From assembly GCA_965113315.1 (NCBI GenBank), contig OZ220374.1: a stretch of 64,000 nt of DNA. One strand, 5' to 3'. Of the stretch, positions 1 to 64,000 are shown piece by piece. The position numbers were made by a program, and so were the translations under genes. The DNA is from Podarcis vaucheri. Taxonomy: Eukaryota. A model generated the notes under the pieces. The model saw only the letters and a list, made by a program, of their open reading frames with translations, ran no database searches and was not told the origin of the DNA. Every line of letters begins with the position of its first letter. Within the stretch, counting starts at the first letter, position 1.

Positions 1-2089
1 GCAAATAGGCTGTGCCCTGAGCTGTTAAAGAACCTAGCAACATCTTTGGTTAAGTGAAACAGAAATTGCTCATAGCAAACAGTTGTGATAACCCATTTCT
101 TATTACTGTGGAACCAGAAATAAAAAGGGACTGTCGCAGAGGGACAGGTAAATCTGTCAATTTTGGTTTCCAATTTTTCCAGTCTTAAATTCAGTTCTCC
201 ACAATTCCTCATCAGTTTGTGATCTTAGAAAAAACCCTGCATTTTTGTGCAAAGTGCTTTGTTTGTATGCAATGTTCTCGAACACAGTGCCTTTTTGTAA
301 GCTATTTTCACAAACATATATGCATTTTTATGGCTATTTTTACCATAGTAGATACACTTTTGTACACATTAATTCGCCGGGGAACTGAATTCTAAATTCG
401 GAGAAGTGAGAATTTCCAACAATGGCTATGTTTTTGTTTGTATAGCATTTTGGAAAGGTCTACTTTATATGCAAACTGAACTGAATTTCTTCCCTATACC
501 TATCCTCACATGCAAGCTTGGTCCTGTGCTCAAATTTATTTACTAAACCTCAAGGGAAAAAATGTACTGCTAAAGTCATGTTACATAACACAACTGGAAG
601 AAAAGTTATGCTTCCCTAGGTGGGACCCAACCTCTGAAACTGAGCTAGTATTTGTTTGAATATTTAAAAAATGTAACAGCAATGTCTGTGAGATGCGATT
701 ATGGTCTGGGAGACTTTTTTCTTAAGAAGAATGAATCAAAGCATCGTTACTCCACATATAGTACAAGGCAGATATTACTTAGGAAGAGACACTGATAGCT
801 AGCTACATACAATTTACTGTCCCAACCAGGGATGCCTGGATCAAAAGTTGTGTGTAGCCAGTTCAGTGGTGCTCAGATGTGGAGGCATCTAAATCCACAT
901 GTAGCAGATGCATTTGGGCACATGGATGTCCTCTGCTAGACCAGGGCAACTAACTATGCCTGGCATGCAGTGCCAGGACCTGAACAAGGGCTGGGTAGAG
1001 CACTCAAATTAATAAAAGCTAGAAGTTGGCTGGCAGGCAGTGAGGAATAATCATCTGACTTCCCTACAGCTGATGAGCAAGAGCAGGCCCTGTGATTTAG
1101 ACAGGAGGAAAAGGAGGCGGCGGCAGATGATCAGAAGGAAACCAGACCTCCCACCCAGAAGGGTTTTCTACTGATTCCTGTGCTGGTTTGTTTTCATATG
1201 TGTTGTTTTAGTTTGGGACTGTAGCTATATTTTATTGTTTCTAAATTTATGAACTGCTCAGAGGACATTGCTAATAGCCCATCATATCTAAATGCTAAAA
1301 ATAAATAAGCCAAGCTCACTTCTGATACTGGATACTAGCAGGAGAGAAAATCTTATGGGGGGAAAAGACTGGAAGGGAAGGATCACGGGCAGGGAAGGAT
1401 TTAATACCCCAACTGCAGTCTTTTTGCTTCAAAAATCAGACCTCCTGATCCTACTTTATGCCTGACTGGGAAACAACCATGTTTAAATATACAAAGAGTA
1501 AGTCAGACCACTAATATTTGTCCATTTTTGAGTGTCACATTTTAAAATGGATGGAGACAGCTTGGAGAAAATATACACAGAAGCATAAGAAAATACAGTC
1601 AGGATGTAAGCTGGGAAATGTGTGTTTATTATTGAGAGCAGAAGATTAAAACTGCAAACATTTATAGCTATTTAAAGATGTTAGTATTTAATGTAGAATG
1701 AGAGGCAAAGGTCACAATCCAGCACAGATTTGAATCAGTTACCTTACATAGCACCTACCTATGGATTTTTACTTGAATGTCAATCTCTCTGTGTTCAGTG
1801 GCACTTACACACTTGGAAGTTCGTCTAGGGCTGCGGTCAGAGACTGCAGTTCTATGCGTGAGACACGATGGCAGGGGTGGGGAGTTTGTAGCCCTCCAAA
1901 TGTTGCTGTACTCCAACTCCCATGATCCCTGGAATGGGGCAGGTGGGCGTTGAAGTCTAACAACATCTGGAGGACCATGGGTTTTTAGCAGTTTTTGTTT
2001 TAACTTTGTTCAACACCCTGAAATTTTATGATATGGCAGTATAGAAATACTTCTATAAATAGGTACCAACAAACAACTAAATAACTGAA

Positions 2090-2300
2090 CATGAGCTGAC
2101 TTAGACCCTGCAATCTTTACCTGAGGTCATTCTTTGTGTGCCTCCTCCATGAGAGGTCTGGAGGGTGGTAACCTGAGAATGGGCCTTTTCTGCAGTGGCT
2201 CCATGCTAGGGGAATGCTCTCCTCAAAGAGGCCGCTTGGCGCCTTTGCTACATATCTTTAGGCACCAGACAAAACCATTCCTCTTCTCCCAGGCCTTTGT
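2090..2300 (+). mobile_element. L2-clade LINE 3' fragment
   Basis: Degenerate 'ggccttttctgcagtggctcc...ggaatgctctcc' (AFS.VAP.LWN.LP), similar to other L2 3' ends in the window. Confidence 0.6.
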
Positions 2301-2418
2301 TTAATTAGCCAATCTATCTCAAGAGGCAGCTGAACCTATAGAGAACAGCAGGCAGGAAGACAAACCACTTTCCAGACTACAGCTAGTCTAAAACATTAGG
2401 GTGGAATAGCTTGAATTA

Positions 2419-2727
2419 CAGTGGTGCCTTGCAAGACGAAAAGAATCCGTTCCGTGATTCTCTTCGTCTAGCGGTTTTTTCGTCTTGCGAAGCAAGCCCA
2501 TTGACGGATTAGAGGATTAGCGCTATTAGCGGCTTATCAGCTTATCGGATCAGCTGATAAGCGGCTTAGAAAAAGGGGGGGGAACCCCGCAGGAACTCGC
2601 AAGACATTTTCCTCTTGCGAAGCAAGCCCATAGGAGATTCGTTTTGCGAAGCACCTCCAAAACGGAAAACTCTTTCGTCTAGTGAGTTTTCCGTCTTGCG
2701 AGGCATTCGTCTTGCGGGGCACCACTG
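2419..2727 (+). mobile_element. Tc1/mariner (Tigger/pogo-like) MITE, family A
   Basis: TIRs CAGTGGTGCC(T/C)(T/C)GCAAGACGAA, TA duplication on both sides; related copies at 8243 and 12995. Confidence 0.85.
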
Positions 2728-3235
2728 TATCAAAGAAAGAAGCCCCGTTTCTGAGAAGAGCTAAAATACAGCTACTTTGCATAACCAGGAATTTTGGAGA
2801 CTATTGATAGAGCTGGTTCTTCTATCCTGCTCTTATTCTCAAACTTTGTTGCTTTTGGTTTCGAGTTATTTTCTATTCACTGTCTTTTCCAGGCAGAGCT
2901 AGAGGAGGCTGCTGTCTGAAATCCTGCTCTGATTCAGTACATGGCAGATTCCTATGTAAAAACAGCAATAACCATTAAAAGTAATAACTGCAACACCCAT
3001 CAGCTCTGCTAGAGGTAGTCACCATATTGTATTGCAAGGAATTCCCTACATTAATTGGGCACTCAGGATATGCCATATCCAGACAAGATACAGGCCCTGG
3101 TCATAGGGAGTTTCAGATGTTTAGGGATATTTAGGGTGGGTCTTCTTTTATCCACGGATATATTTTGTAGATTTGGACTTGCCTAAAGAGAAAAGATCAG
3201 GCTTTGGTCAATCCTGCATTATATCCTCCAGTATA

Positions 3236-4285
3236 CCGTATTTTTCGCTCTATAACACGCATCTGACCATAACACGCATGTAGTTTTTAGAGGAGGAAAA
3301 CGAGGAAAAAATATTCTAAATGAAACAGTGGATGTATGATTTTTATGGTTCATGCTGTGGCCACAGACATGTGATCTGACAGTGAGTTTGGGGTAGCCCA
3401 ATGCAAAAATCCTGAGGATCCATGTGGATCCGTGCTTTGTAACCACGTTTTAAGTGGGGAGGGAAGGAAAAGAACTCAAGGGACAAGGAGCTTTTCCGCG
3501 GGGAGGAGGGAGGGAAAGAGCACTGTTGCTTTAAAGGTATAGTTAAGGTATTTGCCCTGTGCCTGGGTTTTTTTTTTCCATTTAACAGTTTGCAGCCTTT
3601 TCCTTCCGCTCCTTGTTTTGAGGCGGAATAGATTTGAGCAAGTGAGGAGGACTTGGATTGCAGGGGATTCGCCATTAGCTGTGTTAAAGTGCTCCTCCTT
3701 GCAGCCTGAATGATAAGCAGCCACCAGCAGCAATAGAATGGAGCACAAAAAAGCGGTAGGGGCACTAGGACCCAGACAATCCTCAAATCTATCCTGCCTG
3801 AAAACAAGGTGCTCCATCCCAGCCGATCAGCTGAGACGCGGGGGATTTGCGAAGTTTTCCCCTCTCCCTCATGCCCTCCCCAGCCTTTTTTTTTACTTCC
3901 TGGTTTTCACTGCGCTGGCTCAGAGCTCGAGGTTGGTTTTATTTTGCTGCTGGTTGCTTAAATTTTATCTTTCCTGCCGTCTCTCTGCAGCCTCATTGCT
4001 CTGTTTAGAGAGCGCGCAGACCTTTGCTAGCGTCTGTCCCTCCTCCCGTGTAAGCGGCTGCTGCCGGCTTTGCTGCTATGGCTCTCCTTCCCTCCCTCCT
4101 TCCTGGCTCCAGGTCGCTTTAAAGAAAGCAAAGTGAGAGCCTCGTAGAGCGTGTAAGTGGCTCCAGCTTTGCCTGACTGACGGCAGCCATGGCTCTGATC
4201 CGTGCATTCGCTCCTTAACACGCACAGGCATTTTCCCTTACTTTCTCGGAGCAAAAAAGTGTGTGTTTTGGAGCGAAATTTACGG
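3236..4285. mobile_element. ~1.05 kb non-autonomous Tc2/pogo-like DNA transposon
   Basis: TIRs CCGTATTTTTCGCTC.../...GAGCGAAATTTACGG, TA TSD; a short derivative lies at 28017-28185. Confidence 0.8.
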
Positions 4286-4287
4286 TA

Positions 4288-4545
4288 CCTGAAGGAGTGT
4301 CTCCACCCTCAGCTGAGGTTACAGGGAACCAGGCAGAGGGTGTTCAAGGTAGTGGAGCCCGCCCTGTGGAACGCCCTCCCATCAGATGTCAAGGAAATAA
4401 ACAACTATCAGACTTTTAGAAGGCCTCTGAAGGCAACCCTGTATTGGAAAAATTTTGATGTCTAATGTTTTACAATTTTTTATGTGCTGTAAGCCACCCA
4501 GAGCGGGTGGGGAAACCCAGTCAGATGGGTGGGATATAAATATAT
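4288..4545 (+). mobile_element. L2-clade LINE 3' end
   Basis: Translates YLKECLHP...RVFKVVEPALWNALPSDVKEINNYQTFRRPLKATLY; homologous to 45696-46043. Confidence 0.75.
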
Positions 4546-4699
4546 CATCATCCATCATCATCATCATCCAAATTAGCTGGAAAGTGCTCTTCCTATGTCT
4601 GCCTTTGGAGACAGTCCATAAATTTATTTTGCTTCAGATTGTGTCCACCAGAGTTCTAACTTAAGCCTGCAGATCGGATCATATGGTGTGATTTACACT

Positions 4700-5220
4700 A
4701 CTCTCCTATTATGTCGTCTTCACAAACTACCCTTTTATCCCTGGGCTGAATTCAAAGGCCCATTTTTCAACCTTTAAAGTCATGAATGGCCTGGGAGTGG
4801 GATGCCATACAAAAACATTTGAGATCTGAGATTAATGTCTAGGCCCTGCTGTCTATCTGCACCACCACTGTTTTGTTTGGTGGGTTATGTATGAAACACA
4901 GGGCCTTTTCTGGAGAGACATTAATCTTATGGAAGTTCCTTCCCAGGGGAAATCCGCCTTGCTCCATTGGTGGTTGTTTTTCACGAGGTAGTTAAGAGTC
5001 AACATTTCCAACAGCTATTTTGCTGTTGACTTGTTCATGATTTCATCTGCTGCTTGTGATACATTTTCTTTACGCGTTGTTTCTTTTTGTTGGTGTTGTT
5101 GTTGATATTAATTTGTCCTTTTATGTATGCTTTATATTGTTTTACAGTTGTTTGTAAGCCACTTCGATGATCCCACAGAGAAAAGGAGGGTAAAAATTCC
5201 AAATAAATAAATAAATAAAG
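4700..5220 (+). mobile_element. Old L2 LINE fragment with (TAAA)n tail
   Basis: Degenerate RT C-terminal motifs, 'gtaagccactt...' 3' end and AAATAAATAAAT tail. Boundaries approximate. Confidence 0.5.
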
Positions 5221-6019
5221 GAGTACCATTGCTGGCTCTATTTCCTCAAATCATGTCAACATTTCTAGTTTGAAGTGTGCCACTGCTCCATGTTGACACA
5301 ATCTACACAATACAGGAAAAAGCAAAGTGGGGAGGGACAGCTTCCATTATCTCTGCACTTGAATGGGCCTTCCTTCCTAGTACACATTTGCTGTTATAAA
5401 CGTCAGCACTTCTGAGTGAGTCACTGGAGGATATTTGATATAAAGCTAAAATAGGAAACTGTATATTCTTCTGATTAAATTGAGGACGGTCAGAGAGGTT
5501 TGCGATTTCAGCTGCATCCAACAGGAAAGCTTGTAGGCCACAACAGATAATGCTTTCAGTAGGGTAGTGGCAAAGGAGGAGAGGATAAGGAGAAAAGGTG
5601 AAAGGTCAGTGGAACAATGAACTATGTTTTTTTGAAAACAACTACCGGTAATCTGAAAGAACTCAAGTCGTTACATTCACCACAAATTCAATGATGGCAC
5701 ATTTCAAAATCATTATGTCATTATTTATGTGAGAACGTTCAGAACATTACTGAAAAGCAAATAAATAAATAAATAAAATTTAGATGGAAGAAAGTTTATA
5801 GAGAACTAGGCTGCATACAGACCCTATATTTAAAGCACCCTCCCAAAGAATCCTGGGGAATTCTAGCAAGACCAAGAAAGCAGAACCCTCTGCACACTTA
5901 CTTGGGAAAGCCCCATTAGTGGGGCCATGCAGGTAAGAAGTAGAGTCACACAAAGAGGAACAAGCATGTGTGTATGGCATCAGATGCAGGCAGCATGTTT
6001 ATCTCCCTACCCAGAACCA

Positions 6020-6190
6020 CAGGAAGCTGCCTTATATTGAGTCAGACCATTGGGTCCATCTAGCTCAGGAATGTCTACACTGACTGGCAGCAGCTCTCCA
6101 GATGTTCAGGCAGGAGTCTCTCCCAACCCTACCTCAAGATGCTGGGGCCTTCTGCTTGCAAGACAGATGCTCTACCACTGAGCTAAGGCC
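6020..6190 (-). mobile_element. tRNA-derived SINE-like repeat
   Basis: Reverse complement of the 16628-16810 copy; tRNA-like head 'agctcagtggtagagcatctg'. Confidence 0.6.
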
Positions 6191-8242
6191 TCTATAACAC
6201 CCACAAAGGCATCCTGTGCAAGTGTTTTCTGCTTTTAACTCTTGCAGAGTAATGCCTTGCTGCTGGGGACCATTCAGTATGGGTTAAATCTCTCTCCAGA
6301 AACACTGCCTGAGTGCAGAGTACGTAGAGGTGCACTGCACCCTTCTAAGGCACATACATCTTGACTGTCATAAAGATAGGCACTTTAATAGTCTAAGCAC
6401 TTTTCTTGGCAGTTTCTGTTTTTGTCATACTAGCTGCCATACCCAAGGAGTTGAGTGTGCCCAGGAACATTTTGGACCCCACCCCCACATCAGTAGACTC
6501 TACCCACTCGGGCCATATCAAAAACTGATATTAAAAATCTCCCTATTTTCAGTTATGATTTGGCATGGGGCACAGGAAGGCGCTGCTTTAGGAATATAAA
6601 CCAATGCTCCATTGGCGTGCAGAACTGGTTGCACTGTTCTCTGAATGCTGTCCAAAGTGAATAGCTGAAACATTTGTCAAGAATGTAAGCTGCAAACAAG
6701 ATGTCTCCAGTTTGTAGCAAATGCCATGGAAATGATGGGTGGTCTTCATTTCTCTTCCCCATCTTTCCCGCGGATAACATGGCGATAGCACAGTAGCCTA
6801 ATTTACAGGATTGTTGGGAGGGTTGCTCACGGTGAAAAACTTTGAATGCTTAAGGGAAATGCTACACAAATATAGAAATAAATTACACATGCTTGTTAAC
6901 ATAAACTGTAACTCCATCCAAGCTGTTTTTCTCAGAATAGACTTTAATAGCTGTTGCCAACTCCCTGTTTCCTCCAGGCGCCACTGCTTTAATGACAGGG
7001 CAGAAAAGGAAAGAAGGTCGTGAAGGCTTTCCTCATAAAAGGGTCATTACTAACAGCATCTTGACCTTTGTGAACAAAGGTTTCTCAAGAGTGAATGAAT
7101 AAAATCCTTCTGTCTTATATTGTGACTAATTAGGCAACACTAGCAAACTTAATCTTAGCATCTTCTTGGTTAGTGGGTTAGTAATTTTCTCTTCCAAGTG
7201 AGTAAAGGAGAAACATTTAACCAAAACCTGACTTTTTTCCTTTCACTTCAGGTTAGGGCTAGTAAAACATTTGTAGGGATAACTTATTCTTTAACATTTC
7301 TTGTATGGCTGAACTAGTCTGCTTATTTTGCAGGGTGGTGGCAGAAGCAGAGGAACCTACTATTTCATTGAGTTTGGCTTTTCTATTATTACTTTGGAAT
7401 TTAACTACAATTATGGAAGACAGACAAAAAAATAAAAATTAAAAACAGCCTCTTTATTCATATGGCCATACCATAAACAAGTTATTCTTTAGTAGGTTGT
7501 ATAGCATCTCATATTGCTTTGGAACCTTTTAACCCAATATTCTTAGTTCCATCACATTTTAGGGCATACGGTGCCAACAGCACACAGTTTAATTTGTAAC
7601 AATTTCCAGAGAGATAATTTAATCTAATCTGTAGCATTGCAATTTTAAGGACATACACCTGTATTAATTAGAAAACACTAAATTTATCTTGGAAAATTAT
7701 AATACCTCAGTATAATTTTTTTTTTAATTGTAAGTGTGAAAATGGTACGAGACACTTGGAAGAGAGATTCTTACTATCTCATAGCAGAGTTGGCACAATG
7801 ACGATTGCTCAAAGCACATTAAAACTTGATTAGACTTACATCTACCCATAACCACCTTCCCCAAAACAAAACTTAGGCTAGAATAAATCAGAGACACTTA
7901 GCTTTGCAAGTAAGTGAAGATTGTACTCACAGAGTTTCAGGAGTTACAGCAAACAATTGTTGATAGTAGAATAAAGAAGGAAAGGTTCCAAACAACTTAA
8001 GAAAACAAAAGAACTTGATTTCCTTACAGAATAATCATGCAGTCTGCAAGCTGTAAACATCTCTTATTTTGCTGACATGGTTTTCCTTCAGCAGGGAGCC
8101 ATCTGCATGACTCCCTCCTTCCAGGAAGGCAGAGAGAGAAGGGAAAGGGAGGAAGAGGCAAAGGCTCCTGGGAGCCTGTTGAACCCTTCTCAATGGGAAT
8201 TTAAGCTCAGTGCTTGGGTTAACTCTTTCATGCAAGTCAATA

Positions 8243-8521
8243 CAGTGGTGCCTCGCAAGACGAAATTAATCCGTTCCGCGAGTCTCTTCGTCTTGCGGTT
8301 TTTTCGTCTTGTGAAGCACGGCTATTAGCGGCTTAGCGGCTATTAACGGCTTAGCGGCTTTAAGAAAAAGGAAACAAACTCGCAAGAACTCGCAAGACGT
8401 TACGTCTTGCGAAGCAAGCCCATAGGGAAATTCGTCTTGCGGAACGACTCAAAAAACGGAAAACTCTTTCGTCTAGCGAGTTTTTCGTCTTGCGAGGCAT
8501 TCGTCTTGCGGGGCACCACTG
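8243..8521 (+). mobile_element. Tc1/mariner MITE, family A
   Basis: TIR CAGTGGTGCCTCGCAAGACGAA, TA TSD. Confidence 0.85.
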
Positions 8522-8528
8522 TAACTGT

Positions 8529-8620
8529 GTTGTTGTTTAGTCGTTTCCGACTCTTCGTGACCCCATGGACCAGTGCACGCCAGGCACTCCTGTCTTCCAC
8601 TGCCTCCCGCAGTTTGGTCA
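8529..8620 (-). mobile_element. BovB (RTE-clade) LINE 3' end, 5'-truncated
   Basis: Minus strand encodes KLREAVEDRSAWRALVHGVTKSRKRL followed by a (CAA)n tail, typical of the BovB RT C-terminus. Confidence 0.8.
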
Positions 8621-9544
8621 ATAACTGTATATTGCAACAATAACAAATCTTGTTGATCTCTCAAAAAGCTAATCTTCAGGTAGCAGATGATGACAATGCT
8701 GGGGGATGGGACAGATAAGGTTGGCAAGCTAAAACACTTCTGTATACCAAGAAGCAAGTTCCACTGAGTACAATCTATTTTAAAAGTTTATTATTTAATT
8801 AGTTTATGAATCACTTCCCATGAATTTAAAAAAACAGTAGAAACCCTACATGAAAACTATTATAAAATATAAACGCAGTGAAAAACAACAACACCAGCAC
8901 ATACATAAAAATCAATCCAAACCTAAAGGCAAGATACTAACTTGGATTAAGGTTTTGGAAGGCTTTCTCTCAGGACATGGCCAGTCTACAACTCTCACTG
9001 CCCCTGACTATGTTCTCTGGGGCTGAGGGGTGTCCAGAAACAGGCTCCTTACACTGCAGTGCAGTATGACAGCATAAACCATTTAAAATCGGAGAGAGCA
9101 GCAAATCATCGCCTTCTCTAGAAATTGGGCCTAGTCTTTCCTGCTCATAGTTATGCTGGGGGGGGGGGAAGCAATCTGCTTCCAAACTAGGACTAACTAG
9201 GCCCCTTTTCTTTTTCTAGTCGTTACTAAAGGGGCTACGGCAGAGTCCTAGAAAGGGAGAGCTGCTGTTGCTCATCGCTCTTTTGTAAATAATTATTTAA
9301 AATTATTTAAACCGAGGGAAATGTGTGACCGAACTTATTTATTTGCGCGGGCCCAACGCCGGCCCTTTCAAACCACCCTTTCCTACGGAAGCCGCACGGA
9401 GGACAACCTTCCTGCATCAGCGGCCGTAAATGGAACAGCTCCCAGAGAGAGAGAGAGAGAGAGAATGTGCTAACCGCTACTAGAGCCTTCTGCGAATTCC
9501 TCCTCCCGGCCCCCACCTTCGCTCTCAACTCATGAAAGGGGCAC

Positions 9545-9832
9545 TGACGTCACCCGCTCACTCTCCGCGCGGCTCGCTTCACGTCACGCCGCGCCCCGCG
9601 CGCCGTCCCTGCCTCCGGGCCAATCACACGCGGAGAAGGTTACCGGCCTATTTCCACCTCTCCCTCTCTCCCTCCCTCCCCCTTCCCACAGCCTCTCTCT
9701 TTCGCCTGAGCGGAGGGGAGGAGATAGTGCGCGAGGCGTTTTTCGGGGAGGGGGGGAGAGAGGGGGCGAGTCTCCAGGCGTCGACCAATATCTTCCGCCG
9801 CCGGGGGAGGGACTTCCGCCCGGAGCCGGAAG
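9545..9832 (+). promoter_or_regulatory. Proximal promoter motif cluster: palindromic CRE, CCAAT boxes, ETS/GABP sites
   Basis: TGACGTCA 9545-9552, CACGTCA 9580-9586, CCAAT 9620-9624 and 9785-9789, CTTCCG 9813-9818, CCGGAAG 9826-9832. No TATA box seen. Confidence 0.6.
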
Positions 9833-9849
9833 CGGGGCTCGTGGGTCTC

Positions 9850-10331
9850 CCTGGCGCTCTCTCTCTCTCTTTCCCTCGCGCTCCGTCTCTCTCTCTCTCT
9901 CTCTCTCTGTCTCTCCCTCTCATATGCGAGCGAATTGTCTCCGCTGCTTCTTGGCGCCCAGAAGCCCCGGGGCCCGGACACCCGCCGCCGCCGCCGCTCT
10001 CTCTTCCTCCTCCCGCCTCTCCGCGCCCTTCCCTCCCCGCTTGTCGCTCCTCCTCCCCGCCGCCGCCGCCGCCACTCCTCCTCCTCCTCCTCCGCCTGGG
10101 CTCCGCTGCCGCCCCCCGCCGCCCTCTCTCTCCGTCTTTCTCTTTCTCTCTCTCACCCCTTCCTGGGATTCGGCGGCGGCGGCGGAAGAACGAGAAGGAG
10201 GCGGCGGCGGGAGACGAAGACGGAGGCCGAGAGGAGAAGCAGCAGCGGCGGCAGCGAAGGATCCCTCAGGCCGGCCTCCGAGCGCGATCCCTCCCGGCCC
10301 GCCGGGGCCTTGCTGGCTGTTGGCTTGACAG
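9850..10331 (+). other. LARP4B: LARP4B non-coding exon 1 (5' UTR); start approximate
   Basis: Strong donor CAG|GTGAGT at 10331/10332 inside the CpG island, downstream of the promoter motifs. The TSS cannot be determined from sequence. Confidence 0.7.
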
Positions 10332-10414
10332 GTGAGTGGAGGCCGCGTTCAGCAGCAGTCAAGTGGCAGCAGCAGGGCCGCCGCCGCCGCTTCCTCCCGT
10401 CACCGCCCCGAGCC

Positions 10415-10425
10415 GCCGCCATTTT
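10415..10425 (-). promoter_or_regulatory. YY1 consensus site at the start of intron 1
   Basis: GCCGCCATTTT (reverse complement AAAATGGCGGC). Confidence 0.45.
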
Positions 10426-12994
10426 CTCACCCGAGGCCGCTCGCGGTGGGGGGCGGGGCTGGCCGCTGCAGGGAACTGGCCCCGGTTTCGTGGCCTTGCT
10501 CCTGCCGGGAGCTCCGCACTGCGTCGGCTTCGGCCTGGTCGCCGGGAGGGAAGCGCTGGGCCCGGCGGCAACGGCGGCATCTTCACGTGTTTCGTTTCGT
10601 TTCCTTCTCCCTCCTACACCCTCGGATTTGGTGGGGGGGGGAGAAGGAGGGAGAGATCGCCCTTTTAAGTTGATCCCCGGCTGGCCGAAAACGGAGGACA
10701 CCCCACCCCAAGCGGCAAGCCAAAGCTCCCCTTCGCTTCGTTTCCTCAAGCTCCCCCCAAACCCCCACCGCCATAGTCCTCCTTGACTCACACCCTTATC
10801 TAAAGTTAGGAATTCAAACACACACGCCCTTCTTCCATACTTGCAATGGGTATGATTTAAGTGTGACAGGAGGGTGGCTTTCTACTGCTTTCCCAGCGTC
10901 TCCGGGCCGTGATTTTGATCATTTGGCGACTTTTGCCGAACTTTAAAGCAGGCAGTGAGTTTGCTGCTGTTCAGTTGAACGCGGAGGTCTAGGGGGGTCT
11001 TGTGTCTAAATGGTTGGCTCTCTGTAGCTCTGCATTTGAAAACATGGTGTGAGATCGTCTGGGTCTGAAGTTCAGTAGCTGAGAAGGTGGGAGTCTGAGC
11101 CTTCCTGATGGACTGAGGAAATATGTCAGTTCCGTGTACTCACTGCGATGAAGTGGATTGTGTGCTGCTGCTGCTTTTCTTTTTATTGCAAGTTCCATAC
11201 TTTTTGTGCTATTTATCCTAACCTAAGAGTGAAATGAGTTTTTGGAACTCTTATGATGATACTTCATAACTGCTCAATTCCTGCCAACTTTCATCACTGC
11301 ACAACCAGCTCAGCCTTTTGCTGCTGAGGATACTGTGTGCTGTATAAGAGCTGTAATAACAGAGCCATTTAATAGCCACTCTGATAGGTTTCCTGTTATG
11401 CCATTTCTGGTTTCATTCTAGTTTCTCTAATTTAGCCATTTCAGGTGGCAACTTAGGTCTGCGTTCCTGGATGCTATTCATTTTAATAACAGTTTTGCCT
11501 AATAACATTGACCACTGTGATCAAGAAACCTGTGGCCTGCCACAACTCTCATCCCTGATATCATTGGCAATGGTGACTTGGATTGATGGGAGTTGTGGTC
11601 TTCCAGATATTGATGGGCTACTTGTTTCTCTTCCATGACCTACAGACATTTGCTGAAAGTAAACTTTATGCAAATGCCTAGTCAACTGGTTACTCCTTTG
11701 AGGTTCTTGGGAGCTGTGACTTCAGCTTTTGTGTATAGATGTACTAACAGAGTACTTTGTTAAAATGCTTTTTGGACAGTAGCATGGTTGCAATCACAAT
11801 CTAGCTTGCAAATATGAGAGTAGGCAGTATGTTGAATGTGGCTCATAGAGAGTAAACTAGATTTTCCCCAAGGTATGTAAAGGATTTCCTGTTTTGGTGT
11901 AAACATGCTGCATTTGCATCATGGGGTGGATCCAGACTAAGTTGGTTTCATTTTGTTCTCAATGAAATCTGGGACAAATTAATAATGACTTTACATATGT
12001 CCCTTTGATTTAAGTGCCACTCAGGCTGGATTTAGCCTTTGTGTTGGACTGCCTGTCCAACAAATTCTCTGCTTTCTATCAATTGTGAAAGTTTATGAAA
12101 TAGATCCTTCTATCACAAGGCCAGAATTTTGGTTCAGGACCAAAGCTGCAGGGACAGCGAGATTGAATTTTGGCAACCTTGAGATACAGAAGGTGAAGCC
12201 TGAATATTTTAGTTCTTGGTTTGTGGCTCATATGGTCTGGTTTTGTTGGACTTCATCAGAAGACTAAACAAATTTGTACTAAAAGCCTTTAGTCTGTTCA
12301 GAGAAGGGAGACTACATGTAGCATCATTCCAAAGACATTTGCAAACCACTTCAATACAATTCTTACTTGTCTCTTCCTTGTGTCTCCATGGCTGGTGCTC
12401 TCTTCAAACTTTTCAGTGGAACCTAGAGGCTTTCTGGGTATCTTTGCCAAAAAAACCCCCACACCCCTTCAGTTTAATGTAAAACATCTGCTTATCTATT
12501 ATTATTATTTATCACCATTATTATTATTATCATTATTATCATCATCCCCACTCTCTCAAATAAAGCTGATAAGCTATCTAACTGTTGGACAAGCAGTAAA
12601 CACTTGTGCTGAAGCATGGACAGATCTCATTTGTTGCACCCCCCCCTCTTAAAAAAACAAAATCAGTTGACAATCTTTTGGTTTAATTTGTGTTTATATT
12701 CATGCAAACACCAAAATGCTGGGAAAATATGGCTGTTAAGGGCCACACCATTAAGACACATTAGGCAATATAGATATGGTATGGTACCCTTTTATTGTCA
12801 TCTTTCAGGCTTCACTATCTTCAAGCTGGATGGTTGTTAGTGGCCAGGACCCTGAAGATCATCAGGTCCGAGCCCCTGCCACAGATAAAGCATTTTGATG
12901 CATATTTCTTTTGGGTAGTTTAAGTGAGAGAATGGTCAGGATGAAGATTGCTGTTGTGCTGATGCCGGTATAATGTGGCAGAAGCAACATAATA

Positions 12995-13306
12995 CAGTGG
13001 TGCCTCGCAAGACGGAAAACCCGCTAGACGAAAGGGTTTTCCGTTTTTGAGCTGCTTCGCAAGACGATTTTCCCTATGGGCTTGCTTTGCAAGACGAAAA
13101 CTTCTTGCGAGTGTTCCGATTTTTTTTCACTCCCCCCCTTTTCCTAAGCCGCTAATAGCCTTTTAGCCGCTAATCCGCTAAGCCTTTAATAGCCTCTAAA
13201 CCGCTAATAGCGCTAAGCCGCTAATAGGGTTGCTTCGCAAGACAAAAAAACCGCTAGACGAAGAGACTCGCGGAACGGATTAATTTCGTCTTGTGAGGCA
13301 CCACTG
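12995..13306 (-). mobile_element. Tc1/mariner MITE, family A (opposite orientation)
   Basis: Same TIRs, TA TSD. Confidence 0.85.
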
Positions 13307-14899
13307 TATTGTGTACTCCAGATTGAGAGCAGCATTGTGGCAATACTTTTCTGTGGCAGGGCTCAGCTCTGTAATATTCAAACCATGAACAAAATTACCT
13401 TTGAACATGTGCAGAGTGGAATTTCCCTTTAAATGAGTCACCAGAACACTGCTTGATATGAAATATTACTTCACAGGGTGTACTTTCCTTAGAAAGTTTT
13501 GAGCCCTAGTTTTGTAAAAAAGTAGATACACCATTTAGGAATAGAAAATCATTTCTGATGTATGCATGCTTACTGTACCTTTTCATAAAATTTGTGAGTT
13601 CTATATCTCTTTTCTCAAGTTTTTTCCCCTTCTGAGAATAAGATTATGATGAATGACAGAATTACAATGAGACTTAAGGAAGAGAAGTATGTATTACTTA
13701 CATAAAGTATTGTCTAATCCTTCATATACATTGTACTTCCTTAGTTACTTTAAAGACAAGAGTTTTCTAAGGGGACAATGATACCAACGCTACAATATCA
13801 TGGAGAACTCCACTCTTGAGTTGTGTTCAGCTGAGTAATTGGAATTAATGTGTCTTAAATTATGTCTGCAAATTTCAGTAGGACACCTCTTAGTTTGACT
13901 TGACTTGGACACGACCCTTTGCCCTAACCCCATATAGTTCGCATATAGTTACAAAGCAGTAAAGCCTGACTCCTTCCTATGCCATAAACTCATAGGTAAT
14001 TAGGGGAAAAGTGCTTTCCTTTTTTCTCATTCTGCACTTTTCAGAAATATTAGCCTATCATACAGGATTTTTGTTTCAGGATTGTAAAACCAGCCCATGT
14101 GTAGGAGATGTACAGAACAGAAGGGTTAAGAATAGAATTTAGAATAGAATTTATTATTTATACCCTGCCCATCTGGCTGGGTTTGCTTCCCTTGTGGCTG
14201 TCCTGCGCTAGGAGAGGGTTAGAGTAAATGACCTTCAAGGTCCCTTCCAACTCATATAATCCTTTGTGGATATGATTGGTTGCCAGGTGGGTACTTATAA
14301 CCTGGAACAGTAGCCTCAGTTGCATAGACTCCCATGTTTCTATTCCAGTGAATAAACGGATCTGAGACATGGGTCCACTCCTCTGTCACTGAAAGCCATC
14401 CATCTCCAAGTTACGGTGAAGCTTGAAATGAATCATAGGATGCCATACCATATTGCCTAAATAATGCATCTGTTGAGGGTTTGGCCCCTTACATTTGCAC
14501 TTGCCTGAGCGAACATGGAACGCCGTGGTGGCTACTGTTGGTTGAATTCGATTAAATTTTGAGAAACCTATACCTGCAACTCTCTGATCAAGCAACTTGT
14601 AATTGAACATGAGAAACTGATGGGAAAAGGAAAGGAAGCAATATGACAGCACACCATTTAGAAATATAAGACATCACCTAAAATTTACATTACGCCTATT
14701 GGGGTTAATTTGTTAAGTGAAAAATGCAGAGTAACCAAATCAGAAAAAGATGTTCAAAGAAATCTCACCATAAGCATAACTTGAGGGGCTAAACCCAAAT
14801 CTTCAATAGTGGTGTCTACGATTTGCTCTCTGTGGCAAAAAATAGTTATTTCTCATTTTAAGGTTCTTTTAGATTTACTAAAGGTATATACTAGAGCTT

Positions 14900-15080
14900 C
14901 TTCCCACCTTTCCTCCAAGAATGCCTACATGGTGGTTCTTCTGCTCCATTTTACCCTTACAACAACCCTGACAGGTTGGTTAAGCTAAGAAACTGTGTGC
15001 TTCATTGCTGAGTGCAGATTTGAATCCTGGTCTTCCATATCCCAGACCAACACTCTTAACTACTACACTGCAGTGGCTAT
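14900..15080 (-). mobile_element. Degraded tRNA-derived SINE (Squam3/MIR-like)
   Basis: Similar to 60384-60615; reverse-complement head 'agtgtagtagttaagagtgttgg'. Confidence 0.5.
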
Positions 15081-16627
15081 CTTTATAAATTCTATTCTCT
15101 ATAAAATTAAAACAGTTTGTTGTGTTAGATTCTACACACCCAGTTTATACTAAGCGAGGCTAGTTAATGTTGTGTTTTGGTCTTTCAGGTGGACATTGGG
15201 CCTGATGTGTACATGTGTGGGAAGAGATACATGTCCAGGTAGAAATTATTCAGATGCATTTGTAGCCAGTGTTTGGGAACGCTGTACTTGTAGAATTTCT
15301 GACTGGATATTCCCTTCATAGTGTTGTGATGGAGCTCCACACATTTATAGATGCCAGGCAGAAATTCTTCGGTGAGGACATCACAAATGTTGGGAGAAGG
15401 TGAACCTGTAGAATTACCGGTTTCCTGTTTAATACACATATTAGCTGTCTGTATTTTAGGAAGAATTTGGTGATCCAGAAGCTTTTAATGCCTTCATTGA
15501 GAAATTTTATTTATTCCTGTAATTGCTCCTCCCTGTTTCCTTTCACTCTTAACTTCTGTCTTATAGTCTCCTCCCAAACCGGCACTTCCTCTCATCCCTG
15601 TCCTGAATTAAAGAATTTCCTGGAAAATTACTGGTGCTAAACTGCAGGAGAGATAACACAAAATATTTAGGACAATTCTTGATAATAAAAGAATAGTTAC
15701 TTTTACTAACCATTTTAGCTTTTATTTTAAATCTTAGGTGGTAAAGAGTACTGATTTTGTTAAATAGCAGCAATATTACATGGTATTGACCCAAAACTCT
15801 GGTACAAGCAAAGTCATTAAAAGTTGCTTGTTTTACTTGGCCTAAATCGGAGAGTTTAAAAAGGGTTTGGGCTCTTACGTTATGGTTTATGGTTGAGGAT
15901 ATTTCATTGAATACTTCCTGGTTCAATGCTGCTGGACTATTAATTGTTTCTAATGAAATACAGCAACTGAGATTATATCCCTCTTTCCAAATATATTGTT
16001 CCTTTTTGTAGATGTCTGCTTTAGCCTGTTGATACCCAGAATTATTTTTTCCTACTTGAGAAACATTGGAAACCTCTTCAACCCTTAAAGTGAGCAATGG
16101 CTATCTATTCTATCAGCGCAGGAGCTATGGTGACTACCAGTATTACAAATAAGTCAGGAGCATTTTGCGACTCACACGTGTGCAATTGTAACCACATGGA
16201 GATCTCTGGGTGCCTGGCTGGCGACTGGGGAAAGCAAAATGTCACTTAGAGAAGGATCTGAAATATTTTAATTGAAGCTTGAATTTGTTTTATTCTGGAT
16301 TATTTTATTTGATCTTTTAATGTGTTGTAAACCACTTTGAGATTTGTTCTTTAAAAGGTAAAGTGGTGCAGAAATGCTGCTGCTGCTGATAATAATGATA
16401 ATAACAATTAATAAATAATAAATGCATTTAAAAATTGCAGCAACTATAACCCATCTGTAAAGTACCATTTGGCGATTATATATTTCTAACATTGCTGACT
16501 AGGTAGCGGGGGTATTGTTTGATTCAGGCTCTGTGATGGAGGCCAAATTTGGCTATAAACAACAGAAGTACATGGGTGCAATTCGTTTTGTTTTGTTGGA
16601 AATTTAAAATGTAAGAGTTATTTGTGA

Positions 16628-16810
16628 AGGACTGTAGCTCAGAACATCTGCTTTGTATGCAGATTCAATCCCTGGCATTTCCAGTAGGACTGAAAATTCC
16701 CCTGTGCTTGAAACCCTGCAGAACCAGGTCCAATCAGCACAGACAGTACTGAGCTAGTTGGACCAATGGTCTGGCTTGGTAAAAGGCAGCTTCCTATATT
16801 CCTGTGTCTT
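16628..16810 (+). mobile_element. tRNA-derived SINE-like repeat
   Basis: 'tgtagctcag...catctgctttgtatgcag...ttcaatccctggcat' head and 'ggaccaatggtctg...aaggcagcttccta' tail. Confidence 0.6.
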
Positions 16811-16825
16811 AAGTAAAGCATAGTA

Positions 16826-17049
16826 CAGTCATAGTTTGGTTTCCGAACAGCTTCGTTCTTGAAAGTTTTGGCTCCCGAAGGCCACAAACCCAGAAGTGAC
16901 TGTTCTGGTTTGCAAACTTTTTTTGGAAGCCGAATGTCCAATGGGACTTCCATGGCTTCCGATTGGCTGCAGGAGCTTTGGTTTCCGAACGTTTTGGAAG
17001 TTGAACGGACTTCCAGGATGGATTTTGTTTGACTTCCAAGGTATGACTG
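16826..17049. mobile_element. Tc1/mariner-like MITE, family C
   Basis: TIRs CAGTCATA.../...TATGACTG, TA TSD. Confidence 0.7.
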
Positions 17050-19943
17050 TAGTATGAATATCTTTTTTTATGGACCTGGCAAAATAAAACAAGTAAAAGT
17101 GAATAATGCAGTGAATATTATGTGATTTCAAAATTTTGTTTGAGATCCAAAGAGCTGATTAGGCTCATGCAAACAGATTGTATTAGCCTACTGTTTTGTT
17201 TTTTACTTTGACTGGCTAACCCCATGCCTTGTTAAAAATGTATTTTGAGGTTTGCTATATAGTTTGGTGGCAGTAGATGTTTGTGGGGAGAAGTCTAAAG
17301 TTTCCCTTCTTTGGCTTCTTGTTACACCTTCAAGTCATAGTTAAACAAAAATTCATCTGCTGTTCGGATTGCTATAGTTTTACTCTTTGAGAGCTGCTCT
17401 GTGTAAATGCAAGTGTTGGGTCATTGTGCTTAAATCACTTGACTGCTGAAACTGTTGCTACACCAAGATGGAATCCAGAGTTACAAAATGGGAAATGCAG
17501 GCTGGGAAGAGTGGCATGAGGATCTTTGGCAATCATGATTTATTTATAAATACATGCTTGCACAGAACGGATGTGCATGGCTTGTATTGGCCTTAAGTGG
17601 CAGGCAAGCTAGAGCATTTGAGAAAATAGGCTGAAATTCTGCTTCACTATGTGTGACACTGGGAGCAAGTACGTGAAACGTGAACAGTCATCAGTGGTGG
17701 CAAACTAATTACCAGAAATACTTAACAGAGGAAGCTGTCTTTAAACGTTAGACTTCTAAGGTATGTGTAATTGAGAGAACGTATGTGTCACCCAAACTAA
17801 AACTTGGTTTAGCTTTTGACAAAACATGTTAGTCAAATGCATAACACATGGAGCACTGTTTTCCAAATTTGAAGTCTATGAAAACATCCAATTGTGCAAC
17901 TTGTATGCTAAATTATAAATGTTGGTCCAAGCTACTGCCTCTCCTGTACAAAAGTCTACGTAAGTTTAGCACAAGCTAGAAATTTTGTCTTTTCATATGC
18001 ACAGTAATGTCAGCTTTATATACTCTGTAATCAGACTGTCTAGAGTAAGATTCTGTAATACTAAAATTTAACCTGATTGAAACAGGCAAAACTAAAATTC
18101 TGAACATGTATGAACGTTATTTAACACTTGTATAAAGGATCACTTTGTGTGTGTTTTTAATTGTGGCATTGCCTTAGGTGCCTCTAATGAAAATTTATAC
18201 AATAAATGAGTTGTTCAAAAAATCAAAAGCCACACTTGTAACTTGGTAGGCAAATCTGAGCATGGCAGATCAAAAGTCAGACCAGTGGTGACCCTGTTCA
18301 TTTTAAGTTTACATCTATACTTTCAGGAAGTTGCTCTGATTTATTGGCTACAGCATCATTTTGCTGCTCTGGTGTGCTGCATGGCCAAATGATCTGCAAT
18401 GTACATACTAAGCTCAAACTTTGAGAACAAGCTGTATAAGCCAGTGTAAGAAATTGGTGCAGATTTTAGTTGACTAACATAAATTATGTTTCGGAGCCTG
18501 AAAGTTAGACAGCCTTTTATAGTAGGCTTACTGGTATTTCAGAGACACATTGTTAAAATTCTGTAGTGCATATAAATCTGGATAGGTAACTTGAACACTC
18601 TTTTGACCCACCATTCATGTTTTCTTGCTATTGTGTCATCCCTGCAGTTCTCCAGCTTCCTTTTCGTATTTTCCCTCTTTAAACCAGGAAGCAAAATGAG
18701 CCTTTTCTAGTATTGTAGAATGATTCCCACTGACAACACCATTCCCTTATGTTTAAACAGAAAAGAACAGTGATTTCCTTGTTAGCAAAGCTGTTTAAAG
18801 CTTGACACCAGTTGCCTGCGTGGTGAGGTTCCAGCTTCATGTCATAAACAGCTACTTGCTGGTGAAGTATGCTGAACTGAATTGTATTGAGTTGTCCTCC
18901 CCATTCGCTCATTGATTAGAATTAAAGGGCAGGCTGGTCTGAAACAGGGCCCGACCAGCTGCATGGCCCTCTGCAACATTTGACACTCCATCCCTGCAGC
19001 TGGTCTTCTGCTGCCTTCCCAAAGGCAGGTAAGTGAGTTGCTGGGCTTTGGGGAGGAAGTCTGAGGGCTCTGTCAGGGTCCTAGAGTCCTCTCCCCTCTT
19101 TCCCGAAGCTCAGTTAGCACTTCCCCAGCTTTGGGAAGGAGATAGGAGGCCTCTAGGACCCTGCCAGAGTCTTGTGCCACTTTCTCAAAAAAAACCAGTG
19201 ACTGACTCACTTACCCAGCTTTGGGAAGGCTGGGGGAGGGGCATCAAATTTTGGGCTCACTTCTCCCCCCACCCCCAACAAGCCAGTGTGCAGTCTGCAG
19301 GTTCCATGTAAGAGAACTCTTGAGGCTCACTTGGTATGGAAATAGATATAGGGATTTAGATTTAGAACCCATCACTCCACATCCTTAATGACTACTTGAC
19401 GTGTGATACAAAACTTTCATTACTTCATAAGCTGACGGTTGTTGCCACCATTGTGCTCCATGAACACTGCAATAAATTTAGCAACAATATAAAGGACAGG
19501 CTTTTCCTTGGCAGTGAAAAACAAAGAGCTCAAGATTTCCTAAAGGCTACTTAAAGCAACTGTCAGAAAGATATTGCTAGTCAGTAGTGTGTGAGCTCAG
19601 GCAGGCAATCTGTAAATGGACAGGGCCTTAGCATAACTGGAAATACTGTGGTTGCATGTTGAAAACTCAGTTTCAGATACTTGGTATTATAACTAGTCTG
19701 TCAACCTCAGTTGACCCAGAACAGCTTGATTAGCCTAACTAACCAACCCTCTCCTAGAATGCTACGAGGTTCAGTCACTTCTCAGTGCATTAGTGAAAAA
19801 GGTATACAAATGTAACTAAAATTTGTTTCCAGAAAGGAAATTGTTGCATCCTGCTTGGAGGGTAAAGTAATTTTCTTGGAGGATGATATGCTTCCTAGTT
19901 TGCTATTTATCTCCATGAAATAATTTCCAACCAGTTTTTAGTA

Positions 19944-20169
19944 CAGTGGTACATCGGGTTAAGTACTTAATTCATTCCGGAGGTCCATTCTTAACCTGAA
20001 ACTGTTCTTAACCTGAAGCACCACTTTAGCTAATGGGGCTTCCTGCTGCTGCCGCGCCACTAGAGCATGATTTCTGTTCTTATCCTGAAGCAAAGTTCTT
20101 AACCTGAGGTACTATTTCTGGGTTAGCAGAGTCTGTAACCTGAAGTGTATGTAACCCAAGGTACCACTG
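19944..20169 (+). mobile_element. Tigger-like MITE, family B
   Basis: TIRs CAGTGGTAC...GGGTTA, TA TSD; related copies at 21478, 52484 and 53130. Confidence 0.85.
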
Positions 20170-20319
20170 TATCTGAGTTTCTAACACTGATTTGGAATAC
20201 AATGCCCAAACAGAGCTAAAGGAGTTCCAGATAAAGCCAGTTTTACAGCATGGATAAAAACATGAAGCAAGTAAACAGTGTGTTACAATGTACAAACTTT
20301 TAAACTAGTATTCCCCTGG

Positions 20320-20810
20320 CACCAAAGTGACCAAAAAGGCAGTGCCAGGCAAGCCTCATCAGGGAGGGCATTCTACAACTGGGTTGCCAGCACCAAGGAG
20401 GCCCACTGACTCACCACTAGTCATCCTGCTCGCCTATTTGGCAGGGGCGCCAAAAGAAGGTCTGTGAAGAGGACATTAACATTCAGGTCAGTACATATGG
20501 AAGGCAGCAATCTTTCAGGTGCCCTCTTTAATTTGGCCTCATAATGGACTGGAGCCAGTGCACTTGATAAAGCACTGGTATGAATATGATCGAAATCTCC
20601 CAGCTGCAGCTTGCAGTCATACTTTGGACGAGTTAAGTTGCAGGCTATTTTCAAAGGCAGCCCTAATTACAAAACAGAGCGAGGCTTAACAAGAAGTTAC
20701 TGGGGTATAGGTAACTGTGGCCAGTGTACTTCCAGTCAGGTAGAGTCACAGCAGGTATAGCAGACAAAGATGATAAAAAGGCACTCTGAGGAATAGCTGG
20801 ACTTCAAAGG
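20320..20810 (-). mobile_element. Degraded L2 LINE fragment
   Basis: Similar to the minus-strand L2 copies at 35850-36570 and 45696-46043. Boundaries approximate. Confidence 0.5.
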
Positions 20811-21477
20811 TAGAACTGGTCTTTTAATGTGATAGCATAATTAGTTCTTGAGCCTTACTAGGTTTTGAAATAAGGGTGTGACTTTAAGCAGCTTGAACTC
20901 ACGTTAAGGAATAGCATATTGATGAGCAGCGTGTGGCAATACAAACAGGGTAGGCTTTGCTTCTATTAATGCCTTGGGTAAAAAAGAAGTGGTATATCAA
21001 TCGTCTATGGAATGATTAATTATGACCATTGTAGCAAACATTTGCACCACAGCTTGGCGGGATGTCATGAATTACTTGCTTTTCAAACAAGTATCTTGCC
21101 ATTACTAACATGCTACACTTCAAATGATTGCCTGCTCATCTGGGGTTTCCTAAAGCTAAAAACATAAAAAGTGCCTTGCTGCTATTAGCACTGCACCTAA
21201 AGTTCAAACTATAATGTTCTGCTAGAACACAGGCAGGGAACCTCCAGGTTTGGGGGAGAATCTTGGTCTGCTAGAGGGTACAATTTCACCCATGAGGTCA
21301 TTTTCCCAAAAGCACCTCTGCACCAGCAGACATCACTGGCGACGTCGGCTTGTAAATGTGAGCAAAGAGTTTAATCCTGCATTGGCTGTGCAATCCTGTT
21401 CCAGCAGGATCTGGTCCATGAAACCGAAAAGCTTCCCTACCCATGTACTAGATGGACTGCGTTTTAAAGTTCCTATA

Positions 21478-21560
21478 CAGTGGTACCTTGGGTTACATAC
21501 GCTTCAGGTTACATACACTTCAGGTTACAGACCAGAAATAGTACCTTGGGTTAAGAACCT
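21478..21560 (-). mobile_element. Truncated family B MITE
   Basis: One TIR end (TA|CAGTGGTACCTTGGGTTACATACGCTTCAGG). Confidence 0.65.
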
Positions 21561-21611
21561 GTAAAAAACCCTCCTCTCGGGGTTCTTATCCCTAAGTTGC
21601 AAATACTAGGC

Positions 21612-21749
21612 CAGGCACCCCCAAACTCGGCCCTCCAGATGTTTTTTTTGACTACAGTTCCCATCATCCCTGACCACTGGTCCTGTTAGCTAGGGATGAT
21701 GGGAGTTGTAGTCCCAAATCTTATGGAGGGCCAAGTTTGGGGATGCCTG
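21612..21749. mobile_element. Palindromic hAT MITE
   Basis: TIR CAGGCA(C/T)CCCCAAACT, 'gactaca.ttcccatcatccc' arms, degenerate 8-bp TSD (tactaggc/caataggc). Confidence 0.75.
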
Positions 21750-23230
21750 CAATAGGCGCATAGTTGTCCCCGTTGAGGGGTATGGCCAGCACATTCCTTG
21801 CTGCCTAGCAACCTTTCACATCCACAACTCCCTATGGCCTGAGCAGGGCTCTTTTTCACTGGAGCTGTTTTATAATATTATATTTTACTGTAACAGTATT
21901 ACTAGGTGGCCTACATAAATTCCATGAATAGAATAAAATGATAAATATAACCACACTGTGAAATTCCTGTATGATGAAGTAGTATAATTCTACAAGGCAC
22001 CAAAAAATACTCATTTCTTTCTAATTTTACACTAAATTCTTACAAAAGGGGAAGCAGCCTTGACTCTCATTAAACATCCATGGAATTCAGAATTTTTCTG
22101 AATGAGCAGAAAAGTAATTCAGAAACTGGTGTGGTGATGCTAGAGGGTAAATGCAGAAGTTGTCCTGCCGTGTTTCCTGTTATTCCCAGTCTTTTAAATA
22201 TGCAGTCAATGGGAACAAAACACGTTTATGCTAAAAAGGGCCTAAATTCCTTCTTCTCAGATCTAATGAAGTTTGTGAAACTCATACAGCTGCTTGGCCT
22301 TGCCTGGAACAAACACTATACATTGGCCTCACTATGTGGTTGAACTTAGATGAGCACTCTCATTAACAAGTTGCATGGCTGCCATTGCCACCCCATAGTG
22401 GTGGTGACTCACAGCCTCTGACTTGCAACATATTCTCCAGCATGAGTCTACTACGTCAACATTAGAAAAATGTTCATAAGAGATGCTCAGATCATTTTGG
22501 ACTGAATTTTTGTAAACTGTTGAGCCCTGTACGTTTTCGGCAAATTTTAAAGGTTATTTCTGTTGGTTGGTTGTGTTTGTGATCATTATTACTGAAAAGA
22601 TCTCTTGCCTCTTACACACCTTCTCCTTGCCCTGAGGCTGATTCAAAGGAGAAGATGGAAGTGAACTTTAATTAGTTATTTGCACTTGTAGCAGCTGCCA
22701 AGAAGAAAAAAGCCACCCTGGAAACTTCTTTCTTATGGAGTTCATCTGGGGGCTCTGCAAAACCCTTTGGGGGGGGCTACTGTTTGAGGGGTTGTGGGAT
22801 TCAGTTTCCTAGTACTCAGAGAGCAGCCGCTGCTTCACATCTTCCTCAGTTGATTCCGGGTAGCATAGAAGAAGTTCTGCCTAAGTTTACAGCAAACTGT
22901 TTTATATTAAAGGAAGTAAACTTGTGCAGAAGAGACATGGGTTTCGTTAACTTACAAATCACCAACATAGTTTTGTGATAAATGGTTGCCAGCTTGAGGT
23001 TTTTCTAATAGTAACAGTTAAAAACTGTGAAGAGGAATCATTGATGAAAAGGCTCCTATGCAGTGTTTTCTATATGCTCCTTTTTGCCTCTTCAAAGTTA
23101 TGCCAAAAGGATACCCAAATATGCATTTCCTTTGGGGGTTTCTTTACTGCTTTTTATACTTGTAACCCAAGCATTGCTGTGCTTTTTCCTGTTTTACAGT
23201 GCAGTTCTGTGCATGTTGACTTGGAAATTA

Positions 23231-23588
23231 AAGGTAAAGGTACCCCTGCCCGAACGGGCCAGTCTTGACAGACTCTGGGGTTTGTGCGCCCATCTCACAT
23301 CTATAGGCCGGGGGCCAGCGCTGTCCGGAGACACTTCCGGGTCACGTGGCCAGCGTGACAAGCTGCATCTGGCGAGCCAGCGCAGCACACGGAACGCCGT
23401 TTACCTTCCCGCTGGTAAGCGGTACCTATTTATCTACTTGCACCCGGGGGTGCTTTCGAACTGCTAGGTTGGCAGGCGCTGGGACCGAGCAGCGGGAGTG
23501 CACCCCGCCGCGGGGATTCGAACCGCCGACCTTTCGATCGGCAAGCCCTAGGCACTGAGGCTTTTACCCACAGCGCCACCCGCGTCCC
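23231..23588 (-). mobile_element. Full-length Sauria SINE
   Basis: Reverse-complement head GGGACGCGGGTGGCGCTGTGG, (ACCTTT)n tail, perfect 15-bp TSD TTGACTTGGAAATTA. Confidence 0.9.
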
Positions 23589-24651
23589 TTGACTTGGAAA
23601 TTAGTTCTGCAATATTCAGTAGAAATTACTTCCAGTAGAAATCTATTAGAATTGATGCCTTGAGGTCTAAGTTATGTTGATTTTTAAGAAGGTTTGTTGT
23701 GCACTGTTTTTGTTTTATTTAAAAAATCTAGACTATAGCGTAAGTGGTGTATAAGATAAAAACAAAATAAAGCACAAGTTCTAAAAACAGCATTTCAGCA
23801 AACTCTGAAAGCAATGAAATCATTTTTACACATTCTAAAAACAATATTACAATTTGTTCAAATATATGATTGCATATAGATATTTGGGGATCCCTTCTGT
23901 GAAGAGGTGTTCGGTTGTTTTGTACTCTTGGATGGTACTGAAACAGGCAATTTGCAGGTGTATGTTCCAGAGAGAAATGGGCTAGTAAATACTTCCATCC
24001 TGTTGACAATGCTATACTGAAATATATATTCAGAATTGTCAGGCAAAGTCATTTAAGTTCAAAATGCAAAGTTTTTTTGTGGCATACCTTTGAAATTCAT
24101 AGCTTCTGTGAGATGTGTTATAGGAAGCAACGTGATGGTGTGGGAAAGGCAAGCTTCTGTAGTTACTATATTCTGATTTACAAGGTTATGGTAACTTTAG
24201 TTCCAGGAGCTGAGAGTGTTCCAATGTGTTTTGGGGGGAAATTAAGTGGCTTTGTTTCTTTGTTTTAAAATCAAAGCTATCCATACAGCATCAAATTACT
24301 GAACTTTGTAACCATAAGTAGGGTAAATGAGTTGGAAACCGTTACAAAATTAACACGTTATGTGTGGAGTCTGGTAAAGCTCAGTCTGAAGATACAGAAA
24401 TTGATTCTTTGTGTTATAGAAACTAAGACAGGATACTTCTTGTAACAAACATATCAAACCCTTAACATACAGCTAGTCAAGCTCTGTAGTTCAGTTGCAT
24501 TCCTTTCTTCTTGGTCTCATTTGATCTGTGTTTCATTAATGCGCTCAGGATTACAGCTTAAAACCTTAGTTTCCTTAACTGCTGTATCCAAACCAAAAGA
24601 AACACTACCTTGAATAAATGGAGTAAAATGAGACCAGCTTTTACTTTAGAT

Positions 24652-24787
24652 CAGTGTTCCCCAACCTTGGGCCTCCAGCTGTTTTTGGACTACAACTCCC
24701 ATCATCCCTCGCTAGCAAGACCTGTGGTCAAGGATGATGGGAATTGTAGTCCAAAAACAGCTGGAGGCCCAAGGTTGGGGAACACTG
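24652..24787. mobile_element. Palindromic hAT MITE
   Basis: Near-perfect hairpin CAGTGTTCCCCAACCTTGGGCCTCCAGCTG..., perfect 8-bp TSD CTTTAGAT. Confidence 0.88.
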
Positions 24788-25307
24788 CTTTAGATGAGGT
24801 CACCTGAAGAAGTGATAGACAATTGGGCTAATGTGCAATTAGTCTTGAAAATGTTTGGTTATGAAACAGTGCAGCTCTAATAATTTCAGGTGACTTATAA
24901 TAAAACCAGTAAGATTATTCCTGAAAGATGACTTGTAGAGGTACCTCTCAGATTAATTGTTGTAGGCCAGGAAGAGTGCATGCGCCTATGTGTTTTGAAA
25001 ATGAAAGTTTGCTTTTGGTATATATTTCAATATAGAAATTAAACTTTGTAGTCCCTACACTAGTGGCGAACTCAAGTCACTTTGGCAAAAGAACTGCTGG
25101 GGAGACCTTTCTGCTGCACATTTACTTGTGTGCAGAGGTCTTTCCATTTCCCTTTTGGTTTCAGCCTCCTGTGCAGCTAAAAGCACTCTGAAGGATCTCC
25201 TGATCCTCTGGAATCAGTTTTGAATGAGGGATTAGAAGAAGAGAAATTAATTCTAATCCTAGCAGAAGTGCAAGCACCCTCTGCTTCTGCAGCTCAGTCA
25301 TTTTGAA

Positions 25308-25413
25308 ACTAAGACGTCAAGTTTTAAATTTATGATTTTATAATTGAAAAACTTTATTTCACAATAAGGTTTTTCAATTATAAAATCATAAATTTAAAAC
25401 TTGACATCTTAGT
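25308..25413. repeat. AT-rich near-perfect inverted repeat (51-bp arms, 4-nt loop)
   Basis: Arms 25308-25358 and 25363-25413 are reverse complements with 2 mismatches. Confidence 0.9.
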
Positions 25414-28016
25414 CTAATAAAGTTGAACATTATTTACAAATTTATATAATTCATAAGATAAATAAGGTTGCATTCTGCCCGTAAACCTATTCAGCTTGAC
25501 ATCTGGAGTTTTGTCATGTTTCTTTCCCGTATGTTAATCAAACTTTTTCAGCTGAAAAGTGATGCACTTCTCCAAATGGGTCTATTTTTAGAGCAAACTT
25601 AGTATGAATGTTTCATCTTGTGTCAAAATTGAAAATGTGGTTTAAATATTGGGTGTGATTAAGCAGTGTTCTCTGTACTCTTTATTAAGGCAAGCAGTTT
25701 CACATAGTGGTGCAGGAATCCTGCAAGAGAAAGTATGAATGAAAACTTTTCCAAGAGCGGGCTTTAGAGTTTTCAACATGTTGGAATCCTTTCGCTTGAT
25801 CAAAGCTGCATTTTAAAATCCTTCGTTAATACCTCATTTCAGGTTATACCACCTTCCCATGTAGTTCCTCAACAGAAACTTGCTGCTAATGACAGTTCAG
25901 CAAAACTGATGAGTCACCAAGCTTATGCTTTCCAAAACAGCTTGATTATTAGTGTTGAGGCATTGAAATTTTATGCTTAAATGGGCAGCCAGCCGTTCTT
26001 GGTTGGATATTTCAATTTATTCCTTATTGAGGAAGCAGATTAGAGCAAAGCTAAACAATGGTTGACCTGAGCCTTTGAATCGGTGCCAGAATGCTAGTTC
26101 TATTATTTGCTGCCTTAGAAGTGTTGAGCAACGATGAAGCCCCTAGGAAATGGCTTTACATTGGGCAGTAATGCTTGTTGTTGAATCTGCAGCTTGTCTT
26201 CCTGAAATAAATACTATTTTATTAGAGGAGGAAGACATTAAGAAGGCCTTTTTCATAAGGGACTGCAATCAAATTGGATTTGGTTTAAGCAAACATAAGA
26301 ATCAATTTGGCATTCTTGCTTCACTCCTGCCTTTGGCTAGTGTATGGGGGGGGAATGGAGATAGCTGGTTATAGCAAGTTTCTTGGATTAAACTTCCCTC
26401 TTCTTACCTTGGAGCTGATTGCAAGGGAAATCTTTTTTGAAAACTTTATTTAATTCAAGCTCGTTCAGATCTTGTTTTCCAGAGATCCTTGTTAGTAAGG
26501 GTTTGTCCCTGTGTTGTGATGAAATCGTTTTCAGTAATTCAACTGTACAAGCCAAAGTGTCACAACACGCAGTTGGTTCCTGCATCATGGATTTTACTAA
26601 AGTTGCGTAATAATGACTTAAGAAGCAAGTATGCAGTCCAGTTTTGTCATTGGGGTGTCTATAAATGGTCCTCTTCTGCAGTCACTCTGAGCCAGAGGCT
26701 TATGATTCTTAAGTTGGCATGTGGTGTTAGCATAGTTTCAGGCCCTAAATAGCAATCAATGTGCTTAATCATAAAGCACAATGCAGTTAAGAATATAAAA
26801 ATAACAATTGCCTATCATTCCTAATGGCTGATTTTTAGTACTGGCATCCTAATGCATTATTGATAGCAAACTGCACTGGTAATGGTTTCTTAGAAAGGAC
26901 TGTGGTGGGTTAACACTGCAGCTTCCCTTCTCACCAGATTTCAGCACCGTGTGATGGGAGATAAAAGCCAGGCTGCATCATGAAGGGTATGAGGACACAG
27001 CCGTTCAGGATCTTCCTGGACTTTTGTGACTTTCCATTGGAAATGAGGGGTAGTGTTTGCCCTAGCAGTGAAGCATGGACAGTGGAGGAAGGGTACTGTG
27101 CCAGCAGCCACTACACAGACTTCTCAATTCATACCATTTTACCTTACTGTGTTTGGGCTTCCCCCAACTTTTCTATCATTGACAGTCCCCCCAGGAAAGG
27201 GGCAGCAGGGGGTTCAACATAAGTTGATCATTAAAAGTGAACTATGAGACCATATCTTTACTACTTACAAGTAAAGAAATACTACATCATCCCCCAGACA
27301 AGCAGCAGCAGATGCACATAAATTGCCATCACTTGTAAAGCAAAAAACTGGGTCTGATTGCCATGCATCAAAAGTGATAGACACACTACAGTAAGCTGAA
27401 TTCCCCTGGGAACATGACTCTTGAATGAAGGTCTTAATTTTGCACCTGGGTGCATGTCCGAAATGGTTGAATGGAAGCTCAAAATTCTTTAATTTCTAAA
27501 CTTTCATTGATCACTATGGGATAATTTTTGTTACTGCCACTGTCTTTATTTTAAAAGCTATCTGAAACATTTTAGCCTTTTCCTTAACTTTGGTGGTCTC
27601 CTAGCCACTACTCTGTGGTACAGTCAATGAGTGAAGAGCTAATGAACATCAGTATGTGCTTTGTTTTTGTGTTTAAAAGAAAAATCCTCTGGGGCTGCTT
27701 CTTGAACTTTGAACCAGAGCAGCAGCCATTAGACTTTGTCTGTTGCTATGCACCTAGAATGCTGAGTTGTCTTTGGCAAAACCACAAAGCTGTTGGATTG
27801 TTCAGCTCTGTCACAGCTATTTGTATTGTCCAGAGCACTCTGACCGTGTTCAATTAAATGCAAGTCCTGTACAAATGTGATCCAAAATGGATTCTTTGTT
27901 GTTGTTCTTCTTCTTCTGTTGTTTGTTGTTGAAGGCTGCTAAATGTATTATCTGGAGTAGCTTGGAAGGCCTCATCCCTTCAGATGATTTACTATAATAT
28001 GAGAATATTTTAATTA

Positions 28017-28185
28017 CCGTATTTTTCGCTCTATAACACGCACCCAACCATAACACACACGTAGTTTTTAGAGGAGGAAAATCCGTAGGCATGCCACCCG
28101 TAGGCATTTCCTCCATAACACGCACAGACATTTCCCCTTACTTTCTAGGAGGAAAAAAGTGAGTGTTGTGGTGCAAAAAATACGG
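28017..28185. mobile_element. Short Tc2/pogo-like MITE related to 3236-4285
   Basis: Same CCGTATTTTTCGCTCTATAACACGCA left end, TA TSD. Confidence 0.8.
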
Positions 28186-28412
28186 TAAATACAACCAGTA
28201 ATGTGATGATAGGAGCTTTGCTTTGGAAGCTACTGCAAGCCTCAGCAGTGAAAAATGTAAACTGTGGAGACATCCATTAGGCGTCCAATGATTATGTTAT
28301 CACTAGAGTTAGACTGTCATCTACAGAGGCTTAGCTTCTGAAGCACAGTTCTTATTGTCACAGTACTGACGACATCTTCAGTAAGCTGTCTTTCCTAAAA
28401 GATAGTTTAAAC

Positions 28413-28598
28413 CAGGGGTTGTCAACCTGGTCCCCACCGCCCACCAGTGGGCATTTCAGGATACTAGGTGAGCGGTAGGAGGTTCTACGGCACAAGCTGA
28501 ATCCTCCTTCTATAGAGTGCTGGTGGGTGGTAAGGAAATTTTACCATCAAGAAAGATGCATTAGTGGGCGGTAGGTATCAAAAGGTTGACTACCCCTG
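28413..28598. mobile_element. hAT MITE
   Basis: TIRs CAGGGGT(T/A)GTCAACCT, 8-bp TSD gtttaaac/gttttaac. Confidence 0.8.
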
Positions 28599-31529
28599 GT
28601 TTTAACAGTTAAATGAGTCTGTTTCCCTACCTTCTCTCTCAGCTTGAGGCCAAGGATAAACTAGAACTGGGGGCCCAGCCAGATCACCAGAAGAAGCTAA
28701 TGTGCCTGCCAAGACTGAGCATGGAATAGAGTGGCAATGGCTGGTGTAAAAAATAGAGACCTCCATCTATTGCGTGGCACTCAGCTCTCAAAAGCTGAGT
28801 GCTGGTAGCTTAGCATCTGTCTGATCCTTACTTGAGGCAGGGAGGACAACTGCAGTGCCAGGTTGCTAGACGTAGAGGTGGGAAAAAAAACTTAAACCAG
28901 TAATTCCAGTACTAAGTGGTAGAGTGCACTAGTGTGCCATGACAAGTTTGTTTGTTGGTATCATGTAGCATAAGGTTTCCACCCACTGACCGTGAGAGGC
29001 GACTGTCGTCAGTCACTGTACTTTCTGAGTTGGTTATGGCTTTTTCTGAGAAGCTGCCATCAAGGTGGGTATTTGTGTCATTCCTTTGCATAAAATGGCA
29101 TTTTTAATGTGCATGCCTCCAGAGGAAGGGCCCAGAACAAGTAAATTTTTAGAAAGGAATAGTCTTAACATGTTTAAGGGATGGTTGTCTATCATTGATT
29201 TTAAAGGCAACCTTCATCTTTTTTTATTACACTGGAAAAAATAACTCAGAATATTAATTTCTGCAATAGGCAGTTCATGTTGTGCTACTAATGAATGGAG
29301 TATATTTTGTGATTTTACTATTTTATATGGTTTTGGTTTATTGTACTTTTGGTTTATTGTACCTTTATTTGGTACTTTGAATGCCTTTGGCACCCAAAGC
29401 AGTATATCAGTAAACTATAATGGAACACAGATTTCCTCCATGTAACTAACTGAACTTTGCACGAGTCTCTGACAAATTAGGAAGTCTTATCCAGTAACTA
29501 AGGAGCAACTTAGAATTTTTTTTTAGAGAAAGAAGTGAAGCCTACTCCCAATTGCAACAAGAATGTAGGTGGGTCGTGCCCACCCCCCGGAGTCTTTAGT
29601 AAAACAGTTCTAGATACAATCAAAATTATATATTACATATCTGCGCCATGTAAAAGTTGCAGGTGGATTTCAGATTTCATCATAGGCAGTACTTGATTGC
29701 TGCCAGCAGTTTGTCATGTCCTGTACATGTCTCTACAGTTTTTTCAGCTTTGAAGATGGAAAACTGGGTCACAACCTATAGAAGCCCTTCCAAAATATCT
29801 GCTCTTACAGGATGCTTCCATGAATATGAGGAAGGAACCACACTAAGATGTCTGTAACTCTGAACTTTTATCCTGTTTAATACAATTTGCCAGCTACAGT
29901 TTTTTGTGGCCATTTCTGAAAGCTGCCATTTTGAAGTTTTCATTATTAAGTACCATTAGCTGACATCTGATCCTGGAGCTTAGAACAAGCAAGCTGAAAG
30001 GCCTAGCAAAGTGGGGTTAAGTAGTAGTGACCTAGGAAAGAAGGGACTGTGGACATGAAAGAAAGCACAGCAAAACAAGCGATTGGATTCAGAAGAGGCA
30101 ATTGTCCAGAGGAAAGATGATAAGGGTAGAGGTGGGAGAGAGAATCAGGATCTGAAAAAAGTGAGGAATCACATATCTGAAATACCTAGGTAGATCTTTG
30201 ACTGCAGGCCTCTTGTACATTTAATGTTTTAGTAGTTGTTAGTAAGGGCAGAGTGAAAAGTCTTTCCATATTGGCCTTAAAATGGACAATAATGGTTTGT
30301 TTACAACACTGTTTTGGAATATGAGAGAGAGCTGAGAAAATCTCCACCTCCTGAATCTAAACATTTCTTGGCTGCTGTGTAGCAGCTGAAAACAGATGCC
30401 TGCTAGCTGTGCAAGGTGTAATGTGGTCTGTTAATGATATACAAACTGCTAACATCAAAAGGGAGAATAAACAGTACTCTAGTGCCGCTTCCTATTCAGA
30501 GATGCACTTTCTCCCTAGGCAGAGGGTGGTGAGAATGAAAGAGTTGCTGGCATCTTTTCAGTAGCTTATTAACCAAAAAAAGGCTTTGCTGGCAGGATGT
30601 TTACCTCTGTATAGCAATTATGATAGTGAGAGGGAACATCTTAAGTGGCAAGAGTGTGGTGTTTTGCCTGCATCAGTTTGTCTGTCTGGTGAGATACCTG
30701 CCTGCAGATAGGAATTTTAGGACTGGCTGCAGTGTGGAGTGTTCTTTGCTGGCAGAGTGGATACAGCTGAGGTGTGGGCGTGGTCCAGAACTTGATATAA
30801 GGATAGGCTCGTCCACAGATGATAGGGTCAACACCAAAGGAAATGTTTCGAAGACTGACAGGCTCTGGATTTGCTTCCTGGTGACCCAGTGATCAGCTGA
30901 TCAGGAGAGAGAGGAATTTAAATTAGATGCTGGCAGTTCACAGTCAGAAAGCGATAGGGACTATCTGAGAGAGTGCAGGCTGGAGATTGTCTGTGGGTTA
31001 GATGGGGGCCTGGAATTAGGGATAGAGACCCCTTCTGCCCACCCAAACAGAAAGTCCCTGACTACCTGAGTGGGGTCAGATAGTGAACTGGCAGAAGGTA
31101 AGACGGGATTGTCTGTGAGCAGGCAAGGTTCTATCTACATGAGGAGAAGGGAAAGATTCAGAAAGGGACTGGGAGTGTTAGACAATAGTTATCCTAGAAA
31201 GAATTTTAGCAGTGACAGGTTAAAAGCATGAAGTTACTTAAGAAAGATCTTAAATATCTCTGTAAAGGGTGTTCATTTGAAACAAAGTGTTGTGCCTTTC
31301 AAAAGTAACAATTAAGCTTTAACCTCTTTAAATGTAAGCAAGTTACTGTTTTGTTCTAAAAGTGCTTCATCCTTTCATAGATCCTTTGGGTGAAAATTAA
31401 GTGATCACACGTTCCCCTTCACCTAATCATTACACCTTGCTAAAAATAGTAAATTGAAAACCTCTACTATGGGAATACATTGAGCCGTCTGATTTGGTAG
31501 TGCTGGTCAGTCCAGAATAAGACACTGCT

Positions 31530-32600
31530 TATTCACAACTTGATTGTGGATGAAGGGGGCCGACTTGGCATGTGTTACCAATGCTTGGATGGGTGAGCTG
31601 GATGAGCTTCATCTAACTCAACTGTACCCATTTGGGTCCTCAGTACAACACCAGGCTAGATGGAGGATATGTGTGTTGTTATGGTCCATAGAAGCACCAT
31701 CTCCTTTACCAGAAAACCTCTTGATCTTAGGATGGTTTAGGATGCTAGTCTATCAAAAATCCTGTTGTCCACCAACATCCCTGATGAGGTGACCAAGACA
31801 GTCTTTGGCATTGTTTTTGGCACTTTCTGCATGCATGCGGAGATTGCGCTTGGACCGCCATGTGGCTTCATGGTCTCCATGACAACCATACAGCTAATGG
31901 TCATAGAACCAACACATGAGGCAGGGCATGCCCTTTATGTAGTCTTTGACCCAAGTGATATGAGGGAAGGTCCAGATGTAACCGGGTGGGGTGTGGATGT
32001 GCAATGTCCGTGTCATGGTTGGAATGTCCCGTGTCATGGTTGGAATGTTACCTGGTGAAGTTTGGATTGGTAGTGGCAGTTTCCCCTGTATGGGTGATGG
32101 ACCCATTTGGATGCCCTTCTCTCAGGGAGTTGTCCCTGTTGCCTTCAGATAGGGGTGGTATGGCCACTTCTAAAGAAATGATCCCTGAACCCTTTGGGCT
32201 GGAGCATTCACAAATACCCCCTTCTTGAGGAAGGTGGTGGGACATCTGCAAGCGTTCTTAGATAACACAAGCATTCTTGGATCCGTTCCAGTCTGGGTTC
32301 CAATCTGGCCATGGTACAGAATCACGTCTTGCTCTGCATGATGGATGACCTTTACAGATAGTGGGACAAGGGGAGCGTGACTTGCTCTTCCTTCTTGATG
32401 TCTCTGCAGCTTTCAGTGCCAAATCACAATAGTGTGGCTATCTGGAATGGGAATTGGGGGCATTGTGCTACAGTGGTTCTGGTCTGCGCAGGGTACACAA
32501 TGCAGAAGGTAGTGTTGGAAGAGTGTTTTTCATCCCGTTGGCAGTGGCATGAATGAGAGACAAGAAGCTGAACTTGAATCCTGATAAGATGGGCCTTGCT
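31530..32600 (+). mobile_element. Degraded L2 LINE ORF2 pieces (endonuclease and RT)
   Basis: GADLACVT endonuclease-like piece near 31556 and 'ttggatccgttccagtctgggttc...cttgatgtctctgcagctttc' (LDPFQSGF...LDxSAAF) at ~32278-32415; frameshifted and interrupted. Confidence 0.65.
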
Positions 32601-34084
32601 CCATTGAATGCTTTCACCTTATGCAGCAGAGTCTTTAGAGCCAAGAAGTTCGTTGCTGAAAATTCAAAAGTAATGTGTCTTCAGTACTGAACTAAAATCT
32701 GTGATTCTGAATTATCTGTCTCTATTTTTTTTTAACTGGCAAATTATGGAATGGTCTTGATCAGGAAGAAAGGAACTCCATGTTGTCTTCTGCTATAGTA
32801 GATTTGACCAGGAAAGGAGAATGGATTCTCCATCATTGCAAGTAAAAATTGTCAAGTTTAAATGCAAAAATGACATTTCATTTAAAAGAATTAGTGTGCT
32901 GGTTTTTTCCACAAGATGAAATGAGATAAGTCTTCTTAGCACAAACATCTGTGAAGCAGAAATATAGTATTCACCATACACAACAGTTTCTTTGCAAGTG
33001 ATTTTTTTTCCCCTTTGGGATTGTTCTTGATTATTTATATTGGCTTCAGTTATTGCTTTTTTGTGATTTAATATTTAAGATATGTTTTGTTATAGCTGTA
33101 AAATGCAATACAAATAAGAAGCAGCAGCAGCCTGGGAACTGTGATAGAGAAATGTGATATAGCTATTCCCCTATGCATAGAGCTAAACACAGCTTCATTG
33201 GAAAGGCTGGGGAAGATCAGTGAAACCAGCATATGTTGTATGTTGCAGTGCAGCTGTTCATATTTGCCAACAGTGCTTTCTTTGTAAATTTCAAAGAGCT
33301 GATGTTTCCTGCTGAAGTGGGTTTCAGGGTACTGAACCAGGAGCATTGGTGAAAGGCTTGTGTGTTCCAACGTGTTTTTTTCTATAGCACTTTCAGTCAT
33401 GCTAAATGCTTGTTGCAGCAGCTGCCTCAGAAGGTTTAATAATGTGTTAATCCGATTTTGCAGGCGGCAAAGTCATGATAGGTACTTCATTTATTAAATT
33501 TGAATTATGAATAATTTCTTATGAAGCCTCTCTCCAGCCAAGTAGCGATCTTACGGCTGAACAGCAATTTGACCTCCCTAGTCTATGTCCATCATTGTAA
33601 CCCAGCCTTCTTCCACTTGATGACAGGCATTTTAGACTTAAAACTTCCAAAACCTCTTACCATTAGCTATGCCATTTATGGCTGATGAGAGTTGTAGTCC
33701 AAACATCTGAAGGACATTAGAGGAAGACAGCTCTATCCACCATACCACACTGTTATCCTAGTGCTTCAATCAAAATCCATGTTTGGGATAGATACTTGAC
33801 ATTTGTGCCACCCATCTTCTGTGTCGTAGGGTAAATTGTATAAATTGCAACGATGCAGCTAAAATTGTCTAACCTGAATGGCTACATGAAAAATAAAACT
33901 CAAGATATGCTTAGCATTGTCAAATTACATTTTGAAAGTCTTTATGTCTGCGTAGGCAGAAGTTTGATCACGGGGTGATTTTGCAGTAGACACACCAGTT
34001 GGCCAGCAAGGATTTGACTACTAATAGCAAGACTAGAGGCTCTTCTACTTAAATGCAGTTTTGCACTATGTATATGCAAATTAA

Positions 34085-34452
34085 GGGACGCGGGTGGCGC
34101 TGTGGGTAAAACCTCAGTGCCTAGGACTTGCCGATCGTATGGTTGGCGGTTCGAATCCCCGCGGCAGGGTGAGCTCCCGTCGTTCGGTCCCAGCTCCTGC
34201 CCACCTAGAGGTTCGAAAGCACCCTTAAGTGCAAGTAGATAAATAGGTACCGCTTTATAGTGGGAAGGTAAACGGCGTTTCCGTGTGCTGTTCTGGTGCT
34301 GGCTCGCCAGAGCAGCTTCGCCACGCTGGCCACGTGACCCGGAAGTGTCTCCGGACAGCGCTGGCCCCCGGCCTCTTAAGTGAGATGGGCGCACAACCCT
34401 AGAGTTGGACACGACTGGCCCGTACGGGCAGGGGTACCTTTACCTTTGCCTT
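34085..34452 (+). mobile_element. Full-length Sauria SINE
   Basis: GGGACGCGGGTGGCGCTGTGG head, GGTTCGAATCC B-box, ACCTTT tail, 13-bp TSD TATATGCAAATTA. Confidence 0.9.
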
Positions 34453-35315
34453 TATATGCAAATTATCCTAGTCTGTGGCACAGTGAGGTTCAGCAGACAA
34501 CTGGCTCTGACCCGCCATTATTTTGAACTAGAACCCTAGAGTTCTAGTAAAAAACAAAAAGTAGATCCTACAAGTCTGAAGTCTGCCCACGCCTGCTCTA
34601 CATAAAACATTTTTTTGCGAATTGCAGTTTCTCAACCCTTTAGCAATATGACCAGTCTGTTTTGGTGATACTTCACACACCTAACCGGGGCTGTATTTGT
34701 TTTCAAATATGGAGACACCCATGTATAAACATTGCTTACTAATCAAACATGTTTAGTCATCTGTCCAGTCTTTATTGCAAATGCCAATTGTTTCCATGGA
34801 GTCAACTGGCCAGTCTTATCAGCTTGGTGGGCACGGTTCTATTTCTTCCTTCCATTTTTTTTAATGGTTTGCAACATCACTCACAGTTACAATCAACTTT
34901 ACAGCCTTAAATTTTGTGTCCCCTTGTTCTTCAGAGAGTAACTTGATGAGGTAATAAGCCAAACTAAACACACAAACCACAGTGGAGCAGTGTGGACATA
35001 CTTTTTAGAATCATTGTGGTAGCAATGAGTTTCCAGCTCATCACGTATTTATAGAGAAATTTTGTCTTTGCCAGTGAGGCTATGAATAGCCTGAGAAGAA
35101 CCCAATCGTGTTTTTTAAAATTGAAGATCCAGTATGAACCCTGGACTTTCAGTGCAGTCTGTAAACTGTTATTGAGTGGCATTGCCTTCTGTTTACCACT
35201 ATTAGCAATATACAAAATGAGCTATGCATTCTTAATGCCTTTTTTCTTCTTCTATCCTGCAGCTTAGGTGGTGATCAATACAGTTCTCTCTGAGGAGCCA
35301 GAAAGCAGGCAGCTC

Positions 35316-35396
35316 ATGACTTCTGATCAGGACCCTAAAGTTGTGGCTGAACCGCAGGTGCAGCAAGTACAAGAAGTTAAAGATAGTTCTCATCTA
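35316..35396 (+). CDS. LARP4B: LARP4B canonical first coding exon (exon 35263-35396), MTSDQDPKVVAEPQVQQVQEVKDSSHL
   Basis: Polypyrimidine tract + AG at 35261-35262, ATG at 35316, donor CTA|GTAAGT, phase 0. Matches the recalled human N-terminus MTSDQDAKVVAEPQ...KDSAHL. Confidence 0.93.
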
Positions 35397-35849
35397 GTAA
35401 GTATCATGGCGAAGACTTGATAAATCTGAATGCATGAAAGTGTGGTTATTTTAGCCACTGTTCTATCCCCTGAATCTTATGCCTGCTTTGGGTAACTTGT
35501 GATACAAGTTATTTTCTGTATTGGTTCTGCAGCAAATAGAAGTCTTTTCTTGGCTCATTTCATTTAGTTGTGCTAAGCATATGAAACAGAAAGCAACCTT
35601 TCAGCTTTCTGGTTCTGCTAGTTATATTCATTCAAAGGAGAAGTTTTGTCATAGGTTCTCTTAGTCTAAAACAGGAATAAGCTACTGTGTGTAACAATTG
35701 TTTTTTTATATGCTTACTCTTTTGACTTTCTGCTGCACACACAGGGCTTTCATTTCAATAGCCAACAGCGTTAAGGGAGGTGTTCTGGAGTAGTAAAGTC
35801 CACAAAATGAAATTTGGATAAATTGAAATTATTACTATTACTATTGATT

Positions 35850-36570
35850 GACTGATGATTACCTGCCCTTCACTCGTAAGGTTCCAGGGCAAGTTACAAC
35901 ATTAAAATACAATATTAAAAACAGTTCGGAGCACAGTCACAGAAACAAGGTGGGTCCTAAACATATAATCTCAACTGTCAAAAGCTGTATATGGGAAGCT
36001 GTATAATGAAGGTACCAGATGCAGCTCTGTTAGGAGGGAGTTCCACAACTTAGTGGCTGCCACAGAGTTAGCCTCTCCTGGGCTCTGTCTGCCAATCTTA
36101 GCAGAAGGGAAGGAGATGACTTTTCGAGTATTGGGGGCCTGAGTTGTTTAGGGCTTTAAACATAAGCATCTTGAATTACGCTTGGAAATGAACTAGCAAC
36201 CAAAGCATCTTGAATTAGGCTTGGAAATGAACTAGCAACCAATGCAGCTGTTTTAAAACAGAGGTATATCATCGTCGTCGTCATCATTATATTTATTAAA
36301 TTTCTATATAAGGTCTGGTTGCTGCATTTGGACCAATTGAAGTTTCTGAATCTCCTTCAAGGGCAGCCCTACACTAAGCCTGTTGCAATAATCCAAACTG
36401 GGAGTTACCAGAGCATGGGGTACACCGGCCCACATCATCTCTGTCCAAAAGGGGCTGTGGAAGGGGAAGCATTCAGACCTGGAAAAAGGCAATCCTATCC
36501 ACTGAGGCCACCTGAGCCTCCAGTGACAATGATGAATCCAGGAGCATCCCCCAAGTTTGTGAACCTGTGA
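35850..36570 (-). mobile_element. L2 LINE fragments with an internal 39-bp tandem duplication (36164-36241)
   Basis: Minus strand encodes HALVTPSLDYCNRLSVGLPLKEIQKLQLVQ, an L2 RT C-terminal motif. Confidence 0.75.
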
Positions 36571-36671
36571 AAATTGGCATCCTACAATATTCTTGTACTA
36601 TATATTTGAATTTCAGCACAATCAATCATGGCGTCAGCCTTTGGGCAAGCAGCCTTTTCTTTCCTATGTGC

Positions 36672-36696
36672 GTAGTAGTAGTAGTAGTAGTAGTAG
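36672..36696. repeat. (TAG)n microsatellite
   Basis: About 8 TAG units. Confidence 0.9.
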
Positions 36697-37986
36697 ACTG
36701 AATTAATTCAGCAAGGGCAGCTACTGGTGCAGAGAGGTGCTGGATGATATTTTATTGTTGCACAAGCCTTGTTGAGGACCTTTGCAAATGGCTTGGACAG
36801 CAGTGGGATTCTTTATTAACAATATCCCACCAAAAGCGTGGTGAAGAATATCTTGTGGTAATGGCAGATATTGGCTCAGCCAGGGGAATTAATATAGCCT
36901 GATTATCTTTCTCAGAACAAGCATCACAGTTCTCTTGGTTTAGGAAAACATAGGCTGGCCAAAAAATCTTTAGAGATCTGAACCTGCACATCAGGAAATA
37001 AGGATTCACACTCCCACCCATCTGTCAAATTTGGCCAATTGGGCAGGGCCAGATAAAAATCTGATCCCCAGAGCCAAAAATGTTCCTCATCCCTTCTGAA
37101 ACTTGTGGACGTTCTCTCTTTAGCCAGACTGAGGCAAAACCTGTTGGTTTTCCTAGTCAAGGTATGCCACAAGGAATGGTTTTTCTTTTGTGGACTTTCT
37201 CCTTCTCATGCCCATGTTTTGTGGGCAGAACTGAATTGTTTCGGACACATTCCCCCCCACCTGCCCCAGTTTGGGGCATCACATCGAGAAATTGAGGTGA
37301 ATCGTGTTAGTGCAAATGGTCATGTGAGAATAGTATGTAAATTACATGTTGGAAGTGGGCAAGCAGGATGGTCTTCATTGTTGTCTTCTCTCTCCTGCCC
37401 CGCAAAAAAATTAAAAAGCAAGGAATTACTGGAGCGGTTTTAATTTGCAGTACCTTTAGAATGAACTCTGAGGCTTTGAACTGTACTTTGGATAGAAAAA
37501 TCCTGTTGAGTCCCTAACAGAGTTTCCTTGTTCTATCAATTCCTAATTACAGCAAATTAACACGCAGTATTACAGTAGGTTAGGATGCATATGCACCCTT
37601 TTTTGTTATTCAGTTCAATATGGGAGTGGCTGCTCTGACAAGGCATTCATACATTTAGAAGGAGAGACAGACAGCTAAAGTTCTGAACACTTTCATTGTT
37701 TGGGAGATGAAAAAAATGAAGAAAATCCTCCAAATACCTAGTACAAGCCAGAAAAATAGATAGCTGAAAGTCACATTGTTTAGCATAATGCCGGCTTTAC
37801 ATAGAGGCATTTTAGGAACTGGGCTTTGGATTTTGAGTGGCAATAGCATATGAACCCCCTGCACTGTTTAAACAGTGCTATTTTTGGCATCTGGGTGTTG
37901 GCTTGTCTGCCCAGCAGCCTTGAAGTGAAGTGGGTATATGCAGTAAAGAGCTCACAGTTCCGCGACTTGTAAAAGGCAACATAAAA

Positions 37987-40900
37987 ATGGGTTGCTGTTT
38001 CAGTAAAGAACTCAACAGCAAGAATGAGAAGATGAGTCTTTTGCAAAAATCAACTGAAGAGGAGACGTTGGAAAACGGGATAAGTAAAACTTTAACTTCC
38101 ATTTTGGAGACCATGGAAAGAAAGGAGCTGCATGTAATCCAAGAGGCAGTTTCTGGAACACCTGCTATTCATAATAATTGCGTAGAGCCAGTTAAATATC
38201 CTTCAGGCCATTGTGCGGGGATCGCTGAAGGTGGCCACAACCCCAGTAGATCTTTTAATCTTTATCCACATAATGCAAGAAAGGTCTTGAATGGTTATGG
38301 CAGTTTACAAGAGTGCAGACGAATGGAAGATATGGATGGTGCTGAAAATCTTCCAGAAAGTAGCAGTAGTAATGTTCAATGTGTGAATAATGCAGGCAGC
38401 TACCATATTAATAGCAATAATGAAACAGGATCTACTGTAGCTGGAAAGCCATGCCGTTCATTTGAAAGTACTTCTTCATGTGTGCCGGTGGCTGTAAGCC
38501 AAGGAAGCATCTTCCCGAAAGCCTTAAGTACATGTGGAATAAAAGGCAAGCCAGTTATGGGTGAGTGCTTATTAGTGCAGGATGAAGTAGATTCTGTTAA
38601 AAGTAATTGTAGTGCAGTAGGTTCAGGTAGAGCAGACAGAGAGACAGCAGCTTCAAGCTTTGCATATCTTGATATTGACAGGCCCCGTATAAGTATCAGA
38701 GATGAATTCTACAGTATTTGTATAGTTGATGATGATCTGAGAATGGATCTAGAAGAAGGGCAAGTTATTGTGCACGGAGAGACTGCTTTAGAGGTAGAAA
38801 GTTCAGCTGTTCAGGAGATGTACAGTATGACATGGCCTGGGGAAAGTGGGAAGGAATTGTTAGTCCCGAAGAAGCCGGTTCAGGTGCCTGTTGACTTCAG
38901 TGCTCTGAAAGATGAATCTCCCAGTATAATAAAGGATAGTTTACTGATGCCAAAAAGTGAAATGGGGGTAAAAGCTCCAGTTGGCTTAGTGAATGGGGAT
39001 CACAGGTTAAATACTGACAGAATAGCAGCAGATGTGTTAAGGGCACAAGCACATGGCGAAGATCTTACTAAAAATAGAACCCAGGAAATGAATATGGTAG
39101 ATAGTAGTAGAATCTTTGTGAATGAATCACTTGGTGAAAACAATAATTCTCCAACACCTGTGCATTTGGAGAAAGGCATGAAATATTCTCTGCAATTAAA
39201 AAGCAGGACTCATGCATGGACTTCCTTTTTCAATAGTGAGAACAAATGTGTCACTGAAGGTGTAAAGTCTGAATCTAATGAAAATCAAAATACCGAAGGT
39301 GAAAACTCTAAACAGTTGTTGGGAAGCCTGAAGTTTTCATCAGAGTTTGAGGACACAACTGGTCATTTCCTCTCTGTAAGTCAAAATAACACAAAAAACC
39401 AAAGTCAGATGAATAGGCCAAACTTTACAGGAAGCACAAATGAATTTTGGAGAGTATCTGCCCGCAATGATAAGAAAATCCCTAACTTTTCTGAACAGTT
39501 TAATCCAGAGCTACTCCTGAAATATGAAGATGATTCTGATCTTGGAACATTCTGCTCCCATGGGGATCTGAGAGAAAGCACCATTAAAACACTTCCAACA
39601 TCAGAGAGTGTGGCTTTTGAAGCGGAAATACCCCATGTTTCAGAGCTTACCAGTTATGAAGACGGCAGCTTTATAAGGGCTGCTCATCAAAACCTGTCTC
39701 AAATAGATAACATACCTTCAGAGATGAGTGATTTGACAGAAGGATCATGGGGAAGCGAAGAGACATTAACTTTTTCTAAACCTCTTAATGTAAATGTAAA
39801 TGAATATGAAAGAATCCAAAATGAAAATTGCTTGGAAGTTCAAGTTCCACACAACCTCTCTAAAAAGGATGGCAAAACAAATGACTATTCCAGTTCACTT
39901 AACGAAGATAACAGCTGCTGTGTCTCTTTAGCACATTCTGAAGTGAGTGAGATGGATTTGAATGATGAACAATGCAAGCTATGGAACAAATGTACATTCC
40001 ATAGACTGGAAGATCAGCTGAGTGCAGGGACTGACCCTCACAAATTAATAGCAACTGCAGAAGAGCCTGTAAATGGGTTGAAATGGGAAACACACCATGA
40101 AAGGAAAACACATAGTGAAATAGAAACCAAGGCAGATTCTGAAAATTTCACTGTTCAAGATGACTGTATGTTAAATGGCAATAATGATCTAATGCAAAAA
40201 CTTAGAGTATCTTCAAATATGCAAGAGAGGCCTTTAGTTCTGGAGGAGTCTTTAAGTATCCTGCAGATTGATAAAGCTAATAGTCAGCTTGAAACAGAGA
40301 GACTTCCTGCATCAGTTGATGAAAGTGATGCTAGAAATGTAAAAATAGAAACTAGTCACACTGAGACATCGACCAGATCAAGGGGAGGGAAATCAGGATT
40401 CTACGGAAACAGCTCTTTACCCAAACAGAGTATAATGGAAACCATGTGCCCTCTTAGGCCTTTAAATTCTGAAGTTTCAATTCCCTGTGCAGATATATTA
40501 ACAGAAAATGCAAAGGACTCTGCTCCCCAAAACGGCCAGCAGAAACTGAACATTGAGGTGGAATGTGCTTCCAGATCAGATGCCAAAGACTCTCTGACTT
40601 GTACTGATGCAGTTGGGATTTGTATTGACCCCAAGCAGGTAGACAAATATGCTGCTACTCCTTCGTACGAAATACCTCTGGCCTCTGTTAACGATCAAGA
40701 ATGTGACCAAGGCAATGCAAAGCATGTATTGGATCTGATGGAAGATATATTAAAGGAATCTGATAACACACACAAAATGGATATGGGCGATTCCCAAGGT
40801 GATCCGCTTTGTCCATCTGCTCCACTAAGTGGTTTGTTTTCATCTGCCAAGTTTACAGATGATCAGGAATATCTGATGGGATATTTGTGGATTAATTCAT

Positions 40901-41061
40901 CTTTTAACAAAACGGATAGCTCATGCAGTGCTAGTGAGGCGCTCCAAAATGAAACTGGCGATGTGACCGTTCCTTCTTTTGAAATGGGAGGATACCCTTA
41001 CCAGTTGCTAGTACAACAAAACAGTGATATCTGGGGATGGCAAGATAGAGATGAAGGATAT
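37987..41061 (+). CDS. LARP4B: Putative alternative giant first coding exon of LARP4B (1,025 aa, MGCCFSK..., S/E/N/D-rich, probably disordered)
   Basis: Uninterrupted 3.1 kb ORF in an AT-rich intron. Strong Kozak aaaATGG, upstream in-frame TGA at 37921. Donor TAT|GTAAGT after exactly 1,025 codons, phase 0, compatible with the PAM2w exon at 43975. Confidence 0.8.
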
Positions 41062-42239
41062 GTAAGTATTTCACTATCATAATTTGATTCATCAGGCACT
41101 TTTGAAAAGAAGTTGCTGTAATCCAAGGTGAAGATTTTGATTTGATGTATGATATTCTAAAACTCCAGCAGTGTTTCCATTTGTTTGAGTTAAGCCACTG
41201 TCAAATGCTAAAATGGAGGCATACATAACAGCACATCTTGGTACCTGTGTTGTGGCAGGCATAGACATCTCTTTTGTTGCCTCTCACCCATCCATAGCCT
41301 CTGAAGGTTGCCACAAAGTTGATATTTTACAACTTACTGTAACGTTCTCCCTAAAACAGATTGGAAAAATGCTTGGGTTAAATTTTAATACATTATTGAT
41401 GAGCCGATTTTTATCATTGCTCAGAAGTTTGAACTGGGAAGTAAATAATTGTGTCCCTACACCTGCACTCCTATCTGAGAGCTGAAGGACGAGGATTTGA
41501 AAAAGCATCTTGCTACCATTACGTTGTAAAATTGCTTTTAGCCATTTGTGAGCGGTAGCTTTGTAACGGTGGTCGGGGTCTAATTGAGGGCACGTAAGTG
41601 AGCCTTACTCGAACACAGGAGGACTTACTTCTGAGTAGGCTATGTATGGGATTGCAGTGCACATGTCTAGTCTGGGCAATTCCCTGCTCCCCTAGCACTG
41701 TGTGTAGAGAATTACTGTAATGCTAACTTGGTTGCTGTAACTGCTTTGAACTTGGGCTGTTGCAGGATTTGCTGCCATGTTTCCATGTTGAATAGAGGGG
41801 TGCATTTCATTCATTTTTTTCCAGAGTTTCTTGGGGCACACCTAACTGTTGGAAGCTGGACAGCTCCAGCGCTCTTTCTCTTAATCCTTTTTTGGATTTG
41901 TGTTTTACTTTTCGTTACTGCCTCTGGCAGTGGCAGCAGAGCTCCTCAGTGGCAGCCAGCCAGCAATATTATGTCCCTGGAACATTGCTAAGCAAGAGGT
42001 AGCATTGTTTGATTGAGGCTGGGAAGACTATGGGGGGAATACTCCCAAGGCTCAAATCCTATGCCCTGCTAGGATTAAGCTCCATCAAACACAGTGGGAT
42101 GTGCTTCTGAGTAGACATGTGCAAGATTGCATTGAAACTGAGGAGGGGAGTCTTCATCATCACAAACTTCAGCTGGCTATCAAGGCCAGCCAAAACTCTG
42201 ATGGCCCCTGCCCTTTCCTAATGTAAAGGAATACATTTC

Positions 42240-42372
42240 TCATAGAATCATAGAGTTGGAAGGGACCCTGAGTCCAATCTAGTCCAATGCCCTCCAGTGC
42301 AGGAATATGCAGCTGTCTCTTACAGGGATCGAACCTGCAACCTTGGCATTGTCAGCACCATACCTACTGAGG
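42240..42372 (-). mobile_element. tRNA-Ile-like-headed SINE with CR1-type tail
   Basis: Reverse complement reads 'ggtgctgacaatgccaaggttgcaggttcgatccc' then 'ggtcccttccaactctatgattctatga'. Confidence 0.6.
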
Positions 42373-43974
42373 TATCCGAGCTTAGATTTGTTTCTAGGTT
42401 TGTTGCTTAAAAACTATAGAGCAATGATGTTTGGAGTTGTGCAGCAGTTATTACCGCTAGGGTTGTTATTCAGAGAGAGAACACTTGTCTTGTTATGTTT
42501 GTGGTTTTGTCTTTATTTTGAAAGGCAGGCAAGAGCCAAAATGGTCACAATTTATTGTGGAAATTATCCTAGACATAAATTGCTCATAGCGATACCAATC
42601 GTGCAAGCCTTAATTCTTCAAGGGAATTATTGTGTAAGGGGAATTGTTGCACAAATACACCCATCTTATCATAACCACATGATTAGAAGATTGTAAAGCA
42701 TGCATTGCAATAGGTAGCTAGTTCAATCATTTATGACATGATTGAAATCTAATCTTATAGGCCATCATCTTTGAGGACATTTTCATAGTTGTACAATATA
42801 AGCTATGAATCCTTCTTCATACCTTGCCTCAGCCCATGGGCTTGCTAGGGGGCCTTAAGAAAACTCGCATCAATCACTTTCCCCCTTCCTCTGTAGTAAG
42901 AATATGTTTGGACATTCCCTTACAGAACTGGTTCAAAGATTATGGAGTTAACATCCGCTTTTGATCTTGCCAATGCTTAGATTTACTTTTACCTTTACTA
43001 TGGCTCCTTTTTTTGATAATGTTTGTTTACTGCTTTTGTAAGCCTCATTCTTGCACACTGCTCTGGCACGGCACAACGAATGTTGCCATCTATTTTTGAC
43101 TAACCACAGCTTAGCCTTAAGTCTGAATCTGGACAACCTGCAGTTAATCTTAACTATGAAGCCTGCATTTTTTTTTTAGTAAACTACAGTTAAAATTAAC
43201 CACAGTTTAGGGCTCAGATATAACACTAAACTGGGGTTGTTGTTGTTGTTATTAATTTAAAAAAAACAGATAGAAGCTGCGAGTCTCCTCATAGCTACAC
43301 CCAGGCATGGGAGAGTGTGCAGATCCAAGGCTCACACAGGCGGCTCCTCCTAATGCTAAATCATGGAGGGAGGTAGCGCATGAATGTCATACTTGCACAG
43401 GCTCATATTGGTAACACTACAATGTGATTTAGTGTAACCATGTGAATGTAGCCACTGTTGAAAACCACTTGGATGTCTCCATTTGGTGGGAAAAGTGGAG
43501 TATAAATCTGATCATAAATATAAATGAAGCCTGGGTGGTAACTTTCATAAATGGAGCAGAGCTTTCCTGACTCCTGCTACCTCCTGCAGCTTCCTGTGGT
43601 CTCATCCCAATTGAGTTGGGTCCTTTGGGAAAGGTGTAAGATTATTTTTGGGTGGGGGGACGACTGCTGATGGAGGAGAGACTTGTCAGAAATACCTCCT
43701 TACAAGAGTACAAGAGAAGGAGAACAACTTGGAATCTAAGACAATTGATGTTACTTCTTTGAATATTCCAAAGAGCTATACAAATGATAAATGTGGATGA
43801 ATTTGCCTTGACAAGTAATGTAGGTTGAGTTTACATAAGCACCGAATGGCCTCTAGCCACAAGACCTCTTATTCCACTGCTGTATATCTTTTAACCATTT
43901 GTGGGTTGCATTTATAATAAGGAACCACGTAAAATTACAGGCATTTAGAGCGTAACCCAATTGTTATTTCCTAG

Positions 43975-44122
43975 GAGTCGGCCAAGGTTTCTGAACTAAA
44001 TCCTAATGCAAAAGTATGGGGGAATCATATGTTACATGTGGAAGCAAGCGGGGCTAATGATGGCGGCGTGAGCAAAACCTGGGAAGAAATAGCAGATCAT
44101 CCACCAGATTCCTGCAAAGAAG
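43975..44122 (+). CDS. LARP4B: LARP4B exon with variant PAM2 (PAM2w) motif ESAKVSELNPNAKVW
   Basis: ctag|GAG ... AAG|gtacga, 148 nt, phase 0 to 1. SELNPNAxVW is the LARP4-family PABP-MLLE binding motif. Confidence 0.95.
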
Positions 44123-44224
44123 GTACGATTCTAGCTGAGTGTGCTGGTCCTCTGAGCCTTTTCTTTCTAATTTAAAGCAGATAAAGAATTTTTTGGTTTG
44201 TGACTCCTGCAACTTTTTCTGCAG

Positions 44225-44386
44225 GGTTGGAGGCCAACGGTGATGGTGACAAAAAGCACCAGAATGAATCGTTAACAGAACTGCAAGAACCATCAGTGAC
44301 AGCTCCACTGTCAGACCAGACAGATATGAACCCTTTGGCTCTAGATCATTCAGAGTATGAATCTATACACGAAAACACTCAGACAG
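44225..44386 (+). CDS. LARP4B: LARP4B exon (LEANGDGDKKHQNES...SEYESIHENTQT)
   Basis: gcag|GG ... CAG|gtaag, 162 nt, phase 1 to 1; similar to recalled human DANGDGD...DMNALAL..SEY. Confidence 0.92.
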
Positions 44387-45653
44387 GTAAGAAAGAGGAG
44401 GCTTCCTTGTATGTTTTTAAAATGGTTTTCCAACTTACAAAATGACCCCCAGTGTTTATCCTAAATATGTCTTTGACAGGAACTTATAAATTACAAGCTA
44501 CTGAAGAAATTTACCTGGGCAACACTGAATTATAGGCATTGCTACAGAAATGATTAAACAGTAACAATAGTTGCTTATAGGAATCCTTGATGCATAGTCT
44601 GAAATAAGTAGTGCCTATTAATGTGACAATTTTACCAGGACATTTGCATGTATTTATATGTGGGGCTCAGTCTGCTTCATTTAGGACAAACCACTGTTTG
44701 CCCCCGGGCTTGTGACTACAGTACATTTAAAGAAATACCAGATTGATCATATGTACAATATTTCAAATGTTCAAACTTGCCTCCGTCATTAAAAAGCAAT
44801 CTAAACTTTGAAGTCTCAACAGCCCAGACAATGCTAGGAACTTTGAACCTTCAATGTCTTGGGTAGTGAATATATTTACTAGATGAACTGAGTATTTTAT
44901 AGGATCACAGGATGTAGTGTTGACATGTTATCTTGGAAGACTAAGTTGTATAATGAAAAGTGCCTACAGTGCATAATTCAGGAGTAGTGCTCTCTAGTTC
45001 CCACCATCCCTGACCATCGGCCATGTTTATTTTAATTTTTTTTAAAATGAAGATTGTATTCTTTGGCAAAGGCAAGAAAAGCTGAATGATTCACATTATG
45101 CACATTTTATTTGCTTAATTCAGTAATTCTGCTTTTGCTAGTTACAGAGAAAGACAAACTTTGCAGGGCATTACATCTGCTCACTGTGCAACCCACACAT
45201 GACATTGCCTACATGGTATCAATCCTCCACAATCTCAGGGCCAGAAACTTGCTTTGCAGACTTCTGCAGCTAGTGTCAAATACTGTGTTTTCAGGGTGTG
45301 AACATAGGATTTCAACCAATGCACAGCTCTACCATTTTTATACAGTATATAGGCTGAGGATAGATACCACCTGCCTGGGGTACTGTCTGTTTTAAACTAA
45401 TGTTATTGGGGAAACCTAATAACTCATCTAAGGAAGTCACATTGCACAAGCATTTTTCTGTTGTGCAAACAGGCAGATATCATTGGATGTTGTTCAGTGC
45501 AGCCTAACACTATAATTCTTGTGTCATTTCTTCTGAGTCCAGAAAAGGAACTTTTCAAAACATTATATAATTCTCTTATCCATCTTAATCAATTTGGAGC
45601 TCCCTTCTGCTTTTTTCCAACTGATAATCTAAGTTTTTACTTAATAGACTAAA

Positions 45654-45654
45654 T

Positions 45655-45695
<41 letters not shown>
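45654..45695. repeat. (AAC)n microsatellite at the L2 tail
   Basis: About 14 AAC units. Confidence 0.9.
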
Positions 45696-45696
<1 letters not shown>

Positions 45697-46043
45697 TTAT
45701 TATTTATACCCCGCCCATCTGGCTGGGTTTCCCCAGGCACTCTGGGCGGCTTCCAACAAAACACTAAAATACAATAACCTATTAAACATTAAAAGCTTCC
45801 CTAAACAGGGCTGCCTTTAGATGTCTTCTAAAAGTTTGGTAGTTATTTTTCTCTTTGATACCTGGTGGGAGGGCATTCCACAGGGCGGGTGCCACTACCG
45901 AGAAGGCCCTCTGCCTGGTTCCCTGAAACTTGGCTTCTTGCAGCGAGGGAACTGCCAGAAGCCCTCGGAGCTGGACCTCAGTGTCCGGGCAGAACGATGG
46001 AGGTTGAGACGCTCCTTCAGGTATACTGGACCGAGGCCGTTTA
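45696..46043 (-). mobile_element. Relatively intact L2 LINE 3' end
   Basis: Reverse complement encodes GPVYLKERL...RAFSVVAPALWNALP; 3' end shared with 4288-4545 and ~14150-14190. Confidence 0.8.
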
Positions 46044-46821
46044 GCAAAAAGAATTTAGCTCGTGTCTGCTGCAACGTCTGATGGCAAGAATTTCCACTGT
46101 AGTACCAAACACAATCCTGGCTGTTAAAATTATAATGAATAATGCAACTTTCTTACATAAGAGTTTCTTACATAAGAGTTTCATGTTGGTCTTTGTACTT
46201 TGAAGCTAACAAATGAATTTTTTTTCATATTATATCATTATATCATGGTGCTGTGCACATATTTCAAACTGCTTTCTCGGCAGTAATATATTTCAAGTTT
46301 TAAAGATGACGTTTGAGATACTTGTCTGCATTGAGTGTGTAAAGGGTGTACATAACAGAGCAGAAAAAATAAATACTAGAAGCCTTCTTGATACCTTCCA
46401 GATATATAAAAATTTATTCCTGTTCAAATATTTACATATTTTACATCACCCTTATTTCTTAAAAGCTATTGCAACTGGAAAGGAATCCTAACTAATTTGT
46501 CAGTTGTTTATGTATTGATGGTAATATAAAATGATTGTTGCTTGGCTTTTCAATGGAGCCAACCTTTTCTAATGAGATGGGGTGGGTAGACTGTGGATGC
46601 AAGCTTATGTGTGTCTGTGCTCCACCAAAGTTTCTGCTGAGTCCGGATATTTAGGATCATGTGCAAGATACTCTTTGTGTCATGAGTTGGTATGAAGGGT
46701 ACTTTATTTAACCTCTATTGCCATTGCAAATAAGGTGACCTTTGACACTTGAAGGAAGCTACTTTTTATGAAGGCTTGGTTTCTCCCCCAACTTTGTAAA
46801 ACTCATGTCTTCTGTTTCTAG

Positions 46822-46903
46822 AAGGTAAAGAACAGCTGCAGTCAGAAGGTCAGGAAGACTTGCGAGAAGTACTGAAAAAAACACTGGAGTTCTGTTTATC
46901 TAG
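46822..46903 (+). CDS. LARP4B: LARP4B exon, start of La motif (QEDLREVLKKTLEFCLSR)
   Basis: ctag|AAG ... TAG|gtaagc, 82 nt, phase 1 to 2. NAGNAG acceptor allows an alternative start at 46825. Confidence 0.95.
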
Positions 46904-47703
46904 GTAAGCATAACATGTATTCAGTAGTGACCACTCATGCTGTATTTATTTAAAGCATTTTTGTTGGTAGCAAGAAAAATAGAGATATATAGAATTCTTA
47001 GATGCCAATATCCAGGTTTGGGAAAAATGTTATTGCAAAATATGCAGCAAAGCAAAGCAAAATCTGCAGCATAGAGAGAGACCACTCATTTGATAAGTTT
47101 AAAAAGGTTGATTTATATACTCACAAATGATAGGTCCATGTGCTTTTCCATGCAGCATTCAGTAAAGGTTCCACAGGCATTAAAACGTGGCTTAGTTATA
47201 CTGGTGAAAGTTCCTAAATTATTGGTGTAGGAATTTAAGAGAGACCTGTTAGAGTGATGTGGTCTGCGCTTGGAGCAAGCAGCTCAGATCTCCCAAATTG
47301 AGCTTCTCAAGTAGACTGTGAGGTACAGCGATAAGGCTTGATTACATTCCTCCCAGGTTGGAGGGGAGCGACATAGCTAAGCCTGCCAGGCCAGCTTACT
47401 CTGTGGCATCAAACCCTTCATGCATTAATTAGACTTAGGCATGTTGGTTATCCCACATTTTTATCCCACTCTTCATACCAGAAAAGAAAAAGGCTTCCAG
47501 AGCAGTTTACAGATATTTGCCTTTTAGGATGATAGGTTAGGTCATGTGTGAGGAACCTTTGCCCTTTCAGATGCTGCTGAGTTACAACTCCCGATCAGCT
47601 CTAGTGATCATGTTGATCAATAAGCAAGTCAAATGCAACTTTTTCGCTTGTGTAAAGATAAAGAAAGGAGTTTTATAATGAAGACTCTGCTTTCCTTCAA
47701 CAG

Positions 47704-47840
47704 AGAGAATCTTGCCAGTGACATGTACCTTATATCTCAGATGGACAGTGATCAGTATGTGCCAATAATGACAGTAGCAAACCTTGATCACGTCAAGAAG
47801 CTGAGCACTGATATGGATTTGATTGTTGAAGTGCTGCGAT
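47704..47840 (+). CDS. LARP4B: LARP4B exon, La motif ([20 protein letters not shown]...LIVEVLR)
   Basis: acag|A ... GAT|gtaagt, 137 nt, phase 2 to 1. Confidence 0.97.
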
Positions 47841-48740
47841 GTAAGTAATTGACAAAGCACCTATTTTTGACTTGAAGATGAATAGTGAGTTTTTGTTCTG
47901 TGAGGTGCATAGCATTGGGGGAGGGTTGAAGCCAGCGGGTGAGTGCAACATTTAGAAAACTGTACTTAAATGACAATAAACCTGTCTTGGCAGTAAATTC
48001 ATGCTTGCAGCGAGAGACCTGCCATTTAATCTTCTGTTTTATACAATAGATTTATTGGAGAATGCCCCTCTGTCAAACTGCTCGACTTGGGTATCCTAAT
48101 GATACTGCATTGTTGCAGTTAAACGTATATTCAGTATGTAGCTTGTTAGCGTCAGCCACTACAGACTTTTCTAAGTGGAAGTTCTCCAAGGTTGGTTTCA
48201 AAAGATACCTAGCAGGTTTCTGCTCCAGCACACCATTTGCAATTTTTATTTAGCAGTTTACTAATTAAACCTGTCAAGCATAAATTTTTTGTATCGTGGC
48301 TAAAGTATTTGAAAGTAATTACCACTGGTGTGAGGCAGTTTGGAATCTGATAAGTGAAGCGCTTGATGGTCACTCCTGATGATTTGTTTAGTGTAGTACC
48401 AAAGAGTAGTGTTGGAATGTACACTCTTTCATTTCAAAGTGGGGAAAAGGGCAATACAAGGTGGACTTTCTAACAGAATAAGACTGGTAGGAGTGGGTTC
48501 CCCCCTCTGAAAGGCTTCACTAAGAGGTGTGGTGAACACTCCAGGATCTTTCCTAAAGTAAGTTGTTTGCCTGGGAGACTTGACAGGCATGTTCCACGTT
48601 TGTACACATTTATTTACAAACCGGAGATGAATAAGGTAACAGATCTTACTCTAGTCCTACAAAACTGCAGTGTGTGCAAAACAAAGCCTTGCTTAACTGG
48701 TTGAATTCAAAGTAACTGTGTTGTATGTGTCTTCCCCTAG

Positions 48741-48844
48741 CATTGCCTTTAGTCCAAGTGGACGAGAAGGGTGAAAAAGTCAGGCCAAACCAGAATCGCT
48801 GCATTGTGATTTTACGTGAAGTACCTGAATCTACTCCAATTGAA
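48741..48844 (+). CDS. LARP4B: LARP4B exon, La motif end and RRM start ([34 protein letters not shown])
   Basis: ctag|CA ... GAA|gtaagt, 104 nt, phase 1 to 0. Confidence 0.97.
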
Positions 48845-49123
48845 GTAAGTTCTGTATACAGCAGTCAAACAATTCGCAACATGCTTTAAAAAAATCCCAC
48901 CCACCCTATACCTTTGCCATGGTGCTGGGTGGCTACAGCTTTAATTGTGATTCTCTCTCTTGGCGATCACTTGTGGCCAAGTAAGCTTTTCTTCCATATA
49001 ATATTTTCCAAGTAAGATTTACTTCCATATAATTGTGCATTCATGATATCACTCACAACTTTATAAAGCATACAAGGAAAACAATCCCACACTCAACCAA
49101 TAACTAAATACCTGTTTAAAAGA

Positions 49124-49245
49124 CTATGGCAGACCAACACGGCTACCTATCTGTGTATCTGAAGAAGTGTGCATGCACACGAAAGCTCATACCAAGAACT
49201 AACTTAGTTGGTCTTTAAGGTGCTACTGGAAGGAATTTTTTTATT
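49124..49245. mobile_element. Penelope-like element terminal fragment
   Basis: 'tatctgaagaagtgtgcatgcacacgaaagctcatacc...gttggtctttaaggtgctactgga' flanked by a 12-bp direct repeat CTGTTTAAAAGA. Family assignment from memory. Confidence 0.65.
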
Positions 49246-50006
49246 CTGTTTAAAAGAAAATATTGAATTGCCGCTGAGATGCCATTTATACCTTGTCAGA
49301 AAGAGGTTTCTGGAGCCTTTTAGACAGCGAGTGCCTCTCTACATGCTTCCACCATAAAGTTAAGGCTGCTCCTGGAAGACAGATTCCAAATCAATAAATG
49401 TAGAGCAGTGGGCAACATTTTGAGTGAGGTGTTCTAACTAGCTCATTGACAGCAGAAGAGATCGAGGAGGTTGAGTAAATGCTCTTTGAAGAGAAAGAGA
49501 TGTTTTAAGAAATCAAAAAAGTAATATTGGTGTTCATGCAGAGTGATATTAACAGGAAAACACAATTTCCTGAGTCATAAAGTTTGACTTGGGAACGTCA
49601 ATAAGGGTGTATCTGCTGTTAATCTGTTAATTGAAGGTTAACACGGTATGTCTTTGTATTTACAGTTCAGTGAGTAGTATCTGAACTGTACTGGAATAGA
49701 CCCAATTGAAATCAATGGACTTTAAATTAGTGATAGGTGTGACTTAGTCAGGTGCCACCCTGAAATTGTTTAGGCACCAACATCAAACCTTTAGGTGGCA
49801 GCCTTTGCATAGTTGAAAAGAAATCAGGTCCCTGGAATGATGGGACAGTGTCAGTAGCCTGCTCCATAGCCCTTTCTTGTTGAAATTAAGGATAGTCAGT
49901 GATACTTTTTGCCATCAGTTCTAATGAGGCCTTGACTTGCTTGGTCCTAAATGAACCTTCTGTTGTACTTGTCAGTGAACCCTCTTTCCCACCAATCTTT
50001 CCTTAG

Positions 50007-50117
50007 GAGGTCGAAGCACTCTTCAAGGGAGATAACTTGCCTAGGTTCATCAACTGTGAGTTTGCCTATAATGACAACTGGTTTATTACATTTGAGTCTG
50101 AAGCAGATGCACAGCAG
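50007..50117 (+). CDS. LARP4B: LARP4B exon, RRM ([37 protein letters not shown])
   Basis: ttag|GAG ... CAG|gtaagc, 111 nt, phase 0. Confidence 0.97.
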
Positions 50118-50785
50118 GTAAGCTCTCACTTTTTTGTTGCACATATTTAGTTTGTGTCAATTATCAGTTTTGGAGATTAATTACTGTGACACTCTTGACT
50201 GAGGTGGTGTGAACAGACCTCCACAAACAAAGTTGGTCCATAATACAATGTTCATGTAAGAAATGGCAGGAAGACATCATATAGTTGCACAGAACAGCAG
50301 CCTTCATAATTCAGAGAAATTCATTGTTGTCTAGTCATGGTTTCCATAATTAAGTCTAGAATACATGTACTTCTTGGAAATTTTAAATCCTACTAAAAGG
50401 AGTGATTCAGCCAACTGCTGTTGTGATTATGATAAGTCTTAATTGTGCCTTTCTTGTCTGGGCTGCTCTCAAAAGCTGGTTTAGACCCTAGAGTGGAATT
50501 TTTGAAATGGAGTAAGTAGCTTCCTGCTCCCATCTTTACTGTGATTTTAGTACCACATATGATCATTGCCAAGCAGGGTTAAAATGAAACCTGATAATGC
50601 CTCTGACCATATGCTGAGGACCTGTCTGTAATCCAGTATAAACCTGAATTGGACCCAAGTATTCTTAAATAGGGAAGAACTGATATTGTTTGAGTTAATA
50701 TCTGTGTGTGCATAATTATATACTTTTTCTTGTTAATTTGCTATATCTGCTGCCTTTCACAAAAACATATTTTTCACTCTTAAAG

Positions 50786-50839
50786 GCTTATAGATACCTT
50801 AGAGAAGAAGTGAAAACCTTCCAAGGAAAACCAATTAAG
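50786..50839 (+). CDS. LARP4B: LARP4B exon, RRM (AYRYLREEVKTFQGKPIK)
   Basis: aaag|GCT ... AAG|gtaaat, 54 nt, phase 0. Confidence 0.96.
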
Positions 50840-50939
50840 GTAAATACGTTTTGTTTTTAGTGTTCACTGAAATACTTCTGAGAGTGGTCGTCTTTCTCTT
50901 AGACTGATTCTTCTAAGATCATGCTCTTCTGTCTTTTAG

Positions 50940-51146
50940 GCAAGAATAAAAGCAAAGGCTATAGCTATAAACACATTTTTGCCAAAGAATGGATACAGAC
51001 CTCTGGACATGAACATCTACACACAGCGTTATACAACATCATTTTACATACCTCCAGTATACAGCCCCCAACAGCAGTTTCCACTGTACAGCTTAATTGC
51101 CCCACAGACGTGGTCAACAACACATAGCTATCTTGATCCATCACTG
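50940..51146 (+). CDS. LARP4B: LARP4B exon (ARIKAKAIAINTFLPKNGYRP...HSYLDPSL)
   Basis: ttag|GCA ... CTG|gtaagc, 207 nt, phase 0. Confidence 0.96.
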
Positions 51147-51651
51147 GTAAGCACTTCAGAATCATTCCTTTGTTGCTTTTTTAAATGTTCATGCTGTTAC
51201 TTAGTCTTGAATATAATCGGGGCATACTAGATTCAGTTTATAGCTCCATAATAACTGGTGTACTTCCTGAATCTGTTTTACGTACTCTTACTTCTCAACC
51301 CATATATTAGCATTACACCATGTTCCTCATTTTTAGATTATTTTGTAGCAGCAAGTTGGAGTAGCTAAAGACAATGAGAAAGAAGGCCTCTTGAATGTTT
51401 TTAATTCTGTTAAATCCCCTTCAGTGTAAATTGAAGTGATGATAGGAACTAAGGACTTGATTATTTATCCTCATAATCTTAAGACCAGGTGTTACGCTCA
51501 AGCTACATATTAAGTAAAATTGCATGGCAGAATCGCCCTTGCATTTCAGACTTCCAAACTACGTGCAGTGCTTAAGAGGTTTTGACCTCAGCCTCTCCCT
51601 TACATGCGAACTTTCTGCAGACACTAAATGTTTTTTTATGTAAAAACATTT

Positions 51652-52040
51652 AGTGCTGGTTTTGACCTATGAAGCCTTAAACAGCTCAGGGCCACAATTA
51701 TGTCAAGGACCGCAAACCTGGACCTTGCAATCATCAGCTGAGGCCCTTTTTTCATGCGCCCCCTCCATAAGAGGTCCAGAGGATGGCAACACAAGACCGG
51801 GCCTTTTCTGTGGTGGCTCCCCATCTGTAGGATGTTCTCCTCACCTGGTGCCTTCATTACATATCTTTAGGTGCCAGGCAAAAACATTACTCCATAACCA
51901 GACCATTTAAATGTGTGTTTGGCAGGGTGGTTATTGCTTTGCTTTTGTTCTATTTAGTATTTTGTGTTCTCATTTTGTATTTTTATGTTGCGAACCACCC
52001 TGTAATCTTCTGAGGAAGAATGGCATACTAAATAAATTAA
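51652..52040 (+). mobile_element. L2 LINE 3' fragment
   Basis: VLVLTYEALNSSGP and 'gccttttctgtggtggctcccc' motifs. Confidence 0.7.
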
Positions 52041-52214
52041 CTAACTTACCTGCTTCACCACTGTGAGGACTGGATCCTGGTCTAGCTGGGCTATACACCT
52101 GGGCCAGCAAGTGCTGATCTTAATGTAAAAATCAGTCCTGTGAGGTCATTTCAAGAACTCTTGAGAGTCTCTTAAATCTACAGCTGTGTAACTTGCAGTA
52201 CTTCTGTTCCATAG

Positions 52215-52321
52215 GTAACACCGTTTCCAAATACTGGATTTATCAATGGTTTTACATCTCCTACTTTCAAGCCTACTACTTCTCCACTGACTTCACTCAG
52301 GCAGTATACACCTAGAAGCAG
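52215..52321 (+). CDS. LARP4B: LARP4B exon (VTPFPNTGFINGFTSP...RQYTPRSR) with GC donor
   Basis: atag|GTA ... CAG|gcaagt, 107 nt, phase 0 to 2; frame is restored by the next exon. Confidence 0.92.
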
Positions 52322-52483
52322 GCAAGTTCTGGAAATAAGTTTTCATCTTTTGCTCTGTTAATTTATATCTGTCGTGGGAATTATTGGAATGGCATTTGCC
52401 AGGAGTATGTATCACTTTGGGATGTTCACTTCTCTTGAATACTATGGCCTGTCCTCACTTTATAATTGTATAAAGAACCATTC

Positions 52484-52700
52484 CGGTGGTGCCTCTGGTT
52501 ACAAACTTAATTCGTTCTGGAGGTCCGTTCTTAACCTGAAACTGTTCTTAACCTGAGGCACCACTTTAGCTAATGGGGCCTACCACGCCACCTGCACACA
52601 ATTTCTGTTCTCATCCTGAGGTAAAGTTCTTAACCTGAGGTACTACTTCCGGGTTAGCAGAGTCTGTAACCCGAGGTGTTTGTAACCCGAGGTACCACTG
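52484..52700 (+). mobile_element. Tigger-like MITE, family B
   Basis: Homologous to 19944-20169; right TIR GGTACCACTG|TA. Confidence 0.8.
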
Positions 52701-53129
52701 TAATTGGTTTTTTATTTTTTTTAAAAACCAGACCTTAATTACAACCCTGGGTTATGTTAATGTTACAGTAGCAATTTGAACAATTGATTAAGGGAAGTGG
52801 CCTACATGACCTCCCCAAATGGAAATCTATGCTGCTAGGAGGAATAATAATTTTACAAGAATTGCAGGCGTTGTGTCTTCATGAAGTGCTGTGGTCACAG
52901 ATCTCAATGTGATGAGACAGGCTTCTTCTAAAAGAGACATTGTTGGCTTCTAGAGAACTGAACTACATGTATGTGAAGCAGTGGGAGGAGAGGGGATGAT
53001 GGCTGGGAGGAGAATAGAGTCAGTGCTGGAGCTGCAAGGTATTTAATATCCCCAAGGGCAGGTACGTATAGAATGACCACTCTCTCTTGACTGTGGTTAA
53101 AAGATGAGAACGGACCATAAAATCACATA

Positions 53130-53352
53130 TAGTGGTACCTTGGGTTAAGAACTTAATTCGTTCCAGAGGTCCATTCTTAACCTGAGACTGTTCTTAACCT
53201 GAGACACTTTAGCTAATGGGGCCTCCTGCTGCTGCCGCGCCGCCGGAGCACGATTTCTCTTCTCATCCTGAAGCAAAGTTCTTAACCCAAGGTACTATTT
53301 CTGGGTTAGCGGAGTCTGTAACCTGAAGCGTCTGTAACCCGAGGTACCACTG
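53130..53352 (+). mobile_element. Tigger-like MITE, family B
   Basis: Homologous to 19944-20169; TA TSD. Confidence 0.85.
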
Positions 53353-54259
53353 TACCTCTACCCCAGAGTAAATTCCACCCTCCCATCTTATCCACTGGTT
53401 CAGGCTAACCAGACAGAGAGTTAACCACAGTTAAGATTGATGCCAAGATCTCCGTCTTGGTTAAGGTGGGCGGAGCGCACATTCTCATGATGGAAGCCAT
53501 TGCATCTACAGAAGCACCAGGCCTTTCTGGACAACAATTAAGGATTTATTATGTTTTCAGAATGTATTAGAAAAATTATATAGAAAGGTTTATTGTTTTG
53601 TGTTCATTCAAATGTAAGATAAAACATATGCAAAGGGACTTGACAGGAAGTCAAAGTTGAAGAACAGATTTTGGAAGATAAAAGGGAAAAAATATTTACT
53701 TTCATTGTTATCATTTTCTGTGCGGTGTGGGTGTCTGCACATATGTGTGTTGTTGTATGCAATGTTTGGGAGGAAATAAGACGGTAAATAACAAATAACA
53801 AACTAAATATCGATGTATGTAATTTTTATTTCTTAATTATATTTAGTGGTAGTATGGCTGTATTGTTTTTTGAAACATAAAACCATTCAATAAAAATTAT
53901 AAAAAAAGAAGCAGCACCAGGCCTTTCCATATAAATAGACTTTGTAGAAGTAAATGTATCTTCTTTGTAGAAGATAGATTTTGAGAAGAAGACAGATGTT
54001 ACAACTTGTCCTGATAAAATTACAGACCTTTGTCATGTTATGTAATAAAGTTTCCTTTGACGGCTCTAAAAGATCACGCCACATTTTCCCATGAGTGTTG
54101 GGTGGATTCCCGCCACAGCCTGAACAATTTATGTATTCGGTAAACATTTGTCTTATGCTATAAAAGGAATAGCCTTTAGAAAGTTCTTCAGCGCGGTTCT
54201 GGAAGTTGTCTGCAGATTTTGCACGATGGTTTAAATTATGTCTTTTGTTTCTCCCCCAG

Positions 54260-54511
54260 AAATCCCAGCAAATCACATCTACGGCATACAATACCCAGTG
54301 CGGACAGAGGGCCAGGACTTTTAGAGAGCCCTACAATATTCAATTTTTCTGCTGACCGCTTAATCAACGGTGTCAGGAGCCCGCAAACAAGGCAACCAGG
54401 GCAAAACAGGACACGGATGCAAAGTACGACAAGTTATACCAAGCGTGAAGTGGGCAGTGGGCGAGTAGAGCCTGCTACTTTAGACTCATCCCCAAACTTA
54501 GGTAGAGGAAG
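54260..54511 (+). CDS. LARP4B: LARP4B exon (NPSKSHLRHTIPSADRGPGLLESP...SSPNLGRGR)
   Basis: ccag|A ... AAG|gtgagt, 252 nt, phase 2 to 2. Confidence 0.96.
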
Positions 54512-56929
54512 GTGAGTACTGGAACATTTATTAAGCACTTTTGTTGACTAAGTGCTGCTCAGAGCTCCATTAAATCATGTGTTTCCACCATGTGGGAGTA
54601 ATGAAAAGTGGAAGATGAAACCCCAGGTGAGGAGGGAGATTGAATTGCGGGGAAAGAGAAAAGAAAATAACTTTTAAAAGCATTTTTTAAAGGGTTTTTG
54701 TATAAATGAGAGGCTGGGAAAGAAATTCCACAGATGAGGTGCGTCTAAGAAAACGGGCGTGCAAGAACTGAGAAGATGCTTACTAACAAAAAGATTAGAA
54801 TCTGTATTGACACAAAAAAATTGGCAGACTGAAGTGAGTGGGAAGATTTCTGATGGCTACATAAAGAGGACTGCAACAGTTTGGAATGCTTCTAGGGCAA
54901 TGAGTCCAAGAGAGGGAAATAATTGCTTGTAGAAAGAGGCATTAACATGGTGACAAGTCGAAGTGAAGAAGTACCGAACTAAAAAAAGAAACATCTGGTT
55001 GGGAAAGTGTTTTGGTGTTAAACTAGGGTCCATATCAAAATATGGCAAACCATATTCAATCTAATAACATATTTCTGTTGCTTTAGTTGTTATATAACTA
55101 TTTACAATTTGGAAGTTGCAATTTAGCTTACTTATTTATCCTGGCTGCCTTCGGTTATGGAGTCCAAGACACTGCTCATGTGGCTCCCATGCAGGTACTG
55201 GTTAGGCTGAGACCTGCTTAATTCTACCAAGGTGGTAATCTCATTAGCCTTCAGACCTTGCCCTGGGATCCTAGAACCTTTGTTGCTTGGTGCTCTGTGA
55301 TTTGACAGGGAGAAATTGTGTTCAGAATGAAGACCGCAAGCTGGCTGCATCTGGTCTTTTCAGGAACACAAATACTTTATTTGGTGGGGGTCAGTTGATA
55401 TTGCACGGGCTAGGGACAAGAATTTTAAACTCAGTAAGGAAGATCAGCCAAGGAAGAACTGGAGGGCACAAAGGACATCTTAATAATCTGCCAAACATTC
55501 CTTTTGGTTTCTAAGCCTTCAACAGAGCTTTCTCTGCCAGAGTTGTGAAACTGGAAATGTGGGGGTGGGGTGGGGGTGGTGTTTTTGTAAGAGATGCTTT
55601 TTAGGAAGCCCAATTCCTTGCCCGAAATTTATTTCTGTGCTGCTTGAATGGTCTGAATAGGCATGGCTTTTTGTGTGTGCCATCATTGCAATGCAAATGC
55701 TTATTGGACCTTGCACTTCATTAGCATTGATATGTGGTGGTTTTCAACTTTTCCTCTTGTTTGTTTCCAATAGTAGTGCTCTGGACACCTTTTTATTTTA
55801 CTGCAAATCTATGAGATATTACACGTACACGTACACATGCACAGATAATTGATTTTTTGTCATTCTTCCCCTAACCCGTCATCTGAGTGCTAAGAGCAGA
55901 TTGATAGATTTCATAAGCCTTTGTAGGTATCGGTTGTCAAGCTACTGTCTTACAGTCTAGCCCTTGTGCCTGGTGTTACTGTGCTAGTTCTTATTTGACA
56001 CTGCAGGCTCTTTATTCTATGAATGCAGTCATTTGTTGCTACCATTTGTAATACCAAAACTGCAGAGAGAAATGGAATCGAATGGAGTGGCTGGAAGCCT
56101 GAGCAGAACTCAGCACTTCAGTCTTTTTTGTCCTTTATAAAAATCTCTTACTAATCAGCCTTATGTTCATTGCCTTTATTTGTTACTTAGAAAACATAAG
56201 AGAATTGTGAGACAATTGCTTACAAAGGATTTAGGTCTCCTGTAAACTTGCAAGAAACCCCAAATTCCTAGTGCTGTAGATATTTATACAGGTACCAAGC
56301 CATGGTATGGATAGTAGAACAATGTAGCTTGCCTTGGACAAGGAGCGCTAACATTATGCAAGAGAACGAAAGCAACTGCATGATGTCCACGACCATAGTG
56401 TCTCATACCAAATGTAAACGAACTGTGAAAAAGACACTATGAATAAAAAATGGAGACGTTATTTGTACTTTTCCTTGTTTATATGTTTGTTTTGTAACAC
56501 AAGGAAATCTTGAATAAAAACTTCTTTTTTACAAAAAAAAAACAAAAAAACAGGAGCAAGAGCACCATGTACTTGGCTGTGGTATAGTCAGCCCTTAATC
56601 ATTTGAGACAAAAGCACCGAAAGACATGGGAAAAAATAGTGGTGGGGAATTTGTTAGTTTGTTTATATTCCCTCCTTTTTCCCTGATGGGGCTCCCCAGG
56701 CAACTTTCAGATAAAAGCAAACCGAAAAAAGCTAACTGCCATTATCCCAGAATGTATTATTTATCAACATATTTTTCATTGACAAAAATTGGAAAATGAA
56801 ACGGTAATGCAATCTTTGCAGCTTAATAGTTGAAATGCAGGTTATTTAATGTGTGTCAGGATTTGATTGTATTCTCTGAAGAACAAGACGGCTATACAGG
56901 TGAATGACTTCTATCAGCTTCCTATGCTT

Positions 56930-57230
56930 TAAAGTTCTAGCCAGCACCTGTACTTTGGAACTCCCCGCCACTTGAGATCAAGCAGGCGCCTTCACTGTAC
57001 TCTTTTTTGCGCCTGCTAGAAACATTATTGTTTAAACAAGCCAACTAGATGCTTAGAAAGTTGAGGTAACTTTAATCTGTTTTAGTATTTTTAACTTTGC
57101 ATATTTCAAAGTAATGGCTGTGAATTTTTTCTCAACCTTCTTGTTTTATCTGTTTGTAAACCACTTTGAGCTTGTTGGTTTTTTTTACAATCAAGTGGTG
57201 TAGAAATTTTAGGAATTATATAAATAAATA
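56930..57230 (+). mobile_element. L2 LINE 3' fragment
   Basis: APVLWNSP...RQAPSLYSFLRLLETLLF-like translation, followed by an AT-rich tail. Confidence 0.55.
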
Positions 57231-57620
57231 ATATTCAGGTGAAGGTTACAAAGACTCAAGCTTGCAGCACACCACAAGTACTGGAATTCCATTCCAAAAC
57301 CAGAATCTGCCAGTTAGAAAGCATGCTGGGAAAACCAATTGCTTGCATTACCTTTACCTACTTAGCATCCCCTTGCTTTTATGAATAGGCAGGGTTAATT
57401 AAATAATCTGATGTGGAGGAAGTTACATTGATGCAGCCGGGGAATTAAGGTGACATACAACATTATTCCACCTCCCTCCCAAAAGATCATATCCTCCCAC
57501 CAACTCTGTGAGGTTGATAGGCCAAGAGATAAGTGTCTGGACCCAAGGTCATGTAGTGAGCTTCTTACCAGCGATGCATAGAACAAAAGTTTCTCATTAC
57601 ATTGATTTTTCTGCTTCCAG

Positions 57621-57666
57621 GAAAAACTCGTATGGCTATCGAAAGAAGAGAGAAGACAAGTTTACG
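57621..57666 (+). CDS. LARP4B: LARP4B exon (KNSYGYRKKREDKFT)
   Basis: ccag|G ... ACG|gtgagt, 46 nt, phase 2 to 0. Confidence 0.95.
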
Positions 57667-58371
57667 GTGAGTTTGTTATGGCTGCAAATATCATGAATGA
57701 CATAGTAATACGTGACATGATTGACATGATATAATTACTAAAGAATAAAATACAGTCAGTAGCTCCTGAGGGTCGTGAGGTGAATACCAAGACTGGAGCA
57801 GAGTCATTTTTTTATCAGGGTTACTGAAAAGCAGGCTTGCCTAAAATGATCCTCACCCATCCGTCCACTATTTCTCCTCCCAGCCAGAGACTAGTCTGCT
57901 TTCATTGGAAGGAGAAAATCCCCATAACAAAATGGATATTAGATCTGCTTCTTTGTGAAGTTAAGGTCATGCAGATCCTCTTTGATCCCCATTTCCCCCA
58001 ACCCTTGTCTCCTCTTGGTTGCTTTTCCCCTCCCAATTCTTTCTCTCCACAATTCCAAGCCATTTTCCTCCTCTTTTGTGGTGGCATCTTTTACACAGCG
58101 AGGGGTGTTTTGTGCATTGAGATGTGCCCCCCCTTTCTGTGTAGTTCCTCCCCCAATAACTGCATCTGGTTGATGACCAGCTTCCTTTAAAATTTCTCCA
58201 CGTGTGCAATGGTAGAAACAGCCTTTTAAATGAAGTATGAGACTTGCAGGTTCTCCCGATAAGTCTGCCATCATTTTCAATTTGCCTGTAGTAAACCAAC
58301 TGGGGCCATGATCAAGTGAATTTGGTCTCTGTGGAAACATGTTTCCATGTGCATAGCTGGCGTGTCCCTTT

Positions 58372-58726
58372 AGGTAAAGGTAAAGGGACCCCTGACAATT
58401 AGGTCCAGTCGTGACTGACTCTGGGGTTGCGGCGCTCATCTCGCTTTATTGGCCGAGGGAGCCGGTGTACAGTTTGCGAGTCATGTGGCCAGCATGACTA
58501 AGCCGCTTCTGGTGAACCAGAACAGCGCAGAGAAATGCCATTTACCTTCCCACCGGAGCGGTACCTATTTATCTACTTGCACTTTGACGTGCTTTCGAAC
58601 TGCTAGGTTGGCAGGAGCAGGGACAGAGCAACGGGAGCTCACCCCGTCGTGGGGATTCGAACCGCCGACCTTCTGATCGGCAAGTCCTAGGCTCTGTGGT
58701 TTAACCCACAGCGCCACCCGCGTCCC
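58372..58726 (-). mobile_element. Full-length Sauria SINE (variant)
   Basis: Same head and tail as 23231-23588. Confidence 0.88.
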
Positions 58727-59072
58727 TTACACACCTCATGCTTGAACATGAGTAGTTCACATGTGGTCATCTGGATCCTGGCCTGGGTCTATGTCCTCAT
58801 GTATTTTAGTCCCTTAAAATGGTTTTTGAAACTATACAGATGGTTCACAAAGAACTCCTTTCATTTTTGTGGATAGAAATGATAATCTGTATGATTTACT
58901 TTTGTTTGTTTAAGAAGTCTTTGGAGAATATTGGGACATAGATGCATATAGCAGGTGTGGCAATAGTTTTTTGTTGTTAAAAAAGCACAAGTAGATGACT
59001 AATGTTAAGATGTTTTTAAAAGTTCATAGTCTTTCAGTGAAGCCTAACATTTCTTACTTTTTTCTCTTGCAG

Positions 59073-59240
59073 AGAGGACAAACGCAGTCTCCACCACCAC
59101 CAAAGCCTCCATCCCCAAGTTTTGAATTGGGACTGTCCAGTTTCCCTCCATTGCCTGGAGCTGCTGGGAATCTAAAGACTGAAGACTTGTTTGAAAACAG
59201 ACTATCAAATGTGATAGTAGGAGGAACATCGAAAGAAAGA
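59073..59240 (+). CDS. LARP4B: LARP4B exon (RGQTQSPPPPKPPSPSFELGLSSFPPLPG...SKER)
   Basis: gcag|AGA ... AGA|gtgagt, 168 nt, phase 0; FELGLSSFPPLPG block as in the recalled human protein. Confidence 0.96.
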
Positions 59241-59561
59241 GTGAGTATGCAGCTGAACTGGGCAGGGGATCTGCAAATGAAGGCATCCTCCCCCTAGCAA
59301 TTGCCTTTTTTCTCCTTTGGGAAGCCTGACTTGTGCTGTGAATCGATCTGCGACACTTGTGAAACATTTGTCAGAAAAGAATTAATGCTAGGTTGCAAAT
59401 TCATCTGAAGGGGGCTGGCTTTTTAAATTGGATTTCAGTAAACTGATGTAGCTGAGTAACAGACAGATTTCTTAAACAAACCTACATCTGCTTGTGGAAC
59501 TGGTCCAAAGAGGTTCGTATCAGTGGCCAGATGGCCTTGGCAGTGACACAGAATGCTTTGT

Positions 59562-59630
59562 ATCATAGATACGTAGAGTTGGAAGGGACCCTGAGGGTCA
59601 GCTAGTCCACCTCCCTGCAATACAGGAATC
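59562..59630 (-). mobile_element. CR1-type 3' tail fragment
   Basis: 'catagatacgtagagttggaagggaccctgagggtcagctagtcc', similar to 42240-42290. Confidence 0.55.
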
Positions 59631-60383
59631 TCAACACATGGTCCCCCATCCAATTTGAAACAACACTGGACTCTGCTTAGCTTTGCAAATCTGCCAGCAG
59701 TTTTATTGCTGCAGCACCCTCTTATTGATGATCAAAGAAAATCTGGAAGGAAAAGGGTGCTGTTTCAATATATGGTTGTCCTTGCCCAGATGCAAAGCTC
59801 ATAACAACCAACTGTAAAGGTGCCACCTTCTACTTAATAAGATAGTCAATCTTGCCTTATTTTTAATACCTGAATAGACTTCAGAACAGTTTAGAAGCAG
59901 AAAAGCCAACTACACAACATACATCCAGAATTAAAGTACAGTACTATCATCACTGACAAGGAGCTCTGCAGAGTGTTTGGTCAAAGGTTCTCTTGGACCT
60001 CTAGTGAGAGATGGCATGAACATGAGACCTTTTCACTTGTTGCAGAAATGACACCTAGCACAAAAAAGTAGCAGTGTGGGATTTTCCTGTTTGTGGTGCC
60101 AGCCAGTCATGCCCTCTTACAGCATGCTCTATTCCATAACACACACACACCCCAGATATTTTGAAACCCCGACCCCTTCCCTCCCTCCACTGTAAACCTT
60201 GGAGTTCCCTCAGTCTCTGTTCCCTCTTGTTCATTCTGCCTGCATAAGGATCCACACTCAGAGAATTGAATTTCTCTTGGTATACACGATGGCTTGTGCT
60301 GGTCTACTCAGCTTTAGCCACTACCAAGCGCTGCAGTTTATTCGATACTCCTGCTTGGAATAAAATGCTTGGGTGCAAGCAGC

Positions 60384-60615
60384 AGAAGAAGAAGAGTTTG
60401 GATTTGATATCCCACCTTTCACTCCCTTCAAGGAGTCTCAAAGCAGCTAACATTCTCCTTTCCCTTCCTCCCCCACAACAAACACTCTGTGAGGTGAGTG
60501 GGGCTGAGAGACTTCAGAGAAGTGTGACTGGCCCAAGGTCACCCAGCAGCTGTATGTGGAGGAGCGGAGACGCGAACCCGGTTCCCCAGATTACGAGACT
60601 ACCGCTCTTAACCAC
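60384..60615 (-). mobile_element. tRNA-derived SINE (Squam3-like)
   Basis: Reverse-complement head 'gtggttaagagcggtag...ccgggttcgcg', MIR-like core 'gggtgaccttgggccagtcac', (TTC)n tail. Confidence 0.7.
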
Positions 60616-61413
60616 AGCAGCCCTGTGCAGTGTCCTGCCTGCTGAATAAAGCATTCTCACTAATCCCTTAAAACCACTGCCGAGGGTTAGGGGTCATGCA
60701 GAGTGTGGTGTGGCACAGATGAAATCAGCATACAAAATAAAGGCCAGCATCCAACCAACTTGTTCTGCCAGCGCAAGCATTTATGCTCATGCAACAGAAC
60801 TTTCCTCCCTTCTTCCTCCTGCTTGCATCTGCACCCTCTCCAAATCTGCGCTGGGATTGGAGGGTTGGAGGAAGGCCAGATTTAGAGGGCGCTTGTTCGC
60901 ACAAGCAGCGTTCTGCATCCCAAACCAAACAATTCCTTAACTTGTTTTGAAATCTCTGGAGCTATTGCTCTAGGTCAGTGGTTCTCCAACTTCTTTCTCT
61001 GGGCCACACTTTCAGAATAAATATTTGCTCACGCCACACCAATTTTTTTATTGGTAAGGAATACATTGGAAAACAAAAAGGAACCACTCCTAGCAGTGCT
61101 TGATTTATAACATAGAACACAGCTGCTTTATAATATGATCATGGGGCATCCAGAAAATATAAAACAATGCAGCGACATAAGAACATGAATCATTCCCACA
61201 CACTTGATGCTCTTGCTCTCTTTTTGAAAAGATATCTATCGATAGTCTGGAAATAAAAATATTTTGATACGATACTATACTACACTGAAATGTTTAACTG
61301 TTTCTTGGTCTCTGTTGGAATCTTTTTTGCAAGTCTGCTTCTATAAAGGCTTTGAGTGTATGTTGCCTTGAGTTGAAATGCATTTGAAATGACCCGAAAT
61401 TTGTTTTCTTCAG

Positions 61414-61538
61414 AACCTCAGCGCGACTACTAGTACAAACACTATTCCATCAGGAGTTCCTCGAGAACCTTTGTTGCCAGTTTCTCCTCCTCTACCCGGG
61501 ACGTTTGAAAGGTCTCCTTCCCCATCCCAGCCTCCTGA
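61414..61538 (+). CDS. LARP4B: LARP4B exon (NLSATTSTNTIPSGVPREP...FERSPSPSQPP)
   Basis: tcag|AAC ... TGA|gtaagg, 125 nt, phase 0 to 2. Confidence 0.9.
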
Positions 61539-61909
61539 GTAAGGACTTAATTATACATGGCTTTAAATATACTGCTCTGAATCAACAGTTTGCATTTTCC
61601 ATCATCAAAAGGTTAGGTGTGACACTGTGTGAATAGCTCTTGAAAAATTCAGTTCAATAACACCCCATGCGTGACCCACAGCAGTAGTCTAGAATTTACT
61701 TTTAATTTTGCATGCTCAAGCACTAACTTTAAGCCTGACTCTCAAAGAGGAGAAAAAGCATCATTTGCATGCATCCAAAGAGGGAGGAGCGAATGATCAT
61801 TGGTTCCCTACAGCAAAAGACAGGAATAGAGGCTTCTGCATGTTGGCTTTAGTGTGCTGAACGCAAAGTTGTTCATTACGTTCACATGTTGCTTTGTACT
61901 ACTTTGCAG

Positions 61910-62021
61910 TGACTCCAAAGTCATGGACAAGCAGCAGAGAGAGACCCCAAATATTGAAAGACTTTCTTCTGTACTCACTACCGCTTGCAAATCAGTACAA
62001 GTCAATGGGGCTGCTGTAGCA
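61910..62021 (+). CDS. LARP4B: LARP4B exon (DSKVMDKQQRETP...TACKSVQVNGAAVA)
   Basis: gcag|T ... GCA|gtaagt, 112 nt, phase 2 to 0. Confidence 0.92.
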
Positions 62022-63053
62022 GTAAGTGCATTTGACATTCATTAAGGCATTCTCTGTTTAATTAGCACCTTCTGCCCTTAGCTATTAAATGATAGAGGAG
62101 TTATTTACTGCAATAAAAAAAATCAAGAAAATTCCAAGTGACTTGGCTTCCTGAGAACAAAGAAGTTGAGGGGAGGTGGGGTGGAGAAAAGGAGAGCTAG
62201 AAATCTGCTCTGCTTTTCTGGTGTTACCTACTTTCTTGGCATTACTTGATGGCTCTCACGGCCACCAGGTGGTGAGAACTTCTGTCATCAGTTGAAGTGC
62301 CCCAAAATATGCCATGCCCTCAGCAGCCACAATACCGCTCAGTGAGCTCCCTTTCTAATCATTGCGGACACACGTTCGTTGCACTACAGGTCTTACCTAA
62401 TTTGTTTAAGACACTTACTCCTGTCCTGAGAAATTGGGAGCTCCAAGGCTGCTGATGGGCAAAATTTTAAAATCATAATAAATGGCCAACGGCTTAAATG
62501 GAAATGAATAAAATTAAGAAAACACGAAACAGCAAAAGGGGAATGACACAATAAACTGAATCATGATGAAAAGAAAAATGCCCGTTCTTTATGCCAAATA
62601 GATAAATGGAACAGAATAATTGTTGCCAGATGTCTGAACACCCAGCCTAAATGTTGGATTTGAAAGTTGTTGCGTGCTAGGAATCAGGAATCCACAGTTT
62701 CTGTCTCGTGTCATCCATGCCTTTTCAGCTCTCCTGTGTGTTCTTCCCCACCTGCCCAGTTCTCCCAAAGTCTGCATGTGCATCTCTACTATGTCACTCT
62801 GCTTGCCCCTTATGCGTCAACCACTCGAGCTGTTCCAACTCCCATTGAGACAAACGTGCTTTCCCGAGTTCTTAAACGGCAGCTCTTGTTGGTAAAATGA
62901 AAATTCTAAACACGGCTTCCTTCCCAAATCTTGGAGCGTGATTGAGACACACTTTTGTAGCTGCACCATTCCCCTTGATCGGTCTTACCTTTGCTGCCCC
63001 AAATAAATGTCGCTGTTGTGGTATAGCTCTGTCCTGTGCTTTTGATCACGCAG

Positions 63054-63338
63054 GAGTTGCGAAAACCTAGTTACGCAGAGATCTGTCAGAGGACAACCAA
63101 GGACCCGTCACCCGTGCAGCCCCCAAAAGAACAGAAGCCAAACACTGTCACCTGTGGGAAAGATGAAAGGAAACCCACAGAAACACTAGAGAGAAGCAAA
63201 GAACCCCCTCCTGTGAAGTCCAATCCAGGACAGCCCAAAGACCAGAGGAGACAGCCGTCAGGGCGCAAGTCCCCACCTCCAGCCGTTGGGAAACGTCTGA
63301 CGAAAGAACAGAGCACCCCTCCCAAATCTCCTCAGTGA
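63054..63338 (+). CDS. LARP4B: LARP4B terminal coding exon (ELRKPSYAEICQR...EQSTPPKSPQ*)
   Basis: gcag|GAG, stop TGA 63336-63338. C-terminus matches recalled human ...EQSTPPKSPQ. Total canonical CDS 2,181 nt = 726 aa. Confidence 0.96.
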   Translation, partial: ELRKPSYAEICQRTTKDPSPVQPPKEQKPNTVTCGKDERKPTETLERSKEPPPVKSNPGQPKDQRRQPSGRKSPPPAVGKRLTKEQSTPPKSPQ

Positions 63339-64000
63339 AACTAGTGCTTAGGAGGAGGTTTTAAAAGTTCTCACCATGAAGTAAACCCATGTTGCCACTC
63401 AGAGTACAAAGAATGAGTTGCTGGTTAGGAGCTTGCAGTGCGTATTATGTATATGAAATGCCTGCAAGGTAATTATTTTTTTGTTTCTTTGTAAATCAGA
63501 TTGTTCCTCCAATTCTCTTGCTCTCCGCCCCACCCCCCACCAAATTCCCCTTGAGCAAATGGTCTACTCTGTCAGGGTTTAATTAATCTAAACCTTACAT
63601 TTAGGTTGGTGCTGAACTGGAGGTGATGCCTAAAATCCTTTTCTTTTCCCTAAAGGGAAGACGTATTCATCCGGGGGTGGGGGGGAGATCAATTTTTTTT
63701 ATTAAGCCTCCATGTGGCTGTGTGAATACAAGCTCTATCTAATGAGTTATTTTCCTAATCTATTAAGCAGAATAATGCTGCTGTAGTTTTTAAATAACTG
63801 GTCTGTAAGTACATATCTTTAAAAAAAAAAAAAAACTCCAGAAGACTAGTAACAGCAGCAAATATTTTGAGTGCAAAGAAAAGCAGGTGTTTTATAAGCA
63901 GTAAGACAAGTTTGATGTTCGGTTGTTTTTTTCTTTTTTAAAATTTTGGCTGCTGTAGCACATCAAATAAATTAGATTTTTAAGGTTTCGAAATACATAC
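63339..64000 (+). other. LARP4B: LARP4B 3' UTR (probably continues beyond the window)
   Basis: AU-rich sequence after the stop with no recognisable transposon; A15 at 63821-63835; AATAAA at 63966-63971. Confidence 0.75.

What the first reader, a model, noticed from the sequence alone, without database searches (positions are those of the whole stretch)
37987..38043. LAMTOR1-like N-terminal anchor (myristoyl + dual palmitoyl + acidic dileucine): candidate endolysosomal mRNA-tethering system
Seen: the exon starts MGCCFSKELNSKNEKMSLL. Established: MGxxxS(K) is the N-myristoylation consensus, Cys3/Cys4 next to myristoyl-Gly are typical palmitoylation sites, and [DE]xxxL[LI] (here E14-KMS-L18L19, 38026-38043) is the AP-adaptor sorting signal. 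LAMTOR1/p18, the lysosomal Ragulator anchor, has the same N-terminal layout (MGCCYSSE...EERKLLL, recalled). LARP4B binds PABPC via PAM2w, binds mRNA and associates with RACK1/ribosomes. Inference: this isoform could hold poly(A) mRNPs or polysomes on late endosomes/lysosomes through a long flexible linker. That would parallel the PAM2-containing endosomal adaptor Upa1 in Ustilago, or ANXA11/FERRY in vertebrates, but would be produced by exon choice.
Basis: partly seen in the sequence, partly recalled or inferred. Interest (0 to 1): 0.9.

Follow-up and report, generated by a model that had tools for sequence, protein, structure and literature searches.

The report
Lipid-anchor start of long LARP4B isoform
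These 57 bases open a giant, vertebrate-wide alternative first coding exon of the RNA-binding protein LARP4B, and they encode a fatty-acid membrane anchor plus a sorting signal laid out like the lysosome tag of LAMTOR1, so one isoform of this mRNA/poly(A)-binding-protein partner is probably membrane-tethered.

Summary
Window 37987-38043 (+) reads MGCCFSKELNSKNEKMSLL. It opens a 1025-codon exon (37987-41061) that ends at a GTAAGT donor and is in frame with the LARP4B PAM2w exon at 43975.

The window is a lacertid lizard LARP4B locus. The canonical ATG exon (35316-35396) lies upstream, and a La-domain exon lies at 47666-47839.

In 96 distinct N-termini from teleosts, gar, sturgeon, coelacanth, amphibians, reptiles, birds and mammals, conservation sits on MGCCFSKE(L) and on E-x-x-x-L-L. 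The linker between them varies.

Of 126 long gene models, 116 start exactly at MGCC, and none combines this exon with the canonical start. All 7 teleost models scanned carry a La domain. The exon is acidic, predicted disordered, and holds four more conserved short motifs.

The layout matches the published 40-residue LAMTOR1/p18 lysosome tag, but no sequence homology to LAMTOR1 was found.

No paper on this isoform was found.

Verdict: a real, ancient, undescribed lipid-anchored LARP4B isoform. Endolysosomal mRNA tethering remains plausible inference.

The parts
37987..38043 (+). Coding start of the long isoform. It holds Met1-Gly2 (myristoylation site), Cys3-Cys4 (palmitoylation sites), Ser6-Lys7 (N-myristoyltransferase preference) and E14xxxL18L19 (acidic dileucine, 38026-38043).
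   Evidence: Translation. Column conservation in 96 distinct vertebrate N-termini. Motif counts.
37987..41061 (+). Giant alternative first coding exon of LARP4B: 1025 codons, ending in phase 0. It is acidic (net charge -69), 12% Ser and predicted disordered.
   Evidence: ORF. No Pfam family. 96% identity to a Podarcis muralis protein, and homologues named LARP4B isoforms. AlphaFold2 mean pLDDT 28.4. Composition.
38077..38151 (+). The longest of three helices predicted in the exon (residues 31-55, ISKTL.SIL...), just after the anchor. It is conserved in tetrapods.
   Evidence: Secondary structure. Alignment.
38084..38089 (+). Candidate internal 5' splice site, A|GTAAAA (phase 1, inside codon 33). 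It could yield an anchor-only short form.
   Evidence: Sequence. The Crotalus tigris LARP4B X2 model (P0037) leaves the exon at the homologous point. This is a lead only.
38707..38730 (+). Invariant FYSIC.VD motif (residues 241-248).
   Evidence: Invariant columns F241 Y242 S243 I244 C245 D248. Blocks. Present in most fish models.
40627..40674 (+). Conserved motif DPxQVDKYAATPSYEI (residues 881-896).
40867..40890 (+). Conserved motif EYLMGYLW (residues 961-968).
40993..41046 (+). Conserved YPYQLL...IWGWQD motif (residues 1003-1020). In the models shown it lies 11-18 residues (16-18 in most) before the PAM2w core.
41062..41067 (+). 5' splice site GTAAGT that ends the giant exon.
   Evidence: Conservation stops exactly here: stand-alone models have unrelated tails after this point.
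43975..44122 (+). LARP4B exon with the PAM2w motif (ESAKVSELNPNAKVWG...). It has a pyrimidine-rich acceptor and is in phase 0 with the giant exon.
35263..35396 (+). Canonical LARP4B first coding exon (ATG 35316, 27 codons, MTSDQDPKVV..., ends in phase 0 at a GTAAGT donor). In the gene models it is mutually exclusive with the giant exon.
   Evidence: No retrieved model has both starts.
47666..47839 (+). La-domain exon of LARP4B.
   Evidence: Pfam PF05383, E 4.5e-15. Further LARP4B exons run to 63335.

Best explanation
The stretch is the translation start of a deeply conserved alternative first coding exon of LARP4B.

Shown:
- The exon is open for 1025 codons.
- It starts MGCCFSKE...E-x-x-x-LL.
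- It ends at a consensus donor in phase with the PAM2w exon.
- The same architecture recurs in gene models from teleosts to mammals: MGCC start, long disordered acidic region, FYSIC motif, YPY...WxW motif, PAM2w, La module.

Inferred mechanism:
- After Met1 is removed, Gly2 is N-myristoylated co-translationally. Ser6 and Lys7 fit the N-myristoyltransferase preference.
- Cys3 and Cys4 are then S-palmitoylated on membranes, which gives stable attachment to the cytosolic leaflet.
- The acidic dileucine 12-17 residues further on is read by AP adaptor complexes.

This combination and spacing match residues 1-39 of LAMTOR1/p18, which suffice to place fusion proteins on lysosomes. The long isoform would therefore place the PABP-binding PAM2w and the RNA-binding La module of LARP4B on a roughly 1000-residue flexible tether at endolysosomal membranes, or at least at post-Golgi membranes.

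My odds for the single steps:
- exon belongs to LARP4B: 0.85
- functional acyl anchor: 0.8
- endolysosomal rather than another membrane: 0.45
- holds mRNPs or polysomes there: 0.3
For: Motif and ORF.

Phase-0 join to the PAM2w exon, with the canonical ATG exon upstream. La domain downstream.

Homologues carrying the exon are named LARP4B isoforms in chicken, cuckoo, platypus, Tasmanian devil, elephant seal and hippopotamus. The same holds for coelacanth, axolotl, gar, zebrafish and catfish, for opossum, naked mole-rat, takin and Pleurodeles, and for Xenopus laevis, ruff, meerkat and Myotis. It also holds for many more birds, with unnamed or 'uncharacterized' La-domain models in sturgeon, paddlefish and Ascaphus.

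Several of these come from pipelines other than NCBI Gnomon: Albula, Menidia, Anableps, Pleurodeles (KAJ record), Hirundo.

All 7 teleost 'uncharacterized' MGCC proteins that were scanned contain a La domain.

116 of 126 long models start exactly at MGCC, 6 more have non-conserved upstream extensions, and none has both starts.

Conservation is concentrated on the functional residues. G2, C3 and C4 are 100%, F5 99%, S6 95% (alternatives listed: A, T, G; one search also shows one N and one R), K7 94% (+R), E8 97%. The dileucine E/L/L is 99/99/94%, against 17-38% in the linker. [DE]xxxL[LI] is present in 87 of 89 N-termini, with the acidic residue at position 14-17.

WxW lies at a near-constant 11-18 residues (16-18 in most models) before the PAM2w core from fish to mammals, which argues for a conserved splice junction.

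The LAMTOR1 tag sequence is printed in PMC12878585. Its sufficiency for lysosome targeting, and its description as myristoylation and palmitoylation sites plus an acidic dileucine, are in PMC7039192.

The exon is predicted disordered.
Against: - There is no RNA or protein evidence for this species.
- All cross-species support comes from predicted gene models, mostly from one pipeline.
- Some annotations make the exon a stand-alone protein of about 1050 aa (Podarcis, Rhineura, turtles, crocodile).
- The 5' end of the exon is undefined. There is no CpG island. There are possible acceptors at 37913-37917 and an out-of-frame mini-uORF at 37938-37946.
- There is no sequence homology to LAMTOR1.
- From my own knowledge, dual-acylated MGC proteins often sit at the plasma membrane or Golgi, and dileucine signals depend on context.
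- No paper links LARP4B to lysosomes or to acylation.
Confidence: 0.55

Rival explanations
1. The anchor is real, but it places long LARP4B on the plasma membrane, on the Golgi or on recycling endosomes (as with Src-family and G-alpha dual-acyl anchors). The dileucine would then serve only for endocytic cycling. The function would be cortical or synaptic local control of mRNA, or simply sequestering LARP4B away from the cytosolic pool.
For: The residues are the same as in the best explanation. From established knowledge, myristoyl plus palmitoyl N-termini default to the plasma membrane or Golgi. The sequence after the dileucine differs between tetrapods (KS.EEE) and teleosts (PPLHDGL), so extra sorting information is not uniform.
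Against: The near-invariant acidic dileucine sits almost at the same distance from Gly2 as in the LAMTOR1 tag, which is sufficient for lysosomal targeting.
Confidence: 0.22
2. The giant exon is a separate nested gene in LARP4B intron 1. It would encode a stand-alone lipid-anchored disordered protein of about 1050 aa, and the fusions to LARP4B would be artefacts of gene prediction.
For: Ensembl/UniProt and one NCBI model give stand-alone proteins of 945-1149 aa (Podarcis, Rhineura, Naja, turtles, Crocodylus). No RNA evidence was obtainable here.
Against: The stand-alone models end in unrelated short tails right after the conserved donor, which is the signature of intron read-through. The phase and the distance from WxW to PAM2w are conserved from fish to mammals. 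All 7 teleost MGCC proteins scanned have a La domain. Independent pipelines join the parts.
Confidence: 0.08
3. The exon is coding, but the N-terminal motif is not used as an anchor. Translation could start at another codon, the protein could be made at negligible levels, or the conservation could reflect an overlapping nucleotide-level element.
For: Eleven models carry upstream in-frame extensions. A mini-uORF lies upstream. The nearly invariant ISK codons overlap a possible internal donor.
Against: The upstream extensions are not conserved in sequence. The window has no in-frame upstream ATG. The tolerated substitutions at position 6 are mostly those N-myristoyltransferase accepts: A, T, G and N, plus one R that it would disfavour. 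Such protein-level conservation of M-G-C-C-F-S-K-E over more than 400 million years is hard to explain otherwise.
Confidence: 0.07

Closest known systems
LAMTOR1/p18 N-terminal lysosome-targeting signal (residues 1-39/40)
   Same: MGCC + aromatic + S at residues 1-6 and E at residue 8. An acidic dileucine (E-x-x-x-L-L) starts at residue 14-17 here and, by my count on the printed sequence, at residue 17 in the published tag. Sequence in PMC12878585. It is described there and in PMC7039192 as myristoylation and palmitoylation sites plus an acidic dileucine, sufficient for lysosome targeting.
   Different: No detectable homology beyond the signal. There is no Pfam LAMTOR hit. No 161-aa protein appears among the 85 profile hits. 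The PDB sequence search found nothing. The cargo is a protein of roughly 1700 aa with an RNA-binding module, not a Ragulator scaffold.
Canonical LARP4B (about 720-740 aa; PAM2w, La module, PABP and RACK1 binding)
   Same: Same gene, and same exons from the PAM2w exon (43975) onward. A La domain is present.
   Different: The 27-codon canonical first coding exon (35316-35396) is replaced by a 1025-codon exon that carries a lipid anchor and extra conserved motifs. No paper on this isoform was found.
Dual-acylated SH4-type anchors (Src-family kinases, G-alpha-i/o)
   Same: Met-Gly start with neighbouring Cys, and Ser/Thr at position 6 (own knowledge; residues).
   Different: These lack a conserved acidic dileucine and are mainly at the plasma membrane.
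Endosomal or lysosomal mRNA-hitchhiking adaptors (Upa1 of Ustilago maydis with PAM2/PAM2L motifs and a FYVE domain; ANXA11; the FERRY complex) - own knowledge
   Same: The concept is shared: a membrane-binding module linked to a PABP- or RNA-binding module. Upa1 also uses PAM2-type motifs.
   Different: There is no FYVE, annexin or Rab-effector domain (0 Pfam families in the exon). Membrane binding would be by covalent lipids, and the tether would be made by choice of first coding exon within an RNA-binding-protein gene.

Membership tests
N-myristoylated / S-palmitoylated N-terminal anchors | Met1-Gly2 at the true N-terminus | tested here: inconclusive
   The sequence has M-G, a good ATG context and no in-frame upstream ATG. 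116 of 126 long models start here. The real initiation site could not be measured.
N-myristoylated / S-palmitoylated N-terminal anchors | N-myristoyltransferase preference: small uncharged residue at 3, Ser/Thr/Ala/Gly at 6, basic residue at 7 | tested here: met
   C3, S6, K7. Across vertebrates S6 is 95% (the rest A/T/G; one search also shows one N and one R) and K7 is 94% (+R).
N-myristoylated / S-palmitoylated N-terminal anchors | Cys next to the myristoyl-Gly for palmitoylation | tested here: met
   C3 and C4 are present in every N-terminus retrieved.
N-myristoylated / S-palmitoylated N-terminal anchors | Covalent lipid actually attached | not testable with these tools
   Needs metabolic labelling or acyl-RAC.
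[DE]XXXL[LI] adaptor-protein sorting signals | Consensus present, conserved, and in a flexible cytosolic segment | tested here: met
   E14xxxL18L19. Present in 87 of 89 N-termini, with column conservation 99/99/94%. Residues 1-30 are predicted non-helical with pLDDT 31-36.
[DE]XXXL[LI] adaptor-protein sorting signals | Binding to AP-1, AP-2 or AP-3 | not testable with these tools
   No AP subunits are available to the complex predictor. Needs pull-down or yeast three-hybrid.
LAMTOR1/p18 protein family | Sequence homology to the LAMTOR1 (Ragulator) fold | tested here: not met
   0 Pfam families. No PDB sequence hit. Nothing of LAMTOR1 length appears among the 85 profile hits.
LAMTOR1-type lysosome-targeting signal (functional class) | MGCC start plus an acidic dileucine within about 25 residues | tested here: met
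   Compared with the tag printed in PMC12878585.
LAMTOR1-type lysosome-targeting signal (functional class) | Sufficient to place a reporter on LAMP1-positive membranes | not testable with these tools
   Needs a GFP fusion experiment.
LARP4B | La domain and PAM2w motif in the same gene, with orthology to named LARP4B | tested here: met
   PF05383, E 4.5e-15, at 47666-47839. SELNPNAKVWG at 43975 onward. Exons are 85-97% identical to squamate LARP4B-type models.
LARP4B | The giant exon is spliced to the LARP4B exons in this species | not testable with these tools
   Phase and splice sites fit.

The most novel reading that the evidence does not exclude
Bony vertebrates have a built-in mRNA-to-organelle tether. 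By choosing an alternative first coding exon, the LARP4B gene would make a myristoylated and doubly palmitoylated protein of 1700-1900 aa. Its LAMTOR1-like signal would fix it on late endosomes or lysosomes. Its PAM2w and La module, at the end of a roughly 1000-residue disordered arm with further docking motifs (FYSIC; YPY...WxW next to PAM2w), would hold PABP-bound mRNAs or polysomes there for transport or local translation.
Probability: 0.25. Interest if true: 0.85.

Novelty: new variant of a known kind. Interest (0 to 1): 0.66.

Why it matters
LARP4B is studied as a soluble cytoplasmic factor that binds PABP, RACK1 and mRNA. A lipid-anchored isoform more than twice as long, conserved from fish to mammals, would mean part of its biology happens on membranes and has been overlooked.

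It would also add a vertebrate adaptor to the few known links between mRNPs and endolysosomes (ANXA11, FERRY, fungal Upa1). This one would be made simply by choice of first coding exon.

The hypothesis is directly testable with a 45-residue GFP fusion and three point mutants. The isoform exists in standard models: zebrafish, Xenopus, chicken and opossum.

The other conserved short motifs in the disordered arm give further handles for finding partners.

Tried and rejected
As a result there was no orthologous DNA, no dN/dS, and no comparison of the 5' flank or of the donor at the nucleotide level.
- Pfam on the exon found 0 families. The PDB sequence search of residues 1-60 gave only a chance hit at E 5.1. 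The ESM Atlas search on residues 1-48 gave no usable hit.
- I looked for Logan-derived spliced transcripts among junction-spanning hits. All ten that I looked up were genome-annotation models, not transcript contigs.
- Literature searches found nothing relevant. The terms were LARP4B with myristoylation, myristoyl, palmitoylated, lysosome+isoform, alternative first exon and long isoform, plus the string MGCCFSKE.
- Complex prediction was not used. The partners that matter (N-myristoyltransferase, AP complexes, the PABPC1 MLLE domain, ATG8 or VAP proteins) cannot be supplied to it.
Exons were searched one by one by reference and the joined step was left out.
- I did not follow up proteins of unknown species from Logan contigs, or one canonical-type hit that may be primate. 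No human sequence was sought.
- Rejected: a chance ORF, on length and conservation. Rejected: membership in the LAMTOR1 family, because there is no homology.
Full report
**Observation.** Window 37987-38043 on the + strand translates to MGCCFSKELNSKNEKMSLL. The ATG sits in aaaATGg. The nearest in-frame upstream stop is TGA at 37921-37923, and there is no in-frame ATG between it and the start. The reading frame stays open for 1025 codons, to 41061. There a consensus donor follows, TAT|GTAAGT at 41062-41067.

**Locus.** The exon product is 96% identical to an uncharacterised Podarcis muralis protein. It finds homologues named 'la-related protein 4B isoform X...' in birds, platypus, a marsupial and placental mammals. 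Mapping squamate long models onto the window places LARP4B exons from 43975 to 63335 on the + strand. One of them is a La-domain exon at 47666-47839 (PF05383, E 4.5e-15).

The exon at 43975-44122 follows a pyrimidine-rich acceptor and begins ESAKVSELNPNAKVWG. This is the PAM2w motif, five residues after the junction and in phase 0 with the giant exon.

The canonical start exon lies 2.6 kb upstream of the giant exon: acceptor at 35263, ATG at 35316, 27 codons reading MTSDQDPKVV..., donor after 35396, phase 0. The giant exon therefore sits in the intron between the canonical ATG exon and the PAM2w exon, and it would replace 27 residues by 1025. Exons were searched by reference, one by one.

A profile built from 19 amniote sequences (A1) was run against 1.84 billion representatives and gave 85 hits. 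Names were recovered for 30 of them:
- coelacanth, axolotl, gar, zebrafish (about 1835 aa), catfish and several teleosts;
- opossum, naked mole-rat, takin and Pleurodeles;
- Xenopus laevis larp4b.S, ruff, meerkat and Myotis.

A further word-based search added sturgeon, paddlefish, Ascaphus and dozens of birds. The exon is thus at least as old as bony vertebrates. No cartilaginous fish was seen, but the method does not exclude them.

In 96 distinct N-termini the column conservation is as follows:

| Column(s) | Conservation |
|---|---|
| M, G, C, C | 100% |
| F5 | 99% |
| S6 | 95% (others A, T, G; one search adds one N and one R) |
| K7 | 94% (+R) |
| E8 | 97% |
| L9 | 83% |
| next seven linker columns | 17-38% |
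| E / L / L of the dileucine | 99 / 99 / 94% |
| following columns | 27-69% |

[DE]xxxL[LI] is present in 87 of 89 N-termini, with the acidic residue at position 14-17. Two caveats apply. Rows were chosen by the string MGCC, so the first four columns are 100% by construction. The rows are also phylogenetically related. Even so, 116 of 126 retrieved models of at least 1200 aa begin exactly at MGCC. Six more have non-conserved upstream extensions, and none combines the canonical MTSDQ start with the giant exon.

The case therefore rests on comparative evidence:
1. Stand-alone models (Podarcis, Rhineura, Naja, turtles, crocodile) all end in unrelated short tails that start at the conserved donor. 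This is the pattern of intron read-through.
2. The distance from the WxW motif to the PAM2w core is 11-18 residues (16-18 in most models) from teleosts to mammals, so the junction and its phase are conserved.
3. All seven teleost 'uncharacterized' MGCC proteins that were scanned carry a La domain.
4. Models from pipelines other than Gnomon also join the parts.

I put this at about 0.85.

**Anatomy of the exon.** There is no Pfam family. AlphaFold2 with the alignment gives mean pLDDT 28.4. It predicts only three helices: residues 31-55, the longest and the only one reaching pLDDT near 50, plus two short ones at 343-355 and 660-668. The exon product has net charge -69 and is 12% Ser.

Against a background of about 10-30% identity between this lizard and non-squamates, five islands stand out:
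- residues 1-45, the anchor and helix;
- FYSIC.VD at 241-248, which is invariant;
- DPxQVDKYAATPSYEI at 881-896;
- EYLMGYLW at 961-968;
- YPYQLL...IWGWQD at 1003-1020.

This is the picture of a long disordered arm that carries short docking motifs.

**Comparison with LAMTOR1.** The p18 lysosome tag is printed in PMC12878585. It shares MGCC, an aromatic residue at 5, S6 and E8. By my count on that printed sequence, its acidic dileucine has the acidic residue at position 17, against 16 in most vertebrate LARP4B long forms and 14 in this lizard. PMC7039192 states that the first 39 residues contain an acidic dileucine motif plus palmitoylation and myristoylation sites, and that they target fusion proteins to the lysosome surface. 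There is no homology beyond this signal. The resemblance is one of mechanism and layout, not of family.

**Mechanism proposed.** Gly2 is myristoylated co-translationally. Cys3 and Cys4 are palmitoylated on membranes. Adaptor complexes read the dileucine and sort the protein to endolysosomal membranes. The PAM2w and La module then hang on a roughly 1000-residue arm. Only the sequence determinants and their conservation are shown here. Every biochemical step is inference. The main alternative is a plasma-membrane or Golgi location, which is the default for many dual-acyl anchors.

**Open points.** The 5' end of the exon is unknown. There is no CpG island nearby: CpG observed/expected is 0.13-0.39 around 36.5-38.5 kb, whereas a strong island lies at 9251-11000. 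Possible acceptors lie at 37913-37917, and an out-of-frame mini-uORF lies at 37938-37946. If the canonical ATG exon were spliced onto the acceptor at 37913-37914, the frame would hit a stop within three codons (my reading of the sequence). The long form therefore needs its own promoter, or must skip that exon.

**Literature.** No paper was found that links LARP4B to acylation, to a long isoform or to an alternative first exon. The string MGCCFSKE occurs in no held paper. The isoform exists only as unremarked predicted records. The only earlier scan note is on this same window (s1-853161, giant exon), and my results agree with it.

Noticed in passing
window 38084-38089 (+): Inside codon 33 there is a possible internal 5' splice site, A|GTAAAA (phase 1). 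The Crotalus tigris LARP4B X2 model (P0037, 829 aa) leaves the giant exon at the homologous point. It keeps only the anchor, a middle piece and the YPY..WGW end before PAM2w. This hints at short anchored isoforms. The nearly invariant I-S-K codons may be doubly constrained.
   Followed up: partly
window 38707-38730 (+): The FYSIC.VD motif is invariant from fish to mammals, with acidic neighbours. Its core resembles an LC3-interacting region ([FWY]xx[ILV]) and the F-Y-S core of phospho-FFAT motifs. Neither reading was tested.
   Followed up: no
window 40993-41046 (+) with 43975-44020 (+): The YPYQLL...IWGWQD motif always lies 11-18 residues (16-18 in most models) before the PAM2w core (LNPNAKVW) across vertebrates. 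It forms a composite that exists only in the long isoform. Tryptophan motifs flanking a PAM2 recall the GW182 silencing domain (own knowledge). It could change how PAM2w engages PABP or recruit other factors.
   Followed up: partly
window 9251-11000: A strong CpG island (GC 0.58-0.73, observed/expected 0.77-0.98), probably the main LARP4B promoter and non-coding exon 1. Smaller CpG-rich spots lie at 23251-23750 and 34001-34500. There is none near the giant exon.
   Followed up: no
window 37913-37946 (+): Upstream of the MGCC start there are possible acceptors (cccAG|CAG) and a three-codon out-of-frame uORF (ATG CAG TAA, 37938-37946). It is unknown whether they lie inside the transcript.
   Followed up: no
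proteins P0079, P0083, P0085, P0090, P0093, P0095, P0103 (teleosts): Many acanthomorph teleosts have genes annotated 'uncharacterized protein LOC...' that combine the MGCC anchor, FYSIC, WxW, a PAM2-like LNP[DEN]A.VW and a La domain. They may be a larp4b paralogue in which the anchored form is the main or only product.
   Followed up: partly
window 41169-41225 (+): The last 19 residues of the Podarcis stand-alone model map here. This would be a short extra exon in the intron after the giant exon. The tail is not conserved in other species, so it is probably a prediction artefact or a minor terminating isoform.
   Followed up: no

Follow-up and report, generated by a model that had tools for sequence, protein, structure and literature searches.

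The window analysed here, a stretch of 64,000 nucleotides from Podarcis vaucheri (contig OZ220374.1 of assembly GCA_965113315.1), carries the gene for La-related protein 4B, LARP4B, on its + strand. The CpG-island promoter and the region of non-coding exon 1 lie at 9500-10750, with a GC content of 0.68-0.73 and a tblastn placement of a P. lilfordi model at 10171-10329. The coding part of the canonical start exon, located by tblastn, follows at 35316-35396: 27 codons (MTSDQDPKVV...SSHL), then a GTAAGT donor at 35397, in phase 0. On the same strand the tblastn exon map continues through 37987-41061 and, from 43975 onward, to 63335. The exon at 43975-44122, which starts with ESAKVSELNPNAKVW and encodes the PAM2w motif, is placed by tblastn and by RNA reads; its acceptor, which reads ...ttatttcctag, is common to both start exons. 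Because this exon opens with a whole codon, GAG, an in-frame join from a phase-0 donor is possible. The block at 37987-41061 (+), delimited by its ORF and by ortholog mapping, runs from an ATG to the last codon before a donor, and we read it as a giant alternative first coding exon of 1,025 codons.

Between 37000 and 42000 the ORF listing gives a single frame of at least 150 aa, 37930-41082 (+), with its first ATG at 37987. From there to 41061, translation yields 1,025 codons (3,075 bases) free of stops, while 77, 126 and 52 stops are counted in other frames, the first two figures being those of the two remaining frames of the strand. With the local base composition, the probability of such a run is 5e-33. 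The runner-up in the whole window reaches 352 codons, and it sits in the GC-rich CpG island at ~9.5-10.7 kb. The ATG stands in a strong Kozak context, AACATAAAAATGG, where position -3 is A and position +4 is G; at the other end a GTAAGT donor, 41062-41067 (+), follows codon 1025 directly, in phase 0. The initial annotation had proposed this ORF, with its strong start and its phase-0 donor, on the grounds of the letters alone, and every detail that can be checked holds in the ORF listing and in the translation. Its further claim that the giant exon and the canonical 27-codon start exon share phase 0 is likewise borne out, GTAAGT following both. If the transcript is left unspliced at 41062, read-through stops after six codons (VSISLS, then a stop).

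The exon differs from its surroundings in base composition, its AT skew lying between +0.11 and +0.17 where that of the flanks is ~0 or negative. It had been described as free of any repeat insertion within a repeat-rich intron. The first half of this description stands, as self-comparison finds no self-similarity within the window that overlaps the exon. The second half is true in part: self-BLAST of the window finds few repeats, but RNA runs stack on high-copy fragments at ~41500-41699 and 42240-42363. Scans of the heavily covered intron fragment, 41400-42700, for tRNA genes and Rfam families gave no match.

As a gene model, the giant exon is not new. It is already present in public annotation as part of a LARP4B isoform of ~1,724 aa, just as the initial annotation had suspected of automated pipelines. 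Isoforms of exactly 1,724 aa are recorded at NCBI/ENA for P. lilfordi (CAI5789029.1) and P. muralis (XP_077792889.1), under the name 'la-related protein 4B isoform X1/X2'. Their residues 1-1025 match 37987-41061 with 96.8% identity in P. lilfordi and 95.4% in P. muralis, and the figure is 91.4% in Zootoca (tblastn); the exon matches such isoforms at E=0. Mapped exon by exon, both Podarcis proteins run straight from 37987-41061 into the exon at 43975 and those of LARP4B that come after it, in agreement with the proposed architecture of an alternative N-terminus. They have an identical start (MGCCFSKEL), junction, La module and total length, with no architectural difference; in sequence the window, from another lacertid, is identical to none of the recorded forms. 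The La domain (PF05383, Pfam) spans residues 1146-1202 of the P. muralis isoform, and the matching exons of the window are 97-100% identical. These public long-isoform records are computational predictions, without functional description.

The same organization extends far beyond Podarcis. Long isoforms are predicted in Zootoca (XP_034985272.1, 1,722 aa), Danio rerio (XP_021325871.2, 1,838 aa) and Latimeria (XP_064410713.1, 1,914 aa), and they are also annotated in birds, turtles, platypus, opossum, naked mole-rat, takin, salamanders, Xenopus, coelacanth, gar and zebrafish. Intact orthologs of the exon, ~940-1,190 codons long, occur in squamates, turtles, crocodile, birds, a monotreme, a marsupial, placentals, amphibians, coelacanth, gar and teleosts. 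The junction is shared as well: in more than 30 annotated proteins, W-x-W-[QH]-x(5-6) is followed directly by ES(A/T)KVSELNPNAKVW, and this fusion of an exon running from MGCC to WGWQ with the PAM2w exon is annotated across bony vertebrates. Every ortholog model that is left unspliced goes on with V-S, that is GTNAGN, which implies that the orthologs keep a GTAAGT-type donor in the same phase. In euteleosts, a divergent paralog with a La domain has only long MGCC forms among its listed isoforms.

Conservation within the exon is concentrated in five motifs, kept across bony vertebrates. The N-terminus, MGCCFSKELNSKNEKMSLLQ at 37987-38046 (+), is the top island, with a mean conservation of 0.72 against 0.33 overall, which fits initiation at ATG 37987. 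There M1, G2, C3, C4, F5, E14 and L18 are invariant in a 33-sequence alignment and kept in fish (25-sequence alignment), while S6, K7, E8, L9, K15 and L19 are at least 90% conserved. A second motif, DEFYSICIVDDDL at 38701-38739 (+), follows the pattern FYSIC-x-x-D-x-x-DL and is found from teleosts to mammals, with F241, Y242, S243, C245 and D248 invariant. Three others lie towards the donor, all on the + strand: DPKQVDKYAATPSYEI at 40627-40674 (DPxQVDxYA[AS]TPSYEI in ortholog alignments); EYLMGYLW at 40867-40890, aligned in tetrapods and coelacanth; and the C-terminal YPYQLL...IWGWQD at 40993-41046, which ends five codons before the donor.

For the product of the whole exon, prediction gives disorder throughout. 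AF2, run with the 33-sequence alignment, gives a mean pLDDT of 35.5 without secondary structure, and 1,018 of the 1,025 residues fall below 50, in agreement with the earlier description of the protein as mostly disordered. S, T, N, Q, E, D, K, P and G make up 60% of its residues, and its net charge is -69. The whole exon matches no Pfam family at E<=1, residues 1-40 match no PDB chain at E<=10, and the best score in the ESM Atlas, 0.76, is below any useful level. The lone match of the PDB profile search, a PHACTR1 chain with E=0.32, was dismissed.

RNA reads over 38100-44099 come from three bulk RNA-seq runs (X17-X19) and from run X1, which contains a spliced LARP4B contig and is therefore RNA. 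They show low sense-strand expression, confined to the giant exon. Its depth is 0-0.9 in X17-X19 and 1-3.4 in run X1, and neither a read nor a contig was seen to link 41061 with 43975 in any of the four, at depths too low for this to weigh against splicing. In run X1, coverage extends to 8 of the 15 giant-exon bins, while the PAM2w exon is read to a depth of 39.7; intron bins free of repeats in 41100-43899 stay at zero. The giant exon stands at ~5% of PAM2w-exon depth in two runs, and sense-oriented reads of X19 are spread across 38900-40099. Zero depth over the exon in two of the three bulk runs indicates that, in the material sampled, the isoform is either scarce or confined to certain tissues. 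The sole junction into 43975 that was seen comes from the end of canonical exon 2 (35316-35396), in X18 and X1. One X1 contig, 40919-41080, reaches the donor of the giant exon and extends 19 nt into the intron, unspliced.

This last contig, together with the lack of junction reads, is what one would expect of a separate gene nested within LARP4B. Such a gene would start in intron 2 and end just past the exon, either with the VSISLS tail or with a short terminal exon, to give a protein of ~1,031-1,049 aa devoid of the La module; the fused models would then be chimeric. Several annotations file the exon in this way: NCBI has a separate uncharacterized LOC in Rhineura (LOC133364994, 1,049 aa with its own C-terminal tail), Molossus (LOC118623906) and Pelobates (LOC134608218), and Ensembl has a 1,044-aa model in P. 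muralis. The 19-residue tail of the latter is open in our window after a mini-intron of 107 nt, 41062-41168, the acceptor of which, however, has a poor, purine-rich tract. More generally, the read-through tails vary in length and sequence, whereas the donor is kept from fish to mammals, in phase 0 and at a conserved spacing from W-x-W. The 2.9-kb intron, 41062-43974, contains neither AATAAA nor ATTAAA, hence no obvious signal at which a stand-alone transcript would be polyadenylated. Fused models were generated independently for dozens of species, and the La-containing euteleost paralog, as listed, comes in the long form only. We therefore regard a nested gene as unlikely to account for the exon, while noting that a stand-alone product and the fused isoform are not mutually exclusive and can coexist.

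The position of the exon, flanked by exon 2 on one side and the PAM2w exon on the other, both in phase 0, would also suit an internal cassette read from the canonical ATG of exon 2. Here the upstream sequence is decisive. Frame scan and translation place an in-frame TGA at 37921-37923 (+), which shuts the frame upstream of the giant-exon ATG, and the AGs between the two end at 37943, 37957 and 37975, so that an exon would begin 43, 29 or 11 nt before the ATG, none of them in phase; both observations had been made in the initial annotation and were found as stated. They refute entry through any acceptor upstream of the ATG. The other two frames hold 77 and 126 stops. Besides, all full-length orthologs begin with MGCCFSKEL, in the most conserved island of the protein. 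A cassette is very improbable.

In a neutral simulation the frame was still open in 0.4% of copies after 5% substitutions (99.6% closed) and in 0 of 3,000 after 10%. At the amino-acid level, matters are looser. Seven of the eight nucleotide differences listed between run X1 and the window in this exon are nonsynonymous, one is synonymous; with n=8 from one RNA run, this excludes omega <=0.2 (p=0.015) and is compatible with omega near 1, which suggests that constraint on amino acids is weak outside the motifs. A decaying relic, or an ORF derived from a transposon or virus and open by chance in lacertids, would explain this excess, the fast amino-acid change within Podarcis (3-5% on the giant exon, mostly 0-3.5% on the majority of downstream exons), the very low expression and the absence of known domains, but it is hardly credible for a frame that every lineage examined has kept open for hundreds of millions of years, with five motifs invariant or almost so, no second copy within the window, and no mobile-element or viral match in Pfam, the PDB profile search or the ESM Atlas, a check by which the initial annotation had exposed its own proposal to refutation.

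We thus consider it likely that the block 37987-41061 does code for protein, as an alternative first coding exon of LARP4B, started at ATG 37987 and spliced from 41061 to 43975, which yields a tethered PAM2w-La-RRM protein of ~1,724 aa. The exon would go back to the common ancestor of bony vertebrates. In P. vaucheri, a transcript without the canonical ATG exon, which could begin within intron 2 or skip exon 2, would initiate at the strong-Kozak ATG 37987; its 1,025 codons of disordered sequence would be translated, and splicing from the phase-0 donor at 41062 would bring in the PAM2w exon, which starts at 43975. The ~1,724-aa product would retain the entire PAM2w-La-RRM module, and its extension would act as a long flexible tether bearing short linear motifs. 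Canonical LARP4B (about 725-738 aa) comprises PAM2w, La motif and RRM, binds PABP and RACK1, and promotes mRNA accumulation and translation; it has every exon from 43975 on in common with the long form, in which 1,025 disordered residues with a lipidation motif stand in place of its 27 N-terminal ones. The LARP literature consulted deals only with this canonical protein, the N-terminal region of which counts ~71 residues up to and including PAM2w (PMC7928011, PMC4693254), and the literature searches gave none on a LARP4B isoform that is long, lipidated or made from an alternative promoter.

The N-terminus suggests what the extension may be for. As a matter of sequence consensus only, MGCCFSK fits the requirements of N-myristoyltransferase, with G2, a small residue at position 3 (C3), S6 and also K7. 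The candidate palmitoylation sites, C3 and C4, are invariant in the 33 sequences and in all aligned fish orthologs. Close by, E14-K-M-S-L18-L19 forms an acidic dileucine of the type [DE]xxxL[LI]; in the 25-sequence alignment its variants are L-I in Ambystoma, Menidia and Antennarius, which still fits, and L-F in Xenopus. MGCCFSKEL...ExxxLL is most likely N-myristoylated at Gly2 and palmitoylated at Cys3/Cys4, and a lipidated N-terminus of this kind would hold the poly(A)/PABP-binding module on the cytosolic face of a membrane. The long isoform, then, probably ties the mRNA-binding LARP4B to a membrane by a fatty-acid anchor. Dual acylation of the MGCC type, by itself, also occurs on plasma-membrane and Golgi proteins.

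A parallel is LAMTOR1 (p18), the N-terminal letters of which we take to be a Met-Gly-Cys-Cys start with an acidic dileucine within the first ~20-25 residues. The giant exon is alike in both respects, its dileucine standing close to the putatively lipidated end. The likeness is at the motif level only, the remainder of the protein being unrelated, and searches with the whole exon against Pfam, including its LAMTOR model, and with residues 1-40 against the PDB returned no homology to LAMTOR1. Judged by its sequence, the N-terminus is an analog of LAMTOR1 and not a member of its family. The first 39 aa of LAMTOR1, with their acidic dileucine and palmitoylation/myristoylation sites, are enough to bring fusions to the lysosomal surface (PMC7039192). 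By analogy, the target membrane of the long LARP4B may be that of late endosomes or lysosomes. As for the concept of an mRNA-binding module coupled to a membrane surface, it has functional analogs among RNA-binding proteins at organelles: AKAP1 is found on mitochondria, and ANXA11 tethers RNA granules to lysosomes. These are other proteins, with other anchoring chemistry, and neither is a La-module protein.

Carried to its end, this argument leads to a wider conjecture, which we put forward tentatively and hold to be rather doubtful as a whole. All bony vertebrates might keep a lipid-anchored LARP4B proteoform in which a LAMTOR1-like myristoyl/dipalmitoyl/dileucine signal and a disordered tether of ~1,000 residues, with the PAM2w-La-RRM module at its end, would make a dedicated link from mRNA to endolysosomal or other membranes, for local mRNA stabilisation or translation. 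FYSIC-x-x-D-x-x-DL, DPxQVDxYA[AS]TPSYEI and YPYxLL...W-x-W might then be docking sites for partners; for the FYSIC motif, PABP MLLE and proteins of the Atg8 family or VAP would be candidates. The euteleost duplicate, for its part, appears to be specialised as long-form-only.

For annotation there is a warning here, since the same exon is filed as a separate 'uncharacterized LOC' gene in several species. The long isoform is also annotated in zebrafish, chicken and Xenopus. LARP4B has been studied only as a cytosolic factor of ~80 kDa, associated with stress granules and binding PABP, RACK1 and AU-rich or poly(A) mRNA. Its gene has a second start exon, open throughout the history of bony vertebrates, and nowhere is this exon more conserved than in a textbook signal for membrane anchoring. 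Provided that the long form is made, some of the cellular LARP4B would be membrane-bound, and this would bear on mRNA stabilisation and translation at the surface of organelles.

LARP4B is encoded on the + strand of the window. Its promoter, a CpG island, and its exon 1 occupy about 9.5-10.7 kb (+; GC 0.68-0.73); the canonical ATG exon is at 35316-35396 (+; 27 codons, then GTAAGT) and the PAM2w exon, the first that both start exons share, at 43975-44122 (+), where it reads ESAKVSELNPNAKVW...; about a dozen remaining exons follow through to 63335 (+). The CpG island is overlapped by several ORFs of 200-350 codons (9474-10881, both strands; GC about 0.7), which resemble 5'UTR or artefacts of GC-rich sequence poor in stops rather than genes. 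A P. lilfordi model of 782 aa places its translation start there.

Between the canonical ATG exon and the PAM2w exon, the ORF listing returns a single very long ORF, the giant exon (37987-41061, +). From its first ATG to its end it holds no stop in 1,025 codons, while the other frames of the same interval hold 52-126. At the local base composition the chance of such a frame is 5e-33; the runner-up across the 64 kb, 352 codons, lies within the CpG island. Every element of what the initial annotation had observed was borne out: the open frame itself, the Kozak context of the ATG at 37987 (AACATAAAAATGG), the in-frame TGA at 37921 that shuts the frame upstream, the three named upstream AGs, all out of phase, the phase-0 GTAAGT donor at the exon end and the freedom from repeat insertion (no intra-window repeat touches the exon). 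Only the end of the PAM2w exon needed correcting, to 44122. The giant exon differs from its flanks by a positive AT skew (+0.11 to +0.17). Nineteen codons 5' of the ATG, in the same frame, downstream of the TGA and without an ATG, stands a degenerate copy of the start (37930-37956, +): GTG GGT ATA TGC AGT AAA GAG CTC ACA (V-G-I-C-S-K-E-L-T), to be compared with ATG GGT TGC TGT TTC AGT AAA GAA CTC AAC (M-G-C-C-F-S-K-E-L-N). It may have arisen by a small local duplication or by chance.

Among 5.8 billion proteins, a word-indexed search found 69 relatives. The top match is an uncharacterized Podarcis muralis protein (96% identity); the rest come from squamates, turtle, crocodile, bird, platypus, opossum, bat and axolotl, many of them, at about 1,790 aa, labelled 'la-related protein 4B isoform X2'. 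A cluster look-up gave LARP4B isoforms of 1,724 aa in P. lilfordi and P. muralis and of 1,722 aa in Zootoca, so that the predicted product of about 1,724 aa is what annotation pipelines already give in congeners. Residues 1-1025 of these isoforms map to 37987-41061 (96.8% identity in P. lilfordi, 95.4% in P. muralis, 91.4% in Zootoca), and the residues that follow map from 43975 onward. A profile search of 1.84 billion representatives added mammals (naked mole-rat, takin, camel), amphibians (Xenopus, Pelobates, Pleurodeles), coelacanth, spotted gar, zebrafish, catfish and bonefish, and a divergent euteleost paralog (Anabas, Menidia, Antennarius, Hypomesus, Fundulus, Corythoichthys). No cartilaginous fish was seen among the relatives whose names were looked up. 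The giant exon thus dates back at least to the origin of bony vertebrates.

Members of the euteleost paralog (database proteins P0203, P0136, P0144, P0207, P0135 and P0137) start MGCCFSKELNPGLQ... and carry VDPxQIDxYASTPSYEIH, VWDWH and a PAM2-like NP[ED]AEVW; the La domain was found in all four scanned (P0203, P0136, P0207, P0135). Most are annotated 'uncharacterized protein LOC...'. All of the isoforms listed are long, suggesting that this is a duplicate of LARP4B that has specialised in the anchored form. Several predicted long isoforms of birds and mammals (P0036, P0052, P0053, P0039, P0085, P0161) are 150-300 residues shorter through internal gaps in the giant exon, suggesting intra-exonic (exitron-like) splicing inside the disordered region.

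In a neutral simulation of the giant-exon sequence (substitutions only, no indels), 0.4% of copies stayed open at 5% substitutions and 0 of 3,000 at 10%; orthologs at only 19-35% amino-acid identity are still intact. The exon's protein sequence is 95-97% identical to that of other Podarcis. Most cleanly aligned downstream exons reach 96.5-100% against Podarcis models, with 61411-61521 (94.6%) and the last exon (about 87%) as exceptions. Seven of eight listed differences between the window and the Logan-contig run X1 within the exon are nonsynonymous and one is synonymous (2,444 and 631 sites, respectively), a ratio that excludes omega <= 0.2 (p=0.015) and is compatible with omega near 1. What emerges is a disordered region that evolves fast, with strong selection against stop codons and on a small number of short motifs.

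The extension had been called mostly disordered, and the AF2 model (33-sequence alignment) agrees: predicted mean pLDDT is 35.5, values stay under 50 at 1,018 of the 1,025 residues, and there is neither helix nor strand. It is Ser/Glu/Asn/Asp-rich, with a net charge of -69. No Pfam family was found at E<=1, the PDB profile search gave no credible match and the ESM Atlas no usable neighbour. The most conserved island is the first 27 residues (mean column conservation 0.72 vs 0.33 overall), with MGCCFSKEL...E-x-x-x-L-L at residues 1-20; all full-length orthologs start with MGCCFSKEL. FYSIC-x-x-D-x-x-DL (239-251), DPxQVDxYA[AS]TPSYEI (881-896) and YPYQLL...IWGWQD (1003-1020) are conserved from fish to mammals, EYLMGYLW (961-968) in tetrapods and coelacanth, and VLDLMEDIL (914-922) more weakly. 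FYSIC fits F-x-x-I (LIR-like) and phospho-FFAT-like patterns superficially; we draw no claim from it.

Could the exon be a stand-alone nested gene instead of a LARP4B isoform? This is the serious rival, if an improbable one. Separate LOC annotations exist in Rhineura, Molossus and Pelobates, and the C-terminal tail of a 1,044-aa Ensembl P. muralis model is open in the window past a 107-nt mini-intron (41062-41168, +, GT...AG; the acceptor weak, its tract purine-rich), reading QCFHLFELSHCQMLKWRHT* to 41228. Against this, many independent models are fused, and the 2.9-kb intron downstream lacks a poly(A) signal (neither AATAAA nor ATTAAA is present). In all lineages YPYxLL...W-x-W-[QH] stands 5-6 residues from the exon end; fused models continue with ES(A/T)KVSELNPNAKVW, unspliced ones with V-S, the translated GTNAGN donor, and then with unrelated tails of varying length. 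Donor and phase 0 are therefore conserved, and read-through is not.

RNA of a congeneric species (three bulk RNA-seq runs, X17-X19, and X1) was aligned to 38100-44099. The raw-read runs cover the PAM2w exon at a depth of 10-20 and X1 covers it at 39.7, and the loose read ends before 43975 are the last bases of canonical exon 2, thus confirming the canonical junction. Giant-exon depth is 0 in X17 and X18, 0.5-0.9 over 38900-40099 in X19, in LARP4B orientation, and 1-3.4 in 8 of 15 bins in X1, where all non-repeat intron bins are 0. This indicates transcription restricted to the giant exon, at about 5% of the level of the gene. None of the four runs gave a 41061->43975 joint, giant-exon depths of 0-3.4 being too few reads for a verdict; the sole X1 contig reaching the donor (40919-41080) runs 19 nt unspliced into the intron, which speaks for the nested gene and would also fit a transcript left unspliced or terminated in another way. 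Fused and stand-alone products may coexist. Elsewhere in the intron, 42240-42363 (also about 41500-41699) reaches a depth of about 140 in X17-X19 and more than 2,000 summed in X1. Fixed differences, together with loose ends that agree on either side, show that these reads derive from a strongly expressed copy at another site; the fragment probably belongs to an interspersed repeat. Past 42363 the flanking read resembles a reverse-complemented tRNA A-box region; in the window copy neither ARAGORN nor Rfam found a match.

The in-frame TGA and the phases of the upstream AGs rule out a cassette exon; the maintained frame and the lack of any mobile-element similarity rule out a relic or mobile-element ORF.

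The initial observation is real and its interpretation correct. As a gene model it is already known: as had been suspected, NCBI, ENA and Ensembl records list the predicted isoform in many vertebrates, two congeners included. A literature search found no paper on it, and LARP family reviews describe only a short N-terminal region (PMC7928011, PMC4693254).

Judged from its residues, the N-terminus fits the N-myristoyltransferase consensus (Gly2, a small residue 3, Ser6), two adjacent cysteines are candidate palmitoylation sites, and an acidic dileucine occupies residues 14-19. LAMTOR1, whose first 39 residues suffice to bring a fusion partner to the surface of lysosomes (PMC7039192), has the same combination at its N-terminus; the motif and its conservation are confirmed in the giant exon, although Pfam and PDB searches show no sequence homology between the two. 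It is from this match to the LAMTOR1 targeting region that we propose a membrane-anchored LARP4B: a lipid anchor would be followed by a flexible spacer of about 1,000 residues with docking motifs, and the unchanged PAM2w-La-RRM module would sit at its far end. According to LARP4/4B work cited in PMC4693254 and PMC7928011, that module binds PABP and poly(A)/AU-rich mRNA; the lipidation, the choice of membrane and an effect on mRNA, if any, are inferred. The value of the finding lies in an uncharacterised, deeply conserved architecture of tether and predicted lipid anchor.
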